NCBI GenBank assembly: GCA_043732305.1 | Contig: JAYTHU010000102.1 | Location: 1 to 64,000 of the forward strand | Reading direction: 5' to 3' | DNA: 64,000 bases | Origin: Oligoflexia bacterium | Lineage (GTDB): Bacteria > Bdellovibrionota > Bdellovibrionia > JABDDW01 | Shown here: positions 1 through 64,000 of the stretch, piece by piece | How the letters are laid out: each line of letters begins with the position of its first letter | How positions within the stretch are numbered: position 1 is the stretch's first letter | Position numbers and translations under genes: made by a program | Notes under the pieces: generated by a model | Database searches by the model: none | Told to the model about the DNA's origin: nothing | The model's input: only the letters and a program-made list of their open reading frames with translations

Positions 1-260
1 ATGTAGCTCGATTTGGGACGATGGATTTCCTGATCTCTCCAAGGTGGCTAGGAAATATAAAATTGAGTCCTAAAGATTTTTCTGACCAAGATTTTTTTGC
101 CATCGTTGCCGACGAATTTTATACCTTAGGAGCTATTCATTCTCGAACCGCCAGTTCAAGCTACGTTCAAGGCGTGGAACACACTTCAGTTCAAACTTGG
201 ATACAAGTGGCATCGAGCATCGCTCAATTCATGACACTTACTTTTGAAACAGTTCACTAA
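1..260 (+). CDS. Probable 3' end of a hypothetical protein entering from the left edge
   Basis: Frame is open from position 3 to the stop at 258-260 and converges on the PLD gene. No recognisable motif. Confidence 0.4.
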   Translation, partial: VARFGTMDFLISPRWLGNIKLSPKDFSDQDFFAIVADEFYTLGAIHSRTASSSYVQGVEHTSVQTWIQVASSIAQFMTLTFETVH

Positions 261-1518
261 TCTTATCTAGAACATGAGCGCACTTCGCGATGGCATCGAT
301 TTTCCCAGGAGTGAGTGGAGCCCTGACTTGCGGACCTGGGGGAATGGTTTTTATCCAGTCTGTATTGAAAGCATTCTCAATTTTCACAATAGAAGGCTTA
401 TCTAAAAATATGATTCCAAGTTCGCGCGCCATAGTCAGTGAATTGAAACTAAAATTTTCAGACATAATGGCAGCTATCTTGCCTTTTTTTCCATTCACCA
501 CGATCATTTTTGCGTGTATGTAAGGTGTCTCTGCAGATGAAGGCGGAGGCATTAGTCTGACATCAACAGTTATTTTCTTCCCATTTACAGATTGATTTTG
601 CATCTCATAGACGGCCACTAAATTATAATTTGGATCCGGATTCAGATCTCTCTGCGGAACGACCAGCCTTACTTTCACACCTCGTTCGACTGCCTGAAGA
701 AGCGCCTGCTGCACTCCAAAGTTTCGAATATTTTCTACTGACGCGATGAGGTCTGTTCCAGGTTCAGCATAATTAATCAGATCTACAATTTTATCTTGGG
801 AATTTACCGGACTCCATATTAAATTCGGCATGGTTGAAGCAGGCGATGCGTCTAGCCCCGGTGGAATTCCGGGTTGATGAGGCGCCTTCTGCCGGATCGT
901 TTCATCGGCAGCCACCTGCACTAAATTTTCACCACCATCTTTCAAGGCAAGTTCCCAATCGGCATCAAAGTAGCTATTCACTTCTTTGGCTACATTCACG
1001 TTATCCGTAGTCAAACCGTAATCTCTTTGAATGGGAGCATTGGTGGTCAGATTGATGGTCGTGATCATAGATATCACACCGTTTACCAGCATGGTCTTAG
1101 CATGTGTGAGAGTGAATCTTTTGGTGCTCGCCGCCACTTGAATTCCTGCTTTTTGCAAAGTGAGAGCGATTTGCAAAGTGCTGTCAGTGACCATTCCATT
1201 TCTGTTGAGAATAATTTGTGTGGGACCTTTGCCATTTTTTGCGCGATCAAGCAAAGCCTGAACCACTTCTGGGTCAGTCAGATGATACATAAAAAGTTTC
1301 AATGAAGTCGTAGCTGGATCGGAAATTTTATCTAAAAATGGCTGATGATTGGGTGCGGGAGTAACAAAAAAATCCTGGACTTTGATATCGACCAAACCGG
1401 CAATCCAAGCAGCGTTCTCGGCGAACGCAATGTTTGTCCAAGTAAATGCCAATACGAAAGTCGTGAAAATAGCCCCACGCCGAAATAGCGGATGGAACAT
1501 CCAAGCAACTAAATTCAT
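238..1518 (-). CDS. Secreted phospholipase D superfamily protein with two PLD-like domains
   Basis: Signal peptide ending IAFA. Two HxKxxxx(D->N) motifs, HAKTMLVNG...TINLT and HAKMIVVNG...SENFS, followed by RDYG and RELG, plus F..DW motifs typical of cardiolipin-synthase-like PLDs. Confidence 0.85.
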   Translation of the reverse strand: MNLVAWMFHPLFRRGAIFTTFVLAFTWTNIAFAENAAWIAGLVDIKVQDFFVTPAPNHQPFLDKISDPATTSLKLFMYHLTDPEVVQALLDRAKNGKGPTQIILNRNGMVTDSTLQIALTLQKAGIQVAASTKRFTLTHAKTMLVNGVISMITTINLTTNAPIQRDYGLTTDNVNVAKEVNSYFDADWELALKDGGENLVQVAADETIRQKAPHQPGIPPGLDASPASTMPNLIWSPVNSQDKIVDLINYAEPGTDLIASVENIRNFGVQQALLQAVERGVKVRLVVPQRDLNPDPNYNLVAVYEMQNQSVNGKKITVDVRLMPPPSSAETPYIHAKMIVVNGKKGKIAAIMSENFSFNSLTMARELGIIFLDKPSIVKIENAFNTDWIKTIPPGPQVRAPLTPGKIDAIAKCAHVLDKISELFQK

Positions 1519-1591
1519 TTTATTTTACCCCAAACCCCTTAGAGAAAACATATTAGACAAAAGGCCAGCAGTCCAGCAGACCCAGTTCGCT

Positions 1592-1618
1592 TAAGAGTTT
1601 AAAGAGGACTGACGATAA
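1592..1618 (+). promoter_or_regulatory. Putative sigma28 (FliA)-like promoter
   Basis: TAAG-N15-GACGATAA versus consensus TAAA-N15-GCCGATAA, 5 nt upstream of the GTG at 1624. Confidence 0.45.
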
Positions 1619-1623
1619 ATCAA

Positions 1624-3153
1624 GTGATGAGATTCATTTCACTTTTTTTAATTTCAGTACTTTTTTTCAATACGCTTTCAATCAGCGCATTCGGTGTCAC
1701 GACTTGCGAGATTTCGGTGAAAAATAAGTATGCAGCAAACTGGAATCAAAAACTGTGGCGTGCGTTTGATCTTCGCTGGCTGAGTGCTAAAGTTCCTTCC
1801 CGCGCAAATTGGAAATCAGTGGAAGATCTTATCGCCGCTCATCCGCTAGGCGATCCCACTACTGGAGCCTGGCTTCAGGATATAGCCGCGCGCTCAATTA
1901 AAAATCAGGTCTCCTATGAAGAAGTCTTGGCTTACGGAGCCGTTGTGGATCCCCAAAGTTTTGGTGTCATGATGGCTGAGGCAAAAGCGCGAAACTTAAA
2001 TTGGGCGAGACAATCCATCGGTCTAGCTTGGAAGAAATCAAACAAAGTCCTAGTCGATCGTGGACTTTTGGATTTGGGCGGAATTTTAAAAGTGATCAGA
2101 TTTCCTGCACGCACTTCTGACTATCAAGAATTAATGACTAATCTTTTTAAAGCGCTTGCTCCGCCTAAACCAAGCTTGGGATCAGTTGCGCTAAAAACAG
2201 ATTGGAAGAAATTTAATTATACTAGAGTTTGGATTGATGAAAATGAAATCTGGAAGCAAAATCAAAAAGACGCAATGACTTTTTTTTTAAACCTGCAAAA
2301 ATTTTCGACAGAACCCAGATCTGCAGCCGAGGTTGAAAAATTTCTTAGTGCTAGCGGGTTTGACAAAGATCTCAAAGAATTACAACGCTCAGGAATATTC
2401 TCTCAATCATCGCCAAGCCAAACGATTGCTTACATCTACGGAAAATATGACCGAGTAAAAGCTAACGGCCTCGTATACCAACTCGCCAAAGCGGTACTTT
2501 TCAGAGTCCCATTTTTATTTATGCTATCAGATTTTATGAGAAGCCCAGAAAACTATCACCCCACGGAGATTTCTCATTGGCTCGCTATCGCCGCAGCCCT
2601 ATTCCCCGAGAGACTTTTCCTGTCTGTGTTTCAAGTGGAGATTGCTGGCTATGCCGCTTCCCAAACCGGGTTCACTGACAAAATCTCAAACTTCACCAAT
2701 GAAGGTTATAAGTTTGTTGAACGCGCTTTCACCGATGCCCTTTGCTATCGAAAAGATGGTGTGAGTTGCGATCAGGTTGATAGCTTAAAAACTCCATCTA
2801 TGAAGTCCATGACAATTCAAAGTCAAATTGATTTGATCACGCCAGAACAATTGGAATCTGCGGGCGGTTACGATCTTACAGGCTTGATGAATGACTCAGC
2901 AAAAAATGATCCGATAGGATTTCCTTGTGACCCTTATCAAATCATTTACAAAAATTATCAAAAAAATCTTGCGGTGGAAATGAAGGAAGCAGCAACCACA
3001 TCCGCAAAAAATCAGATGAACAGTTTAAACACCCGCAGCACGGCAGATACGGCTGAAGTCTGTCGAGTGAAACTTAGACGAAGTTATTACAATCTCCATC
3101 GGAATGAATTTAAATCGGAAAGCGACGCCATCAAAGAGCAGATGGAAAAATAG
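1624..3153 (+). CDS. Hypothetical secreted or membrane protein
   Basis: 509-aa ORF with a signal peptide ending SAFG, internal hydrophobic segments and several C-terminal Cys. Confidence 0.75.
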   Translation: MMRFISLFLISVLFFNTLSISAFGVTTCEISVKNKYAANWNQKLWRAFDLRWLSAKVPSRANWKSVEDLIAAHPLGDPTTGAWLQDIAARSIKNQVSYEEVLAYGAVVDPQSFGVMMAEAKARNLNWARQSIGLAWKKSNKVLVDRGLLDLGGILKVIRFPARTSDYQELMTNLFKALAPPKPSLGSVALKTDWKKFNYTRVWIDENEIWKQNQKDAMTFFLNLQKFSTEPRSAAEVEKFLSASGFDKDLKELQRSGIFSQSSPSQTIAYIYGKYDRVKANGLVYQLAKAVLFRVPFLFMLSDFMRSPENYHPTEISHWLAIAAALFPERLFLSVFQVEIAGYAASQTGFTDKISNFTNEGYKFVERAFTDALCYRKDGVSCDQVDSLKTPSMKSMTIQSQIDLITPEQLESAGGYDLTGLMNDSAKNDPIGFPCDPYQIIYKNYQKNLAVEMKEAATTSAKNQMNSLNTRSTADTAEVCRVKLRRSYYNLHRNEFKSESDAIKEQMEK

Positions 3154-3158
3154 CTCGC

Positions 3159-3503
3159 TCAAGTTAAAGAAATACTTTTAGTTTTTCGCGAAAATCTTTT
3201 AAGCACGAGCAGAATTAAAAAACTTAGCGCCCACCAAAAGAAGAATTGCAAAGCAAAAGTGATCAACAGTTGCAGTGGGCGCTCAAGATAAGCCACCATG
3301 CCTTGACTGCTGTAAAACAGAAAACTCATTACAAAAACTAAATCCTCAAACAGTCGGGCAAAAACCGAAACCTTAGCGCGATTGCTATCGACCAAAAAAC
3401 CCACTTCAATCACTAAAAGCAAAATCCAGATTAAAGGGACCCAAAGGGACACCAAAAATATATTCTTATAGGTTTTCCAGAAATTAGAAATTTTCTTTTT
3501 CAC
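3159..3503 (-). CDS. Small hypothetical membrane protein (2-3 TM)
   Basis: 114 aa with strongly hydrophobic segments flanked by Lys/Arg-rich ends. Confidence 0.65.
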   Translation of the reverse strand: MKKKISNFWKTYKNIFLVSLWVPLIWILLLVIEVGFLVDSNRAKVSVFARLFEDLVFVMSFLFYSSQGMVAYLERPLQLLITFALQFFFWWALSFLILLVLKRFSRKTKSISLT

Positions 3504-3662
3504 CCATAAATCTTAAACTGGTACGCCCTCGATTGAACAGCAGTATTGCGGTTATTTTTATAGAGTGGCCCTAGAATTTTCACGGCGAGCTCCTTCCAAA
3601 GTTGACCAGCGTTAGCCAAAGCATTGCCCGTCTTTAAGGCAGCCTATAGATTAGAATTTCAT

Positions 3663-3678
3663 TGGCACCCAGAATGCA
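3663..3678 (+). promoter_or_regulatory. Putative sigma54 (-24/-12) promoter
   Basis: TGGCAC-CCAGA-ATGCA has GG-N10-GC spacing and lies about 43 nt upstream of the ATG at 3721. Confidence 0.7.
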
Positions 3679-3720
3679 TAACAGCAATTTGCCTGGATCT
3701 TTATTTTGAAAGGTAAAGAA

Positions 3721-5859
3721 ATGAAAAAAGCCTGTCTTGTCGCCCTGATCTCACTCCAACTTTCTTTCTCCGGAAATTTTGCGTTTGCCCAAGCAGCTTC
3801 AACTGGAAACTGCGGACAATTTTATTCAGGAAGTACGGCCAGTAGCGTCTGCGCTCCGGCAAATTCCGCATTCGGAAATGTAAATGACCCTTGGGGAACT
3901 GGCACAAGCAGTTCCAGCAGCGACTCTGGGAACGTCTGGAATAATGGCGGAGTCACGGGTGGCGACTGGAACAGCACGAATGCATCTGCCGGATGGGATC
4001 CCTCGACTAGTAACACAGGATACATGGGCGGTTACGGTTCAAGTGGCGGCATATTCAGCAGTCTTGCCCAAGCCACTCCTATTCTCAATGAAAACTACCC
4101 TGCCTATATTGCGAAACTTCGAGCAGACAACGCGTATGCAAAAACTGACGATGAACTTGCACAAATCATCATTAACGAAGGTGTAAAGAACGCAGCAATC
4201 AGTGCGGCAGGAGTAGCTCTAGGCTATGCGACCCTCCAATATATTTATCCGAGGGTGACCTCGGGATTGGCAAATCTTGGCGGCTTAACCATGTACATGG
4301 GATTCGATTGGGCCGCAACCTTCGTTCCAGAAGCAAAAATGATTTTGCGATTAGCGGCTCTCTATTACCAACTCCCGCCAAGTCCGGTCGAGCGGTATGA
4401 TCTTATCACGACCACTGTTATGACTGCTGTAGTTGGAAATGGCGCCGCTGCATTGGGGCAAAACGCATTTTCCAAATATCTGGCGTCACTCTTAAACTAC
4501 CAAACAGCTGTGTTGGCTGGACAAGCTCTAGCCCCTGCCGCAATAGTAGTTTCAGACGGTGTTCTGCAAAATTTTGCGACATCGACTGTTGGTGACCTTG
4601 TCAACGTCATGGTCAAGGGTGGTATTCAACAAGCCCTCATCACAGACGATCTTAGGACTCAAGCAGTCAATACAGTTTTGGCCGACGCCACAGCTACGTT
4701 TGCAAAAACGGAAATACAAAAACACGCTCCTTGGACAACTTGGCTGAGAGAAGCACTTCAAAATAATTTAGCCGTCTACCTGTCCAACGATTCTAAAATG
4801 GCATTATCAGCGGGAATTTCTGGGGCTATTTTCACGTCTCTTTCGTGGGCAACCGTTCACGCGCATGCAAAATCGATCGGCAACGAAACAAAGATTAGAT
4901 TTGAGACTATGGCAAATGCCGAACGGGAAGCCGCTCGCCGCACAATTGAAACTTCAAACTACTACTCTAAACAAACACTGTGGCAGATTGTTCTGCGTTA
5001 TATATTCAACACCTATCCAACAACAGTGACAACGCCCGCAGCGAGACAAGCGTTGGACAAAGAACGTCAGAAAGTTCTTCAGGCACTCTCTATTTCATTC
5101 CCGCTGGTGAAAAACGAGATTCTGGATGAGCGAGCAGATATTTTGGCAGATTTCGATAAAGATCTGTTGGCCAGTAAAACTCAGAGCGCGACAGTTGTTC
5201 GACTTGTTGATCATTCACTGACTGAGATGGCCGCCCATCTGAATTTCTTCTCGCGACTTTATTTTATGAAAACAATCATCGCGGCGATGTATCAAGGTAA
5301 ACATACCCTCACCGCTCAAGATCAAAAAGCCATCGAGACAATTTCCTACGAACTAGGATTAAGCTTACCAGCGATCAACAAAAACAAACTCCAAGGGAAC
5401 GATCCCCGCCTCCAAGACATTGCCACTTTCGACTCGATGCTTGCTCAAATGGCGGACACTTACAGCAAAATGGATGACATCTTGAAAGGCAAAGTCAAAG
5501 TATCCAAAGACTCAGCAATGTTCAAAAATTTAGGAACTTGGGGTAAAGGGGGAACAATCATTCTCGAAGACAAAGTTAAGGGAACTCCTTACGAACAGAT
5601 CGGTCAAGCAGCCGTGGATGGGGAAACGAGTACTACACTGACTGGATCGAAGAATAGCGCGGCAGCAAGCGCGGCGGCGGCGAAGGTTGGCGCAGATCCT
5701 ACAAAAATGTGCGTTTACTTAGGAACTTGCAATCCTAATGGCTCACCCCTGACTCCGGAAAATGCCGTCGTCATGGCGCCGCCAGCACAGCAAGCAGGTT
5801 CAGCACCCGCAGCTAGTCCGGCTTCGGGCGCAGCCAGTGGGCCGGATTTTCATTGGTAG
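3721..5859 (+). CDS. Secreted hypothetical protein with a low-complexity G/S/W N-terminus, an EcsC/DUF697-like hydrophobic region and a possible TerB-like helical segment
   Basis: ATG 3721 follows GAAAGGT. Signal peptide ends AFA. Motifs AAISAAGVALG...DWAATFVPEAKMILRLAALY and FMKTIIAAM...QDQKAIETISYELGLS. Domain calls are tentative. Confidence 0.7.
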   Translation: MKKACLVALISLQLSFSGNFAFAQAASTGNCGQFYSGSTASSVCAPANSAFGNVNDPWGTGTSSSSSDSGNVWNNGGVTGGDWNSTNASAGWDPSTSNTGYMGGYGSSGGIFSSLAQATPILNENYPAYIAKLRADNAYAKTDDELAQIIINEGVKNAAISAAGVALGYATLQYIYPRVTSGLANLGGLTMYMGFDWAATFVPEAKMILRLAALYYQLPPSPVERYDLITTTVMTAVVGNGAAALGQNAFSKYLASLLNYQTAVLAGQALAPAAIVVSDGVLQNFATSTVGDLVNVMVKGGIQQALITDDLRTQAVNTVLADATATFAKTEIQKHAPWTTWLREALQNNLAVYLSNDSKMALSAGISGAIFTSLSWATVHAHAKSIGNETKIRFETMANAEREAARRTIETSNYYSKQTLWQIVLRYIFNTYPTTVTTPAARQALDKERQKVLQALSISFPLVKNEILDERADILADFDKDLLASKTQSATVVRLVDHSLTEMAAHLNFFSRLYFMKTIIAAMYQGKHTLTAQDQKAIETISYELGLSLPAINKNKLQGNDPRLQDIATFDSMLAQMADTYSKMDDILKGKVKVSKDSAMFKNLGTWGKGGTIILEDKVKGTPYEQIGQAAVDGETSTTLTGSKNSAAASAAAAKVGADPTKMCVYLGTCNPNGSPLTPENAVVMAPPAQQAGSAPAASPASGAASGPDFHW

Positions 5860-5866
5860 TCTTTAA

Positions 5867-6841
5867 TTAAGACGGCTCAGCCTGGCCGGGTCTATCCAGA
5901 TAAAAATAGCGATCAAAAACAGAACTGTAACCAGACCATGAAGCCGAAGCGCTCTTTGCTTTTTCTCCGGCCATGAAAGTTTGCAGTGCCGTGATTTTGG
6001 AGTCGAGTTCGTCTATTGAACTAACAATATAGGCTTCAAGTGTTTGCGGAAGTTTGGGACTTCCATATTCTAATTTCCCGTGATGACTGAGAACAATATG
6101 TTTGCAGACGATTTTTAAATCGTCAGGAAAATTTTTGATCGTCTTAGTTTTGCGTTCCACTAATTCTGCGCCCATCACCAAATGTCCAATGAGTTTACCG
6201 GCATTAGTGTAGGAAGTGTTGGTGTCGAAATCAAGTTCCCAAAGTTTTCCAATATCATGAAAGATCGCACCAAAAATAAGCAGGCTCACATCCACATTTT
6301 CATAATGAGTCCCCATAAAAAGCATAATCTTACAAATTGAAAGTGTGTGCTCGAGCAGCCCACCAACCCACGCGTGATGAATGGATCTTGCCGCTGGACA
6401 TTTCATGTAGCGAGGCTTGATCTCTGGATCTTCCAAAGTTTCCGTGATGAGTTGTTTGATATATTTATTTTTAATTCCAGCAACAATCATCATGAGGTTT
6501 TTAAACATGACTTCAGCGTCAAATTGCGATGAGAGGAGAAAATCTTCGATCTTCACATCTTTCTTAGTGATTTTTTCGATTTGTGAGATCACGAGTTGCA
6601 ATCGCTTTTGATAAAGATTAGCGACCCCTTTAACTCGAACAAAATCATCTTGTTGAAAAGTGGGAAGAACTCCCTCGACATTGTCCCACATGCGGCCATC
6701 GAGACTTCCGGTTTTATCAGCGAGCATGAGAGCCAAATACGGTTTGCCATTTTTTGCAAGTGGCGAAGCTTTTTGTCTCACGAGAAAAACGCTTTCCACG
6801 AGGTCTTTGTCTTTAATGTCTTTAACAAAAATTTTAATCAT
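5867..6841 (-). CDS. yhaM: OB-fold + HD-domain 3'-5' exoribonuclease (YhaM/Cbf1 family)
   Basis: N-terminal OB fold (KNGKPYLALMLADKTG), PAARSIHHA..GGLLEH, FHDIGK, SHHGKLEYGSP. Start set at ATG 6841 after AAGGA. Confidence 0.9.
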   Translation of the reverse strand: MIKIFVKDIKDKDLVESVFLVRQKASPLAKNGKPYLALMLADKTGSLDGRMWDNVEGVLPTFQQDDFVRVKGVANLYQKRLQLVISQIEKITKKDVKIEDFLLSSQFDAEVMFKNLMMIVAGIKNKYIKQLITETLEDPEIKPRYMKCPAARSIHHAWVGGLLEHTLSICKIMLFMGTHYENVDVSLLIFGAIFHDIGKLWELDFDTNTSYTNAGKLIGHLVMGAELVERKTKTIKNFPDDLKIVCKHIVLSHHGKLEYGSPKLPQTLEAYIVSSIDELDSKITALQTFMAGEKAKSASASWSGYSSVFDRYFYLDRPGQAEPS

Positions 6842-6851
6842 AAAATCCTTT

Positions 6852-7745
6852 TCACGGGTACCGAGCTCGCCATGCGAGGCAATATTCATCTACGAGTGCG
6901 CGATAAAGTTTCATCAAACGTTCGGTCACGGGGCCAGGGTTTCCATTATTCAAAAGTTTTCCGTCGACACTTCTGATTGGCGCGACTTCTTTTACGGATC
7001 CGGTGCCGAAGGCTTCGTCAGCTTGGTAAACTTCTTCAGGGGTAAAATATTTCTCAACCAATTTAATTTCATTTTCTTCACAGACGATTCTGATTTTTTT
7101 ACGCGTGATACCTTTGAGTAAATCAGCATCGTCAGGAGCCATGTAAACCACTCCGTCCTTCACGTAATAAAAATTCCACGTTGTACCTTCGGTCACAAAT
7201 CCATCACGGTTCACCATGATCGCATCGTGAACTTTCGCGCGTTTGGCCTCGCCGAGTGCCATGATGTTATTCAGATAATTTCCAGATTTGATATTTGGAT
7301 CCATCGCTTTTTTGGTATTGCGTAGAGTGGTGGCTGTGACAATATCGATTCCCTTTACATAGGTCTCAGGTTTGACATAACTATCAAGCTTCCGCATGTA
7401 GATCACGCGGCTGATATTATCACTCGAATAAGGATCGAGATTAATTCCCGCTTCCCCACGTGTCACAATGATTCTCATGTAAGCATCTTGCAAATCGGAC
7501 TCATGCGCCACGCGGTAAATTTCCGCCATGTAATCGCGCTCATCCATTTGCAAGTTCAAGTCGATGCGACTGGCCGAATAGAACATTCGTTCGATGTGAT
7601 CTTCTAGGGCAAAAAATACTCCGTTGTACCTGCGGGCGACTTCATAGACGCTGTCACCATAGAGAAATCCGCGATCAAAAGCAGATATCTTAGCTTCACT
7701 TGGTTTAAATATTTCACCATTGATGGCGACGAGTTCAGTCAGCAC
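6852..7745 (-). CDS. PLP-dependent class IV aminotransferase (branched-chain/D-amino acid aminotransferase family)
   Basis: DRGFLYGDSVYE, IKSGNYL (PLP lysine), EGTTWN, LKGITR, ADEAF. Confidence 0.92.
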   Translation of the reverse strand: MLTELVAINGEIFKPSEAKISAFDRGFLYGDSVYEVARRYNGVFFALEDHIERMFYSASRIDLNLQMDERDYMAEIYRVAHESDLQDAYMRIIVTRGEAGINLDPYSSDNISRVIYMRKLDSYVKPETYVKGIDIVTATTLRNTKKAMDPNIKSGNYLNNIMALGEAKRAKVHDAIMVNRDGFVTEGTTWNFYYVKDGVVYMAPDDADLLKGITRKKIRIVCEENEIKLVEKYFTPEEVYQADEAFGTGSVKEVAPIRSVDGKLLNNGNPGPVTERLMKLYRALVDEYCLAWRARYP

Positions 7746-7876
7746 GTTTTACCCCTTTTTAACTTGCCCGGATCATAGCCTGTGATAAGACGTAGGACGA
7801 GAAAAAATTAAAGTTATTAGCAGACTTAATAGTCCCACAATCGTCTCATCGACAAAATATAAAGGCAGTAAAAAAA

Positions 7877-8440
7877 ATGGGCATAAAATCAGACAAATGG
7901 ATTCGCGAACAATCTCTTAAAGGCCCAGGACTGGGAATGATCGAACCTTTTGAAAAGGCCCAAGTTCGCGGCGATGTCATTTCCTACGGTCTGTCTTCAT
8001 ACGGCTATGACATTCGCGTTGCCGATGAATTCAAAATCTTCACCAATATCAACAACACCTTGATTGATCCCAAAAATTTTGACACAAATAGTTTTGTCAC
8101 GATCAAAGCACCAAGCTGCATTGTGCCCCCCAATTCTTTTGCTCTCGCCCGCACCATCGAATATTTCCGTATCCCCCAAAACGTGATCACGATTTGTCTC
8201 GGCAAAAGTACCTATGCTCGTTGCGGAATCATCATCAATGTCACCCCTTTTGAGCCGGGCTGGGAAGGTTACGTCACTCTAGAAATTTCCAACACCACTC
8301 CTCTTCCCGCAAAAATCTATGCCAACGAAGGCATCGCTCAAGTTCTCTTCTTTGAAGGCGACGAACCCTGCGAGATCAGCTACTCCGCCAAAAAAGGCAA
8401 GTACATGGGCCAAGTCGGAGTGACGCTACCAAGATTGTAG
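7877..8440 (+). CDS. dcd: dCTP deaminase
   Basis: [49 protein letters not shown]. Confidence 0.97.
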
Positions 8441-8650
8441 AAAAATGATTGGGTCAACGGAGTCTCGCACTGACTCCACTCTAATTGTCTACAAAGATGT
8501 CGCCTAAGCAAAAGCAGACAAAATGTGAGGGGAAGCGCGTTAGGTGAATAAAGCTTCGACTATAAAATAATTTACTGAAAATTATAAACTTATCAATTAG
8601 CTATTTTTTTAGACTCAAAGCGCATCCAATACCCATCTCACGGCGGAAAT

Positions 8651-9466
8651 CTAATTAGCCACGCACATGAGATCTCTGTGGCGGGAGTCTAGAATTTCGA
8701 TAGAGGATTCAAAGATTTTTCCGTCCTTGATCACAAAGAAATAATAATTACCGACGAGAACACTTAAATGACGATCATGAGTGGTGTTGAGAAAAAATCC
8801 TTCAACATCCATATTTTTCTGCCAGTAAGATGTGAGGTCAAAGAAATGTCCGCACCCGCTACCTAACTTCATTCCTTCAACTTCGCGAATTTTGGAACGG
8901 GAAACGAAGTAAACTTTGGTCATCCCGGGTAGAAATTCTTTTTTGTCCCAGTTAAATTTCAAATAAAAACTGCCACGGGTTGATTCAGAAATATAATACG
9001 AGAGATCAAGAATGCCTCCGCCTGGTGGAAAATCAAGAACGTAGTTTTTGCCCCCAAGCACCCCGTCAGTTTTTTCCAACACTTGCACTTGAAAAGAAAA
9101 ATTCTCGGTCTGTGGATGTTTTTTTAGTAATTCATCCAATTCATTTTTATCAACTTTAAGAGAATGCCCACCTTCTCTGATCTCAGGCTTTTTTCCGCCA
9201 TCACTTTCAGAGCCTTCTTTTCCAGAGCTTTCCTTTTTAGTTTCTTCTTTTTTCTTGCCGCCCTCCGAACTTTCGCCTTCAGCGGCGGTCACCACATTCT
9301 TCAAGGCAAATTCTGATTCCACGGCCTTCCAAACCGCAGTAGGAACAATGACGGTGACTTTGCCACTCCCCATAGACTTCGTTTCAGTAGGAGTAGAACT
9401 TTTAGTTTGGTTGCAGGCGAATGACGATAGACAGATCAGACTCAGCAGCGCAAAACCTAATTTCAT
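8651..9466 (-). CDS. Hypothetical lipoprotein
   Basis: Lipobox-like SFAC and a charged low-complexity linker. ATGA overlap with the upstream TPR gene. Confidence 0.75.
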   Translation of the reverse strand: MKLGFALLSLICLSSFACNQTKSSTPTETKSMGSGKVTVIVPTAVWKAVESEFALKNVVTAAEGESSEGGKKKEETKKESSGKEGSESDGGKKPEIREGGHSLKVDKNELDELLKKHPQTENFSFQVQVLEKTDGVLGGKNYVLDFPPGGGILDLSYYISESTRGSFYLKFNWDKKEFLPGMTKVYFVSRSKIREVEGMKLGSGCGHFFDLTSYWQKNMDVEGFFLNTTHDRHLSVLVGNYYFFVIKDGKIFESSIEILDSRHRDLMCVAN

Positions 9467-11268
9467 TTTCCAGTCTCAGAAGTTTCGATAGCTGCGCTCA
9501 GGATATTGAAGGGAATATACTTTGCGTCCAAGGCCTGCCCTTGTCTGAGCCAGCGAATAGTAGACGCAGTATCTTTCTTCTCCCAAGCAATTTCTGCTAG
9601 GCCAGCATAAGCGGCAAGATTTTTAGGATCTTGGGCATTTATTTTTTCCCAGAATTTTTGAGCGCAATCAAAATTCTTTTCTTCGGCACAAAGGCGAGCT
9701 TGCAGAACTTTAGGCAAACGGTACTTGGACTCTCCAAGTGCAGCTTCCTTGATATTAACAATGGCATCTTGTCGATGCCCCAGTTTCATTTCCGTCCAAC
9801 CAGCGATGGATAAAAGAAGCGGATCCCTTGGTGATTCAGCCAGCGCTTTTTCAATTTCCTTTGATCCTTCCAACTTTTCCCGACCTTCAAACATCGCCAA
9901 TCCCTTGAGAGCACTCATATGACTGCTTGCTGGAATAAGTGGGAGTACTTTTTTAAGTGTGAAAAGAGTTTGTTCCCATCCGGAACGCTCACGATAAAAT
10001 CTCCAATCGCGCAAAAACAAATCTGTTTGTTCGGGATCCACATCAAGTGCTTGCTCTAAAAGTTGATTCGCTTCTCCAGTTTTTCCTGCCAAGGCTTGAA
10101 CGTAAGCATCTTCAATCAGCACTTGAGCGCGGTAATCAAAAGCCACTTCTAAATAAACTTTCATCATATCGTGTGCAGGACCTAATTTTAATCGACCACC
10201 GGACTCTTGACTTGTAGCTACAATAACATCGGCCATAGCCATAACTATCGTTCCATCATTTCCGGACTTTGCTAGTGCGCGAGACAAAAATGCTTCAGCC
10301 TCACTGAATTTGTCTTTGTAATAATTAATGAGCCCAATATTGAAAACCGCCGCCGTTTGATCGGGCTCGTTTTTCATAACTTTATCAAAATTTTCCAGTG
10401 CGACATCGAACTCATGGGCTTCCAGAGCGACAAGTCCTAAACCGATGAGTGCGGATTGCTTATGTTCGGGATTGGCATCCGTGTCGAGAATCTGCTTAAA
10501 AATTCGACCTGACTGCAATGACTGTTTTTCAAAAGTAAATGTCAGGGGAGCGATTCTATATAACAACTCCGGATCATTAGGCTTCACATTGCGGGCATCA
10601 GAATAAAACGCCATTGCTTTTGTGTAATCGCCAACTTTTTCTGCAACAATTCCTTGATTCAACATGCTTTGGAAAGTGTCTATGTGGTTCCCAGCGTTAT
10701 CGAGTCTCGGAGAAAGACGAGTGAAGTAAAATCCTGCCGCCAAAACAAAAACGACCAATGCCGCAACTACTTTTACGGTTTCAGATTTTGCATTTTGGCT
10801 TTGCACACGTAGATCTTTTTCATATCCATAAGATTTAGCAAGGTCTCTAGATAATGCAGGATGAATGTTATCAGTTGATGGACCGCGAGCTTCCACACCT
10901 TCCATCAAAGCGGAAGTGTTATCAAAACTTGCAGGCATTCTAAATTTTGCTGAGGCTGTGACAGAAGTATCAGCAGTATCTTCCGAATTTTTTTCGAGCG
11001 CACTTTGGCGGTTTTTAACTTCGTTGATTACTGACCGAAATTTTTCTTCTTGGCGCAGATATTTCCAACGTCCGCGAGGAGAAATGATTTCATCATGTGC
11101 GACAAAACGTTTGTCACGCAAACCTTGAGAAACTTCTTCGGATGAAAAAGGTCCGGAGATAACCATGTTGGACTTTACAATCCATTCTCGCATTTGAGAG
11201 AGTCTCTCCATGTCGATCTGATTATTGCTTTCCGTTTGAATTGTGTCTTCGTCTCTTTTATTGCTCAT
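9463..11268 (-). CDS. Membrane-anchored TPR protein with an N-terminal GYF_2-like domain
   Basis: WIVK...ISGPFSSEEV...RWK motif, one TM helix, multiple TPR-like repeats. Confidence 0.8.
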   Translation of the reverse strand: MSNKRDEDTIQTESNNQIDMERLSQMREWIVKSNMVISGPFSSEEVSQGLRDKRFVAHDEIISPRGRWKYLRQEEKFRSVINEVKNRQSALEKNSEDTADTSVTASAKFRMPASFDNTSALMEGVEARGPSTDNIHPALSRDLAKSYGYEKDLRVQSQNAKSETVKVVAALVVFVLAAGFYFTRLSPRLDNAGNHIDTFQSMLNQGIVAEKVGDYTKAMAFYSDARNVKPNDPELLYRIAPLTFTFEKQSLQSGRIFKQILDTDANPEHKQSALIGLGLVALEAHEFDVALENFDKVMKNEPDQTAAVFNIGLINYYKDKFSEAEAFLSRALAKSGNDGTIVMAMADVIVATSQESGGRLKLGPAHDMMKVYLEVAFDYRAQVLIEDAYVQALAGKTGEANQLLEQALDVDPEQTDLFLRDWRFYRERSGWEQTLFTLKKVLPLIPASSHMSALKGLAMFEGREKLEGSKEIEKALAESPRDPLLLSIAGWTEMKLGHRQDAIVNIKEAALGESKYRLPKVLQARLCAEEKNFDCAQKFWEKINAQDPKNLAAYAGLAEIAWEKKDTASTIRWLRQGQALDAKYIPFNILSAAIETSETGK

Positions 11269-11293
11269 GTATTAAGCGCGCTTCTTTCAAATT

Positions 11294-12883
11294 TCAATGT
11301 TTGAAGTGACGACGGCCAGTGATGACCATTCCAATTTCTTGTTCCCGTGCTGCCTGCTCGACTTCTTGATCCCGCAAACTTCCGCCAGGCTGAATGATCC
11401 ATTTCACCCCGTTTAGAGCTGCTAAATCAACAGAATCTCTAAAAGGAAAAAATGCGTCTGAAGCTAAAATCAATCCGTCTTTTGTGTTCCTCTTTTGGTT
11501 ACCAGCTTGACTGTTTTTAGTGGCCCGTTCCAACGCCATCTTGACTGAATCGATTCGATTGGTCTGGCCCCCACAAATTCCCAGGGTCTGCAAGCCCCTT
11601 GCGATCACAATCGCATTGCTCTTGACGTGTTTGGCCACTCGCATAGAAAAAAGCAAATCCGCTTTTACTTTATCCGTGATGCCTTCACCAAGAATTTTCC
11701 ACTTCACTTGTGGTGTTTGAGTAGAATCTTGTGGCCATTGAATTGGCCCGTCTGTTTCCTGAACTAAAAATCCTCCGCGCGTGCTTTTATATTCAAGACC
11801 GCCAATGGCAAGGCCAAGCTCAGCAGAAGATTTCCCGAGAGCAGAAAGTTGAAGTATCCGCAGATTTTTCTTTTTTGAAAAAATCTTGAGAGCCGCTTCA
11901 TCGAAGGATGGGGCGATGATGCATTCTAAAAATGGGATGCTCATGGTTTCAGCGCAAGCCATATCTACTTTACGATTCAGAGCAAGGATCCCACCAAATG
12001 CAGAAATGGAATCGGCGTCGAACGCGCGTTTGTAAGCAGAAAGAATATTTTCGCCTTCGGCCACTCCACAAGGTGTGTTGTGTTTAATGATAACTGCCGT
12101 TGCGTTCGCAAATTCGGTGAGGACATTGATCGCGGCTTCAAGATCCATTAAATTATTGTAGGAAAGCTCTTTGCCTTGCAATTGTTTGGAATGATGAAGA
12201 GAAAGTGCGTGATTACCCGACTTATAAAAACCAGCTTTTTGGTGAGGATTTTCCCCGTAACGCAGATTCATTTTCGAATTTAAAGACAAATTGATTTCTT
12301 CAGCACCCAACGCTGTAGCAATAAGCGCATCATATTGTGAGCAGTGTGAAAAAACCTTGGCGGCAAGTTTCCGGCGAAAAATTTCTCCAGGTTCACCTGC
12401 TTCAGCTTTTTTAATGACCTCCGCATAATCTGCGGGGTCACAAACCACGGTCAATCGCTCGAAACTTTTGGCTGCAGCCCGGAGCATGCTTGGCCCACCT
12501 ACATCTATCTGGTCTATTAGTTCGAGATCGCGCAGATTTTTCTTAACCGCTTCAGCGAAGGGATAAAGATTAACCACGACCAAATCAAATGGAGTTACAC
12601 CACTAGATTTTAAAAGTTCGAAATCTTCGGGGACATAACTTCGGGCAAGTAAGCCCATGTGAATAAAAGGATGAAGGGTGCGAACTCGACCATCCATCAT
12701 TTCCGGAAATCCGGTGACATCTGCTACTTCAGTCACTTTGATTCCATGATCACGGAGAAATTTTGAGGTGCCGCCGGTGGAGACGACTTCGAGTCCGGCA
12801 TCAACGAGAGGCTTTAAAAATTCAACGAGCCCATCTTTATTAGATGTGCTCACCAAGGCGCGCTTAAAATTTTGTTTCAGCAT
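11294..12883 (-). CDS. purH: Bifunctional AICAR transformylase/IMP cyclohydrolase
   Basis: STGGT, DGRVRTLHP, IDVGGPSMLRAAAK, LRYGENPHQ, KHNTPCG, ASDAFFPF, IQPGGS, RHFKH. Confidence 0.98.
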   Translation of the reverse strand: MLKQNFKRALVSTSNKDGLVEFLKPLVDAGLEVVSTGGTSKFLRDHGIKVTEVADVTGFPEMMDGRVRTLHPFIHMGLLARSYVPEDFELLKSSGVTPFDLVVVNLYPFAEAVKKNLRDLELIDQIDVGGPSMLRAAAKSFERLTVVCDPADYAEVIKKAEAGEPGEIFRRKLAAKVFSHCSQYDALIATALGAEEINLSLNSKMNLRYGENPHQKAGFYKSGNHALSLHHSKQLQGKELSYNNLMDLEAAINVLTEFANATAVIIKHNTPCGVAEGENILSAYKRAFDADSISAFGGILALNRKVDMACAETMSIPFLECIIAPSFDEAALKIFSKKKNLRILQLSALGKSSAELGLAIGGLEYKSTRGGFLVQETDGPIQWPQDSTQTPQVKWKILGEGITDKVKADLLFSMRVAKHVKSNAIVIARGLQTLGICGGQTNRIDSVKMALERATKNSQAGNQKRNTKDGLILASDAFFPFRDSVDLAALNGVKWIIQPGGSLRDQEVEQAAREQEIGMVITGRRHFKH

Positions 12884-14289
12884 TAAAAAGGAACCTTTGT
12901 CAGCAGGAGTTTGAGGTCGTCATTCGTAAAGTCTAGACCCGCTCCTATGAAACCTGAAGCACCGGTTCCAGTCAATGGGTTACCCTTGGTATTTAAAATA
13001 TCGTCCCCACCGGCCATGGCGTAGAAAATGCTATAGAGCTTATATTTTACGAAGGCTCGAAGATAAGGGCCTTCAGGATTCCGCGAAAAGTTGAAAGCCT
13101 CCACTGAGGCCCTCAGGCGTTTGTTGAAAAAAGAATAATCCAAGCCAACCCCGCCCTGGCTTTCTAGAACTCCAGCGCGGACTGTCAAATTGTAGAAATT
13201 CTTGGCAAACTCAGCCGAAAATTTAAACTGATGTTGATAGACGTTTTGATAAGTCGTCGTCGAGGGCACACCGTTCACAGTTTGCTGCGTTGTCCCGCTA
13301 TAATAACTTCCCTTGGGATCATCAACGACATGCAGTGAATAATAGCGATCGGGCCCGGGCTGAATATTTAGACCAATGTACGATTTGACCATGCTATTGG
13401 ACATGACTTCGGAATTGTAATCCACGCTGACTTGGAATTTGTTTCCAGCGTCGATGAATCCATTGACGCCTTCGATCGCGTGGTTAAGCGATTCAACCGT
13501 GGTGTCGTCATTGATGAGCTTACCAATTGTTCCTTCGCCATGATTGATCTTGGCGGAAACTTCATCCACATTTTTTAAAATGTCATCGACACGAGCTAAG
13601 CTCTTAGACATTTTTTTAAAATTCTTTTTAAAACCATCATCGCTGTCATCATTTATAAATTCATCTAAACTGGCAGTGATGTGATCAATGTGATCGATAG
13701 TCGATTCAAGTTTGTCTTTTTTATCGCCAGAAACATCTTTAAGATCAGCCGTGAGATCTTCCACATTATGCAGAATTCTTCCCAAAGGTGAATTGTCATC
13801 ACCTTCACCGGTGGTCGCAGCTTTGAGAGCGGCGGTCATGGCGCCAACATCTTCTGCTATCTTACCAACTTTATTTAATACGGCGTCAAAGCCACTGCTA
13901 TCGGTAAATTTAGGAATGACCGACCCTTCAGTGAGCAATTCGTCATTGGGATTTCCAGGATTAATCTCAACGTACTTGTCTCCCAAAATTCCGTTGGGCT
14001 TGATTTCAGCAGATGCGCTTTTTGTAAGTTTGAGTCCTGCTTGAACTTTTAAATCCAAACGGGCTTGAGCCCCATCGAGAACAATGTCATCGATAATACC
14101 AACAGGAATTCCCGCCATCTTCACATTGGAATTTTTCACAATACCATTGGCGCTGGGTAATAGTAGTGCGTAACGTTGTGTTCTTCCGCTGACACTAGGA
14201 TCAACGTTCACCTTGAGTGACATGACCACAATGATCACGATACACGCGATTACAAACAGGCCAACTTTAAATTCTGCGGAGCTCATCAT
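12883..14289 (-). CDS. mlaD: MCE/MlaD family protein with a long helical region and C-terminal beta-rich domain
   Basis: N-terminal TM, V.MAGIPVG, GILGDKYVEINPG, GEGTIGKLIND. Confidence 0.88.
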   Translation of the reverse strand: MMSSAEFKVGLFVIACIVIIVVMSLKVNVDPSVSGRTQRYALLLPSANGIVKNSNVKMAGIPVGIIDDIVLDGAQARLDLKVQAGLKLTKSASAEIKPNGILGDKYVEINPGNPNDELLTEGSVIPKFTDSSGFDAVLNKVGKIAEDVGAMTAALKAATTGEGDDNSPLGRILHNVEDLTADLKDVSGDKKDKLESTIDHIDHITASLDEFINDDSDDGFKKNFKKMSKSLARVDDILKNVDEVSAKINHGEGTIGKLINDDTTVESLNHAIEGVNGFIDAGNKFQVSVDYNSEVMSNSMVKSYIGLNIQPGPDRYYSLHVVDDPKGSYYSGTTQQTVNGVPSTTTYQNVYQHQFKFSAEFAKNFYNLTVRAGVLESQGGVGLDYSFFNKRLRASVEAFNFSRNPEGPYLRAFVKYKLYSIFYAMAGGDDILNTKGNPLTGTGASGFIGAGLDFTNDDLKLLLTKVPF

Positions 14290-15056
14290 GATGAAGTATG
14301 GTTCCCTTTTGCTTTCGAAACAAATTTTTCAATAAACGAATCTTTGCTTTCCAAAAATAATTTTGGAGGCCCAGCCAATCTAATTTTCCCCGCATCTAAC
14401 ATGGCGATTTCATCACCTATTCGGAAAGCGGAGGGAAGATCGTGAGAGATAATAATACTTGTTAACCCCGCACGATGCTTATGTGTATCTACAATTAGAT
14501 TATCAACAGTTTCGGTAATCACAGGGTCCAGACCTGTAGTTGGCTCATCATAAAGTAGTATTTCTGGATCAAGGGCGAGCGCTCGAGCTAGACCAACTCG
14601 CTTTTTCATACCCCCAGAAAGTGCCGCCGGGTATTTGTTGAAATGCTCAGTTCCAAGTCCAACGAGGAATAATTTTTTGGAAGCAGCTTCAATGGCCTCT
14701 TCTTTGGACAATTCCCTTTTGAATTCTTGAATAGGAAAACAAACATTTTCGAGGGTGGTCATGTCGTCAAAGAGCGCGGCCGATTGAAATAACATTCCAA
14801 ATTGTTTTCGCATTTCATTGAGACGAACTTCATCTAACTTTGCTAAGTCTTGTCCGAGAACTTTTACAAAACCGGCATCGGGCTTAAGCAACCCTAAAAT
14901 ATGTTTGAGCATGACTGATTTTCCCGCTCCGGAAAACCCAATGATAACGGTGATTTTTCCTTTTTCAATTTTGAGGTCAAGCCCTGAGAGCACTTCACTT
15001 AACCCACCATCAAAACTTTTTCTGACACCGGAAAGTTCAATTGCAAGTTCACTCAC
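14286..15056 (-). CDS. mlaF: MlaF-type ABC transporter ATP-binding protein
   Basis: GFSGAGKS, FQSAALFD, LSGGMKKRVGLARAL, YDEPTTGLDP. Confidence 0.93.
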   Translation of the reverse strand: MSELAIELSGVRKSFDGGLSEVLSGLDLKIEKGKITVIIGFSGAGKSVMLKHILGLLKPDAGFVKVLGQDLAKLDEVRLNEMRKQFGMLFQSAALFDDMTTLENVCFPIQEFKRELSKEEAIEAASKKLFLVGLGTEHFNKYPAALSGGMKKRVGLARALALDPEILLYDEPTTGLDPVITETVDNLIVDTHKHRAGLTSIIISHDLPSAFRIGDEIAMLDAGKIRLAGPPKLFLESKDSFIEKFVSKAKGNHTSS

Positions 15057-15883
15057 CTGCTACCGCCGTAGAAAATGATTTTTATAATTGCCGAGAGAAA
15101 ATAATCGCTCACCAAAATTAAAATGCTAGAAACAACCACGGTTTCATTGGTGGACATCCCCACACCGCGTGCGCCATTTTCTGTGTTGAAGCCTTTGTAA
15201 GTTCCAATAACAGAAAAAATCAAACCAAAAAATGCAGCCTTGATACAGCTCTGTAGAATGTCGCGTGGACGGGTAAAAACATTTATTTTTGCTAAATAAA
15301 GTGCAGAATCAATATGGAGAAGTTTGATTGAAACTAAATAAGCGCCGACGTTCCCGAAAAAATCAAATACACCAGTGAGGAGAGGCATCGCAATCACGGC
15401 ACCAACAATTCTCGGCATAACCAGATATTGTTTTGGATCCACTCCCATGACTTCAAGCGCATCAATTTGCTCGGTCACTCGCATCGTTCCCAGTTGAGCA
15501 GAAATTGCTGCTCCGGCCCGACCCGTCACTAAAAGTCCAGTGAGAACAGGGCCAAGCTCTCGAGTGAGGGCAAGCGCCACCGAGGGACCGATCAACACAT
15601 CTGCATTAAGCAAATGAAAAGCGGTGTAGATTTGCAGAGCAAAAACCATCCCGGTGAATAAACTTGCCAGTAAAATAATAAAGATCGACTGATTTCCGAT
15701 GAATTCAATTTGAAAAATAATTTCGGCATATCGAGAAGGCGTGCGACCGATCGAACGCAGAGCTGAAATAGCAAAGCTGCTGACATGGCCAAGTTCTCGA
15801 ACTCCTCTGAACATAACAGACCCAAATCTTTCGATAAGTTTGGGAAGAGTAAGCTTCTGGGGAATCTTTTCTAATTTTAACAT
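15053..15883 (-). CDS. mlaE: MlaE family ABC permease
   Basis: RELGPVLTGLLVTGRAGAAI.A.LGTMRVTEQIDALEVMG. Confidence 0.95.
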   Translation of the reverse strand: MLKLEKIPQKLTLPKLIERFGSVMFRGVRELGHVSSFAISALRSIGRTPSRYAEIIFQIEFIGNQSIFIILLASLFTGMVFALQIYTAFHLLNADVLIGPSVALALTRELGPVLTGLLVTGRAGAAISAQLGTMRVTEQIDALEVMGVDPKQYLVMPRIVGAVIAMPLLTGVFDFFGNVGAYLVSIKLLHIDSALYLAKINVFTRPRDILQSCIKAAFFGLIFSVIGTYKGFNTENGARGVGMSTNETVVVSSILILVSDYFLSAIIKIIFYGGSR

Positions 15884-15886
15884 TGT

Positions 15887-17002
15887 TTAATGTATGTACA
15901 CCCGCGGCACTCGACCTTGAATACCGGTGAGAATTTCGTAGGGAATGGTTCCTGAAAGTTCAGCCCACTCGTTTACACTGACAAGGGATTGACCTTGATT
16001 TCCAATAAGAACAACTTCATCACCGACAAGCGTTTCGCGCCTCTGTTCTGTCACGTCTACCATAAAATAATCCATGCATACGACTCCACGAATGGGACAA
16101 GACTCTCCGTTGATGAGTACTCGACCTTTATTGCTCATGGAACGTGGAATGCCATCGGCATATCCAAGAGGGATAACGGCAATGACTGAATCTTTTGTGG
16201 CAGTCCAAATTCCACCATAGCTCACGGATTGGTTTTTCTTCACTTTGTGCAAATGAACGACTTGGCTTTTCAGACTCAAGACGGGAGAAAATCCAGTGGT
16301 TTCTTTTGGATTCACTCCGTAAAGACTAATTCCGGGACGATAAATTTCGTAGCCCGAATGCAAACCAGCGAGCACTCCACCACTGTTACTGATGTGGGTG
16401 ACCAGTGGGCTTTGTACCGAGTGTTTGATGATTTTTTTAATCTCTTGGAATTCTTGCTCCTGAACTTTCGATCGTCCAGCGACTGCATGATAATCATCAC
16501 TCGAAATCAAATGAGTGCAAATGCCTTCCAACTTCAAGAAGCCTTCAATCTGAAATTCTCTAGCTAGCATTTTGGCTTCACCCGGCTCAAAACCATTTCT
16601 CTGCATCCCAGTGTTGAATTCGGCGTGAACGGAAAACCCGGCACTTTCATGCAGGGAACCTTTAAGTTTTTCTATTTGATCAAAGCTGCTCAATACCGGT
16701 GTGAGGCGATATTTCACGATAGCCTCAGCCCCGATAGCATCGAAAAAACCAAAGTACAATATAGGAGTTTGGATCCCGGCCGTGCGAAGTTTTATGCCCT
16801 CTTCGATCAAAGCCACACCTAAGTAGCGAGCGCCGAGTCTTTCGCAGATGCGACTGACGTGAATTTCTCCGTGCCCATAAGCATCGGCTTTGACCATGGG
16901 TGCAAGGCCGCCGAGCCCCACGAGTGACTTGAGGGTCTTAAAGTTTTGCTCTAATGCCTGCAAATTGATTTCAGCAAAACTATTTCGGTACCGTCCCAAC
17001 AT
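15887..17002 (-). CDS. alr: Alanine racemase
   Basis: VKADAYGHG (PLP lysine), RPGISLYG, VSYG, GYADG, VCMD, GTIPYE. Confidence 0.96.
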   Translation of the reverse strand: MLGRYRNSFAEINLQALEQNFKTLKSLVGLGGLAPMVKADAYGHGEIHVSRICERLGARYLGVALIEEGIKLRTAGIQTPILYFGFFDAIGAEAIVKYRLTPVLSSFDQIEKLKGSLHESAGFSVHAEFNTGMQRNGFEPGEAKMLAREFQIEGFLKLEGICTHLISSDDYHAVAGRSKVQEQEFQEIKKIIKHSVQSPLVTHISNSGGVLAGLHSGYEIYRPGISLYGVNPKETTGFSPVLSLKSQVVHLHKVKKNQSVSYGGIWTATKDSVIAVIPLGYADGIPRSMSNKGRVLINGESCPIRGVVCMDYFMVDVTEQRRETLVGDEVVLIGNQGQSLVSVNEWAELSGTIPYEILTGIQGRVPRVYIH

Positions 17003-17046
17003 TTTCTTTTGACCTCTCCATACTACTTTGTTAAAAATACTTCTGT

Positions 17047-17100
<54 letters not shown>

Positions 17101-17122
<22 letters not shown>

Positions 17123-18504
17123 AATTCAAACTCAGGCTTAAACCCTCTTGGCGCATCCGCCACACAAACTCTATTTCTGCCGCCCTGTTTAATCCGGTGC
17201 AAGGCTTCTTCAGCGGATTTACCCAAAGTGACCGAACTTGATGACACCGAAGGGAACTCACTCACACCAAAACTTGCCGTCAACTTTCCTAGTGGCTGCT
17301 TTTCTCCACAAGGAAATGGCGTGGAAGAAATTGCTTCTCTCAACTTCTCTGCCTTTGCAGCAATCGTGGCGAGACTCGAGTGTGAGCAAATAATTGCAAA
17401 TTTTTCTTCCGACAGCCTTGCAACAACGTCCGTGTTGCGACTATTTCTGACCATCATTTGCGCGATGGATTTTGCAATGACATTGGCCATGGCCTCACCA
17501 TTGTTATCTCGATATTTCAAAAAGTGATCGATTTCAAAAACAATAAGACTGACTGGCAAATTTAATCTTCTGGCTCGGGATACTTCTTCATCTAATTTTT
17601 TATCGAATGTTCGCTCATTTGGCAAGCTCGTCACCACATCTAGAGAATTCATTCCTTGAAGAGTGTTTTCCAATTCAAGAGTCTGAATTCGTTCGGTTGC
17701 GATTTGCAGATAAAAATTAAAAAGTTTTTTATTTTCTTCGGTGCGTAGAGGCCTAAAGAACACAAGGGTTCCGAGGGAATTTAGCGTCATGCCACTGCGC
17801 ACATTGACAGGGTGAATCGTAAATTCCAAAAGTCCAAAAACTTCTTTAAGCATCTCTCTGAGAATATCGATTTTATCAGGGCTCTCGCATAACATTTTCT
17901 GCGCTTCCAGCGGTTGCATAAAATGCAAAGGTACGCCTACACTTCGAATCTCGTCAGCATTGAGTCCGGCGGCTTTTTTCAAAACCAAAGCCGTATGAGC
18001 TGGGAGATATTTCAAATAAATGACGGGTCTGGATCCGCTTAAACTTGATGCTGACTGAACCAGCTTTTCCATGACGTCATCAGCGGATTTTATTTTTCCG
18101 ACCAGATCCACAAAAAGTTTTGCTTTATCAAAATAGGTGTCCTCGGCAATTTGAGGTGGCTGAAATATTGTTTTTGTGACTTCAGCTTGAACCTGTTCTT
18201 GTTCCAATTGAAGCAAGAACAGTCTTGCAGTGACATCAGCCTCTTGAACAGCACCCCAAGTGTTGCCTTCAGAAGTAGGTATGACTTTGATTTCCGGACT
18301 CAGTGTCTTCACCTCTTCCAGAAAATCTAACCCCAGAAGTCCACCAACAATGAAATGTGGCGGCGCTTTTTTGACCGCGGCGAGCAGTTCATTTTCCGTT
18401 TGAAACTTTTCAATTGTGTATCCACGTTCAGAAAAAATGTCAGCTTGATTGTCTGCATTCACCACATAAACATAAAAATCAGAACGGTAATCTTCTAGTC
18501 TCAT
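17101..18504 (-). CDS. Degenerate GGDEF-domain protein with a receiver-like N-terminus and GAF-like middle; probable c-di-GMP receptor
   Basis: GGDEF fold motifs (DVVTSLPN, RARR..PVSL, EIDHF, LTASFGVSEFP, GRNRV), but the active site reads SEEKF. The RxxD I-site (RNTD) is retained. Confidence 0.85.
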
Positions 18505-19340
18505 TTAGAAACCTCAAGGCTAGTTTGGTGACCGAGTCCAGGGCGACGAACAGAAAATTTTGATTCTAAAGCTAAATTTGAAATTTCCGGAAAAGGAGCG
18601 AGAGCGGGAATTTCAATACGTTCCATCGGTTGCGGAAACTTTCCGAAATTTTCTACCAAGATATTTCCTAGACGAATTTTAGATTGAGCTCTTATTCGAG
18701 GAGCTCGTGGTTTTGCAGGAATAACTTTAGAACCTTGCCCGAGGAAGTCTGAGCTTATATCGCCTTTGGAAATGAACTCTTCGATTAAGTTTTTAACTCG
18801 CCTCGCTTCAGTTTCTATCAACTCAAGATTTTTTCCGATTTCTTCACTGGGATTTTTCATTTTCGCCAGTTGAGTATGTCCCAAAATTGCAGCCAGAGGA
18901 TGAATGAGATCACGAGAAAGTTTATCGGTGAAGCCGATCTCCAAAGTTTTGTTGATCATAAACTCTTGAGCGAGTTCAAGATCATCAGTATTAAAACCAG
19001 GAACTTCGTTATTCTCGGTCGAGGAATTTTCTAGATCTTCAAAATCGAGATCCAGAGAATCCAGTTCCAAATCCTGCATCACTTCTTGCGCTGCTCGATA
19101 ATCTGCTGAATCACGTAAAATTTTATGAGCAATGATTGAAGCGATACCAAAGCAGATCATTAAAACAATCATGCCGGTGCCAATGATATTTCTTTGCAAT
19201 ATCGAGACGATAATTGATTCAAAAATTTTGTCGGTTTCAAGAACTCTGGAAATGTGGAAGTAGATCATGGCGTGTGCCGCAAGTATCAGCATGCCCATGG
19301 GCAGAAATATTTTTAACTGCAAAGGAAATTTTTTAAACAT
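18501..19340 (-). CDS. Two-TM membrane protein with a HisKA-like dimerisation domain that lacks the phospho-His and has no HATPase domain
   Basis: LSRDLIHPLAAILGHTQLA...NLELIETEARRVKNLIEEF aligns to the H-box (xHExxNPL..I.G) with H->R. No N/G1/F/G2 boxes. ATGA overlap with the GGDEF gene. Confidence 0.7.
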   Translation of the reverse strand: MFKKFPLQLKIFLPMGMLILAAHAMIYFHISRVLETDKIFESIIVSILQRNIIGTGMIVLMICFGIASIIAHKILRDSADYRAAQEVMQDLELDSLDLDFEDLENSSTENNEVPGFNTDDLELAQEFMINKTLEIGFTDKLSRDLIHPLAAILGHTQLAKMKNPSEEIGKNLELIETEARRVKNLIEEFISKGDISSDFLGQGSKVIPAKPRAPRIRAQSKIRLGNILVENFGKFPQPMERIEIPALAPFPEISNLALESKFSVRRPGLGHQTSLEVSK

Positions 19341-19429
19341 CGTTTTATCGTCCTTGATAAAAGAGTCAATGAATCTGCTCAGCTCTACGGCTGCCTTATA
19401 ATCTTAGCCTAAAGGGCAGGAGAATCAAA

Positions 19430-19846
19430 TTATAAACTGGCGGCTCGATAGTCAACTAAGGGATAGAAATATTTCTGTGATCCAAAAGGGACCTTGCCTT
19501 TGGTATTGAAGATGCGATGACCAACTCCATATTGAATGGATTGAAGTTTTTTATGGCCACTGATCTTAGTGAAATCTCTACTAAAGTCTTTGGCAAAATC
19601 TTTAAAAGGAGCGTAAAAATAACGACTATCCGCACCTTCGCGAACCTCGACGTAAATCCAGTGCTTGGATTTGTCGACATGCATTTGTCCCATCAGAGTT
19701 CCTTTTTGGGTGCCTCGGATTTCAAGAATTCCAGGTTCAACTTCAATCAAGGAGTAAGCTGAGGCTCGAGTGCTAGCTACCAAATTCAAGCTCATGGAAA
19801 AACAAAGAGCCAATAGGAACATTAAATTTTTCAAAATCTTCTCCAT
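19430..19846 (-). CDS. Small secreted hypothetical protein
   Basis: Signal peptide ending ASA. ATG 19846 is preferred because the sigma54-like site lies just upstream. Confidence 0.7.
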   Translation of the reverse strand: MEKILKNLMFLLALCFSMSLNLVASTRASAYSLIEVEPGILEIRGTQKGTLMGQMHVDKSKHWIYVEVREGADSRYFYAPFKDFAKDFSRDFTKISGHKKLQSIQYGVGHRIFNTKGKVPFGSQKYFYPLVDYRAASL

Positions 19847-19876
19847 TTCAAACACGTTCAATTCACTCTTAAACAG

Positions 19877-19892
19877 AGCAATCGGAGTGCCA
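19877..19892 (-). promoter_or_regulatory. Putative sigma54 (-24/-12) promoter
   Basis: Minus strand TGGCAC-TCCGA-TTGCT matches the TGGCAC-N5-TTGCW consensus exactly. Confidence 0.8.
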
Positions 19893-19961
19893 GTTTGTGC
19901 TTGTGGTTTAACCTGTTTCGGAGCTAAATAGGGGTAGAATTTTCAATCTCGGAGCCTAAAA

Positions 19962-21536
19962 ATGTCACAAACAGATTTTCTTGTTATTGGTTCAGGCATA
20001 GCGGGACTTTTCTTTTCCCTCAAAGCCTCTCGCCTCGGCGAAGTAACAATTATTGCCAAAGACCTAGCCGGATCCACCAGCACGGCCCTCGCTCAAGGGG
20101 GAATAGCCAGCGTCACCGACAGCGATGACAGTTTTGCAAATCACGCCCGCGACACACTTGTTGCTGGAGCTGGCCTCTGTAAAAAAGACGTTGTGGAGAT
20201 GTGCGTGGAACAGGCTCCCGCTCGAATCCAAGATCTTGTCGATATGGGAGTTGAATTTGACAAAGAAGGCACAGGATTTGAATTGCACCGCGAAGGCGGA
20301 CATTCACATCGGCGTATATTACATAATTTTGATCAAACAGGTCTAGCCATTCAAAAAGCTCTTCTTGAATTGTGTCGAAAAAATCCCAAAATTAAAATCG
20401 TTGAAGATCATATGGCTGTCGATTTGATTTTAGAAAAGAAACTCAACCCACTCAAACCCAATGCCGCATGTTTAGGCGCATATATTTTAGACATCAAAAC
20501 TGGACAGGTAAAGACGTTTACAGCTCGGTTCACCGTGCTGGCTACCGGCGGTGCAGGAAAAGTTTATCTCTACACTTCCAATTGGGAAGGCGCCACGGGA
20601 GACGGTATCGCCATGGCCAAACGAGCGGGCTGTCATGTCGCCAACATGGAATTTTTGCAGTTCCATCCGACTTGTCTTTATCATCCCCACGCCCGAAATT
20701 TTTTAATCACTGAGGCCTTGCGTGGAGAAGGTGGAAAACTTATTGACGGAAATGGCCGCGCGTTCATGAGCGAGTATCATCCACTTGCGGATCTCGCCCC
20801 AAGAGATATCGTTGCCCGAGCCATTGACAATGAAATGAAAAAATCGGGACAGAACAGTGTCTTTTTAGATGTCACCCATCTTGGACTAGATAAACTTAAA
20901 AATCATTTTCCAGCTATTTATGAACGCTGCTTGAAATTAGGAATTGATATCGCGATCGAACCTATTCCCGTTGTTCCTGCCGCCCACTATCTTTGCGGTG
21001 GCGTCGAAACGGATAAAAACGGCGCTACGGAAATTCCACGTCTTTTTGCACTCGGTGAAACTGCCTGCACGGGACTTCACGGAGCAAACAGACTGGCGAG
21101 CAATTCACTTTTAGAGGCAACGGTTTTTGCCCACAATGCCGTGGGATATATTGAAGAAAATTTTATAAAATATGAACTTTCAAAATCAACAGTTGCTCCT
21201 TGGGACAGTGGGAGTGCCGTTGACCTAGATGAAAATATTATGATTGCGCACAATTGGGATGAGATCAGACGCCTGATGTGGAATTACGTTGGTATTGTTC
21301 GTTCTAATAAAAGATTGGAACGCGCCCGGCACCGGATCAAAACTTTGCAAGCAGAAATCAAAGATTACTACTGGGATTTCAAGGTAACTAAAGACTTACT
21401 TGAACTGCGCAATATTGCTTTGATCGCTGAACTCATGATCGAGTCCGCAAGTTCACGTCATGAAAGTCGCGGGATTCATTTCAATATTGATTATCCAAAA
21501 ACGGATGACAAATTTCTGCACGATACTGTTTTATAA
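19962..21536 (+). CDS. nadB: L-aspartate oxidase
   Basis: GSGIAG, AQGGIA, REGGHSHRRI.H, QFHPT, LAPRDIVARAI, PAAHY.CGG, TGLHGANRLASNSLLE, ESRG.H. Confidence 0.96.
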   Translation: MSQTDFLVIGSGIAGLFFSLKASRLGEVTIIAKDLAGSTSTALAQGGIASVTDSDDSFANHARDTLVAGAGLCKKDVVEMCVEQAPARIQDLVDMGVEFDKEGTGFELHREGGHSHRRILHNFDQTGLAIQKALLELCRKNPKIKIVEDHMAVDLILEKKLNPLKPNAACLGAYILDIKTGQVKTFTARFTVLATGGAGKVYLYTSNWEGATGDGIAMAKRAGCHVANMEFLQFHPTCLYHPHARNFLITEALRGEGGKLIDGNGRAFMSEYHPLADLAPRDIVARAIDNEMKKSGQNSVFLDVTHLGLDKLKNHFPAIYERCLKLGIDIAIEPIPVVPAAHYLCGGVETDKNGATEIPRLFALGETACTGLHGANRLASNSLLEATVFAHNAVGYIEENFIKYELSKSTVAPWDSGSAVDLDENIMIAHNWDEIRRLMWNYVGIVRSNKRLERARHRIKTLQAEIKDYYWDFKVTKDLLELRNIALIAELMIESASSRHESRGIHFNIDYPKTDDKFLHDTVL

Positions 21537-21552
21537 ATCCATTTTTTAGGAT

Positions 21553-23481
21553 TTAGTTTTTATTGATTGGGTTGTGATCGTAACCGTAGGCCTTGGGATT
21601 AAAGCTGATCACGCTTCCAGAAATAAAATTCATTAGATAAGTATTGGATTGCCCAACTATTCGGCCATTCAAATCATGAAGGTGCCAGAAGTCCACTCCA
21701 CTATCGTAGATTTTTTTGAGATCTTGAAGTTCTACATCTATATTCGCTCGCAAATTCATATTGATGTCGCAAGGAGTATTGTCTTTTAAATTTTTATTAC
21801 AAACCTTCGCCAAAGTTCCTTGCCCACGATTATAAGATGCGACGGCCATCTTGACATCGCCGTTCCACATTTTAAGAAGATCTTTAAAATATCTTTTGGC
21901 TGCCAATGTGGAATGTTCAGGATTCCAAATGTTTTCATCTTTTTTCAGATACGCCTTGCGAGTGCCGGGAACCATTTGCCAGAGCCCTTCGTCATCCTTA
22001 GCCCCAATCGCCAGCGGATTGTAAGTCGATTCGATAACGGAAATCCAAGACCAGATGGCTGGAAATTTATCCGGACCTTGGCGCAAAGTAGAAATAATTT
22101 TATCTGAAACGACGGATTGTTTGTCACTGCAACCAGCATCTTTATCCTGGCACGAAAGAAAAATATTTAGCTGACTTGAGTAAGTGCTTTTCACAGGCAA
22201 CATTTTTGTGCCGTCCGCAGAAAGTTTGGAAAATGAATTTTTCATGTAATCCAAAAGTTGAGGCTGATTAGCGTCGGCTAGAATCTGTTGCACGATCCAA
22301 TGTGCGGCGGGATCCGCAACAACTTGAGGAGAGTTCCCCGATGGCTGAGTCAAGAAAGGGAGTTCTGGTGGAGCGATCAATATGGGCGATGGCGGAGGGA
22401 ACAAACGAGGAGGCGCAACCAAGCTTATTTTTTCTGATGCAAGCTCGTGAACATAAAAGAAAAATGACACAGGAGGAACTACCTCAGGAAGTACCACTGA
22501 AGGTTTTGCAACGGGCTTTGTTGTTGGGGTTGCGGGAACTTTAATTTGAGGTTTGGTTGCGACGGGTGCTGACGCAATTAAGGGGGCGGGCAATACTGCC
22601 AGTACTGGAGCAGAGATCTGATCACTCACTTTGAACATCAGTTCATTACCGCGAGCTCCATCAGAATTTCCCATCAACTCAATCTGTTTACCTAAAGAAG
22701 CAAATACACCTTGAGATTCTGTTTTTGCATAACCTTCGTTGGTATCGAGCAAATCACCTTGAAGCGATCCATCGTCCACATTGATCACGTAAAAGGAACG
22801 ACCACCAGGATAAATGGCCGTAGAGATTCGAGAAACCTTGGTTTCACCTTTTTGAATTTTGCTGATCCAGCTCTGAGCCGCAGAATTAAGAGATTTTATT
22901 TCGTCAGCATTGGGTGCGATCACACTCAGCACACGAATGTCAGAATGGATGAGTATCTTTGCTTTGTGACCCGCTGAATCTATGAGTGATCCTTCAATGA
23001 CGGTTCGTGCATTGTCGACTGGATTGACAAACATTTTAAGGTCTGGTCTTTCCAAAGATTTCAGCTCGCTCGAAAAGCTCGTGCCATCAGGAATCAATGA
23101 ACCGCCAAAAACTATCGGCTTTTCGACACCAGCCCACTTCAAAGTGATTAAAATTTTATTTTCGGAGATCTGGGTTTTAGCTGATTCGATCAATTGCGCG
23201 AAACTTCGATTTTCAGAATTATCTTCGATATCCCTAGTCACTGCATTGAGAGTGTCTTCATCTATAAAATTTGTGTAGGACCGACCATCCGTGGTTTGGC
23301 CACCTGTTAGATCTTTTCTCTTTTCGGTTGTATTAGAATTTAGGCTGGAATCGGTATCTGTATGAGCGGAAGAATTACCGGTTTTACTGGTCTGAGTTGT
23401 ACCCGAAAGATCGCCTTTGCCGCAAGCCACTAGGCCCAGGAGAGAAAAGGTCATCAATATTTGGGGCAAAACCGTCTTCAT
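21553..23481 (-). CDS. Lipoprotein with a C-terminal lytic transglycosylase (SLT/MltD-like) domain
   Basis: Lipobox LVAC and Pro-rich linker. IESTYNP (catalytic Glu), GLWQM.PGT, AVASYN.G. Confidence 0.88.
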   Translation of the reverse strand: MKTVLPQILMTFSLLGLVACGKGDLSGTTQTSKTGNSSAHTDTDSSLNSNTTEKRKDLTGGQTTDGRSYTNFIDEDTLNAVTRDIEDNSENRSFAQLIESAKTQISENKILITLKWAGVEKPIVFGGSLIPDGTSFSSELKSLERPDLKMFVNPVDNARTVIEGSLIDSAGHKAKILIHSDIRVLSVIAPNADEIKSLNSAAQSWISKIQKGETKVSRISTAIYPGGRSFYVINVDDGSLQGDLLDTNEGYAKTESQGVFASLGKQIELMGNSDGARGNELMFKVSDQISAPVLAVLPAPLIASAPVATKPQIKVPATPTTKPVAKPSVVLPEVVPPVSFFFYVHELASEKISLVAPPRLFPPPSPILIAPPELPFLTQPSGNSPQVVADPAAHWIVQQILADANQPQLLDYMKNSFSKLSADGTKMLPVKSTYSSQLNIFLSCQDKDAGCSDKQSVVSDKIISTLRQGPDKFPAIWSWISVIESTYNPLAIGAKDDEGLWQMVPGTRKAYLKKDENIWNPEHSTLAAKRYFKDLLKMWNGDVKMAVASYNRGQGTLAKVCNKNLKDNTPCDINMNLRANIDVELQDLKKIYDSGVDFWHLHDLNGRIVGQSNTYLMNFISGSVISFNPKAYGYDHNPINKN

Positions 23482-23644
23482 ACATCCTCAGATTTAGAAC
23501 ATCTAAGAAATAGATATTCAATTCTGAGACCAACTTCTCATCTTATAAGTCAGTAGTTTCCATATGGAAAACAATAGGATCTATTAAGCCACACTCGCGG
23601 AAATAGTGACGATTTCCGGCTCTCGAAGGCTTATTGTGGGAAAG

Positions 23645-24259
23645 TTATTGCGGGAAAATCAAGTAGGCGGCGCCTAGTGTGCTTGCCAAGGTAAGAGTCA
23701 CTGGCTTTTCCATGGCGTCATCAAGCTTCACAGGAAAAGTGACCATGTACTGCTTGCTCCATGGAGTGAGATACGGATAGCGATTTAAAAGAGCGTCACG
23801 TTTGTCAAAAACAAGTTTGATCGACTTAGGCATAACGCGTTTACCGTTAACATCGAGAAAAATATTCCAAGATGTTTTTGGCTTATTGAGATCATTCGTT
23901 TCAGTTTTATCGGTGTAGAGAGCAACAAAAAAAGACGTTTCAGTTTTTGAATCATCATCGGCTTTTTTTCGAAGGTCCAGATATTGATCTTTGGTCAAAT
24001 GGGCAGTTCGAGCATCTCGAAAAACTTGATGATTGAGAATCTCGGAAGAAAGCATGGTCGACGAAACTTGAAATGTAGAAACGATCCCGCTGTAAACTTT
24101 TGCTTCAGAGGTCCATTTTTGAATGATGTCAGTGTAATCCCCCATGGGAACAGTGGCGTCACCGATCACGTAACGATTTTCTGGAGTCGTGCAGGCAGCA
24201 CATACAGTTAACCATGCCGCAAGAGAAAGTAAAAATCTTAGTTTTGGTATATTCATCAT
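23645..24259 (-). CDS. Hypothetical lipoprotein
   Basis: Lipobox-like CAAC. Lies 2 nt downstream of pyrE on the same strand. Confidence 0.75.
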   Translation of the reverse strand: MMNIPKLRFLLSLAAWLTVCAACTTPENRYVIGDATVPMGDYTDIIQKWTSEAKVYSGIVSTFQVSSTMLSSEILNHQVFRDARTAHLTKDQYLDLRKKADDDSKTETSFFVALYTDKTETNDLNKPKTSWNIFLDVNGKRVMPKSIKLVFDKRDALLNRYPYLTPWSKQYMVTFPVKLDDAMEKPVTLTLASTLGAAYLIFPQ

Positions 24260-24261
24260 AC

Positions 24262-24834
24262 TTAAGAAAGTATCATTTGTTTAGTCACAATGGAATCAAA
24301 GGAAAGTCCAGCAGCCCTGATATTTTCTGCTCCACCCTCTTGTCGATCGAATCCAGTGATCACGCCCGCTACTTCCAATCCCCCTAGACGCGCACGCTCT
24401 ACACTTTTCAGAGTGGATCCACCAGTAGTGACAACGTCTTCTAAAATCACAATCTGATCACCCGCAGTAAAGTTCTTCATGCCCTCAAGCCAGGATTGAG
24501 TGCCGTGAGTTTTCGGTTCTTTGCGAATGTAAACGGCAAACAAAGGTTGGGACCAGTCGTGGCTGATCATGGAAACTCCCGTGGAAAGAGGATCTGCTCC
24601 CATTGTGAGTCCACCGACTCCCTTGATTTTCATGCGAATGGCTCTCATCGCTTCCACCTTTTCCGAAATAAGTTGGCTAAAAAGCCAAATGCCTTCGGGG
24701 TGCAGCAAAACATTTTTTAGATCGACGTAAAAGTCACTTTTTTTGCCAGAGGCGAGAGTCACTTCACGTTTCTCATAGCTGAGAGTGCGAATGAGTTGAA
24801 CAAGTTTGGGAAGACGTTCTTGTTTTGAAATCAT
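24262..24834 (-). CDS. pyrE: Orotate phosphoribosyltransferase
   Basis: TLASGKKSDFYVD, GGLTMGADP, RKEPKTHGT, ILEDVVTTGGS, DRQEGG. Start 24834 gives an ATGA overlap with the upstream gene. Confidence 0.95.
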   Translation of the reverse strand: MISKQERLPKLVQLIRTLSYEKREVTLASGKKSDFYVDLKNVLLHPEGIWLFSQLISEKVEAMRAIRMKIKGVGGLTMGADPLSTGVSMISHDWSQPLFAVYIRKEPKTHGTQSWLEGMKNFTAGDQIVILEDVVTTGGSTLKSVERARLGGLEVAGVITGFDRQEGGAENIRAAGLSFDSIVTKQMILS

Positions 24835-25667
24835 AGAACTTCCTTTATCCATGTTACGGCATCGGAGAGCGGCTCTTGGCGACCGAGTTCATTATAAATT
24901 TCGTGATAGAACTTCTCGTAGATTTTTATTTTCTTCTTTTGACCAGGAACCATTTTATAAAATTGCTCACTCTCGGGTCGACTCACAATTCGATCATCAC
25001 CTGCAAGTTGAAAATAAGAAGGAGATGGCATTTTATCTACGTTCTTAAAACAAAAATCAATGCTTTCAAGCATACTTAAGTAAAGACCGGGGGAGACACG
25101 CGAATGCCGGAGACTATCTTTTTCATAGCTATTTAAAACATTTTGATCATGAGTAAGAAAATTTGCAGGCACTTCGTTGTACAAAGTGATTTGAGGAAGT
25201 ACTGCACCTAAAAATTTCGCGCTTTTTTTCTTCCACGCTGGGATCGGAACGTTCACACCTAAAAAAGGTGAACTCAGTAAAACACCGAGGGCTTTTCCTA
25301 GAGTGTTTCGCAGCAGATATTTGATGAGGACAAGTGCGCCGAGAGAGTGTCCCATGAAAAAATAAGGTGTTGCGGGAAAACGTTCGTTCATTCGTTGCGT
25401 GAAGATTTTGAGATCAAGCACATATTCGTCAATGGTACCGACGCCGCGCTTGCCCTCGCTCTTGCCGTGCCCACGATGATCAAACATAGCAAGCTGGATT
25501 CCATTTTTTCCCAACTCATCGGCCAGAAAATGATAGACCCCGGAATGTTCACCTAGACCATGGGCACCAATAACCAAGGCTTTTGGATTTTCCACAGACC
25601 AAATCTGGAAAAATATTTCCGTGTCGTCAAAGCTTTTAAAACGACCTTCATCAATTGTATTATTCAT
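24831..25667 (-). CDS. Alpha/beta hydrolase (lysophospholipase/monoacylglycerol lipase family)
   Basis: HGLGEHSG, DHRGHGKS, nucleophile GHSLG, D.IV, HEIYNE. Confidence 0.92.
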   Translation of the reverse strand: MNNTIDEGRFKSFDDTEIFFQIWSVENPKALVIGAHGLGEHSGVYHFLADELGKNGIQLAMFDHRGHGKSEGKRGVGTIDEYVLDLKIFTQRMNERFPATPYFFMGHSLGALVLIKYLLRNTLGKALGVLLSSPFLGVNVPIPAWKKKSAKFLGAVLPQITLYNEVPANFLTHDQNVLNSYEKDSLRHSRVSPGLYLSMLESIDFCFKNVDKMPSPSYFQLAGDDRIVSRPESEQFYKMVPGQKKKIKIYEKFYHEIYNELGRQEPLSDAVTWIKEVL

Positions 25668-25757
25668 TGAACTTGATTATAGCGAGGCTTAGGTCTAAAT
25701 CCATGGAAAAAATCAATAATCTCTTAGAATTACCTCGCAGCCAGCCGAATCATAGAC

Positions 25758-26372
25758 ATGAGATGGCAACTGAGATTGGGCAGCGTTTTACTTTTCGTGG
25801 TTTATTTATTCGGAATTCAAATTTCGCAGGCCTTTGCACAACAACAAAAAGAAGAAAAAGATGGCTTGCCCCCCAGGTACGCAGCCCAACGTAAAGAAGC
25901 GAGCTTCTTCTGCGGTCCTTTCTTGCCCAATCAAATAAAGGGAATCACCGAGCTAATGACACTTTGCGGAGCGCGACTCGGATTCAAAATCAACGACAAC
26001 ACTTGGCTTGAATCATCGTTCATATCTGGATCCGGAAGTGCCCAACAATATAAAATCGGATCACTGAGTTTCAGAACAGATGTTGCCTATGACGATATCA
26101 TTGCTTCATTCAATATCGGCGGAGATGTGCACATGGCCACGCAACCATTATATGATGCTTTTGGAAACACCAGTGGTGATCAGTCAAATATTTACCTTGG
26201 TGGCCACGCGGGCGGATCACTTTGGGCAAAAATCAACGACGCTCTTTATTTGCGAACCGATATGACATTCAACTTCAGTCCTGGAACGTCGTTATTTATT
26301 GGATTTGGATTAGTGTTTCGCTTTGATCCTGGATCAGGCGGTCAAGATTCCGGTAGCTCAAGTCAGCACTAA
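25758..26372 (+). CDS. Small outer-membrane beta-barrel protein
   Basis: Signal peptide ending AFA, alternating beta-strand pattern, final strand FGLVFRF followed by a short tail. Confidence 0.7.
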   Translation: MRWQLRLGSVLLFVVYLFGIQISQAFAQQQKEEKDGLPPRYAAQRKEASFFCGPFLPNQIKGITELMTLCGARLGFKINDNTWLESSFISGSGSAQQYKIGSLSFRTDVAYDDIIASFNIGGDVHMATQPLYDAFGNTSGDQSNIYLGGHAGGSLWAKINDALYLRTDMTFNFSPGTSLFIGFGLVFRFDPGSGGQDSGSSSQH

Positions 26373-29358
26373 CAAAACTAACCGATCTCAATGGAAGCAC
26401 TTCCACCTGCCCTGATTGTGGCAAAAGCACGGCTAAATTTATTTTGTTCCATGGAACTCCAGATTTATGAACAGCTAAAGCATAAAATTCCAATTGGCTA
26501 TGAACCTTTTCCTTGAGTTGACTCGTGATTTTTAGAGCACTTTTGTAGTCGACAATCCAAACTTTTCCGTCAACCTCACCCCAAATATCAATGCGACCAG
26601 AATAATACTGTCCAGCATTTTTGAAAGTGAATCCCCACTCGGTAAATCCAGTTTTCAGAAGCTCACCCATGGGAGGAACCAGAATATTCAAAGTTTGTTC
26701 GATGGCGGATTTATTCATTTCATCTTTAAGACCAAAGCGATCTTGTGCACGAATGCAAAGTTCGTCGAGGTTCACATTCTGAAAGCGCCTGAGTTCTTCA
26801 AAAACATAATGGAGCGCGAGACCGCACTGCTGGGATTTTAAAACGTTAGGGATATGGTCAAAATCTAGATCAGATAAAAAAGTATCATGACTTTCGACGG
26901 ATAGAAGTTCTGTCTCTTCTACTAAGTTTGTTTTAAAAGGAAGCGAACGTTCGGCGTTTGCAAGTCCAAGATCTTTGCTTTCGAAAGCCGCCATGGGCTC
27001 TAAATTTTCGCCTACATGTGACACCTCATAACAACTGTCATGAATGCCTTCTTCCCAATTCAAAGCGAGCGGTGCAAGCCAAGATTGCGCTCCAAATTCT
27101 TTTTCAGAAATCAGGCAGAGTCTTCGAGCCGCTCTTGTCACTGCAACATAAAAAAGACGGGAAGCCTCCTTCACTTCTCTCTCGGCGCGTTGGGCTTTAA
27201 GAAAAACCATTGCCATTGGAGAAACTTTTTCTTCTGAACTTGAGTGCATGACTTGAGAGGCCCACTCCCCGTCAGGAGCAAATTCAAGACGCTGATGTTT
27301 GACGGAATAACTCTTTCCACATTTGGGCAAGATTACCGCGTTGAATTTGAGCCCTTTGCTTTTATGAATAGTCATAATATTTATGCGCTTTGGTTGAATA
27401 AATCCAGGAGCTTCGTTCTCGTCACCTTCATCATCGACTTCTTCCCAAGCTCTTTGAATAAAACGAGAAGCCGAAAATCCAGGTTTAGTTTCCGCCTGTC
27501 TTAAAGAAGAAACTAATTTTCTTAAGTTAGCTTCGCGCTTTCCACTCGCATCTTCAATTGTGCAGAATTCAAAAAATCCTAACTTGATAAGCAATTTCTC
27601 AAATAAGACACTCAGCGGAAGCTTAAGAGTTAGATCACGTCCAAGTTTCAATGTTTTAAGTTGAGAATCCCCGGCTGCGAAATCCCAGATGGAGATTTTT
27701 TTGATCTTTGCGCCTTGAGCCATTCTTACAATTTCAGGATCTGCGATATTTATCCAAGGTGATCTTAGCAAGGTGATCAATATTTGATTGTCATGAGGAG
27801 TGACTAGAAAACTCAAAAGGCAGAGAGCGTCTATAACTTCGCGCTTATCGTAAAATCCACCGGTGGTGTGTACAAAAACAGGAAATTTACGACCACTAAG
27901 TTCGATGGCCAGATTTTTAGCTTCGCGATTAGTTCTCACTAAAATAGCGATATCTTGAAATTCAAGACCTTCCGACAACCAACTCTGAATTTGTTTTTGA
28001 ATAAGATCCCCCTCGCTCACATTTTTTCCGTGAAGATAAATATGGGTAAGGATCTTTCCTTCGATTTCACCCACCGCTTCAAGTGGAGGGAAAATTAAAT
28101 TCATGAATTTTAAAAGATCGGGTTTGCTTCGATAGTTAGTTTCAAGCTTTAGAATTTCTCCAGCGCGAGCGGCAATTTCTTTTTTTGTTTCTTCGAAAAC
28201 ATTTAGGGCTGCTCCTCTAAATAAATAAATACTCTGCTGAGGATCTCCCACAAAATATCCATTCCAAGGCTCGCGGAGAAACGAAAAAATTAATTTTTTC
28301 TGAAGAGGACTCGTGTCTTGAAATTCATCTACAAACCAGTAATCGTAAAATCGACTTACCTTAAGTTTAACTTGCGGAAATTCTTCAATCAATTCTGCAG
28401 TGAGAAACTCGAGATCGGAAAAGCTCAATAATCCCTGACTTTTTTTGACAAGCTGAATCTCCATAAAAACTTTGCGAGCCAATGTTTCCCAAAGTTCTGC
28501 CATTTCCAGAAACTTCAAATTCACATCCGGATCAAAAGCGTGTTCCTGCCATTTATCTCTGATTTCGAAAACCGTTCCGAGTGGCTCTTTAAGATGAGCG
28601 CCGCGTTTGGTTGGAGTCTGTTTTCTTACACCTTCAAGGGCCTCAAGAAAATTTTTGCGCGAAGATACATATTCACCAGATTGTATCGCCTGAGAAGTCC
28701 ATAGATTTTTAAGGATAATAGTGAGCTCCAAAAGCTTCGGCGGTAAATCATCCCCTGAATCTTCAGCGATTATTTTAGCAGCTTTTAAAAGTTCGACAAG
28801 ACTGGCGTCCAACTCTTCTTTCCAATGCGCTCGCGGCTTGGCGGTGTCTTTGAACATTCGATAATGATCAAAAAGTCTCTCAACAATGGCCAATGATTCT
28901 TCAAACCCAAACTGATCTAAGATATTTCCAATATCGGGAAATGCTGAGATCGTGCTGCGCAAAGCATTTTTTAAAAGTGCTTGCTCCTCGTCTATTTTAA
29001 GAATTTTAAATTCTGGGTCGAGACCTAATAGTGATCCCGACCCATGGAGAATTTTCGAAAACACTCCGTGAATAGTTAAAATCTGTAACCGCTCGGGGTC
29101 TTGCACAAAATCCTTCAACCACGCAAGTTCGAGAGATGTATTTCTAATAACTTCGTCATCGGCGACTTTAATCACTCGCTCACGCAGTTCGGCTGTCGCT
29201 CTTTCGGTAAAAGTTGTAGCAATCAGTCGAGGAATTTTTCCAGTTTCAGCATACAGAGTTCTTGCCACAAAAATAATTTCTCGAGCGAGGCTTTCTGTTT
29301 TTCCGGTGCCGGCTCCCGCCTGCACTATTTTTGCTACAACAATTGATGATTTCTGCAT
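26296..29358 (-). CDS. addA: AddA-like UvrD helicase/nuclease
   Basis: AGAGTGKT, TFTERAT.ELRER, VDEFQDTS, VGDPQQSIY.FRGA, TIHKSKGL, YVAVTRA, and C-terminal RID...IVDYKS. Confidence 0.9.
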   Translation of the reverse strand: MQKSSIVVAKIVQAGAGTGKTESLAREIIFVARTLYAETGKIPRLIATTFTERATAELRERVIKVADDEVIRNTSLELAWLKDFVQDPERLQILTIHGVFSKILHGSGSLLGLDPEFKILKIDEEQALLKNALRSTISAFPDIGNILDQFGFEESLAIVERLFDHYRMFKDTAKPRAHWKEELDASLVELLKAAKIIAEDSGDDLPPKLLELTIILKNLWTSQAIQSGEYVSSRKNFLEALEGVRKQTPTKRGAHLKEPLGTVFEIRDKWQEHAFDPDVNLKFLEMAELWETLARKVFMEIQLVKKSQGLLSFSDLEFLTAELIEEFPQVKLKVSRFYDYWFVDEFQDTSPLQKKLIFSFLREPWNGYFVGDPQQSIYLFRGAALNVFEETKKEIAARAGEILKLETNYRSKPDLLKFMNLIFPPLEAVGEIEGKILTHIYLHGKNVSEGDLIQKQIQSWLSEGLEFQDIAILVRTNREAKNLAIELSGRKFPVFVHTTGGFYDKREVIDALCLLSFLVTPHDNQILITLLRSPWINIADPEIVRMAQGAKIKKISIWDFAAGDSQLKTLKLGRDLTLKLPLSVLFEKLLIKLGFFEFCTIEDASGKREANLRKLVSSLRQAETKPGFSASRFIQRAWEEVDDEGDENEAPGFIQPKRINIMTIHKSKGLKFNAVILPKCGKSYSVKHQRLEFAPDGEWASQVMHSSSEEKVSPMAMVFLKAQRAEREVKEASRLFYVAVTRAARRLCLISEKEFGAQSWLAPLALNWEEGIHDSCYEVSHVGENLEPMAAFESKDLGLANAERSLPFKTNLVEETELLSVESHDTFLSDLDFDHIPNVLKSQQCGLALHYVFEELRRFQNVNLDELCIRAQDRFGLKDEMNKSAIEQTLNILVPPMGELLKTGFTEWGFTFKNAGQYYSGRIDIWGEVDGKVWIVDYKSALKITSQLKEKVHSQLEFYALAVHKSGVPWNKINLAVLLPQSGQVEVLPLRSVSFVSADLSYRNLDRLIQDQSETLIQIQ

Positions 29359-32099
29359 AATCTCTTCCAAGCACACTCCATACAAATTTTTTCAATCTTA
29401 CCGTCGCGAGGGTAGGGTGTGAAATCTCCTTGTTTTAATTTTTCTAGGGCTTGTCCGATCTCGGCACCGAGCTCTGCAAAATGGGTTTCTAGTGCTTCAG
29501 ATGTGGTAAGAGCGTTCTTCTGCAGATCGAGAGGTAAAAATCCTCCAGCCTCTGAATCGGATTTCCCAAATCCACGATTGCGATTTAAATTTCTCAATGA
29601 GTAGTAGAAAGCTCCAATCACATCGTCGATTTTTAGTTTTCTATTGATACCGTTTTCGTCTTTCTCATCTAACTGAGCTAATCCAGCCTTTAGTGCCTGA
29701 GAATAAAGTGCCAATTGAAACTGCCCCTGAGCTTTCCAAGACTTGATGTTTGTAAGTTGTGAGGATCGATCTTTATAGTCAATGAGAACGGCCTGTCTCC
29801 GAGAATTTACATCCACGCGGTCAGCTCTACCACCAAAAATCCAATTGTCTAAGCCCATTACATTTTCGGGCGACAGCTCGAGTTTTTTGTTTTCCATATC
29901 CCATGAAATGAATCCAGAAAAAATAAGTTCGGCAAAAGTTTCAAATTTTTCCGGAAAATCTTTTCTCCATTGTTTTTCAAAATCAATGAATCTTTCGATT
30001 TGGCGAACCATACGATTTCTGGCCGATGGCCAGATGTCAGAAGCCGCCATTTTTTGAATTTCACCCAAGCCATCAATTAATTCCACGAGACTCTCACGAT
30101 TCCAATTTTCTAAGCCATCGGTCACAGTTTTTTCTGCAGCCGCGTGTAGAATTTGTCCGCGCATAGAAGGTGTGGGATCGATTTCTAAATCAGGATCATC
30201 CCTTAGCGCAAAGCCTTTTTCCGCTAACGTCTTGAAAGAACATTTCCATAATTTTTCAATGCCAGAAGGACTCAAGCGGACGTTTTCAAGTTTTAGATGC
30301 ACCGGTTTTGTTTCTCGCATTTCAGATTCAACCAAAGAATAAAGTTCGGCCGTCCGACCAGGCTTCCAATTTTTTATTTTGTCTAAATCGCCTTGAAATT
30401 CTGGGTAAGCAATAGCACTTTGGACACGCATCCAATTTGTTTCATTTGCAGAATCACAAAGATCCAAATCCTTGCCTTGCGTTTTCGCGAGGTTCAGCCA
30501 AAAAGAACTAGGGGTGAGAGCTTCTCCATTTTGATTTGAAAGCGCGCAACTCACGACCACGCCCTTGATATCCGACTCTAAAAACCAGGAGAGTGAACTT
30601 GTCCAATCTGAATTTTCTTTTTGAAAAGTAAAACCTGCATCGAAGAAAAACTTAAACGCTTCGGTGCTTAGTTCTTGCGTGTGTTCTTTGCCTCGGGACT
30701 CTGCCTTTGCTCCCAATATAATGAAATATTTGGCGGGTACCTCTTCAATGGAAGAAAAATCAACCGCCCAAACGCCATATCCTGATGCACGTTTATAAGT
30801 AAAGTCAGTTTGAGTGACAGATTTTTGCCAGGCTTCAAGCCAACTTCTCAATGAATGAGTAGAAAAATCTAACTCGGCTTTTATGCGTGATAGGATTTTT
30901 AAAATGTAAGATTGATTGAGCGGCTGGTCACGGTCAGCGATTTTTAAAATGAGGCGCTCAAAATCGGTAAAGCTCAATTCTGTTTTTGAAGATTTACTTT
31001 TTGAAAATAGATGGCGTAACTCTTCTTGCACTGCTGGAACGGCCACTTGGGCAATGTCCATAGCCGGTTTAAGAAAACGTTTTTCATCGGGCTTGATATT
31101 TGGAAAAGCTTCAAATAAATCTGTTGCATCCCAACCTCCCAATAATATTTTAAGTTGCGAGTTTAGTTTTCTAAAAAATTCTAGACCGGCAATGGGAGAG
31201 GACAAATCGCGTTGCGTGGAAAGCCCTTGCCAGGAAAGATCATGATCCAAAATATTTTCATAAACGGAAATGTCAGTTGTCGCGATACAAATTTCTTCAG
31301 CTTTTACGCCCTTGGCTATCCACTGGGAAATTTTTTCGACAGCCTTCCTGGCCTCGGCATCGGGAGAGGCACAGCGCCAAACCTCAATATTTTCGGTCGG
31401 CGAAATTTTTGATTCGCTATCGGGCACTAAAAGCTGGACCTCGTTGAGGCGAGCGAGTTCATCGACCAATTGCTTTTCTGATTCCAAAATTTCAAAACCT
31501 AAATCAAAATAATAAAATTGATCTTTCGGTAATCGTTCCGGACGCTTCAACAGAAGAGAGGGTATGAAAAATCTGGGCATGCGTTTTTGCTGGAGACAAA
31601 ATTCAAAAAACAATGCTCCGGTTTTTACCATCGAAGGGAAAATAATAACTTGGCTTTGAAATAGCTCGGAAAATTCTTCAATCACTTCAAAAGCGAGTTC
31701 ATGAGAAACGAGCGAAACCATTTGCTTGCAAAAATCTAAAAGAAGCTGCGGTGCCCCTGGACGCTGTGACCATTCGCCAAAATCATCAGTCTTAAGAAAT
31801 TTTTCAGCCAGAGCCCATTGCCCCAAACTTCCTACAGGAACGATTTCTGGAAAACTATCGCGCAAAAGATCAATCCAGAGTTCGGCGGCTCGCTTGACCG
31901 GTGATCCCAAAATGATTTCACGATTTTCCAAAAGAGAACGATTCAAAAAAATCTTTGTTTTTAAATCGCTAACAATCCATTGGGGTGCCGCCAAGGAAGA
32001 TATTTCAGGCGCAGTTTGGCCTGTCCTGAGAGATTCGTCAAATTCTGCCCAGATTGATTTTTTATAAGAAAGGCTCGCAAGCTTAATCGTTTTAAGCAT
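29334..32099 (-). CDS. addB: AddB-like PD-(D/E)XK nuclease subunit
   Basis: LSPS.IE...C, GRADRVD, LIDYK, QLALY, CxxC..x.C iron-staple cysteines. Adjacent to addA. Confidence 0.85.
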   Translation of the reverse strand: MLKTIKLASLSYKKSIWAEFDESLRTGQTAPEISSLAAPQWIVSDLKTKIFLNRSLLENREIILGSPVKRAAELWIDLLRDSFPEIVPVGSLGQWALAEKFLKTDDFGEWSQRPGAPQLLLDFCKQMVSLVSHELAFEVIEEFSELFQSQVIIFPSMVKTGALFFEFCLQQKRMPRFFIPSLLLKRPERLPKDQFYYFDLGFEILESEKQLVDELARLNEVQLLVPDSESKISPTENIEVWRCASPDAEARKAVEKISQWIAKGVKAEEICIATTDISVYENILDHDLSWQGLSTQRDLSSPIAGLEFFRKLNSQLKILLGGWDATDLFEAFPNIKPDEKRFLKPAMDIAQVAVPAVQEELRHLFSKSKSSKTELSFTDFERLILKIADRDQPLNQSYILKILSRIKAELDFSTHSLRSWLEAWQKSVTQTDFTYKRASGYGVWAVDFSSIEEVPAKYFIILGAKAESRGKEHTQELSTEAFKFFFDAGFTFQKENSDWTSSLSWFLESDIKGVVVSCALSNQNGEALTPSSFWLNLAKTQGKDLDLCDSANETNWMRVQSAIAYPEFQGDLDKIKNWKPGRTAELYSLVESEMRETKPVHLKLENVRLSPSGIEKLWKCSFKTLAEKGFALRDDPDLEIDPTPSMRGQILHAAAEKTVTDGLENWNRESLVELIDGLGEIQKMAASDIWPSARNRMVRQIERFIDFEKQWRKDFPEKFETFAELIFSGFISWDMENKKLELSPENVMGLDNWIFGGRADRVDVNSRRQAVLIDYKDRSSQLTNIKSWKAQGQFQLALYSQALKAGLAQLDEKDENGINRKLKIDDVIGAFYYSLRNLNRNRGFGKSDSEAGGFLPLDLQKNALTTSEALETHFAELGAEIGQALEKLKQGDFTPYPRDGKIEKICMECAWKRLCRNHQLL

Positions 32100-32133
32100 A
32101 GACTGAATCTAGCTTTAGGAACGAGGATAATCA

Positions 32134-32454
32134 ATGATTGTTGCAGCCCTCAGACTTACATTCATGGTCGCCCCCGACGGCAGTTCTCACAAGAGCGCTG
32201 CGCAGAAAATTAAAGAAAGGCTTTGGAGCCATTTCAAAGTCGCCGTTGCCGAAATTTCCCATAACTCACCAGCAGAATTGCGCATCGGCCTCTCGTTTGT
32301 CGGGACTCAGGAAAGCGACATGGAGTTGCGCGTCCAAGAAATTGTCCGCCACATGAACGACTGGAACTCCGTCGAAATGACCTACGATGAATCCGAACTC
32401 ATCCACTTCGACGACCTCGAACTCGAACGCGACTACCTCAAATACGACCCCTAG
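32134..32454 (+). CDS. DUF503/YlxP-like protein
   Basis: MIVAALRLTF...KIKERLWSHFKVAVAEI...IGLSFVG pattern, about 100 aa. Confidence 0.7.
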   Translation: MIVAALRLTFMVAPDGSSHKSAAQKIKERLWSHFKVAVAEISHNSPAELRIGLSFVGTQESDMELRVQEIVRHMNDWNSVEMTYDESELIHFDDLELERDYLKYDP

Positions 32455-32598
32455 GTACCAGGTTCCTTTTGGTAGCGTACATGCGTTAATTTTATTGTTT
32501 TAAGAGCGTTATTTTGATTTTCGAGTCCCCTTCAACGAAAATGATTCTTCGAAAGCGAAAATTAACGCGGCATCGCTACCAAAAGGAACCTGGTACCT
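32453..32598. repeat. 146-bp element bounded by a perfect 25-bp inverted repeat (REP-doublet/MITE-like)
   Basis: AGGTACCAGGTTCCTTTTGGTAGCG at 32453-32477 and its exact reverse complement at 32574-32598. An inner GCGTTAATTTT/AAAATTAACGC pair extends it. Confidence 0.85.
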
Positions 32599-32606
32599 GA
32601 GGGGGG

Positions 32607-33785
32607 TTAGCGGCGTTGGAATGCGCGATATTTGGAGCCGCCGTTGGCGCCGCTGGAGCTGAAGTCGAAATGGGGATCGAAGCTGAGGTCGATAGTGAGA
32701 CTGGCGATGTAACGGCGATCTTCGGTTTGCCCTGCATAAGCTCCGAGTTCGGTGCCGTAAGTAGCAAAATCTACAGAAAAGTATTTTAAATTTATTGACG
32801 CCCCGGCAGTGTAATAACCTTGATTGACTCCACCTCGAATCGAAAACAGAGAAAATTCCAATTCTACTCCCATATGTAAAAGCATTCCAATTTGCTCGCC
32901 CGCCAGTGTCATGTGTTGGAAATCAATTGCAGGACGAATTTTCAACATTGGTAAATCAAAAGTTGAGGAAAAACCAAGGGTCACATTGTTGTCCATTGGT
33001 GGAGGTGCCACACTTCCAACGGATGGAACAAAAAATGTTTGTCCAATGTTTTGCCAAACAAAAGTCAGGGCAGGATGAACTCCACCTGGAGCTTCTAAAA
33101 GAAATGCGGCATCAGCGCCATAGCCGATCCCGTAGTTGTTCAACAGGCTAGTGAGGTACGCATTTGAAAGACTGGCCACTGTTCCGGGTCCAAGCTTTAA
33201 ACTTCCGCCATACCGCGTGACTCTTTTAAACGCTATTCCGAAACGTAAAATATCGGGTATAAGTGGCAGAGCAAAACCAGTGACAATTCCATTATCGTTC
33301 GTCACGGTTAGAGTGACATTGGAGTAAGCAGGATTGTGCAAAATAAAACTCAAATTTAAAAAATCAAATCCTGCAAATCCGAAATCGCTCATAGAAAAAG
33401 CGAAACAATCTGCAAGACCCATCCAAATTTGTTTACCATAAAATTGTTGAATAATTGTGGCGTAATTTGAAGATGTCGCATTCTGATAATTCGTAAAAGC
33501 ATCTATTGCGTCAGTCCCCACTTGTAATCCAACCAATGCCAAGTGAAACCCTTTAACACGGTCCAAAGCCGCAGGATTATAAAAAAGCGCGTTGTGATCA
33601 TCCACCACGGCAGAGAATGCGTTTCCCATTCCAGCAGCGCGTGCGTTTATGTAATTTTCGCGAATCTCTTGAGCTTGAACTTTAGAATTGAAAATGAAAA
33701 ACGAAAATAAAAATAGCGATGATAAAAAAAGCGTAAATACGAAATGACGTCTTCTGCAGTTTTTAAAAAAGGCACTCACGGGCAT
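32607..33785 (-). CDS. TraF/FadL/PorV-like outer-membrane beta-barrel, paralog A
   Basis: Signal peptide. ARAAGMGNAFSAVVDDHNALFYNPAAL plug motif. C-terminal GVNQGYYTAG...ATYGTELG...EDRRY. Confidence 0.8.
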   Translation of the reverse strand: MPVSAFFKNCRRRHFVFTLFLSSLFLFSFFIFNSKVQAQEIRENYINARAAGMGNAFSAVVDDHNALFYNPAALDRVKGFHLALVGLQVGTDAIDAFTNYQNATSSNYATIIQQFYGKQIWMGLADCFAFSMSDFGFAGFDFLNLSFILHNPAYSNVTLTVTNDNGIVTGFALPLIPDILRFGIAFKRVTRYGGSLKLGPGTVASLSNAYLTSLLNNYGIGYGADAAFLLEAPGGVHPALTFVWQNIGQTFFVPSVGSVAPPPMDNNVTLGFSSTFDLPMLKIRPAIDFQHMTLAGEQIGMLLHMGVELEFSLFSIRGGVNQGYYTAGASINLKYFSVDFATYGTELGAYAGQTEDRRYIASLTIDLSFDPHFDFSSSGANGGSKYRAFQRR

Positions 33786-34657
33786 AAAACATCAATTATA
33801 AGGCCCGTGCCGCCAGGACAAAATGCAGGTGCCACAGGCGTCGCGGTGATCTGACAATATGGTTTGTTGTAGGGAGCTGCTAACCCTACATTTAAATTTG
33901 ATTCACCAACCAAAGTGCGAGCAACCCTAATCATCGTTGGAGTCACACTAGCAGTCGTAGTCACTGAGCAAGCGCCGGGGGCCGAGACTTGAATTTGAGT
34001 GCATGCTGCCAGAAGTGCCGTCAAACTTTGCCCAACTACACCTGCGCCAATGGCCGTCACTGAATCGACAATATTTCCGATGGCCGTTATGACCTCAGCA
34101 CCTTGCGCAGAGGAAAGCTGAGTGCAATTGTTAAAAGTCGCCGTGACAGATCCAGTGTTCAAAGGATCTGCGGTTGAAGCCAACATTGTTCCGAGCTTCG
34201 CAATTTCCACAAAAAGCATGAAGGTATTTTCATCCACCGTGCGAAGAGAAGCCGAAGCCCCAATACTCAGAATAAGGTTTTGGGCGGTCACTTCATCAGA
34301 ATAATTTGCTGCTGTTGATCCTCTGAAAGCAGTAAGTAGTTGAGAAAACAAACTGCTCGAACTTGAACCCAAATTTTGCAGATTTTGTGCAAGTGAGAGC
34401 ATGGACAGTCCGCCTCTTCCCGCATAAGCACTAGCAAGTAAAACTATATTAGTTCGAGTGGCTTGCCCCGCTACAGAGAGGGTCTGCCATTTTTGAATGG
34501 CATCATACCAAAGTGAAGCGTCCACCAATTTTTGGATGTCGATTGAGATTACGGCATCCGAATTTTTAATAGCGATTTCACTGTATAGATTGCAACCACC
34601 AACGTTTGTTAGCGCAATCAAAGTCATCAGAAAAAGAAGTCCAAAGGATCGCTTCAT
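33776..34657 (-). CDS. Ala/Ser/Thr-rich lipoprotein with C-terminal cysteines
   Basis: MKRSFGLLFLMTLIALTNVGGC lipobox, LASAYAGRGG helix motif, six further Cys. Confidence 0.8.
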   Translation of the reverse strand: MKRSFGLLFLMTLIALTNVGGCNLYSEIAIKNSDAVISIDIQKLVDASLWYDAIQKWQTLSVAGQATRTNIVLLASAYAGRGGLSMLSLAQNLQNLGSSSSSLFSQLLTAFRGSTAANYSDEVTAQNLILSIGASASLRTVDENTFMLFVEIAKLGTMLASTADPLNTGSVTATFNNCTQLSSAQGAEVITAIGNIVDSVTAIGAGVVGQSLTALLAACTQIQVSAPGACSVTTTASVTPTMIRVARTLVGESNLNVGLAAPYNKPYCQITATPVAPAFCPGGTGLIIDVLCP

Positions 34658-34737
34658 AGACTTAAATTTTAAAGGATTTTGACGAAAACAGGGAGTCAAT
34701 TGATTGGCGTAGACCAACGCGGCTTAAGAAATTTGGC

Positions 34738-35841
34738 TTAGAATCTGAATCCATAACGGGCCACAAAGCGGCGATCTTCTGTAAACTTCGGATAAACGCC
34801 AATTTCCTCGCCGTAAGTCGTGATCTGGACTTGCTGACCACCAAGATCAACTTCTATTCCAGCAGTGTAATAACCTTCATTATATCCTGCGCGCATATAA
34901 AAAACGTCAGAGAAATTAACTTCTGCACCAGCATGAATATTGCGGATGATACTTTGACTGTAGGGGTTTTGAAGATCACTAAATTGCACAGTGAATGATG
35001 CGCGAGTGTGTTGTCCATCATATGGAAAAATGGCCATTCCCGCGTCCACTTTTTGCATTTGCGGAGGTGGACGAGTAGTTGTGGTGTAGATCATTCCATT
35101 TCCTAGAGTGAAATTGGTGTTGCCTACATCATGAGCCACAACCGTGATTGTTGGTAGCATTGCCCAAGGTGCGGTCAGCATGATACTCCCATCCCATCCA
35201 ACTCCAGTTCCCTCACTTGCTAAATTTGGAATTGAAAGTCCGGTAGCTGATTGCGCGACCGTTGTCGAAATATAAACACGATTGTCTACCTTGCCCATGA
35301 TGCCAATTTTAAGTCGGCCTTCCCAGAGCCTGAAGCAATAACCAATAGCCGCAGCATAATCATTGATATAATTATACTGCATCGTCCCTGTTGCAGAGGA
35401 ATATTGCGCATTTAAACTGTAGTTGGCTAGTCCGCCGATCGCAAAATTTCTCATGACGAGTGTCGGTTGAACTTGAAATTTAGCGTGAAGATTTTTATCA
35501 GGATTTTTCACCGCTAAATTTAAAAGGGCGTTTGGATCTTGCGCTCCGGCGTAGCTGCTCAGATTTGCGCCGATTGCGGAAACAGTGCTGTAATTGGTTT
35601 CTAGTTCAGGATTTATCAAAGATAAATATGTCCCGCGCACTTTTCCTAGCCCTGCGGGATTGACAAAAAGTGCCGTCTCATCATCAACTATTGCAACACC
35701 CGCTCCGCCCATGGCTTCATCACGGGCGCTGCGGAAGTTTTGCGTTTTTTCTTGCGCGACAGCGCCCGTTCCCACAAGCAGAATAAGAACAATTATCGTG
35801 TTCGAAAGTATTGGGAATTTCAATTTCTGCGTTATTTCCAT
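34738..35841 (-). CDS. TraF/FadL/PorV-like outer-membrane beta-barrel, paralog B
   Basis: SARDEAMGGAGVAIVDDETALFVNPAGL, GYNEGYYTAG...TTYGEEIG...EDRRF, terminal YGFRF. Confidence 0.82.
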   Translation of the reverse strand: MEITQKLKFPILSNTIIVLILLVGTGAVAQEKTQNFRSARDEAMGGAGVAIVDDETALFVNPAGLGKVRGTYLSLINPELETNYSTVSAIGANLSSYAGAQDPNALLNLAVKNPDKNLHAKFQVQPTLVMRNFAIGGLANYSLNAQYSSATGTMQYNYINDYAAAIGYCFRLWEGRLKIGIMGKVDNRVYISTTVAQSATGLSIPNLASEGTGVGWDGSIMLTAPWAMLPTITVVAHDVGNTNFTLGNGMIYTTTTRPPPQMQKVDAGMAIFPYDGQHTRASFTVQFSDLQNPYSQSIIRNIHAGAEVNFSDVFYMRAGYNEGYYTAGIEVDLGGQQVQITTYGEEIGVYPKFTEDRRFVARYGFRF

Positions 35842-35847
35842 AACTTC

Positions 35848-35874
35848 TTATCGGTGAATATGAACAATTCTAGC
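35848..35874 (-). promoter_or_regulatory. Possible sigma28-like promoter for the barrel B-lipoprotein-barrel A operon
   Basis: ACCGATAA -10-like box 6 nt upstream of ATG 35841. The -35 match is weak. Confidence 0.35.
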
Positions 35875-36017
35875 CGTCAGTCATATGACAGGACTAAGAT
35901 CCAAATTTTCGTCTCTACAAACTAGTTGAAATTAGAAAATCAATGCGGTTACTCTAATAATACTGCTCAGCACATCGTGTTCGGCAAAAACTATCAACTT
36001 TGCAGAACGGGGACAAA

Positions 36018-36761
36018 ATGACACGTGAATCGAAAAAAACAAATCTCAAAACAACATTGAAAACTTTTGCAGTGATTGCGACATGTGCGATTGCCCTCAC
36101 CGCGTGCGAAACGGCCGAGCAAAATAGCACCGCTCAGGCTCTCACCTGCGTGAACAATGCGGCAAAACTTTCTGCGACTGATCCCGTGACTGCAGCTACA
36201 AACGCAACCGCATGCGAAGCTATTACTTCAAAGCTAGTCAATTCGGCAGAGGCAGCTAAGATCGGTTTCTCCGCAGTGCTTTTGATGTCCCAGAAATTTA
36301 GCCAAATTCAAAACCTTGTGAATGCTCTGAAACAAACCAACAACACGCTAGCCACTGGATTTACGTTTCTGATTTTTGCTGGCGGTTCCGGCAATATCGG
36401 TGATCCCAATTATACTAAAATGCAAACGTACGCTAATCGTTCCGCCAATATTGGCATTTTAGAAGTTTGGTCTATATTCTCAACAGCAAATTTAATTGCA
36501 AGCCTTGGATCACTCACAGCCACTCCGACTCAAGCTCAAGTGACAACGGCTGTAGCGGCACTCAACCCCGCAAATGCGAATATTTCAGGTACACCAGAAA
36601 ATGCTTTAGCAACTGCAGTACTTACAGCTCAACAAAATGCATGTTCAGGATCGGGCAGCAGCTCCACCACTTGCGCAGCCCTAACCAAAGCAATTGGCAG
36701 CGGAGCCACTCCCTCATCAGTGATTTCTGCTCTTCAGGCATACGTAGCCGCCGGGAATTGA
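36018..36761 (+). CDS. Ala/Thr-rich helical lipoprotein with four additional Cys
   Basis: ATG follows GGGGA. Lipobox LTAC. Divergent from barrel B. Confidence 0.8.
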   Translation: MTRESKKTNLKTTLKTFAVIATCAIALTACETAEQNSTAQALTCVNNAAKLSATDPVTAATNATACEAITSKLVNSAEAAKIGFSAVLLMSQKFSQIQNLVNALKQTNNTLATGFTFLIFAGGSGNIGDPNYTKMQTYANRSANIGILEVWSIFSTANLIASLGSLTATPTQAQVTTAVAALNPANANISGTPENALATAVLTAQQNACSGSGSSSTTCAALTKAIGSGATPSSVISALQAYVAAGN

Positions 36762-36858
36762 TTGCCCTTCGCAGCCGCAGGCAGCTAAGGAAAACTTTGT
36801 CTCGAGTTTGAAATCATTACAGACGACTATCACGTCATGTTTTGGTAATGTCACACCT

Positions 36859-39201
36859 ATGAAAAATATATTTTTAGCGCTGTCCGTGATGGTCATATCT
36901 GTCACTATTTGTGAAACGTCGTTTGCAGAAGAATGTAAGGCAAAACTAAGTCATCTGAATCCTAAAATTTATGATCAAGTTTACCTAGATAATAACCCGA
37001 CTGAAACGCCTTATCGTTTCGATTCAATTCGTAAATCACAAGATGACCAACCTGCCGAACAATTGTGGGTCGTGAACAGTGCAGACTATTCGCCAACTGC
37101 TGATCAGGAATTGATTAAAGCTGGATACACGGGTGTGCGAATTTTAAATCCAACAGACAAAGAGATTCTCGAACACTCCGATTTTTTATTAGTTCCCGAA
37201 GTCACTCGCACGATCATGATCGCCCCAAACTCAGAAGAAGACTGGGTCGCTCAAATGCAAACAACAAAAGCTCGCACCAACCTCAAATCTAAACTTAAAA
37301 AGAGCCTCGCCGTTGATGGTGAAGGCAAGCGCGCAGTCACCACTGAATTGGCCAATCTAACTTTGGCGGACTATTCCAAATGGTACACAGAACTTTATCT
37401 TCCAGAAATCATTGGCGGCAAAGAAGGTGGCATGGCCGCCTGGGGGGATGTTTCTCAGTACGCAGCCGAGAAAAAAATTGATATCACCGACGGCAACCTC
37501 AACAAAAAAGTACCCGATCTTCATCGTGTATTTTTCTACTCCAAAGATCATAAACTCATTGGTGGAATGCTATTTCGTGAAATGCACAGCCAAGGATTTA
37601 TTAGCGTTGGAGCTGCGGCCTTTGAATCCAATGCACGCAAACTTTACAATCTTCCCGTTCGCGGATTTAGTGAAATTTTTAATGAAGTGCATCGCTTGGG
37701 TTTCAAATACTTGAGCTATGGAAAAGATTTTTATTATGGCGGTGATTTAAGCATTGGCCTCATGCAAAACAAAGCTAGTCTTGGAATGAGAATCATTATT
37801 CCTCTTCCTTCCGATGAAGGAAACTTCTATCTCACCAAATATTTCTCCAACGCTCCCGCTCGTCTTGGTGCGAGCAAATACGAAAATAAAACTTTCCCTG
37901 GAATGGTTTTCTACGCTATTCGCGGAACTGGTCAAGAGCGTTTGAAAAACTATCATCTCATGCAAGCGTCCCAAGTTGCGACCCGAACAATTCCCGAAGC
38001 AATGTTAGCTGTCGAACAAACAATGGCGGTTCATCAGATTTTAGCAGCTGATAATTCACCTAAGATTGAAGTACCGCAAGGGCTGACGCATGTAAAAATT
38101 CAATCGGTGTCGGCTCTAACCCCTCACAAGCAATATCCTGCACTCTCGACCAGCGGTGGATTAGGTTTCCGAAATTATATATCTGGACATGTTGTATCCA
38201 CAAGTGTGGATATGGCCAATAACTACACTGCGCAAGGTTTTCTGGATTGGGCACTTAGCGTCATGCCAGTCAAAGATTTAGCTCAGGCTAAAACAATCTT
38301 AGCTAAGTTTGTGAGTTTTAAAGAAGATTACGCTCACCCAATAATGCGTCCCATGTTTTTGATCGATGAAAAAAGCGAGATTGAAAATCAAGCAACTCCT
38401 GAAGCCAAGCTTGCAAAGTACAACGAACTCATCATGAAAAATCCATTGGTTGATTTTGAAAAAGGCTTGGATCAAGATCCGTTTTTGGTTCCAATGATTG
38501 AGCGGGCTCGATTCAACCCGGCACGCGTGCGACCGATGGCTATGAATCTCACCAAATCGGATGAAACCCCTTTTCCACTTATTAGCTTCTATTCCAATCA
38601 AGGTTACACGCATCCTATCGAACGCGGCATGCTCAAGAGTAAGGTACTTCAGGCTTCTGGCGTGTACTCCAAGCTTCAGTATGAGGCCCGTCGAAAATAT
38701 CGTGCAGGCGTGAGATACAGATTTAATTTTGACTTCGATCAAAGTCTTAACAATCTGAGCGGACAAGAGCGAAAAATGCAATTGAGCACTCAAAATCGTT
38801 ATAAAAACCCTGAGCTTTTAAAGAAAATGAAAATGCTTTATGACCACGGTCAGGCCTTCACATTTGAAGCTATCGATGAGTCTGTGACCCCACACAAAGT
38901 GTTGGGTGGCATTTTGGGGCTGATCACCGGAAAACTTATAAGCATCGACACCACTATTGGAAATGTCGGAAATATTGATTCCGCACGCATCACGGGAATG
39001 GCACTTTCTGATATTGCAGCTGAACAAGGTTTGGAATTTCTGGATATGGGAATGGTGAGTAATTATTCGAAGAGCTTGCGAGCAGGCTATTACCCTCAAG
39101 TAGAATTTCTTTCATTCCTGAATTCTCCAGAATTCAAATCCGATAGCAAATTTAAATTGCCCGCAGAATGGGTTCCGCCGGGAATCAATCCAGGAAAATA
39201 A
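36859..39201 (+). CDS. Secreted protein with a FemABX/GNAT-like domain and a C-terminal Leu/Phe-tRNA-protein transferase (Aat)-like domain
   Basis: Signal peptide MKNIFLALSVMVISVTICETSFA. Fem/GNAT-like segment KARTNLKSKLKK...LIGGML...GFKYLSYG...GLMQNKASLG. Aat-like segment FNFDFDQ...LYDHGQAFTFE...LGGILGL..G...SARI...GLEFLDMG...SKSLRA...EFL. Confidence 0.7.
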   Translation: MKNIFLALSVMVISVTICETSFAEECKAKLSHLNPKIYDQVYLDNNPTETPYRFDSIRKSQDDQPAEQLWVVNSADYSPTADQELIKAGYTGVRILNPTDKEILEHSDFLLVPEVTRTIMIAPNSEEDWVAQMQTTKARTNLKSKLKKSLAVDGEGKRAVTTELANLTLADYSKWYTELYLPEIIGGKEGGMAAWGDVSQYAAEKKIDITDGNLNKKVPDLHRVFFYSKDHKLIGGMLFREMHSQGFISVGAAAFESNARKLYNLPVRGFSEIFNEVHRLGFKYLSYGKDFYYGGDLSIGLMQNKASLGMRIIIPLPSDEGNFYLTKYFSNAPARLGASKYENKTFPGMVFYAIRGTGQERLKNYHLMQASQVATRTIPEAMLAVEQTMAVHQILAADNSPKIEVPQGLTHVKIQSVSALTPHKQYPALSTSGGLGFRNYISGHVVSTSVDMANNYTAQGFLDWALSVMPVKDLAQAKTILAKFVSFKEDYAHPIMRPMFLIDEKSEIENQATPEAKLAKYNELIMKNPLVDFEKGLDQDPFLVPMIERARFNPARVRPMAMNLTKSDETPFPLISFYSNQGYTHPIERGMLKSKVLQASGVYSKLQYEARRKYRAGVRYRFNFDFDQSLNNLSGQERKMQLSTQNRYKNPELLKKMKMLYDHGQAFTFEAIDESVTPHKVLGGILGLITGKLISIDTTIGNVGNIDSARITGMALSDIAAEQGLEFLDMGMVSNYSKSLRAGYYPQVEFLSFLNSPEFKSDSKFKLPAEWVPPGINPGK

Positions 39202-39427
39202 CGAGGCAACCCTCGTTCTTTTTCCCGTTGACCATTTCGAATTTCCACTGATACCCAGCAAGCTTCAGATATTTTATTGCGATTTTTTGAACGACCCCGG
39301 TTCCTTTGCCCGTCATAATGCGGGCACTGGAAAGGTTGCCACCGGAAACTTTCACCAAGAATTTGTCGAGAGCATCTTCAACTTCATCAGATTTAAAGCC
39401 ATGCAAGTCGAGTAAATCTTTAGCCAT
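39185..39427 (-). CDS. Stand-alone Smr/MutS2-C domain protein
   Basis: LDLHG, ALDKFL, IMTGKGTGV, NEGCLVIFL. Confidence 0.9.
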   Translation of the reverse strand: MAKDLLDLHGFKSDEVEDALDKFLVKVSGGNLSSARIMTGKGTGVVQKIAIKYLKLAGYQWKFEMVNGKKNEGCLVIFLD

Positions 39428-39450
39428 CTTCAAACCTCAACCGAAAAAAT

Positions 39451-40590
39451 TTATAAATCCAAACTCATTTTCGCAATGTATCGGCGATTCTGATTGGGAG
39501 ATCCGCTGGTTCCGATTTCTTCAGCGTAGGTGGCTAAGTCGAGACGAAATATAGAAACTTGCCCGCTGACTCCGGCAGAGACATAACCTTCGGAGACGCC
39601 CACACTATAACTTCCGGTGAGCCAGTTAAAGGCTTTCCAAAAGAGTTCGGCACCCACATGGGAACACTTAATGGCATTTGCATATTGAGTTCCCATGTCA
39701 TGCTCTTCGATCGCAAAACGGGGTTTGAAAACCCAGAATTCCGGGAGATCAAATTTTGCACCGACGTCAAATCGTCTTTGCAAATTAGAGGTGGTCACCA
39801 CAGACTGTTTTGAAATCAAATGAGCATCGCCAAAAAATCCTTCATCCAAAACGTTTCTCACCGCGACACCAATGGTGGGCTTTGCATATTTCAGCCAAGA
39901 GAAAATTCCGGAATCGGCAATAGGCAATGTCCAAAGATATCCAAAGTCGAAATCCACAGTCATGCCTTCTTGAGCATCAGATGCTTGAAGTAAATTTGTG
40001 CTTTGAGCGAGGTCGAATACGGAAACGACTTTATCTATGTAAGCGCGATAAACAATTTTAGGAGAGACACCGATGTTCATTGTTTTATCGTCATTCAAAT
40101 TCCAAGCTTTTGAGAATTGCAGCGTGGAATCTTGAATCGCGAGCAATCCAACGGAAGCACCCGCCGTGGCTGCAATGTCTGCCTCAACTGAAACATCAAC
40201 GGGAATAAATGCGATTCCCCATGAAGGCCAAACCCAAATTCCACCCACTTGAACGCGCGTCGCATAGTGATTACCCATGTCGTTAAGCAAAGCATTAGTG
40301 AGCTTCACCGGATCTGAACCTGCGCCACTGAGATCACTATAAAGATTCATAATCGAGGGGGTTCCACCAGCTTGAATGCCTAGGTTCAAATCGTGAGATT
40401 CAAACCGAGCAAGGCCTGCGGGGTTATAAAACATTGCTTCATAGCTATCCGTCATGGATGTGCCAACCATGCCTCGGCCAGCAACACGGGCGGAAATGTA
40501 GGGTTGATGGAGATAAAAACTCTCTGCTGCGCGAACTTCTTGGCTCGACGCCATTAACAACAGACAAAGCGTAAATAATATTTTGAACAC
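39451..40590 (-). CDS. TraF/FadL/PorV-like outer-membrane beta-barrel, paralog C
   Basis: SARVAGRG...DSYEAMFYNPAGL, GVSEGYVSAG...ATYAEEIG...NRRY. Confidence 0.8.
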   Translation of the reverse strand: MFKILFTLCLLLMASSQEVRAAESFYLHQPYISARVAGRGMVGTSMTDSYEAMFYNPAGLARFESHDLNLGIQAGGTPSIMNLYSDLSGAGSDPVKLTNALLNDMGNHYATRVQVGGIWVWPSWGIAFIPVDVSVEADIAATAGASVGLLAIQDSTLQFSKAWNLNDDKTMNIGVSPKIVYRAYIDKVVSVFDLAQSTNLLQASDAQEGMTVDFDFGYLWTLPIADSGIFSWLKYAKPTIGVAVRNVLDEGFFGDAHLISKQSVVTTSNLQRRFDVGAKFDLPEFWVFKPRFAIEEHDMGTQYANAIKCSHVGAELFWKAFNWLTGSYSVGVSEGYVSAGVSGQVSIFRLDLATYAEEIGTSGSPNQNRRYIAKMSLDL

Positions 40591-40660
40591 CCAGGTCCCC
40601 CGTGTTTAAATGTTTTAAGGTAACCATATAAATCTGCACGAGAGGTCGAGTGAATTGCAA

Positions 40661-41332
40661 ATGAAAAAACTTCTTTTTATAATCACTCTAGGACTAGCCA
40701 TCTTCACCCCTTCTTGGAGTTTGATTTGTCTAGCGGCTTCGCCTGATGAAAACGGAGCAATCACGCCCAAAACGCAAGTCATGGATATTGAAAACACTCC
40801 CGCAGAAACAAAGAGCACCAGTGGAGAAGCGGATCTGGAAAAAAATATGATGCAGAGCACGGCTCCGACCAATCCAAACAAGAAATACGTTGCTAGCCCT
40901 TTGCAGTTTTTTTACTCCGACACTCAATCGCTGAGCGTTTATCTTGGTGCGGCATACTCCAGCCAACCCGCAGTTGTTTATGGTTTAGGAGGATTCAGTT
41001 ACATGCTGCCAAGCCAAAATAGATTTCATTTAGAAGCGGCTTTTGACTCATTGGGCGCGCAAGAAGCACACTTTAGATTGATGGCAAAATGGTACAGTGG
41101 AATTGCCGGAAAGATCAGATCTTACTACAATTTAGGTTTGGGGTTACGAATGCTTTCCAACGACAACTTGGTCGTGATTCTTTCTTGGACTCGATTTTTT
41201 CTACAAGCTGGCGGAGGTTTAGAGTGGAGTTTCACTCAGAATCTTTCATTGCGTGCTGAAGCTTTTACGGCGGGAGATCTAAACTCAAATGCTTACTTGG
41301 GTTTGCTCGCCGGAATTTCTATTGGCTTTTAA
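40661..41332 (+). CDS. Small outer-membrane beta-barrel protein
   Basis: Signal peptide, disordered linker, about 8 amphipathic strands, terminal GISIGF. Confidence 0.75.
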   Translation: MKKLLFIITLGLAIFTPSWSLICLAASPDENGAITPKTQVMDIENTPAETKSTSGEADLEKNMMQSTAPTNPNKKYVASPLQFFYSDTQSLSVYLGAAYSSQPAVVYGLGGFSYMLPSQNRFHLEAAFDSLGAQEAHFRLMAKWYSGIAGKIRSYYNLGLGLRMLSNDNLVVILSWTRFFLQAGGGLEWSFTQNLSLRAEAFTAGDLNSNAYLGLLAGISIGF

Positions 41333-41527
41333 TTTGCTGAGATGAATAAAAATACTTTTTAAATTGGTTCGACGATGCGGATGGAATTCAATTCAATAAA
41401 TAGGTTCTTCTCTGGAAATAGGTATTCATTGGAAAAGATCTTACGCAATAAACCCGAACACACAGACATGCTCAATAAATTGAGCCCACAATTTTTAAAG
41501 TGCATCTCCAGAATTTTTGCAAACCGC

Positions 41528-42157
41528 TCACAACTTCCTCAACAACTCGATCACTTGCCGGCGAGCGTTCGCTTCCACGCCATCGTTTTCGATTACAAAA
41601 TCCGCCATAGAAATTTTTTCGGCCAGAGGCATTTGCGCCAAGATTCGCAGCTCGGCATCAGCGGCAGATAAACCGTCACGCTTCATCAAACGAGCACGTT
41701 GCAATTCAAACGGAGCGGACACTAAAACCACCGCATCAAACCGATCTTTCAATCCTTTTTCAAAAATCAGAGCGGCATCATAAAAAGCTCGAGGCAATCC
41801 ACGACTGGATAATTTTTCGCGCTCCTCCAAAGCTCGGCGTTGAATCAGCGGGTGAAGCAACCGCTCCACCGTCGCTCGTTTTTCGGGATCAGTAAAAATA
41901 ATTTTTGCAAGCGCTGCTCGATCAAGAACACTCGACTTTGAACCATTTGTTGCAGAAGAAATTATAATTCCAGTCCCAAAAGCCTGGACTAAAGAGGCCA
42001 GACCAAAGGTGCCAGGCGCCACCACTTCGCGTGCAAGCTGATCCGCATCCACGACCACACCACCAAGGTCCTGAATAATGCGAGTCACCGTCGATTTTCC
42101 AGTGGCAATGCCACCCGTGATTCCAATCCATTTCATATTTAGTTTTTTCGCCTCCAT
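41528..42157 (-). CDS. coaE: Dephospho-CoA kinase
   Basis: IGITGGIATGKST, VDAD..AR.VV, LDRAALA..IF, LHP.I, AD.VI.N.G. Confidence 0.96.
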   Translation of the reverse strand: MEAKKLNMKWIGITGGIATGKSTVTRIIQDLGGVVVDADQLAREVVAPGTFGLASLVQAFGTGIIISSATNGSKSSVLDRAALAKIIFTDPEKRATVERLLHPLIQRRALEEREKLSSRGLPRAFYDAALIFEKGLKDRFDAVVLVSAPFELQRARLMKRDGLSAADAELRILAQMPLAEKISMADFVIENDGVEANARRQVIELLRKL

Positions 42158-42189
42158 GACGAAAAGTGTAATAAGAGGGAGGGACCATA

Positions 42190-44148
42190 GTGTCTCTAAA
42201 ACCTGAGTTGTTTGGCAAATTTATTCTCTTAGACAAAATCGCCGCCGGCGGTATGGCGGAAGTTTATCGCGCCAAGGCTCCGGGCTTAAGCGGTATTGCT
42301 AAAATTATTGCCATCAAGAGAATCTTACCTCAATACTCTGCAAATTCAGAATTTATCGACATGTTTAAAAACGAAGCAAAAATTGCCGTCAATCTCTCTC
42401 AGGCAAATATCGCGACCATTTACGAATTCGGCGAAGAACTTAGCCTCTATTATCTATCCATGGAATTTGTCGATGGCCGAAATCTAAGACAAGTGATTTC
42501 ACGCTGCACCAAACTCCAAAAGTCACTGACCATCGAGCACGGTGTCTACACCATCGCGCAAATATGTACGGGGCTCGATTACGCGCACCGCTGCACCGAC
42601 AAAAACACGGGCAATCCTCTCAACATCATCCATCGAGACATGAGTCCTCAAAATATTATGATCAGTTTTGAAGGCGAAGTAAAATTAGTTGATTTTGGAA
42701 TTGCTAAAGCTGAGAGCCGAATTGACTCAACACGTGCCGGAACTCTCAAAGGCAAATTTGGCTACATGAGTCCCGAGCAAGCCGAAGGCTTGGAATTGGA
42801 CTGGCGTACGGATATTTTCTCTACGGGTATTGTGCTCTGGGAAATTCTAACCGGCGAAAGACTTTTTGTTGCCAATAATGAAATCAACACGATCAAAAAA
42901 ATTCGCGAATGCATTATACCTTCCCCACGTAAAATAAATCCCAATATCAGTGAAGAGCTTGATCGCATCACAATGAAAGCACTCGCGCGTGAAAAAAACT
43001 CGAGATATCAATCAGCGTCGGAAATGTCACGGGACTTGAGCCGCTATCTTTACAAAATCAACCCAGAGTTTACAGCACAAGATCTCAGTCATTTTACTAA
43101 ACTTCTTTTTAAAGAAGAAATTCTCGAAGACAGAAACAAAGTTTCTGAATTCGCTAAAATTGATTTTGCCCGCATGAAAAAAATTGAGCAAAAGACAAAC
43201 CATGATAGCGCTACAACTATCACCCAGACAGACACGGCAACCGACACTAGCCAACTAGGTAAATCGGAAAGCAATCGACCACCAGATAATTTTATTCTCA
43301 ACACTTTCGAAAAAAACAAAGACATTTCATTAGTAGTGGACGCCGCTCGCGTACGACAACATTTAGCAAACAGCCAAGTAGAAATCGTCAGAAGAAAAGC
43401 AAGATCGAGTAACACAGATTCGGAATGGTACGGTCCAGCAAGATCTGCTCAAGAAGGATCCCTATTGAAGTGGCTCCCTGCTGGAATTTTACTGGTGGTA
43501 CTTACCGTGGGAGGATTTACCTTTTTCAAAAATCCTACGCGTTTCTTTAAATTGGGGCAAGGGGCTGTAAACTCTATGACAGCATCACGCACGGAACAAG
43601 CATCAGTCGGAGAAGAGCAAGATTCACAACTGTCAGTAAATCCCGCGGTACCATTACCCCTACCTAAAATTCCCGCGGCCGTCATGCCCGAAGAAAGTGG
43701 AAGGCTCACAATTCGAAGTTTTCCAGCTGGAGCAGAAATCACAACGATCGAAGAAGGTTCACCCGAACAAAAAAGATTCGGAACAACACCTTCGGAAATC
43801 ACACTTCCAATTCGAAGACGTGTCACACTGAGACTTCATCGAGATGGGTATGTTGACACTCACCACGAATTTATAGTAACGAAACCAGTAGAAGCATTGT
43901 CTTTCACAATGGACAAAGCGATTTATGGTTATGTCAATATTGACGTGCAACCTTCCGGATCAGATATTTACATCGATGGCGTAAAACTGGAATCTGCAAC
44001 CAATAAACGAATTCCCATTCCAGCCAACCGTTCCGTAAAAATCACAGCTATCAATCACTTTACTGGATTCAGAGATGAGCAAGTTGTGCTCGTAAAACAA
44101 GACACACTTAAAAGCATCTATCTCTTTCCGCGTCAATCTCGACAGTAA
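42190..44148 (+). CDS. Hanks-type Ser/Thr protein kinase with TM and C-terminal PEGA-like domains
   Basis: GGMAEVY, AIKRILP, HRDMSPQN, DFGIAK, GKFGYMSPEQ, one TM, IRSFPAGA and VQPSGSDIYIDG. Confidence 0.93.
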   Translation: MSLKPELFGKFILLDKIAAGGMAEVYRAKAPGLSGIAKIIAIKRILPQYSANSEFIDMFKNEAKIAVNLSQANIATIYEFGEELSLYYLSMEFVDGRNLRQVISRCTKLQKSLTIEHGVYTIAQICTGLDYAHRCTDKNTGNPLNIIHRDMSPQNIMISFEGEVKLVDFGIAKAESRIDSTRAGTLKGKFGYMSPEQAEGLELDWRTDIFSTGIVLWEILTGERLFVANNEINTIKKIRECIIPSPRKINPNISEELDRITMKALAREKNSRYQSASEMSRDLSRYLYKINPEFTAQDLSHFTKLLFKEEILEDRNKVSEFAKIDFARMKKIEQKTNHDSATTITQTDTATDTSQLGKSESNRPPDNFILNTFEKNKDISLVVDAARVRQHLANSQVEIVRRKARSSNTDSEWYGPARSAQEGSLLKWLPAGILLVVLTVGGFTFFKNPTRFFKLGQGAVNSMTASRTEQASVGEEQDSQLSVNPAVPLPLPKIPAAVMPEESGRLTIRSFPAGAEITTIEEGSPEQKRFGTTPSEITLPIRRRVTLRLHRDGYVDTHHEFIVTKPVEALSFTMDKAIYGYVNIDVQPSGSDIYIDGVKLESATNKRIPIPANRSVKITAINHFTGFRDEQVVLVKQDTLKSIYLFPRQSRQ

Positions 44149-44177
44149 TTGACTTTTTTCCGCTCTGGAAATACAAA
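44149..44177 (+). promoter_or_regulatory. Possible sigma70 promoter
   Basis: TTGACT-N17-TACAAA upstream of RBS GGGAG and ATG 44201. Confidence 0.4.
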
Positions 44178-44200
44178 CTTTGTAGGGAGATCTCAAAAAA

Positions 44201-45976
44201 ATGGAAAAAACCGTCAGTCATTGTTTTATGGAAGCACGTCTGCGCCCAGCCACTCAGGTCGCACTTCGTTACAGTAAAAATGGTCATTGGAAAGATATTT
44301 CCTGGGCCGGTTACTTTGAAATGGCGGAAAAATTGGGATCGGCTCTCGTGAGCCTCGGTGTAAAGCGCGGAGATCGCGTCGCCATCATGAGTAACACTCG
44401 CTATGAGTGGAATATTTCAGACATGGCTATTTTAGGAATCGGTGCTGTCACCATTCCCCTTTATCAAAACAACACCATTGAAGATGTGGAATTCATTATC
44501 AATAATTCTCAAGCCACTGCCGTGCTCTTTGAAGACATGGCTCAATATAAAAAGCTTGAACAACTCCAAGGTAAAATTCCTGCCTTGAAGACTTATGTGA
44601 GTTTCACCGCTTGTGACGTTAAAGATGTCATCACCTTGGATCAAGCTTTTGAATTAGGTAAAAAGTTTCTCGCCAAGCAACCAGACTTTTTTAAGAATGA
44701 ATGTCAGAAAAATAAAATCAGTGACATTGCCACCGTCGTTTACACTTCAGGAACGACTGGACAGCCGAAAGGCGCAGTGCTTTTGCATGAGTGTATCGCC
44801 TCTGAATGTGAAGATGTGAAACCCATTTTAGATTTAAACGATTCTGATACCAGCCTCACATTTTTACCATTCGCCCATATTTTTGGACGAGTCGAGTTGT
44901 GGGCGCATATCTACCTTGGTTGGAAAATGGCTTTTGCCGAAAGCATTGATCGAATCGCGGCCAACATGCTGGAAATCAAACCTACAATGATGTTAGCGGT
45001 CCCTCGCATATATGAAAAAATTTATGCTCGCGTGATTTCACAAGTAGACGATGGCAGTGCCATAAAGAAAAAGATTTTTTATTGGGCCGTTGGTATTGGA
45101 CGCGAAGTGAGTTTGGCCAAACGTGAAAAGCGTGAAGTGCCTTTCAAAACGTTGCTTCAGTATCGTCTCGCTTACAAACTTGTGTTTTCTAAACTTCAAG
45201 AAAAAATGGGAAATCGCATTCGTTTCATGGTCAGCGGCGGCGCTCCAATCTCCAAAGAAATTCTTGAATTCTTTCACGCCGCAGGAATTTTAATTCTTGA
45301 AGGTTACGGATTGACGGAAACTACTGCGGGAGTTTTCTTTAACAACCCCTATAAATATAATTTTGGCACAGTGGGCTTGCCCATTGGTGATGTTGAAGTG
45401 AAAATTGCCGATGACGGAGAAATCCTCATCAAGAGCAAAAAGATTTTCAAAGAGTATTTTCAAAATCCTGAAGCCACTAAGGAATCTTTGGAGAATGGCT
45501 GGTTTCACACTGGCGATATCGGAGCGGTTGATTCAGAGGGATTCCTTAGAATCACAGATCGCAAAAAAGACATGATTAAAACTGCTGGTGGCAAGATGAT
45601 CGCCCCACAGAAAATCGAGAACGTTTTAAAAATAAGCAAGATGATCAGCCAAGCCGCCATCTATGGCGACAAAATGAAATACATCGTGGCGCTCATCACC
45701 CTTAATCCCGAAGAACTTCTGAAATTTGCGGCTGCCCAGGGCCTAGGAACAAAGGATTACACGGAGCTCACAAAAAATCCTAAAGTTCAAGATTTGATCC
45801 GCGATATTGTGAAAGAGAAAAACTCAGAACTCGCAAGTTACGAGACTGTAAAGAACTTCACTATATTGCCGCATGATTTCACCGTGGAAAGCGGCGAAGT
45901 CACACCTTCGTTGAAAGTGAAGAGAAGATTTGTCGGTGAAAAATACAGCGCAGAAATTAAAGAACTCTACAGCTAG
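44201..45976 (+). CDS. Long-chain fatty acid-CoA ligase (AMP-binding, FadD15-like)
   Basis: YTSGTTGQPKG, SGGAP, EGYGLTET, GWFHTGDIG, DRKKD, TPSLKVKR. Confidence 0.93.
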   Translation: MEKTVSHCFMEARLRPATQVALRYSKNGHWKDISWAGYFEMAEKLGSALVSLGVKRGDRVAIMSNTRYEWNISDMAILGIGAVTIPLYQNNTIEDVEFIINNSQATAVLFEDMAQYKKLEQLQGKIPALKTYVSFTACDVKDVITLDQAFELGKKFLAKQPDFFKNECQKNKISDIATVVYTSGTTGQPKGAVLLHECIASECEDVKPILDLNDSDTSLTFLPFAHIFGRVELWAHIYLGWKMAFAESIDRIAANMLEIKPTMMLAVPRIYEKIYARVISQVDDGSAIKKKIFYWAVGIGREVSLAKREKREVPFKTLLQYRLAYKLVFSKLQEKMGNRIRFMVSGGAPISKEILEFFHAAGILILEGYGLTETTAGVFFNNPYKYNFGTVGLPIGDVEVKIADDGEILIKSKKIFKEYFQNPEATKESLENGWFHTGDIGAVDSEGFLRITDRKKDMIKTAGGKMIAPQKIENVLKISKMISQAAIYGDKMKYIVALITLNPEELLKFAAAQGLGTKDYTELTKNPKVQDLIRDIVKEKNSELASYETVKNFTILPHDFTVESGEVTPSLKVKRRFVGEKYSAEIKELYS

Positions 45977-46731
45977 TTAAAATAAATTCTTAACGAAGCC
46001 GCAGCGAAAATGTTGCTGAGGTCAAAATTTCGAGAACTGCCATCAGCATTTTTCATGACTCCACCCGATGTTTCCGCTCCGGAGATCGTGGTGGACGATT
46101 GACTCACGTTGATCGAACCCACGGGCAGATATTGATAGCCGGCGTCCAAACCGAATCCCACTGTATCAAACAATAGGTACTCAACCCCACCGTATGCTTC
46201 AACCATCAATGCGTTGGTAGCACCGGTTTCGATATAATCGCTCACGCCCGGATAAGCGGCATTTCCACTCGGTGTGAAGCCTACCGAATTTCTTAAAGTG
46301 ACAAATGCGTAACCCAGTCCAAAGCCAAGATAGGTTTTAGTTTCAGCGGTTTGTTTCAGCGCCACTTCAAAATCAACTTTAGGAATGATCGCATACAGCT
46401 GACTTGTTACACTGAGCAATTGAGTGCCCGAAGCACTCGTACCTGCTAGTCCGGTCATCAATTGAGGAAATAAAAGCTGCAATCCAAAACGCGTAGTAAA
46501 TTTATGCACGTTGATTCCAAATCCGATTTCCGCAGCGAAATTCTGACTCACCCCACCCAAGCTTGGAAAAGAGATTGCGCTAGGAAAGCCTGGCTGATAC
46601 GCCATTTTCTGCACACGATTGAAACCATAATCCCCTTTGAGATAGGTGGAGGATGTTGATTTGGTAAAATCAAAAATTCGAGCATGTGAAGGGATACTAG
46701 CTAAAAGAATCGAGACGAAAAGGCTCAACAC
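45973..46731 (-). CDS. Outer-membrane beta-barrel protein (OmpW/OmpA-barrel-like)
   Basis: Signal peptide ending SHA, YLGFGLGY strand, C-terminal SLRIYFN. Confidence 0.75.
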   Translation of the reverse strand: MLSLFVSILLASIPSHARIFDFTKSTSSTYLKGDYGFNRVQKMAYQPGFPSAISFPSLGGVSQNFAAEIGFGINVHKFTTRFGLQLLFPQLMTGLAGTSASGTQLLSVTSQLYAIIPKVDFEVALKQTAETKTYLGFGLGYAFVTLRNSVGFTPSGNAAYPGVSDYIETGATNALMVEAYGGVEYLLFDTVGFGLDAGYQYLPVGSINVSQSSTTISGAETSGGVMKNADGSSRNFDLSNIFAAASLRIYFN

Positions 46732-46734
46732 TTT

Positions 46735-47271
46735 TTAAAATTCCTTAGCGTCGATAACTATTCGGCCAGGCTGCCCGACGCTGGAAAGTTCAAACACTTC
46801 AATTTTCATTGAAGCCTTAGTGGTTTCCCGTAATGGAATTTCTAAAGTCATGCTCTTGGTCATGGGGTCTTCAAATATTTTCACATCAGAAAAGTATCGA
46901 GAAAGCGAAAAATTTTTCCTCAAAAGTTCTTCCGACATTTTAGATCCAACGACATTGTGCATGTCTATCAAAAGTCGGCGCGGCTTTTTCTGTAGGCTGA
47001 TATGATAAAATCCAGGACGTTCCGGACTATTTTTCTTTCCGCCGCTGCTGATTTCAATAACGGTTTTTTCAACTTTAGTGTCTTGATCGAAGCTTCTGCG
47101 AACAGAAACGAGCGACTGAACCCCATGTTCAAAGCCACCGATGAAAACACCTTGATCAATGTATCGATTGCTTTTTTCAAAACCGGATTGCTGGACGGGT
47201 ATAGAAGCAAAGGAAAGGCTGGTATTCAAAAGTAGCATAAGGATTGAACCAAAAAGAAAATGAGCAGACAT
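46735..47271 (-). CDS. Secreted AMIN-like domain protein
   Basis: Signal peptide ending SFA. PRRLLIDM and PGRIVIDA strands typical of AMIN domains. Confidence 0.6.
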   Translation of the reverse strand: MSAHFLFGSILMLLLNTSLSFASIPVQQSGFEKSNRYIDQGVFIGGFEHGVQSLVSVRRSFDQDTKVEKTVIEISSGGKKNSPERPGFYHISLQKKPRRLLIDMHNVVGSKMSEELLRKNFSLSRYFSDVKIFEDPMTKSMTLEIPLRETTKASMKIEVFELSSVGQPGRIVIDAKEF

Positions 47272-50200
47272 TTACTTCCCCGCTTTTTTAAAATGATCGA
47301 ACAAGAACCGCAGCGAATTCTCTAAGTCTCCGGACTGACTCTTCCGCATCAAAAAAGAATTGAAAATGCTAAGTTGTTTACCTTGCCCTAATGTTACACC
47401 CAACGTTTCCAAATTTTGACGAGAAGTTGGGTCGGAAAGCAAAAACGCGCCAGAAGCCCAGACTCCTTGTCCAGCTGAGGTGGTAGAAATATTCTGAAGC
47501 ACAGCTTTTAAAACGGTTTGAGGGTCCAGAGCCTTCACGCGAGGATCTTGGGAATAGGCCGTTAGGCTAGCGAAGAGGGCGTCCATCGACAGCGGATTTT
47601 TCTCGTAAACATCGCCCGCAAGAACCAAGGTGTCTCCAAAATCTGAGCGATTCAGCAATTGCCCAATGAGCTGATGGAACACGTTAAAAGTATTTGGATC
47701 AAGGGCAATCAGATTTGCACACACAGTGTAGAGAAGACTGGAGTCATTTTGCAAATCACTAAAAACCACATTCAAAAGTTTAGTCATAGTGTGAGTGTCG
47801 TTGCTCACGGTTGAAAGAGCTTTTAAGACAGTGGAAAATGTATCCACCACGCCGTCTTCTGCCAGCATCACATGAAAAAGATGAGTTTTAAATTTCGCAT
47901 AATTGTCTGGATGATTGGCACTCAAGTCCCAATACAATTCCAATCCCTGATCCAGAGGGCTAGCTGATCCCATCGAATTGTACTGAGAAAGTAGATTTCC
48001 AATCACCAGTCGCAAATTGATCACATCTTGCGGCCTAATTTTTAATGCAAAGCCTGCAAAAGTTTGCGAAATACTGTATGCTTGTCCTTGTGCGAGGGCT
48101 GCCTGATAACCCATGCTAAGGTTTTCAAAGAATCCTAATTTATTAAATAAATTAATAAGCCCCATGTGATTGACAGTAGGATCTTGGTTTTCTTTATCGG
48201 CATCGGGAGTAGATCGGTAGAGGGCTTGATACTGTCTTTGCAAAACCCGCATCTCTTTATTTGCGGCAATGAGATTAAGCGCTGGAAAATTCAATATCAT
48301 GTTTTCGAAGTGTTTGTTCTTTTCAGAGTTTCCTAGCAGAGGAATGTTAGAGACAGAATATCCCAATTGAAGTTTTTTGAATTGCTCATTCATTGTTTGC
48401 ACAAAATCTGTGGATTTTTCGACAGCTAACTGAAAGGTAGTCCCAATATTTCCAACAGTCGCATATCCAAAATCACCATTGAGTACCAAACTTTCAAGTG
48501 CGTCTAGTCCAGTTTGAATGTGAGCGTGCGTGGAGCCATCGCCACCGTTGCTTAAAGTTACGATCTGCCATTGACTGAGGTTTTTTACAAAGTCAACTGC
48601 AGAGCCATCACGTCCAATATCTTGAAGAGCGGATAAAAATTCTTCAAGATCCGTCGTTCTCAAGATATTAGTCATCATTAAAATGATCGTCGCCTTGAAC
48701 TGATCTTTATTGTACTTGGGGTAATTCCCCTCTTGATATAGCCAAAAATCATTATGTGTTTCAAAATTTTCTCGGGCATATTCAAAAATATTTTGTAAAT
48801 CTTTAACGGAGGCCTTGGGGAAAAAAACTGCGATCTGCGCTTTGACTGAATCGGGATTTGCAACTGTCAGCCTGAAAGTATTTTGACTTTGGAAAACCGG
48901 TTTGGGCGTATTGGAAATCAAATCAACAGTGGTCGAGAGATTTTGAGAAATATTCGATTGGCTTGAAAGCCATCCCAGAATTTTCAAAGCGTTGTCAGCT
49001 TTAGGATGTAAAAATATTGAAGTAGCCAAGGAATCAAGATTGTCGAACACATGATAGGTAGAAGTCCCCATCAAAGAATATAAATTTAATAGCGTGTGCA
49101 ATTGCCCTGATCTCAATAAACTCTCAAGCTGATCTAAAGTTCCGGGCAGAGCGGGAGAATCTTTAATCAATCGACTCATCAGTTGAACAGCCAGTGGCAA
49201 AACTTTTGCTGAACTGAGAACTTGCGTCACGTTATTGAGTTCTGGATCTGCGCCATTGGCATTCAAACATTGCACTGCCTGAGAAAATACATTTCCAGTT
49301 GGTTCAAACAAATCACCTTTGAGATTTAAGCACGGCCCATAATTTCCTTTAACGACTTGCCTATTTTGAGACGAAATATATAGACTTGAAAGTTCACGTC
49401 CTTCTTGCATCGATGACTCGAAATTTGTTTTGAACGGCTTATCGGTGCGTGCCTGAAGTAAATTTCCCTGCGGTTTCACTCCCTGCCTAAGTAAATCGAC
49501 AAGAAAGCTTGTTAGTTTTTCTAAGTCTCCTGACTTAGCCAAAACCCCTAAATACGATATCGCCCCATCAAAATTTGAATTTTGCAAAAGTCTAACAAGT
49601 GCGGGACTAGAACTACTCACATAGGAATTATCCGCCAACATATCGCGCACAAAATCTGAGAATGGAGATTGCTGCGAAAGTTGATTCACGTCACTTAAAA
49701 TTTTGACCGTTTCGCCCAAGCCACCTTGCGAGTCTCCCCAGACGTTTACTAAACTTTGGGCAATGCCGTGAATTTGATTTTTTTGAAAGTCGTCACCCGC
49801 AAGAACTCTTCCAGCCACATGTCTCAAAGCAAGTTCGGGACTACTTTTAAATTTTTGATCGGCTACCCTATTCCAAAGAGCAGCGGCCATTTGATCGTGA
49901 GCAGCATCAATTCCAGAATCTATGTTGACGCTCATTAAAAGTGCCGCAAGATTTTTTGAGGCTGAAGGAAGTTTGTCGGCCACTGCCAATAAGTTATCGT
50001 GAGTAGATTTGGAAATTTTATTCGTACTTCCCGAAAAATGCAAATTGATCCAGGCATCGAGCGCCGGACCAGAAATATTTTCTACTACTAGTCTAGATAG
50101 TATTTCACTGAACGTCTGCGCCTCAGCTTCAGTGAGATCGTCTCCGGCAAAGTCCCAAAATACGCGCAGTGCTGCACGATTGGCCATTTCCCCTAAGGTT

Positions 50201-51423
50201 GGAGCAAAGTCAATGACATGATTTGATTTAAGCGCATCCACCAAAGTGTCGTAGCGCGAACTTCCAGTCAATATCGTCCAAAATCTTCCATAGGCTTCAC
50301 TGTAACCATCTTGTGCTAGCTGTTCGATTGTGTCGAAATTAGCAATGAGTTCAGGAGGCACCTGGCAAAGGTCCGGCGTGGCCACCAAAAGTAGAGGCGC
50401 TGTTTGCAAAAGAAATTCATCATTTTGCGTACGAGTTTTCCCGATGGTCTCGCCTACCATAAAATTTAATAAATTATCTGCCTTGCGAGAATAGCTCACA
50501 TCTTTGCGATGAATCGCTTTCGAGTTAGTAGCGTTTTTAGGAAAACACTCGAGAGGTTGATCCGCTGCACGCACGGTAATTTGCGCGCGCCTAAATAGTT
50601 GAAAATTCCCATCCGGCCTCGACACAAAATATTTCAGAACATCGTTGAAGCCGGTACGATCAGCACTGACCGTATTTTTCATTGTCAGCAAAAGTTTTGG
50701 TTCACCCAGGTGAGTGAAGAGATTGTGGACACTGCCATCGGTCAGCATCGAATTTAATCCCAAAGATAAATTGTCGCTGACTTGTGAAGCATCAAGAGTA
50801 CCGACAGAATTTGCCAGCAAAAGAGCCATGGCCTGCGCTCGAGGCTGATTAAAAAGTGATAACGCGTCGAGTGCTCGAGTTTGAAGACCTGAATCAATCA
50901 AGTTCACAATGTATTGACTGAGTTGAGCTATGTCCGGATCCGGATTCGCCGAACTGTTTTGCGCAAGGGCGACGATGGAAGCTTTGGCAACATGAGTGAT
51001 AAGCCCGGTGCGTGCAAGCACTTCAAAGTTGCGATAAAGCGCTTTGAGATAGCCCTGGTTCTCCATGAGCTTGAGCAAATCCAAAAGTTGCACTTGCCGG
51101 GTGCTTCCCCAAGCGAGATGCAAATTTAGCGCTTGAAACAATTGGTTGAGATCCGCTTCATTGGCAGAGTCCAAAAAGTCTTTCACGGGCTGCATAGCTT
51201 TGCTCGACCCATTGAGACAATTCACCAAAGATTTCACGTTGGTGGCCGTAAAAGTTTGAAAACTTAAAGAGGCAGCTTTACAGCCTTTGATATTTAGAAG
51301 CGCAGGAGATGGGTTATCCACATTGGGCGCACTACTTTGCGGAGTGCAGGCCAGCGTGAATATCGCCGTAGCCGCAAGAAGGGTGATTAGTAATTTAGAC
51401 TTGATGATTTTTATGATCCCCAT
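47272..51423 (-). CDS. Giant (~1380 aa) predicted alpha-helical lipoprotein of unknown function
   Basis: Start set at MGIIKIIKSKLLITLLAATAIFTLAC (lipobox). Leu-rich helical composition. Its stop abuts the next start codon. Confidence 0.8.
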   Translation of the reverse strand: MGIIKIIKSKLLITLLAATAIFTLACTPQSSAPNVDNPSPALLNIKGCKAASLSFQTFTATNVKSLVNCLNGSSKAMQPVKDFLDSANEADLNQLFQALNLHLAWGSTRQVQLLDLLKLMENQGYLKALYRNFEVLARTGLITHVAKASIVALAQNSSANPDPDIAQLSQYIVNLIDSGLQTRALDALSLFNQPRAQAMALLLANSVGTLDASQVSDNLSLGLNSMLTDGSVHNLFTHLGEPKLLLTMKNTVSADRTGFNDVLKYFVSRPDGNFQLFRRAQITVRAADQPLECFPKNATNSKAIHRKDVSYSRKADNLLNFMVGETIGKTRTQNDEFLLQTAPLLLVATPDLCQVPPELIANFDTIEQLAQDGYSEAYGRFWTILTGSSRYDTLVDALKSNHVIDFAPTLGEMANRAALRVFWDFAGDDLTEAEAQTFSEILSRLVVENISGPALDAWINLHFSGSTNKISKSTHDNLLAVADKLPSASKNLAALLMSVNIDSGIDAAHDQMAAALWNRVADQKFKSSPELALRHVAGRVLAGDDFQKNQIHGIAQSLVNVWGDSQGGLGETVKILSDVNQLSQQSPFSDFVRDMLADNSYVSSSSPALVRLLQNSNFDGAISYLGVLAKSGDLEKLTSFLVDLLRQGVKPQGNLLQARTDKPFKTNFESSMQEGRELSSLYISSQNRQVVKGNYGPCLNLKGDLFEPTGNVFSQAVQCLNANGADPELNNVTQVLSSAKVLPLAVQLMSRLIKDSPALPGTLDQLESLLRSGQLHTLLNLYSLMGTSTYHVFDNLDSLATSIFLHPKADNALKILGWLSSQSNISQNLSTTVDLISNTPKPVFQSQNTFRLTVANPDSVKAQIAVFFPKASVKDLQNIFEYARENFETHNDFWLYQEGNYPKYNKDQFKATIILMMTNILRTTDLEEFLSALQDIGRDGSAVDFVKNLSQWQIVTLSNGGDGSTHAHIQTGLDALESLVLNGDFGYATVGNIGTTFQLAVEKSTDFVQTMNEQFKKLQLGYSVSNIPLLGNSEKNKHFENMILNFPALNLIAANKEMRVLQRQYQALYRSTPDADKENQDPTVNHMGLINLFNKLGFFENLSMGYQAALAQGQAYSISQTFAGFALKIRPQDVINLRLVIGNLLSQYNSMGSASPLDQGLELYWDLSANHPDNYAKFKTHLFHVMLAEDGVVDTFSTVLKALSTVSNDTHTMTKLLNVVFSDLQNDSSLLYTVCANLIALDPNTFNVFHQLIGQLLNRSDFGDTLVLAGDVYEKNPLSMDALFASLTAYSQDPRVKALDPQTVLKAVLQNISTTSAGQGVWASGAFLLSDPTSRQNLETLGVTLGQGKQLSIFNSFLMRKSQSGDLENSLRFLFDHFKKAGK

Positions 51424-51536
51424 AACAAGCATGGGTATAGGTGGAAAAGGAGCAAATTCAAAGTAAAAACCCATCCTAGTGTAATTTTTGGCTGATCTTC
51501 TTGCATTTTGTCCCGCCAAAAGGGAAAACTAAAAGC

Positions 51537-52400
51537 ATGGCATCAAAAGTAAAAAACATCTGCATTGTCTATAGACCTCAATCAGAAAAAGCTCGCACCG
51601 TGGCGACCGGCGTGGCCGAGTGGCTTAATCAGAGAAAAATAAATATTTATCTCGACCCCACTTGCAAACCGATCCCTCACGCAAAAAAAGCACTGACTAC
51701 AAAAGTGAAGAATCTAGATTTAGTTTTAGCTCTCGGCGGTGACGGAACTTTTTTAGCAGCAGTGCGTTGGCTCAATTGCAGAGTGGTCCCCATATTGGGT
51801 GTAAATATGGGAAGTTTAGGTTTTTTAACCGAAACAAAAGAGAGTGAAATTTTTGATGTTCTGGAACTTGCACTTGCCGGAAAAATGCCAAGATCTAAAC
51901 GAGCCACTTTGTGCACAACGGTGACAAAGAAAAACGCTGCCGCCAAACATTATATTTCACTAAATGACATCGTCTTAGAGCGTGGCTCCCGGTCAAAATT
52001 AATCGACATGGCCATTTACTCAAATAATTTTTTTGTGAGCACGGTGAAAGCAGACGGATTGATTGTCGCTACACCAACGGGCTCCACGGCATATTGTCTC
52101 GCCGCTGGAGGTCCCATTGTGCATCCATCGGTTGCGGCAATCACTATCACTCCAGTTTGCCCGCACACCCTCACTAATCGTCCAATTATTTTACCAGACA
52201 ACCAAAAAGTGAAACTCAAACTGAATGAAGTTTCAGGGCGTGCCGCACTTTTGGTCGACGGGCAAAAAGTAGAAGATTTAACTTATGAAGATGATGTGGT
52301 CGTCACGCGTGGAAAATCTGACGTGTTGATGCTCACACTCCCAACGCGCAACTATTACGACATCCTCCGATCAAAACTGCGCTTTGGCGAAAGAGAGTAA
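51537..52400 (+). CDS. nadK: NAD kinase
   Basis: LGGDGTFL, GVNMGSLGFL, LND, ADGLIVATPTGSTAY, PHTLTNRP. Confidence 0.96.
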   Translation: MASKVKNICIVYRPQSEKARTVATGVAEWLNQRKINIYLDPTCKPIPHAKKALTTKVKNLDLVLALGGDGTFLAAVRWLNCRVVPILGVNMGSLGFLTETKESEIFDVLELALAGKMPRSKRATLCTTVTKKNAAAKHYISLNDIVLERGSRSKLIDMAIYSNNFFVSTVKADGLIVATPTGSTAYCLAAGGPIVHPSVAAITITPVCPHTLTNRPIILPDNQKVKLKLNEVSGRAALLVDGQKVEDLTYEDDVVVTRGKSDVLMLTLPTRNYYDILRSKLRFGERE

Positions 52401-52421
52401 ATATTTTTAGGAGGGCATTTT

Positions 52422-54152
52422 ATGCTTCTTGAACTCAAGGTCAGTCACTTTGCCATTATCGATAAACTCTCCGTACATTTTTTACGGCCTGGTTTAAATA
52501 TTCTCACAGGAGAAACCGGCGCGGGGAAAAGCGTTCTGCTGAGATCGTTGTCTTTGCTCATGGGTGGAAAAGCCGCCACGGATGTGATTCGCACCGGGAG
52601 CGAGCAAGCAGAGATTGAAGGAGCGTTTGACGTCTCAGCCCGACCCGATGTTAAAAAAGTTTTGAATGAATTCGATCTTAAGCCTGACGAAGAAATTCTC
52701 ATTGTCCGTCGAATCATCAATAAGAATGGCAAGCATCGGGTTTACATCAATGGACACCTTTCTACTTTAGGAATTCTTGAACAACTTGTGCCTTTGTTGG
52801 TTGAGATCACCGGTCAACACGAACATCACTCACTTATAAAACCATTGGCACAACTTGATCTTCTAGATAATTTTGGCGGAACACTTTTGCTGCGTGAGAA
52901 ATACTTTGATAAACGAGAGGCTAAGAAAACTCTCGAGCGCCAATTAGCGGAGCTTAAAATTTCGGTTCAAGGGCGCGAGCAAAGAATGGATTTTCTGAAG
53001 TTCCAAATTTCCGAAATCGCTGCCTTTGATCCTCAAGAAGGAGACGAAGAAAGATTGGCGACGGCTTATCAACGCGCCAAACATTCAGCCAAGCTTTTAC
53101 AATTCGCACAAAACGCAGAGAACTTTATTTTCGGCGATGAAGATGGAATGCAAGCTCGCCTATCGTTGATTCTAAAAGAGGGTGAAAACCTCCTCGCTAT
53201 CGACTCTTCACTTTTGCCGATGCTCGAAAATCTCAAAAGTATATTTTCGATCTCCGAGGATATTTCCTATTCCCTCAGCGACTATCGCAAAAAGAATTCC
53301 AGCGGAAATTCAGGGGGAGGAAATAACGGAGAAACAGGCGAATCATCAGATTCGCTAGATTCAATCGCTGAGAGACTGAGCGATTTCAAAAAACTCCAAA
53401 GAAAATACGGAATCAATATTTCAAGCATTATCGAATTCCGCGATAAAGCACAAAGTGAATTTGATCTTTTGGAATCAAGCGAAGAAAACATTGCCCTTCT
53501 CGATGGAGAAATTCAGCAATTAAACTCAGAGCTTTGGACAATGGCTGAAAACTTAAGCAAACTAAGAAAAAAGGCTTCCACCAAAATGGTGTTGGGCGTG
53601 AACAAGGAACTTAAAGAGCTCAATATGAAGGGCGCCGAACTTTCGGTAGACATTGCAAAAGCAGAGCAGTTGCAAGCCACCGGATGTGATGACGTTACCT
53701 TCATGATTAAAGCTGCTCCTCTTGAGCCTGCGCGCGCGTTGAGCCGAGTGGCATCCGGCGGGGAGCTTTCCCGCATCATGCTTGCCCTAAAACAAGTTGT
53801 TGCTATGAGTGATTTGCCTATGACTTATTTGTTTGACGAAGTAGACACCGGCGTGAGTGGACCCACCGCTGAAAAAGTGGGACGGAAACTAAAATCTATT
53901 GCCGGCGCTCATCAAGTCATCAGCATCACTCACCTTCCACAAGTGGCGAGCTTTGCCGACGCCCATTTCCTGATCAGTAAAGAAGTGCAAAAAGGATTTG
54001 TCAAAAGCGATGTTCAAGAACTCTCCACAAAAGAACGAATTCAAGAGCTGGGACGCCTCATCAGCGGAGCGAAAATAACCGCTACAAGTTTAGCCCATGC
54101 TAAACAAATGTTAGAATCCTGTAGACTCGATAAAAAAATAATATCAAGATAA
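52422..54152 (+). CDS. recN: DNA repair protein RecN
   Basis: LTGETGAGKS, GQHEH, ASGGELSRIMLA, FDEVDTGVSG, ITHLPQVA. Follows nadK. Confidence 0.97.
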   Translation: MLLELKVSHFAIIDKLSVHFLRPGLNILTGETGAGKSVLLRSLSLLMGGKAATDVIRTGSEQAEIEGAFDVSARPDVKKVLNEFDLKPDEEILIVRRIINKNGKHRVYINGHLSTLGILEQLVPLLVEITGQHEHHSLIKPLAQLDLLDNFGGTLLLREKYFDKREAKKTLERQLAELKISVQGREQRMDFLKFQISEIAAFDPQEGDEERLATAYQRAKHSAKLLQFAQNAENFIFGDEDGMQARLSLILKEGENLLAIDSSLLPMLENLKSIFSISEDISYSLSDYRKKNSSGNSGGGNNGETGESSDSLDSIAERLSDFKKLQRKYGINISSIIEFRDKAQSEFDLLESSEENIALLDGEIQQLNSELWTMAENLSKLRKKASTKMVLGVNKELKELNMKGAELSVDIAKAEQLQATGCDDVTFMIKAAPLEPARALSRVASGGELSRIMLALKQVVAMSDLPMTYLFDEVDTGVSGPTAEKVGRKLKSIAGAHQVISITHLPQVASFADAHFLISKEVQKGFVKSDVQELSTKERIQELGRLISGAKITATSLAHAKQMLESCRLDKKIISR

Positions 54153-54184
54153 AGTAAATTTTTATTAATCATTAGGGGGTTACA

Positions 54185-54691
54185 ATGAAAATGCTTTTGA
54201 TTGGTCTGCTTGCGATGTCGTGTTTGATGCTCGGAAATTCTGCTTTTGCTAATAACAGCTCTGAAAATCCACAACTTATAGCCGCCTGTAAAAATCCAGC
54301 CATGCAAACCGGTTTTGGAATTTATGATGTCGTCACTTTAATCATTGAAAATCCGGATAAAACTTTCGTCAACGGTATTTTACTTATGACCGGTGAAGAA
54401 AATAAGAAGGATTTCTATCAGGCTTCTCAATCTGTACAAGGCAATGACGTCGTGACATTTTCACCTCAAGGGCCACTGGTTCAGTTTGATGGGACAAATT
54501 CTACCGAAATTGCGACGGCGCAACTTTCGATAAGCTTAGGAATCAATCAGGACCGGAAACTTCAAGCTCAAGTCAAACTTAATTTACCCGGTCAAGCCAA
54601 GGCACTCGATTTCATCACAACCCAATGTGAGATGATTCCTGCAAAATCACCTACCCAATCTCCAGAGCCAAGTTTAGATCCCGGCGCCTGA
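54185..54691 (+). CDS. Secreted hypothetical protein
   Basis: RBS AGGGG, signal peptide ending AFA, two Cys, Pro-rich tail. Confidence 0.75.
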   Translation: MKMLLIGLLAMSCLMLGNSAFANNSSENPQLIAACKNPAMQTGFGIYDVVTLIIENPDKTFVNGILLMTGEENKKDFYQASQSVQGNDVVTFSPQGPLVQFDGTNSTEIATAQLSISLGINQDRKLQAQVKLNLPGQAKALDFITTQCEMIPAKSPTQSPEPSLDPGA

Positions 54692-54753
54692 AAAAATTTG
54701 GTAGATCGTCAGCAGGACCACCAGGTCCATTAAGCCGCCCTCGCGTGCATATT

Positions 54754-54795
54754 TCTCGCTAAATATAGAATGTTACATATTCATATTTAGCGAGA
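54754..54795. repeat. 13-bp inverted repeat (operator or hairpin)
   Basis: TCTCGCTAAATAT at 54754-54766 and ATATTTAGCGAGA at 54783-54795. Confidence 0.6.
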
Positions 54796-54799
54796 TCTT

Positions 54800-55571
54800 T
54801 TGCCAAATCGATCATTCATTCTCATTTCCGTATTTTTAGTAGCGTCGAGTTTTGCAGCGAGCAATGGAGGGGCGGAAGAAAAGCCCCAACGATAGTATTG
54901 CGGCTCCAATTCAAACTTCTCTTAAAGTGAAACGAAACGATAAACTTTGGAATCACTCTCGACCTCTTAAAGACTACGGAATTGCAGATGGGCTCTATTT
55001 AGAATTTGCAGATTTTCACAAAATCAGATTAAAAAATATTTCTTGATGAAATCACCGATGATATAATCACCTACTCCAGCGCTATTCGAAATCATCAAGC
55101 TTTGGATGAATCTCCCTGCGTTGAGAGCGGCTTTGTGATCACGGCCCCGTTATTTTTTTGAAAAATAAAAGAAAACATTCATCTTGGGAAAATCGAATGT
55201 CAGAATCGACTTCAAGAAATCGGCCATCAGAATTTTATCTTACTTGAAGACAATTAATGAAAACCCTCCTCTTAGCGCTTATTCTCATTTCAATTTTCGC
55301 AACTCAAGCTATGGCGTCTCATCAGCTTGATGGAATTCTTTGGAACTCAGTCAATCCCTTTTCTAATTGAAGTGGGAGAGATAAAACACGAAAAAGATAT
55401 CCGGAGATTTACTATCTGTACTTCCCTTAAAATAAACGAGCAAAAAGGCTCAGTACAAAGACCAACTATTTCCGAATAGAATTCACTTTCCCAAACAACT
55501 ATGCCTTTTCTTTGACTCTCTCACCGGTAACATTATCGCGCATTGCTTTTAGCAAGTCGCTCTTTCTCTGA
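54800..55571 (+). pseudogene. Probable decayed remnants of one or two secreted-protein genes
   Basis: Two signal-peptide-like starts, (M)PNRSFILISVFLVASSFA and MKTLLLALILISIFATQAMA (ATG 55257). Each stops early and protein-like sequence continues in other frames. Confidence 0.45.
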
Positions 55572-56355
55572 TGTACGAGTGCAACTTCAAAAAATAAATT
55601 AGAGCTTTTGGACTTCGGCGCTTTTCGCGCTAGCATTGATTTCTAGGTAACAAGGACTCTCATACCAAGATCCGAGATTGATCAAACGCCCGGATGAGCT
55701 GATTTTGCCAGATTTTTCAGTTTCAAATTTAAAATCATCCATCACGTGAGTGTGTCCAACCAGACAAAGATCAAAATCATGTGTCAGGCGAAGTTTTTGG
55801 GCATAGTCTCGAACGGTTTGTTTAGAATTGTTTACGATTTGCGCTGTGTAAGCTCTGCTTGCTTTTGATGCGCGATTCCCAATAAAAGCAGAAATCTTAG
55901 AAGGCAGACTATAAATTAAAAGTTCAATGGGCCTTGAGCGCAAGACCCAACGCAGAAACAAATAGTCTCGGTCTTCCCGATTGATTTCGTCGCCATGTTC
56001 GGCCCAAATTTTCATTCCGCCAAATTCAATCATTTGCGGGGAAGTGTAGACTTCGACTCCCAATTCTTTTTCCCAGAATTTCTTTAAGTGCAAATCGTGG
56101 TTGCCCTCAAAAAAGATGACTCGACAGGTTTTAGTGAGAATTTTGATCTCTTCAATCAAAGGGGCATATTCTCTTTTAAAATAATCCCCTTGGCCGAGCC
56201 AAAGATCAAAGAGGTCACCTAAAATGATAAACATCTGAACATCTGATTGTGCTTTTTGGATCAAATGTAAAATGGCCGCTCCGTTTGGAGTGGCCATTTT
56301 TTTGAGATGCACATCGGATATAACAAAGGCTTTTTCAGGAGCGTTAAGCTGCCCC

Positions 56356-57990
<1,635 letters not shown>

Positions 57991-58011
57991 CTTATGCCTC
58001 CCCCTCGGTGT

Positions 58012-59265
58012 TTAAAATAACGATGACAAATCTTCCCTAATTTTTCCAAAAAAAGTCTTCTCTACCTTAACGCCACTCTCGGCGCCGTACTTCACCAGTC
58101 CCATAGCCGTTGCAAAAACGGGACTGTTCACTACTTCTTTCAGGCCAGAGGTGTTCAGTGCGAATCCCCTTCGCACTGGCATCTCAAAGATAAATTCGCC
58201 GAGCTCGGCAAGTCCCTCGAGGCAACTTCCCCCACCGGTGAGAACAACCCCTGCTCCCAATAACTCACGGTGTCCGCTCTTGATGATTTCATTTTGTATT
58301 AAATAAAGTGTTTCTTCTGCACGAGGCTCAATCACTTCTGCGAGAGTCACACGCGAGACAGTCCTGGCTGCTCTTCCGCCAACGCTTGGAACGTCAATGA
58401 GTTCACTTCCCGAAACTAAACTGGTCATGGCACTGCCATATTTTTTCTTAATTTCCTCAGCCTGCATTGCGGGAGTTCGCAATCCTATAGAAATGTCTTG
58501 TGTGAGATGTGATCCGCCGACGGGAACAACCGCCGTGTGTCTGACCGCACCGTTGATGTACATGATAATGTCACACTGACTTGCGCCCAAATCTACAACC
58601 GCTACGCCAAGATCTTTTTCATCTTGAGAGAGAACCGCTTCTGCGGCAGCCCAAGGATCAAGAGCACGGCCTGAAATTTTTAATCCAGCACGTTCAACGC
58701 ATTTTTTTAGATTGAGTAAATTCATGGCTTGGCCGGTGACCAAGTGAACACCAACTTCAAGACGCACGCCGGACATTCCCATGGGGTCTCTGATGCCGGC
58801 TTGGGAATCGACAATGAAATTTTGCGGAAGCACATGTAGAAGTTCGCGATCATCTTTGATTGCGACAGCTTTAGCCGCTTCAAGAACTCTAGCGATATCT
58901 CCACTATTAATTTCGCGATTTTTAATGGCTACCATTCCGGTGCTATTGAAAGATTCGATATGTGTGCCAGAAATTCCGGCGATGACTTCAGTGATTTTAA
59001 TTCCAGCCATAAGCTCAGCTTCTTCGCGTGCTTTTTGAATGGCCTCAACAGTGGAATCAATATTTACAACTGAGCCTTTTTTGACTCCATTTGAAGCGAC
59101 AGAAGAAAGACCAATAATTTCGAATGAATTTCCGCGAGCGTTCTCGTGGTATCGGGCGATGACCAAACAGACTTTACTGGAGCCTATGTCCAGACCTGCA
59201 ATGATAGATGGTAATCTTGTTTTAGCAGACGATATCGTATTGCTCTGCAATTTTTGTTGGCTCAT
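58012..59265 (-). CDS. ftsA: Cell division protein FtsA
   Basis: GLDIGSSK, PMGMSGVRLE, DLG, AEEIKKKYG, VLTGGG, C-terminal amphipathic helix. Confidence 0.97.
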   Translation of the reverse strand: MSQQKLQSNTISSAKTRLPSIIAGLDIGSSKVCLVIARYHENARGNSFEIIGLSSVASNGVKKGSVVNIDSTVEAIQKAREEAELMAGIKITEVIAGISGTHIESFNSTGMVAIKNREINSGDIARVLEAAKAVAIKDDRELLHVLPQNFIVDSQAGIRDPMGMSGVRLEVGVHLVTGQAMNLLNLKKCVERAGLKISGRALDPWAAAEAVLSQDEKDLGVAVVDLGASQCDIIMYINGAVRHTAVVPVGGSHLTQDISIGLRTPAMQAEEIKKKYGSAMTSLVSGSELIDVPSVGGRAARTVSRVTLAEVIEPRAEETLYLIQNEIIKSGHRELLGAGVVLTGGGSCLEGLAELGEFIFEMPVRRGFALNTSGLKEVVNSPVFATAMGLVKYGAESGVKVEKTFFGKIREDLSSLF

Positions 59266-59360
59266 CAGCGCTGACTCCGTCCAGGGCTGCGACTTTTTTT
59301 TGCAAAAAAGTCAGTTGTATCTCTAGAATAGCGTGCCTTGGGCGCGCCACTAGCAACAGG

Positions 59361-60095
59361 CTATCGATCCTTGTGGACTTTGACAAGGACTTTTTTGGCG
59401 TAATCCGCATCAACGTGCGTTGCATTGATTTGATGAAGATCTAAATACTGAACGACCTTCCGCGCGCGATCCAAATGCAGAGGAATATTTTCTTTTCCTA
59501 AATCGACAACAATTCCAGTTTTTGACATCACTATCTGAAAACCTTTTTCACTATTGAACTGAATTTCACTCACGTCATCACGGCTCATCGGCCCTTTTTC
59601 AGGAAGCACATGGAGAACCTCTGTAATGGCTTGGGATCGCAATTCTTTATTTTCTAAAATGTTTTTTCCCGAAATCAAAACGTGAGACGAAATATCTTTC
59701 ACCTCTGCTGGACCAAAAATATTTCCTTCTTGATCCACGAATTCCAAATTGCCGGAACCCGCCCCTATCAAGGCGTCGGGTGTTCTTTCAGAAACTTCAA
59801 TTTTTATTTCATCCGGAAAAACTTTCTTCACCTGAACTGATTCAACCCAAGGATCTTTTTCAATTTTCAGAGCGACACTATCCGTTTGAATTTTCCAGAA
59901 CGTGGAGGATTTTACCTGCGCACCGATAGCTTCATCAGCAACAGTCTTCCTGATTCTTTTTTCCGTTTGCGGATTGGCCCCCTGTATTTCTATTTTTTTG
60001 ATGCGCGTGAGATCCGATTTAAACAATGCTTGATACAGCCCCATCACCAGAAGCACCACAAATCCCAAACTGAGACTGATCTTAAAATATCTCAA
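59361..60095 (-). CDS. ftsQ: Cell division protein FtsQ/DivIB
   Basis: N-terminal TM and POTRA (PWVESVQVKKVFPDEIKIEVSERTP). Lies between ddl and ftsA. Confidence 0.88.
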   Translation of the reverse strand: MRYFKISLSLGFVVLLVMGLYQALFKSDLTRIKKIEIQGANPQTEKRIRKTVADEAIGAQVKSSTFWKIQTDSVALKIEKDPWVESVQVKKVFPDEIKIEVSERTPDALIGAGSGNLEFVDQEGNIFGPAEVKDISSHVLISGKNILENKELRSQAITEVLHVLPEKGPMSRDDVSEIQFNSEKGFQIVMSKTGIVVDLGKENIPLHLDRARKVVQYLDLHQINATHVDADYAKKVLVKVHKDR

Positions 60096-61054
60096 GCGTA
60101 ATCAAGAGTGGCGCTTTCCACTAAAGTCTCTATGATTTTTTCGAAACTGATTCCCTCTTTGGCTGCAGATTTAGGAAAAAGACTTGTCTCTGTGCAACCG
60201 GGCAAAGTGTTGATTTCCAAAATAAACGGCTTGTCATCAGGGGTAATGCGCATGTCCACCCGTGCATACTGTCTGCACCCTACAGCTTTGAAAGTTTCTA
60301 GAGCAAAATGCTCACAATCTTTTTTTAATTTTTCAGACAGTGGCGCAGGTACGACATATTCCGTTTCACCAGCAGTGTATTTACGTTTGTAATCATAGAA
60401 ATCACCTTTTGGTCTGATCTCAATGATGGGCAGTGCTCGGTCAAGCCAAATAGGAATGGTGACTTCTCGGCCAGGAATATATTTTTCGATAATAATCACA
60501 CGGTCATATTGAGCAGCAACGGTCAAGCCAGCGGTGATTTCAGATTGAAGTTCGACTGGAGAAAGTTTTTCTTTATTCACAATAGTCACGCCAACGGCGG
60601 ACCCTTCTTGGGCAGGCTTTATCACCAAAGGAGCTTCAATTTTAGATTTGAAATTTTCTATTAGAGATTTTTTCTCTGCAGAAGTTTTTCCACGCAAATC
60701 GAGAACCTGAAAGTCAGGGGTAGGAACACCCCAGTGAGTTAAAATCTGCTTTGTCGCGATTTTGTTCATCGCTAGCGAAGACGCTTGAACGCCGCTTCCA
60801 GTATAAGGAATTTTCATGTATTCCAAGATCCCCTGCACCGTTCCGTCTTCACCATATTTTCCATGAAGAGCCAAAAGCGCACAATCGATTTTTGAAGCCC
60901 TGAGCTGCTCCGGTAAATTCGCGCCTGCGTCTATAACTTCAAAAGGATAATCAAGCGTCTTGATCGCCTTTAAAAAAGCGGCACCAGTCTTGAGACTCAC
61001 TTCTCGCTCGCTGCTCATGCCGCCTTGAATAATTCCAACTCTTTTTTTAGCCAT
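60092..61054 (-). CDS. ddl: D-alanine-D-alanine ligase
   Basis: GG.SSEREVSL, LHGKYGEDG, PYTGSG, EGSAVG, FYDYKRKY, LEINTLPG. Confidence 0.97.
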   Translation of the reverse strand: MAKKRVGIIQGGMSSEREVSLKTGAAFLKAIKTLDYPFEVIDAGANLPEQLRASKIDCALLALHGKYGEDGTVQGILEYMKIPYTGSGVQASSLAMNKIATKQILTHWGVPTPDFQVLDLRGKTSAEKKSLIENFKSKIEAPLVIKPAQEGSAVGVTIVNKEKLSPVELQSEITAGLTVAAQYDRVIIIEKYIPGREVTIPIWLDRALPIIEIRPKGDFYDYKRKYTAGETEYVVPAPLSEKLKKDCEHFALETFKAVGCRQYARVDMRITPDDKPFILEINTLPGCTETSLFPKSAAKEGISFEKIIETLVESATLDYA

Positions 61055-61321
61055 ACAATACCCCTTGTGTTTAATCCACAAGGATATCGTATTGATTTTC
61101 AGACCCTTTTCAAAGCAAAAAATCAGTGCTGGTGAGGCGAGGGTTCAGCATCCTTGTGAAGGGAATTTGCGCCGACCTCACCGCACAAAACTTTTGAACT
61201 CCATTAAATCTCGTCATTAGCCTTGCTCGAGACAATCAAATTAAACTAGAGGTGATTAAGTACCCTCGTAGGAATGCGCCACGCAACCAACTTATGGCTG
61301 ACAGTTCAGAAGAACAGAAGT

Positions 61322-61337
61322 TGGCATAGTGGATGCA
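61322..61337 (+). promoter_or_regulatory. Putative sigma54 (-24/-12) promoter
   Basis: TGGCAT-AGTGG-ATGCA (GG-N10-GC), about 52 nt upstream of ATG 61390. Confidence 0.6.
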
Positions 61338-61389
61338 ATAGATTTATATGTGTCTTTCACCCAATTAACGTTCCTGAAAGGAGCATTTT

Positions 61390-61608
61390 ATGGAAAACAA
61401 AAAAAACACACCGATCAATCAAAATCAAAAGGCAGGCGGCCCGGATCATCAGCAGAAACAGCAGCCTGATCCTACTGGAAACACAAGATTCAATAACGAC
61501 ACTACAGACAATAAAGAAAAAACCAAAAGCGGAAACTTTTCACGAAATCCAACTGAAACAAAATCTACTAATAACTTTAAACCAGATGAATTAGACAGAG
61601 GAGTTTAG
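61390..61608 (+). CDS. Small hydrophilic, probably disordered protein
   Basis: Strong RBS AAGGAG. 72 aa rich in N/K/T/Q/D/P. Opposite strand to the dcw cluster. Confidence 0.7.
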   Translation: MENKKNTPINQNQKAGGPDHQQKQQPDPTGNTRFNNDTTDNKEKTKSGNFSRNPTETKSTNNFKPDELDRGV

Positions 61609-62561
61609 TTTTCGAATTGCCCAAGGAAAATAACTTCTGTCTTTAATTCGACGCCAAAGTCTTCCCTCACTTTTCTCTGACAATAGTTGATGAGAAATTT
61701 AATATCGGAAGCTTTGGCGTTTATTTTATTAATAATAAAATTCGCATGCTTTTCAGAAACCTGAGCGCCCCCTTTAATATAGCCTTTTAGCCCGGCCTCC
61801 TCGATGAGTCGCCCTGCTGACCGCCCATTAGCGTTAACATCTCCTGTAGGATTTCTAAATACTGATCCACAACTTGGCCACTCAAGAGGCTGCTTTTGCG
61901 TGCGTATCTGGTTCAGTTCTTTAACTTTCGGTAAAATAGTATCACTCGGTTGGCCACTCCAAGATATTTTCACTCTGGTGATGATTCCTGGCTGCCAGCC
62001 TTCGCAATGCCTGTAGGACCATCTAAGATTTGATTTTTCTATAATCTCTAATGTGCCGTCAGGCCGAAGGATTTCTACAGCCTCAGTGATTGAGCAAAAT
62101 TCTTGAGGTATTAAATTTTCGGACACGCCGGCGTTCATTATTACGCCTCCCCCTACTTGCCCCGGAAGTCCCGCAAGAAAACACGCCGGTTGAAGCTTTC
62201 TTTTTAGAAAAAGTTTAAGCAATTCGGTTTTAGGAGCTGCAGACGAAATCCAAAAAGAAAACGCTGAACTTGTGTTGGTCGAATCATGAGGCAAAATTTC
62301 GGATAAGATTTCTGGAAGATTACTCTTCCAAATTTTTGAAAGACTTAAAACTAATCCACTGACACCGTCATCACTGATGAGAACATTGGAGCCTCCACCA
62401 AGAACCGTGATGGGCAGATTTCTTTCACGCGCCCAATTTTGAGCAACAGTCAGATCGTCTAAATTTATAGGTTCATAAAAATATTCAGCCAGTCCGCCCA
62501 CATGCCAACTGGTGTAAGCAGCAAGATTGAAGTTTTTCAGAGGAGAAATCGAGTTCATCAT
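61605..62561 (-). CDS. murB: UDP-N-acetylenolpyruvoylglucosamine reductase
   Basis: VGG.A, LGGGSN.L, GLPG.VGG...MNAG, KQPL..PSCGSVFRNP, VSEKHANF, L..EV. Confidence 0.96.
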   Translation of the reverse strand: MMNSISPLKNFNLAAYTSWHVGGLAEYFYEPINLDDLTVAQNWARERNLPITVLGGGSNVLISDDGVSGLVLSLSKIWKSNLPEILSEILPHDSTNTSSAFSFWISSAAPKTELLKLFLKRKLQPACFLAGLPGQVGGGVIMNAGVSENLIPQEFCSITEAVEILRPDGTLEIIEKSNLRWSYRHCEGWQPGIITRVKISWSGQPSDTILPKVKELNQIRTQKQPLEWPSCGSVFRNPTGDVNANGRSAGRLIEEAGLKGYIKGGAQVSEKHANFIINKINAKASDIKFLINYCQRKVREDFGVELKTEVIFLGQFEN

Positions 62562-63931
62562 TTGCCAGCTAGAAGTTCTCGACCCAATTTATAAACATCG
62601 CCAGCTCCTAAAGTCAGGAAAACGTCTTCAGGTTTTAGTTCTGCTTTTAAGATCGCCAAAGCTTTTTTGTGTGAACCCCAATATTTAACATTTTTCTTAC
62701 CTGTTTTTTTCGCCACCGCTCTGGACATTTTCTCAGATGTGAAGCTAGGAAGTTTCTTTTCTCCAGCGGCGTAAACGTCAAGTAGACCTAAAACATCAGC
62801 ACCTTTGAAACAAGACTGAAAATCTTTCCAACAAGCTTTGTTTCGTGAATAGCGATGCGGCTGAAAAGCGACAACGAGACGTCGGTCAGGAAATAATTCT
62901 CTCAGTGCGCTAAGTGTGGCGCGAACTTCCGTCGGGTGATGACCGTAGTCATCATAAATTTCAACGTGAGTGATTTCACCAATCTTCTGCATCCGGCGGT
63001 CGACACCGCTATAATGTCTGATGCCTTCAGCCGCGATTTCAAATCCAAGTCCAAGTTCCAAGCCCACACCTAAAGCGGCCAGACTATTCAAAACATTATG
63101 CCGACCTGGCACGTTCAGAGTCACTTGCCCTAAATGCCTTAGATCAAGACTCACATCGAAAGTTTGCTGACCATTTCGACTCGTCAAATTCTCAGCTCGC
63201 AACTGAGCGTCCTTACCAAATCCATATAGAAGAGTTCGCTTGGTGGAGTGCTTAGCCAACTTTCTCACTTGTAAATCTTCGGAGCATAAAATGGCGCAAC
63301 CATAAAAAGGAACGTGAGAAACGAATTGTTCAAAAGATTTTTTTAAATTATCAAAACTTGAATAATGATCCATGTGATCGTGATCGATATTCGTGACAAC
63401 CGCTAACTCAGGAGAAAGCCTCAAAAAACTCCCATCGCTCTCATCGGCTTCAGCAAGCAACCACTCTCCTTGGCCAAGGCTTGCAGAACTTTTGATCAAA
63501 TCAAGTCTTCCGCCAATCACAATTGTGGGGTCAAGCTTTGCATGAATCATCATTGTCGCAACCATGCTGGTGGTGGTCGTTTTTCCATGAGTTCCGCCGA
63601 TAGCAATTCCGCGCTTGAGACTCATCAATTCGGCCAACATTTCTGCACGTTGAATCACGGGAATTTTTCGGCGACGAGCTTCGATAATTTCGGGATTTTT
63701 TGCATTCACGGCTGAGCTATAAACGACCGCATGACAAAGTTTAGGAAGATTGCCGGCAGCATGACCCTGAAAGGTGTCCACTCCCATGTGCTTGAGTCTC
63801 TCCACTTGAGCGTTAACGCTTTGATCAGAACCCGAAACTGCGCAGCCCATGTTCACAAGAACCTCGGCTATGCCGCTCATGCCGATTCCACCAATGCCTA
63901 CAAAATGTATTTTCGACTTATTTAGTTCCAC
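62558..63931 (-). CDS. murC: UDP-N-acetylmuramate-L-alanine ligase
   Basis: HFVGIGGIGMSG, GTHGKTTTT, EADESDGSF, DHMD.Y, DDYGHHPTE, FQPHRYSR. Confidence 0.98.
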   Translation of the reverse strand: MELNKSKIHFVGIGGIGMSGIAEVLVNMGCAVSGSDQSVNAQVERLKHMGVDTFQGHAAGNLPKLCHAVVYSSAVNAKNPEIIEARRRKIPVIQRAEMLAELMSLKRGIAIGGTHGKTTTTSMVATMMIHAKLDPTIVIGGRLDLIKSSASLGQGEWLLAEADESDGSFLRLSPELAVVTNIDHDHMDHYSSFDNLKKSFEQFVSHVPFYGCAILCSEDLQVRKLAKHSTKRTLLYGFGKDAQLRAENLTSRNGQQTFDVSLDLRHLGQVTLNVPGRHNVLNSLAALGVGLELGLGFEIAAEGIRHYSGVDRRMQKIGEITHVEIYDDYGHHPTEVRATLSALRELFPDRRLVVAFQPHRYSRNKACWKDFQSCFKGADVLGLLDVYAAGEKKLPSFTSEKMSRAVAKKTGKKNVKYWGSHKKALAILKAELKPEDVFLTLGAGDVYKLGRELLAGK

Positions 63932-63936
63932 AGCTT

Positions 63937-63964
63937 TTTATACCCTCTGCCGGGGATTTGTCAA
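63937..63964 (-). promoter_or_regulatory. Near-consensus sigma70 promoter immediately upstream of murC
   Basis: Minus strand TTGACA-N16-TATAAA, ending 5 nt before the GTG start. Confidence 0.55.
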
Positions 63965-64000
63965 AGTTCCCATTTACTTTAAGGTGCCGCTTGGCTAGCT

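Follow-up and report, generated by a model that had tools for sequence, protein, structure and literature searches.

Proposed cognate pairing of FadL-fold barrels with lipoproteins in a conserved Bdellovibrionota locus: a likely cell-surface receptor or scaffold

Introduction

The use of FadL-fold barrels as pedestals for surface lipoproteins is a recent finding, made with the BamG-BamH pair (PMC12611786, PMC12578637). BamH is described as docking on an extracellular pillar of BamG strands 3-7, while the C-terminal tail of BamG contacts BamD (PMC12611786); the same work and its companion report that a BamG deletion was not obtainable and that the protein is longer than FadL at its N-terminus by about 10-12 residues (PMC12611786, PMC12578637). 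In Vibrio cholerae, the surface lipoprotein VolA, a lysophospholipase, is co-expressed with a FadL barrel (PMC3656444), and in Bdellovibrio the plugged, 16-stranded barrel PopA (Bd0427), with weak likeness to FadL, is described as a homo-oligomeric pentamer (PMC12228718).

Here, a locus of an Oligoflexia bacterium (GCA_043732305.1, contig JAYTHU010000102.1) is analysed, in which genes for three barrels (A, B, C) are interleaved with genes for two lipoproteins (L1, L2); the window denotes the whole stretch of 64,000 nucleotides. The gene set is conserved in bacteria of the predatory Bdellovibrio group, and, to judge from structural models, one of the lipoproteins would cap its own barrel, the two likely forming an undescribed cell-surface receptor or scaffold.

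Locus organization

Barrel A (32607-33785, minus strand), which aligns with the FadL-fold barrel B and is the proposed cognate partner of L1, is overlapped over 10 bases by the gene for L1 (33776-34717, minus strand), whose product is predicted to cover A from the extracellular side as a lid. Barrel B (34738-35841, minus strand), modelled with a 14-stranded FadL fold and an NPA hatch, is the first gene of the B-L1-A run found in the class. Divergent from B lies L2 (36000-36761, plus strand), a distant L1 paralogue and likely partner of C, the third barrel assigned to the FadL fold (39451-40590, minus strand), which shows a weak Toluene_X match and with which L2 is usually co-located. An earlier, sequence-only reading had delimited the three barrel frames and placed one lipoprotein gene between A and B, overlapping A, and a second divergent from B; its coordinates are exact. 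A lineage-specific insert outside the module (36808-39433) holds two ORFs on opposite strands: a signal-peptide protein with a weak Leu/Phe-tRNA-transferase C-terminus (36808-39201, plus strand) and a small Smr protein (39185-39433, minus strand).

The neighbouring genes of the module are addAB, coaE and a kinase; 14 of 41 class loci also have a gene resembling acyl-CoA synthetases close to the cluster. Promoter and terminator scanning gave counts near chance level (20 against 15.0±4.6, and 16 against 11.1±3.7). Conjugation and type IX secretion genes, said at the outset to be missing from the window, were indeed absent among the ORFs scanned: no such family was found by Pfam in 34 window ORFs (the window holds 52 of at least 120 residues) or by NCBIfam in 13, beyond sub-cut-off PorV/PorQ matches at the barrel N-termini. 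A search for the SprA translocon yielded no match in genome G000, and the control genomes gave none either.

Conservation and gene order

The locus is a conserved module of five genes and no chance cluster, the barrels being present in 43 of 47 genomes of the class and in 186 of 201 of the phylum. The five genes occur as one copy each per genome and are jointly missing from four small class genomes; the co-conservation of barrels and lipoproteins is borne out. By sequence, the barrels fall into three ancient orthologous lineages (A, B and C) and the lipoproteins into two, and the order L1 then A is fixed throughout the phylum.

Every one of the 33 class loci that hold L1 has it immediately upstream of A. 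Of 40 L1-like matches from other classes, 32 immediately precede a barrel in the same orientation, in most cases with an overlap, three more lie beside a weakly scoring barrel, and five have no adjacent barrel. In the tree, barrels that neighbour an L1-type lipoprotein cluster with A (support 0.82), barrels that neighbour an L2-type one cluster with C (0.90), and B orthologues have no upstream lipoprotein; in most other classes no lipoprotein gene adjoins B, and A-like barrels without one upstream occur in f14/f24 genomes. The source genome encodes a further divergent barrel-lipoprotein pair (L175) that retains the beta3-beta4 tip motif described below. L2 and C stand together, apart from B-L1-A, in eight fetched loci and in G197, and on separate contigs in two of eight out-of-sample genomes (G033, G173); outside the class, L2-type status is assigned on a short motif, with a profile match of probability 19.8 only. 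L2 mostly accompanies C, in a weaker link than that of L1 with A. Mirror-tree correlations barely favoured the pairs (0.60 and 0.52, against an A-C background of 0.56), and the test was uninformative. Absence of the module was not accompanied by absence of pilus/T2SS ATPases, which are kept in five of five module-less genomes. An obligate five-protein complex is argued against by the frequent distance of B from L1-A outside the class and by the different regulation of C.

Barrel motifs and fold

The three barrels had been described as sharing N- and C-terminal motifs and as otherwise diverged. The motifs were upheld, AR..(G/A)(M/R)G...D...A.F.NPA.L and GY..AG...TY..E.G...RR being invariant in a three-way alignment; the likeness is wider than claimed, however, A, B and C being alignable almost end to end at 24-31% identity (E 1e-34 for A-B, about 5e-17 for C against A or B). 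Within the NPA hatch motif, Asn is invariant and Pro and Ala are at least 90% conserved or invariant in all three clades. The hatch in A and B, with a median of 31 residues before the NPA Asn, is of the length found in transport-type FadL, for which the reference (N33-P34) was taken from structure entry titles. Barrel A has an NP.. motif at its beta3-beta4 tip (N151, P152) and a conserved C-terminal tail whose last residues are RR in place of the usual terminal Phe; B ends in RF.

The 14-strand fold was modelled for B, A and C being assigned by alignment only. The model (pLDDT 91.7), in which strands 1 and 2 are interrupted at prolines, was compared with known structures using VIA, and the best rows were FadL, TodX, PorV and BamG, at Z 21.7-24.0, against 17.4 for the next row. 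Values for FadL and TodX were Z 23-24 and rmsd 3.6-4.0 over 287-292 aligned residues at 11-16% identity; PorV was matched at E 9e-8 (8gl6_F) and Z 22.9 (6h3i_F), and BamG at Z 22.0 (9hj3_F; rmsd 4.0, 289 aligned), 21.8 (9n2d_B) and 21.7 (9hjm_F). B therefore models as a FadL/PorV/BamG-fold barrel with an NPA hatch.

Sequence families reached less far. Neither single-sequence nor profile searches with B found a match in the PDB; PF03349 (FadL/TodX, Toluene_X) scored C at 18.4 bits against a cut-off of 29.7 and did not match A or B; and PorV-family models gave 18-42 bits against a cut-off of 90, over the N-terminal 30 residues only. TraF_2 (PF13729) matched none of A, B and C, and five of 70 members of the B alignment. 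The assignment to FadL/PorV/TraF_2-type barrels stands, on the fold matches of B and these five members; the TraF label of distant relatives carries no implication of conjugation here. The ESM Atlas yielded only Bdellovibrionota clusters, a single set with the TraF_2 label (10% of members) and, at 0.91, a TPR cluster from Rhodothermota, and profile matches beyond about 100 proteins reduce to the N-terminal motif. Canonical FadL, where present, is a separate gene (L180, 127 bits).

Lipoproteins and the predicted A-L1 complex

L1 has its lipobox Cys at position 42 (likely start Met21), an ASAYAG motif and further conserved Cys, and L2 has its lipobox Cys at position 36 and four further invariant Cys. 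The lipobox Cys is kept in 55 of 55 L1-type and 33 of 33 L2 rows, with additional conserved Cys columns, and the disulphides of these proteins, earlier described as Cys-bonded lipoproteins, are putative. At least two acidic residues follow the Cys in 29 of 33 L2 rows, against five of 87 lipobox ORFs of the source genome; this export-type stretch is missing from most L1 rows. The lipoprotein family comprises 540 clusters at E<=1e-30. The L1 model is all-helical and TPR-like; no Pfam TPR family matched any of 32 L1 rows, the L1 profile aligned with BamD over the first helices only (E 3.5e-4), Foldseek with the model gave no match at E<=0.001, and VIA returned generic helical repeats (best Z 10.3), BamH being absent among the matches listed.

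Prediction of the A+L1 complex scored 0.76, the best of three controls reaching 0.00; the mark for this score is attained by 116 of 157 solved and two of 215 mismatched pairs and is only roughly valid here, own alignments having been used. The runs agreed in at least 91% of contacts, with partner pLDDT of at least 82, and all 34 barrel contact residues lie on extracellular loops or outer strand ends. Interface residues of L1 are more conserved than the remainder (0.38 against 0.28 in A7; 0.50 against 0.38 in A3), and those of A are significantly so within the class only (phylum-wide 0.42 against 0.40, p 0.17). The proposed unit of barrel and surface lipoprotein is thus sustained as a prediction.

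Expression and fitness in Bdellovibrio bacteriovorus

The orthologues of A, L1, B, L2 and C in this genetically tractable model predator are Bd3141-Bd3145, the tags being assigned by gene order. In the supplement of PMC2797640, Bd3141-3144 stand at 0.08-0.27 in host-independent growth relative to attack phase, and the orthologue of C is up 2.6-fold where that of L2 is down 12-fold. Over time, the levels of proteins Bd3141, 3143 and 3144 change in a similar way (r 0.81-0.90, supplement of PMC12546842), Bd3142 (L1) being absent from the tables searched in that supplement, and module genes are at their lowest during growth inside prey. Tn-seq fitness in a host-independent background was 1.15-1.76 over four predation conditions for the A, L1, B and L2 orthologues, and 0.51-1.08 for that of C, whose phenotype is unlike the others (PMC6561027 supplement). 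With tags by gene order, the former four are attack-phase genes dispensable for predation, and C behaves differently. Among the main texts searched, none names Bd3141-Bd3146, nor do the searched supplementary files of PMC12228718 and PMC10627809 name the module tags.

Proposed explanation and alternatives

We modestly favour a reading of the cluster as cognate barrel-lipoprotein pairs, L1 being a surface lid on A and L2 likely one on C, with a likely role as receptor for a ligand, greasy or bound to surfaces, that free-swimming cells would use. L1 would sit as a surface-exposed lid over the outer mouth of A and, with good probability according to the model, would grip the barrel with its N-terminal segment and ASAYAG helices, by the outer loops and the NPAY tip of beta3-beta4; since it is predicted on the extracellular side, it would have to be flipped to the cell surface. 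We lean towards L2 capping C. A more tentative suggestion is that, instead of acting as a pure scaffold, the lid captures or gates a putative ligand for a hatch and lateral route of the FadL type. B, whose regulation follows that of A, L1 and L2, would be a sister barrel without a lid and may join them in the membrane. It is improbable that A-L1, C-L2 and lidless B form a candidate three-barrel platform with a helical canopy, a phylum-wide FadL-derived lipoprotein display machine in which every lipoprotein is brought to the surface by its own barrel, whose lateral gate deals with the acyl chains, and Slam, T9SS or BAM accessories are not needed; such a machine, if real, would tune the presentation of attack-phase predators to prey or phage.

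A serious, if rather unlikely, alternative is a BamG-BamH-like scaffold in which the barrels anchor surface lipoproteins in a larger machine (an accessory of BAM, or A, B and C as a hetero-oligomer under a canopy of the two lipoproteins) without ligand uptake. BamG chains are among the best matches of the B model, the predicted docking of L1 on the beta3-beta4 tip resembles that of BamH on strands 3-7, the conserved tail of A recalls the BamD-contacting tail of BamG, and the single-copy genes are lost jointly. However, A and B are of FadL length at the N-terminus, C being about four residues longer (by a crude A-x-A cleavage estimate), BamG is undeletable but the orthologues of A, L1, B and L2 tolerate insertions, L1 is all-helical while BamH is not so described, and C is regulated separately. 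Dedicated export, with each barrel flipping or shuttling its own lipoprotein, an adhesin or effector, to the surface in a PorV- or Slam-like manner, appears quite improbable: PorV is among the best fold matches, gene pairing is strictly one-to-one and extends to the L175 pair, and the acidic residues of L2 resemble a surface-export signal of Bacteroidota (PMC12578637), but that stretch is missing in L1, a barrel of 14 strands with a plug leaves too little room for a folded protein of 270 residues, the predicted A-L1 contact is extensive and permanent-looking, and no T9SS family exceeded its cut-off in the 13 ORFs scanned with NCBIfam.

A feeding pair of the VolA-FadL type, in which the lipoprotein is a surface lipase freeing fatty acids for import, is very improbable. 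Despite the Vibrio precedent (PMC3656444), the retained hatch and the acyl-CoA synthetase-like gene near some loci, no hydrolase fold was found in the L1 model, GxSxG and GDSL motifs are absent from 32 L1, 33 L2 and 55 wide-L1 rows, and the genes are lowest when growing cells are inside prey. Hardly credible is the early suggestion that the barrels export or carry the insert protein as a passenger, which draws on its signal-peptide-like N-terminus and its position inside the cluster: the gene is missing from all 40 other class loci, unrelated inserts occupy the gap in other genomes, and 40 relatives offered no full-length match and short C-terminal matches in three, none at the locus. It was ruled out as a module member, being a private, lineage-specific insertion. 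Its reading as a Fem/Aat fusion survives in part, the Aat portion being weakly seen (Leu_Phe_trans, E 1.4e-4, 21.8 bits, below the cut-off of 22.7) and the Fem portion lacking any family match, with non-significant GNAT matches only in the PDB.

Comparison with known systems

Like VolA-FadL, the favoured lid-on-barrel arrangement joins a surface lipoprotein to a FadL-type barrel; unlike VolA, L1 has no enzyme fold, and L1 and L2 have no enzyme motif (PMC3656444). The expected likeness to oligomeric porin-like PopA failed on structural comparison, the B model having 14 strands rather than 16 and a Z of 10.6 to PopA as opposed to 22-24 for the FadL family; PopA regulation is also opposite, up about 60-fold in host-independent growth.

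FadL and TodX share fold and hatch length with the barrels described here, which are set apart by low identity, scores below the Toluene_X cut-off and a predicted dedicated lipoprotein lid. PorV likewise shares the fold and has a protein partner at its extracellular face, as predicted here, but matches in sequence only at the N-terminus, far below cut-off, and the partner here is a co-encoded lipoprotein. SusC-SusD also has a helical, TPR-containing surface lipoprotein that lids a barrel encoded next to it; SusC, however, is a 22-stranded TonB-dependent transporter, whereas the present barrels are small and of the 14-stranded FadL fold.

On best reading, A-L1 resembles BamG-BamH in architecture: a 14-stranded FadL-fold barrel would hold a lipoprotein on its extracellular strands, here as a prediction, and the genes are paired, as in the putative BamG2-BamH2 operon (PMC12611786, PMC12578637). 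It differs in having neither the BamG extension nor its essentiality, in a helical, TPR-like lipoprotein, in orthologues that are dispensable and attack-phase biased, and in comprising two cognate lipoproteins for three lineages of barrel. A-L1 would be an unrelated, phylum-wide pedestal in which the lipoprotein belongs to another family, so far uncharacterised, L1 and L2 being the first candidate barrel-anchored surface lipoproteins that could be found for Bdellovibrio, with predictions at residue level, and the module a small, non-essential system for studying the surface delivery and retention of lipoproteins outside Bacteroidota.

Barrel and lipoprotein families

The three outer-membrane barrel genes A (32607-33785), B (34738-35841) and C (39451-40590), all on the minus strand, and the two lipoprotein genes among them, L1 (33776-34717, minus) and L2 (36000-36761, plus), lie where the sequence-only reading had placed them, and the N- and C-terminal motifs it described are common to the three barrels. 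The similarity goes beyond these motifs, for the barrels can be aligned pairwise over almost their entire length, with identities of 24-31%; the source genome (242 contigs, 98.4% complete) has no paralogue closer than these. None of the three passes a Pfam or NCBIfam cut-off; a Toluene_X match to C is weak and below cut-off, and the PorV/PorQ matches to A, B and C, likewise weak and below cut-off, span some 30 N-terminal residues. The tests applied argue against identity with conjugative TraF or PorV/T9SS. Named homologues are Bdellovibrionota “hypothetical proteins”, with TraF_2 present in a few distant ones. A 43%-identical homologue of barrel A filed under a moss species (P0153) is probably bacterial contamination of the moss assembly.

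B-profile barrels occur in 186 of the 201 phylum genomes and 43 of the 47 class genomes, L1 in 127/201 and 42/47 (some weak matches, for instance at locus L184, being TPR lipoproteins of other kinds, BamD among them), and L2 in 43/201, 41 of these within the class. Four small class genomes (G009, G019, G034 and G202; 2.0-2.4 Mb, 97-99% complete) yielded no match to barrel, L1 or L2, and retain pilus/T2SS ATPases.

B and L1 were folded individually. The B model, built from a 70-row alignment (pLDDT 91.7), has 14 strands and an N-terminal hatch, and its best structural matches are FadL, TodX, PorV and three BamG chains belonging to BAM complexes of Bacteroidota (Z 21.7-24.0, rmsd 3.6-5.3, 272-292 residues aligned; next row 17.4), with which Foldseek agrees. 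The proposed likeness to the oligomeric porin-like protein of Bdellovibrio fails, and the barrel is not PopA by this test, because PopA is reported to be 16-stranded (PMC12228718) and matches the B model at Z 10.6. The L1 model is all-helical with a TPR-like domain (pLDDT 85.3), for which a structure search revealed no clear solved relative. Profile comparison makes L2 a distant paralogue of L1 (hhalign probability 89, E 2e-6).

Gene pairing

Gene order was followed in 41 class loci, namely the window and 40 fetched loci selected among barrel matches; these genomes are kin, and the counts do not represent independent events. They hold 98 barrels, which form three clades with 33, 32 and 33 members. 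L1 immediately precedes A in 33/33 loci and B is upstream of L1 in 30/33; L2 and C share a locus in 33/33 fetched loci, eight of which are without B. The barrels are co-conserved with the lipoproteins, as the sequence-only reading required. Out of sample (8 genomes), L2 lies <5 kb from C in six and on a different contig in two.

Among 20 loci from other classes, taken around the best B-profile match, the B-L1-A order is kept only in two (family f12); B stands in tandem with an A-like barrel, without lipoprotein, in five (f14/f24), and is solitary in the remaining 13. When 40 other-class L1-like matches were chosen for family spread from roughly 100 listed, a co-oriented barrel, mostly overlapping, was directly downstream in 32, a weakly scoring one in three, and none in five. 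In a tree of 110 sequences, barrels neighboured by an L1-type lipoprotein cluster with A of the class (support 0.82) and those neighboured by an L2-type lipoprotein, a call made by motif and weak by profile, with C (0.90); B orthologues are without an upstream lipoprotein. On these gene-order counts and tree groupings, the L1-A pairing is firm and the L2-C pairing probable.

Several variants were encountered. In both f12 loci (L082, L083) the B-L1-A run is immediately preceded by a divergent fourth barrel. Loci L062, L063, L176 and L139 hold a set of module variants in G038, G014, G022 and G189, namely second C+L2 pairs at another place in G038 and in G014, an extra L1 that has no barrel in G022, and barrel A broken into two ORFs in G189. 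On contig C190 of the source genome (L175:1570-3395; also L177, L187), a strongly diverged lipoprotein gene followed by an overlapping barrel gene makes up a second such pair, with no Pfam match; its barrel matches the A profile (probability 81, E 1e-5) and retains an N..P motif at the beta3-beta4 tip. A further small barrel, on C215 (L188:3171-4118), has an NPA-like hatch, is weakly similar to B and is also without Pfam match.

Predicted A-L1 complex

The prediction for A (39-392) with L1 (42-313) scored 0.76, the best of three controls scoring 0.00; the mark is met by 116/157 solved complexes and 2/215 mismatched pairs, and is roughly valid here, own alignments having been used. Model runs share at least 91% of contacts, with partner pLDDT of at least 82, and this modelling supports binding of L1 by A as a prediction. 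The predicted interface core sets A 150-156 (HNPAYSN) against L1 92-106 (ASAYAG), and N151 and P152 of A are near-invariant within the class. The last strand of such barrels ends in the periplasm; with A mapped onto the B strands on this assumption, all 34 predicted barrel contacts fall on extracellular loops or outer strand ends, in agreement with the barrel-plus-lipoprotein surface unit proposed earlier. Conservation of the L1 interface is higher than that of the rest of L1, and that of the A interface exceeds the rest of A within the class, though not phylum-wide. L1 residues 43-51, directly beyond the lipidated Cys, touch the barrel in the model much as the BamH tail contacts BamG (PMC12611786).

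It is of note that A proteins of the class carry a tail of ~25 residues beyond the last strand, with an invariant RR at its end (33/33; window 32607-32680), a possible periplasmic binding motif, unlike B and C, which terminate in Phe/Leu.

Bdellovibrio orthologues assigned by gene order

AddA and AddB are Bd3139 and Bd3140 (PMC3593177), and the kinase is Bd3148 (PMC6733907). Strain 109J has seven tags between RexA and dephospho-CoA kinase; since this layout matches compact loci, which run addB-A-L1-B-L2-C-OMP, Bd3141-3145 correspond by gene order to A, L1, B, L2 and C. Relative to attack phase, microarray values for Bd3141-3144 are reported as 0.08-0.27 in host-independent growth and 0.54-0.72 following prey entry, and those for Bd3145 as 2.6 and 0.87 (PMC2797640). 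The decrease of Bd3141-3144 may be partly a regional effect, as the neighbouring coaE and kinase genes decrease likewise in the same data. In the proteome (PMC12546842), Bd3141, Bd3143 and Bd3144 drop at 3-4 h and then recover (time-course r 0.81-0.90, stated without a background distribution), the Bd3145 signal is higher and flatter, and Bd3142 is absent from the tables searched. Tn-seq fitness is 1.15-1.76 for the A, L1, B and L2 orthologues and 0.51-1.08 for that of C, all in a host-independent background, in which the A, L1, B and L2 genes are repressed (PMC6561027).

Neighbouring genes

The gap within the cluster (insert, 36808-39433) holds an ORF of 797 codons and an Smr gene, and unrelated inserts fill it in other genomes. 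Homologues of the large ORF, which is Fem/Aat-like and was earlier suggested as a possible passenger or cargo, are missing from the remaining 40 class loci, and the matches in relatives are short, C-terminal and confined to 3/40; the ORF is outside the module. A small unannotated outer-membrane barrel-like protein (40655-41332; weak OMP_myx_plus match only) is kept beside C/coaE in 21/41 class loci. The Ser/Thr kinase with a PEGA domain (42190-44148), which adjoins the module in this class only, is, judging from gene order, orthologous to Bd3148, disruption of which abolishes predation (fitness 0.003). The window also contains a 1415-aa lipoprotein-like ORF (47272-51519) with no Pfam or NCBIfam match and a 717-aa secreted-looking low-complexity ORF (3706-5859).

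Proposed function and comparison with known systems

Lipoprotein and barrel genes are paired, and fold, binding and sidedness of the units are predicted by modelling; each lipoprotein would be exposed at the surface as a lid over the FadL-fold barrel it is paired with, in the manner in which SusD sits on SusC or BamH on BamG. Such a lid-barrel pair would most likely act as a receptor or gate in free-swimming cells, presumably for a hydrophobic or surface ligand. A, B and C may also form a three-barrel assembly. The joint loss of module genes and their one-to-one copy number are in its favour, whereas the separate regulation of C and the location of B apart from the others outside the class speak against an obligate one.

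The main texts of the searched literature hold no description of the module genes, which appear only as uncharacterised supplement rows, and no complex resembling A-L1 is evident by sequence. The module is not of the VolA type by the tests applied, L1 being all-helical and TPR-like. In architecture it resembles BamG-BamH, the barrel and surface lipoprotein of the Bacteroidota BAM complex; however, the module is not a member of that system, because A and B are without the N-terminal extension of BamG (a crude estimate), the module is not essential, and the fold of BamH differs from that predicted for L1.

Follow-up and report, generated by a model that had tools for sequence, protein, structure and literature searches.

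Why would a bacterium attach a signal peptide to an enzyme whose relatives work with aminoacyl-tRNA, a cytoplasmic substrate? Aat is a cytoplasmic housekeeping tagger, and Fem enzymes are cytoplasmic too. The question is raised by P0001, a 780-residue protein encoded on the forward strand at 36859..39201 of the window (the whole 64,000-nucleotide stretch of Oligoflexia DNA that we analysed). Its predicted layout is a leader, a Cys tag, a GNAT/Fem-like module, a linker and an Aat-like domain with an insert. The genome belongs to a six-genome order, and the class is that of Bdellovibrio: the Aat of a class member is 86% identical to Bdellovibrio proteins, and one member of the family described below is labelled Bdellovibrionales. 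The GC content of the open reading frame equals that of the genome (both 42.7%), and we therefore rejected a recent foreign origin of the gene.

P0001 begins with a predicted Sec/SPase I signal peptide (residues 1–23; 36859..36927, + strand) that has K2, a hydrophobic core and a putative cleavage site after S-F-A. Signal peptides were judged throughout by hydropathy and a cleavage-site heuristic. By this measure, the leader has n-, h- and c-regions and an A-x-A-type site, without a lipobox or twin arginine, and its best 9-residue hydropathy is 2.9, compared with at most 1.9 among 14 ordinary Aats. Starting instead at an in-frame TTG at 36808 would lengthen the chain by 17 residues with the hydrophobic core unchanged. 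Directly behind the predicted cleavage site is a lone-cysteine tag, EEC-KAKL (36928..36957, + strand), which fits a C-x-x-x-L/F pattern and in which Cys26 is the sole Cys of the predicted mature chain. A sequence-only reading of this DNA had described a cleavable-looking signal peptide and had named a mis-called start, betrayed by homologues without a leader, as its weak point. We found that such leaders recur in the homologues and that homologues of both halves of P0001 retain them.

The C-terminal half of P0001 resembles Aat. Pfam Leu_Phe_trans (PF03588) matched residues 572–741 of the whole protein with E 1.4e-4 and 21.9 bits against a cut-off of 22.7, and matched residues 405–780 alone with 23.6 bits (cut-off 22.7); TIGR00667 gave no match to P0001. 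A predicted model of this half, folded from an alignment of 114 rows of which about 15 were ordinary Aats, matched the two-domain GNAT-related fold of Aat (PDB 2DPS, 2Z3L and 2CXA). A 4-row profile built from exported proteins only reached ordinary Aats at E 1e-17, and identity to E. coli Aat is 17%. The Aat-like C-terminal half in the sequence-only reading, for which the absence of a structural match was to be the test, is thus borne out by the model, and the D-M-G that it had read in place of D-C-Q (D729-M-G731) aligns with D186-C-Q188 of E. coli.

The domain is preceded by a connecting region (residues ~332–426; 37852..38136, + strand) that lies outside both the BLAST match of the N-terminal module and the match to P0012, the closest relative of the C-terminal half. 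Within it, residues 405–423 have pLDDT below 50 in the predicted model, and the VIA alignment to the model begins at model residue 18 (residue 422). The N-terminal part of the Aat fold (38137..38250, + strand) runs from G-L-G-F-R-N to G460-F-L-D-W464, corresponding to E. coli residues ~22–49. A family-specific insert of ~105 residues (38251..38571, + strand) then occupies the loop between the equivalents of W49 (W464) and W58 and is confidently modelled, with pLDDT mostly above 85. The Aat core (38572..39183, + strand) contains Y583 (W58), R589-G590 (R64), a basic helix at 599–620, Y648 (W111), E670 (E133), D697 (E156) and D729-M-G731 (D186-C-Q188).

P0001 differs from E. coli Aat at the FPW motif (L-D-W464), W111 (Y648), Y42 (T457), Y120 (M657) and E156 (D697), which we take to form the donor-stacking and acceptor site of Aat; ordinary Aats of the class keep each of these in 20–21 of 21 sequences. 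We examined 99 long members of the family, drawn from the best 150 of 317 profile matches. Among these, W49 was kept in 91, W58 in 91, R64 in 63, G65 in 88, E133 in 80 and D186 in 81, with D186 replaced in 18. In the same 99, position 188 was Gly in 60 (including P0001) and Gln in 16, position 111 was Tyr in 54 and Phe in 24, and position 156 was Asp in 64 and Glu in 23. Y42 and Y120, each kept in 20 of 21 ordinary class Aats, were lost in long members, and D186, M189 and the surrounding strand were conserved in most of them. Judged by alignment, the Aat core of the long family is under constraint, with W49, W58, G65, E133 and D186 mostly kept. The basic helix, which presumably contacts the tRNA acceptor stem as in Aat, has a net charge of +5 in P0001 versus +6 in E. 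coli, and is net positive in all but one of 30 copies (the exception being net 0). Eight short leader-bearing forms, one of which (P0009) carries a wrong label, retained D186 in 8/8 and Q188, W111 and E156 in 7/8 each.

P0001 therefore shares with Aat (E. coli; PF03588, TIGR00667) a predicted fold, Asp186 and a basic helix, but has in addition a signal-like leader, a Cys tag, the insert and an N-terminal module, and it carries Gly for Q188, Tyr for W111 and Asp for E156, with Y42 and Y120 lost. Aat is cytoplasmic and acts with ClpS/ClpAP, whereas P0001 bears a leader and ClpS was found in 0/6 genomes of its order. We accordingly describe P0001 as Aat-like by modelled fold, Asp186 and basic helix, and as probably not a member of the Aat family proper, from which it departs at Gln188, the acceptor residues and, by its leader, the cytoplasmic location. 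Excerpts of one study propose a Gln188/Asp186 proton relay for L/F-transferase, and describe ATE1 as active without this relay and a tRNA-hydroxyl mechanism as an alternative proposal (10.1101/2022.07.20.500667).

How widespread are such proteins? Word-index homologue searches returned only the window's own proteins, and the family surfaced with profile searches only: a profile of four exported proteins picked up 317 cluster representatives (E ≤ 0.001), of which we examined the best 150. Among these 150, a signal-like leader followed by Cys was present in 98 of the 117 matches of at least 360 residues; of the other 19, five had a leader without Cys and the rest looked truncated, borderline or long-leadered by eye. 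In the 99 long members, the fourth residue after the Cys was L or F in 82, no further Cys followed in 76, and a lipobox-like or Tat pattern was seen in none (again within the best 150 of 317). Cys content after the tag was 0.055% in these 99 versus 1.2% in 14 ordinary Aats, a purge that would make sense if the chain crosses an oxidising compartment. Leader and Cys were likewise present in 30/30 hand-picked long or leader-bearing genome copies and in 0/14 ordinary Aats, and long members share only ~20% pairwise identity. Several Aat-like proteins (P0092, P0121, P0083, P0089, P0107 and P0119) have signal-like leaders without Cys, and those of P0092 and P0121 are Pro/Ala-rich.

Profile matches occurred in 236 of 301 class genomes, and most of the matches listed were ordinary Aats of ~225 residues. 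Among the matches listed, at least 11 other genomes had 3–5 each, and this genome had three. Under a strict cut-off, matches were confined to 13 of the 401 phylum genomes, in two of these through short ordinary-length frames, and in the genus holding cultured Bdellovibrio 0/26 genomes matched, which indicates that the long family is not core to known predation. The representative library carries no taxonomy, so its counts do not speak to restriction to predators. Scanning contigs from metagenomes and genomes for patterns of the N-terminal module, P0012 and P0018 gave no match. A frame elsewhere in this genome (G000:C31:47082-47288; 69 residues, E 5.9e-7) was set aside as a further family copy; it looks like a short remnant, possibly a decayed copy.

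In a FastTree phylogeny of 138 sequences over 189 core columns, rooted on E. coli as a single distant sequence, ordinary class Aats branch off first, the short exported forms follow, and the long forms group in a single clade (support 0.995) on a long branch; the rows for P0009, P0150 and P0130 carry wrong labels. On this tree the long family would derive from ordinary Aat, with short exported forms as the intermediate stage. With one distant sequence as the root, the branching order suggests that export came first and active-site remodelling later. The closest relative of the C-terminal half, P0012 (386 residues; 42% identity over 351 residues, E 2e-83), has a leader, Cys and Aat domain only. 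Other members are fused differently: P0006 carries Aat domains in tandem, and P0073, P0081, P0096 and P0145 have unrelated N-terminal domains, which look alpha/beta-hydrolase-like by eye and for which Pfam gave no such match. Exported and ordinary copies lie side by side in other genomes. In two genomes of one genus (L051:2747-7486 and L052:2567-5192), an exported long Aat-like gene is 1–3 kb from an ordinary aat, an arrangement that might record a local duplication.

The N-terminal module of P0001 (~residues 63–331; 37045..37851, + strand; core 114–310, 37198-37788) has a basic helix, R..SKLKKS, and a C-terminal motif, LSYG.D..YG...GL...K...G. In phylum samples we found two homologues, one in the N-terminal part of a protein of 1712 residues (G505; E 5.8e-11, 30% over 199 residues) and one alone in a ~370-residue protein (G379; E 7.9e-10). 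Both open with a leader and C-x-x-x-L/F, as P0001 does, making three of three carriers. The C-terminal region of neither is Aat-like, so the fusion of this module to an Aat domain is seen once. The G505 protein (L180:3436-8571) extends for ~1350 further residues with no Pfam match. Searches with the module drew a blank in 300 further genomes of the class, in PHROGs and in phage records; solved structures gave nothing beyond chance-level rows, and a word-index search found no homologue among shorter proteins.

The sequence-only reading had assigned this segment to FemABX/Acetyltransf_6. Pfam PF02388, PF04339 and PF13480 did not match P0001 at E up to 10 (another search matched only a different gene), and Pfam gave no match to the three carriers at E up to 1. 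A single-sequence profile comparison with Fem-like proteins produced no score; a 3-row profile matched eight Fem-like proteins over 136 columns (E 9e-4, HH probability 23%), a result equalled in 0/40 shuffles, after four non-Fem GNAT rows of 12 had been dropped from the comparison set. A structure-database search gave a weak match to the KAT2 GNAT (E 0.04), the Atlas score for the Fem/Acetyltransf_6-like reading was 0.93, and a single-sequence AlphaFold model of mature P0001 had a pLDDT of 33. We rejected the module as a second Aat copy, as its profile missed ordinary Aats (31/40 shuffles scored as well). A Fem/Acetyltransf_6-like GNAT fold is likely, with modest support from the profile match. 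The carriers have no Pfam match and do have an exported leader, which sets them apart from FemABX, Acetyltransf_6 (PF13480) and Sbb17-type aminoacyl-tRNA-dependent GNAT transferases; P0001 is not filed under FemABX. The suggestion that the protein modifies cell-wall precursors depends on this tentative fold. Of the two-fold fusion originally proposed, the Aat-like half stands and the Fem-like half is modestly supported, and the fusion is not a conserved unit: judged by its homologues, P0001 joins two independently mobile exported modules.

Upstream of P0001 lies a putative lipoprotein gene (36000..36761, + strand) conserved in 4/4 relatives examined; downstream is a small Smr gene (39185-39433), and beyond it a FadL/TodX-like outer-membrane barrel (39451..40590, − strand). 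The lipoprotein and the barrel belong to a cluster at 32607-36761 and 39451-41332 with three FadL/TodX-like barrels, two putative lipoproteins and a small barrel. The order of the cluster was conserved in 4/4 relatives fetched, and the Aat-like gene was absent from its slot in 4/4. The slot after the lipoprotein holds different genes in different genomes, and one relative has a different lipoprotein there. We considered the cluster as a dedicated exporter and rejected this, because it is kept in 4/4 relatives without the Aat-like gene and was not seen beside other family members. Neighbours of those members vary, with occasional tandem copies, a few tagged neighbours and no common partner gene seen; a conserved immunity neighbour was also rejected, as shared neighbours reflected within-genus synteny only.

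The tag was also counted across this genome. A matrix trained on the N-termini of 103 family members of other origin marked 25 of 479 signal-bearing proteins, versus 4/478, 4/427 and 3/360 in shifted windows; a looser pattern marked 81 of 752, versus 43, 33 and 26. An overly loose signal-peptide filter took 1085 of 2522 genes, and a tighter one underlies the 479. By these counts, the lone-Cys tag is not private to the Aat-like family. From the tag lists, 53 candidates were hand-picked for Pfam; 15 had matches and 38 had none. Eight of the 15 were of cytoplasmic type (adenosine deaminase, PrkA AAA, SpoVR/DUF444, two ATP-grasp, two MoxR and a methyltransferase), two were C1B peptidases, and five were ordinary or mixed exported types, which include a tail-specific protease, WG repeats and Ig domains. 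At G000:C50:1270-12289 (L064), leader+Cys proteins carry PrkA-type AAA and SpoVR/DUF444/vWA domains, which look like an exported counterpart of a kinase/ATPase gene set that is normally cytoplasmic. Clusters of leader+Cys genes at G000:C188:322-4614 and C212:14825-21933 (L077, L086) encode MoxR AAA+, vWA and transglutaminase-like domains, and a leader+Cys adenosine deaminase, circularly permuted ATP-grasp and methyltransferase-like protein are encoded at G000:C25:36652-37782, C62:104475-106055 and C207:25219-26094, respectively.

Neither ClpS (0/6) nor an ordinary Aat was found in genomes of the order, and ClpA had no match in this genome. The absences of ClpA, ClpS and Aat in this single genome are soft, because our control, infA (IF-1), was also missed by phmmer and tblastn in this assembly (marker completeness 98%), probably through an assembly gap. 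The genome has three secretins and no match for VipB, results that pointed to no route into prey cytoplasm. Two divergent Clp-like ATPases are encoded besides ClpB (G000:C62:32460-35213 and C31:36766-39780), the C62 one with a signal-like leader.

The account that we favour, with slightly less than even confidence, is that P0001 is exported cargo that acts with the charged tRNA of another cell and on an altered acceptor. Cargo for another cell is suggested by the cytoplasmic location of aminoacyl-tRNA, the outward leader and the lack of a ClpS match at home, and an order in which neither ClpS nor ordinary Aat was found fits a non-self target; an altered acceptor is suggested by the remodelled acceptor-side residues and the insert adjoining the site. 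From its predicted leader, P0001 would be exported by Sec to the periplasm and passed on by a route that reads, or forms a disulfide with, the Cys tag. In the prey cytoplasm, or in released prey contents, the Aat-fold domain could draw on prey aminoacyl-tRNA and attach amino acids to prey molecules, with an acceptor unlike the basic N-termini used by Aat. The outcome may be mis-tagged prey proteins, for example ones fed to prey ClpS/ClpAP, and the fusion would place a single tag in front of two cargo modules that otherwise move independently. We take this uncultured order to be predatory on the strength of its class. Excerpts of the literature describe secreted nucleases, peptidases and peptidoglycan enzymes of Bdellovibrio bacteriovorus as proposed or shown to act on prey, and CapCone-2 of Bdellovibrionota as secreted toxin systems (PMC12419801). 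Like P0001, these are signal-peptide-bearing and from the same phylum, but in those excerpts they are hydrolases or membrane-directed, and none is an aminoacyl-tRNA-protein transferase or lone-Cys-tagged. The literature searched, which largely excludes subscription papers, yielded nothing on exported Aat-like proteins or on the tag.

Delivery to prey is consistent with a leader and tag conserved across about 100 relatives and all three carriers of the N-terminal module, a modelled Aat fold with Asp186 equivalent and basic helix, short exported forms that keep the Aat site and branch between ordinary Aats and the long clade, multiple copies in variable neighbourhoods with a slot empty of the gene in relatives, and genome-wide enrichment of the same tag, including on ATP-grasp, MoxR/PrkA AAA+, methyltransferase and adenosine deaminase proteins. 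It sits less easily with the changes at Gln188, Y42, Y120 and W111, the lack of long-family matches in 26 genomes of the cultured-Bdellovibrio genus, the majority of tagged candidates without a Pfam match and the ordinary exported types among the matched, and the low HH probability of the N-terminal fold. Moreover, a Sec signal reaches the periplasm only, and this, together with the lone Cys, which suits an intermolecular disulfide, would suit a repurposed envelope protein, disulfide-linked in the producer's own periplasm or surface and tRNA-free, either using another activated acyl or aminoacyl donor or serving as a scaffold. The remodelled site on a long branch and tagged proteins such as the tail-specific protease would be natural for such a protein. 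We nevertheless think it rather unlikely: short exported forms retain the full Aat site and the basic helix persists, the tag is also found on ATP- and SAM-dependent folds that would lack their cofactors in the periplasm, and patchy multi-copy distribution and domain shuffling suit cargo more than housekeeping. We have even less confidence that the leader is an uncleaved anchor or start-call artefact and that the enzyme replaces the missing ordinary Aat in its own cytoplasm, which we regard as very improbable. An order without ordinary Aat, and the 19 of 117 long matches (best 150 of 317) that fail the leader-plus-Cys heuristic, would be explained; however, about 100 divergent proteins and two unrelated modules share A-x-A-type sites and the tag, Cys is purged after the tag, no ClpS was found to read the product, and other genomes hold ordinary and exported copies together.

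If P0001 does reach prey, transfer is not the only activity that it could have there. The donor side is kept (basic helix, D186, W49 and an aromatic residue at 111), acceptor-side Y42 and Y120 are lost, and Q188 is mostly Gly. A tRNA-deacylase or trap, in which water attacks the ester or binding stalls prey translation and frees amino acids, would fit this pattern, as would the second basic helix of the likely Fem-type module. Yet the acidic residue persisting at E156 suggests that an amine acceptor is still read, and the conserved insert points to a defined macromolecule as target; we judge this activity improbable. Competition from EF-Tu counts against it and against delivery of a transferase alike: excerpts of one source give affinities for aminoacyl-tRNA of about 5 nM for EF-Tu versus 200 nM for L/F-transferase (PMC4810233), which also weakens the sequence-only idea that charged tRNA is drained. 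A catalytically dead decoy, whose Aat fold merely binds proteins of the prey (ClpS/ClpA substrates, for example, or translation factors), would account for Gly at 188, replacement of D186 in a minority and the wide divergence, but most members conserve D186, M189 and the nearby strand, and ATE1 acts without the relay, with the tRNA-hydroxyl mechanism proposed; we consider a decoy quite improbable.

Returning to prey-directed cargo, a broader version is possible but doubtful: an undescribed Bdellovibrionota delivery route addressed by a Sec signal and lone-Cys tag may put cofactor-dependent cytoplasmic enzymes into prey, with the Aat-derived cargo spending prey charged tRNA on N-degrons or aminoacyl marks and turning prey proteases on prey. 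The leader-bearing Aat-like family is itself real, seems not to have been described before, varies a known class of enzyme and forms part of a broader pattern of tagged cargo. Its ~100 divergent members imply either that prey tRNA pools are reached by a new effector chemistry or that the fold has a tRNA-free extracytoplasmic job, and either would surprise specialists. The shared Cys offers a testable address, with one residue to alter and a dozen cofactor-dependent passengers to trace, and new transferase specificities could serve N-terminal protein labelling.

Tandem copies were seen in this genome and in others. Elsewhere in this genome (G000:C239:1470-6274; L004), two leader+Cys Aat-like paralogues of 484 and 564 residues lie in tandem, with a leader+Cys ATP-grasp/L-amino-acid-ligase-like gene upstream and an acetyl-CoA synthetase-like gene downstream; a gene of the latter kind also lies beside the copy in G005. 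In a further genome (G178; L039:1374-5323), three leader+Cys Aat-like genes form a tandem array.
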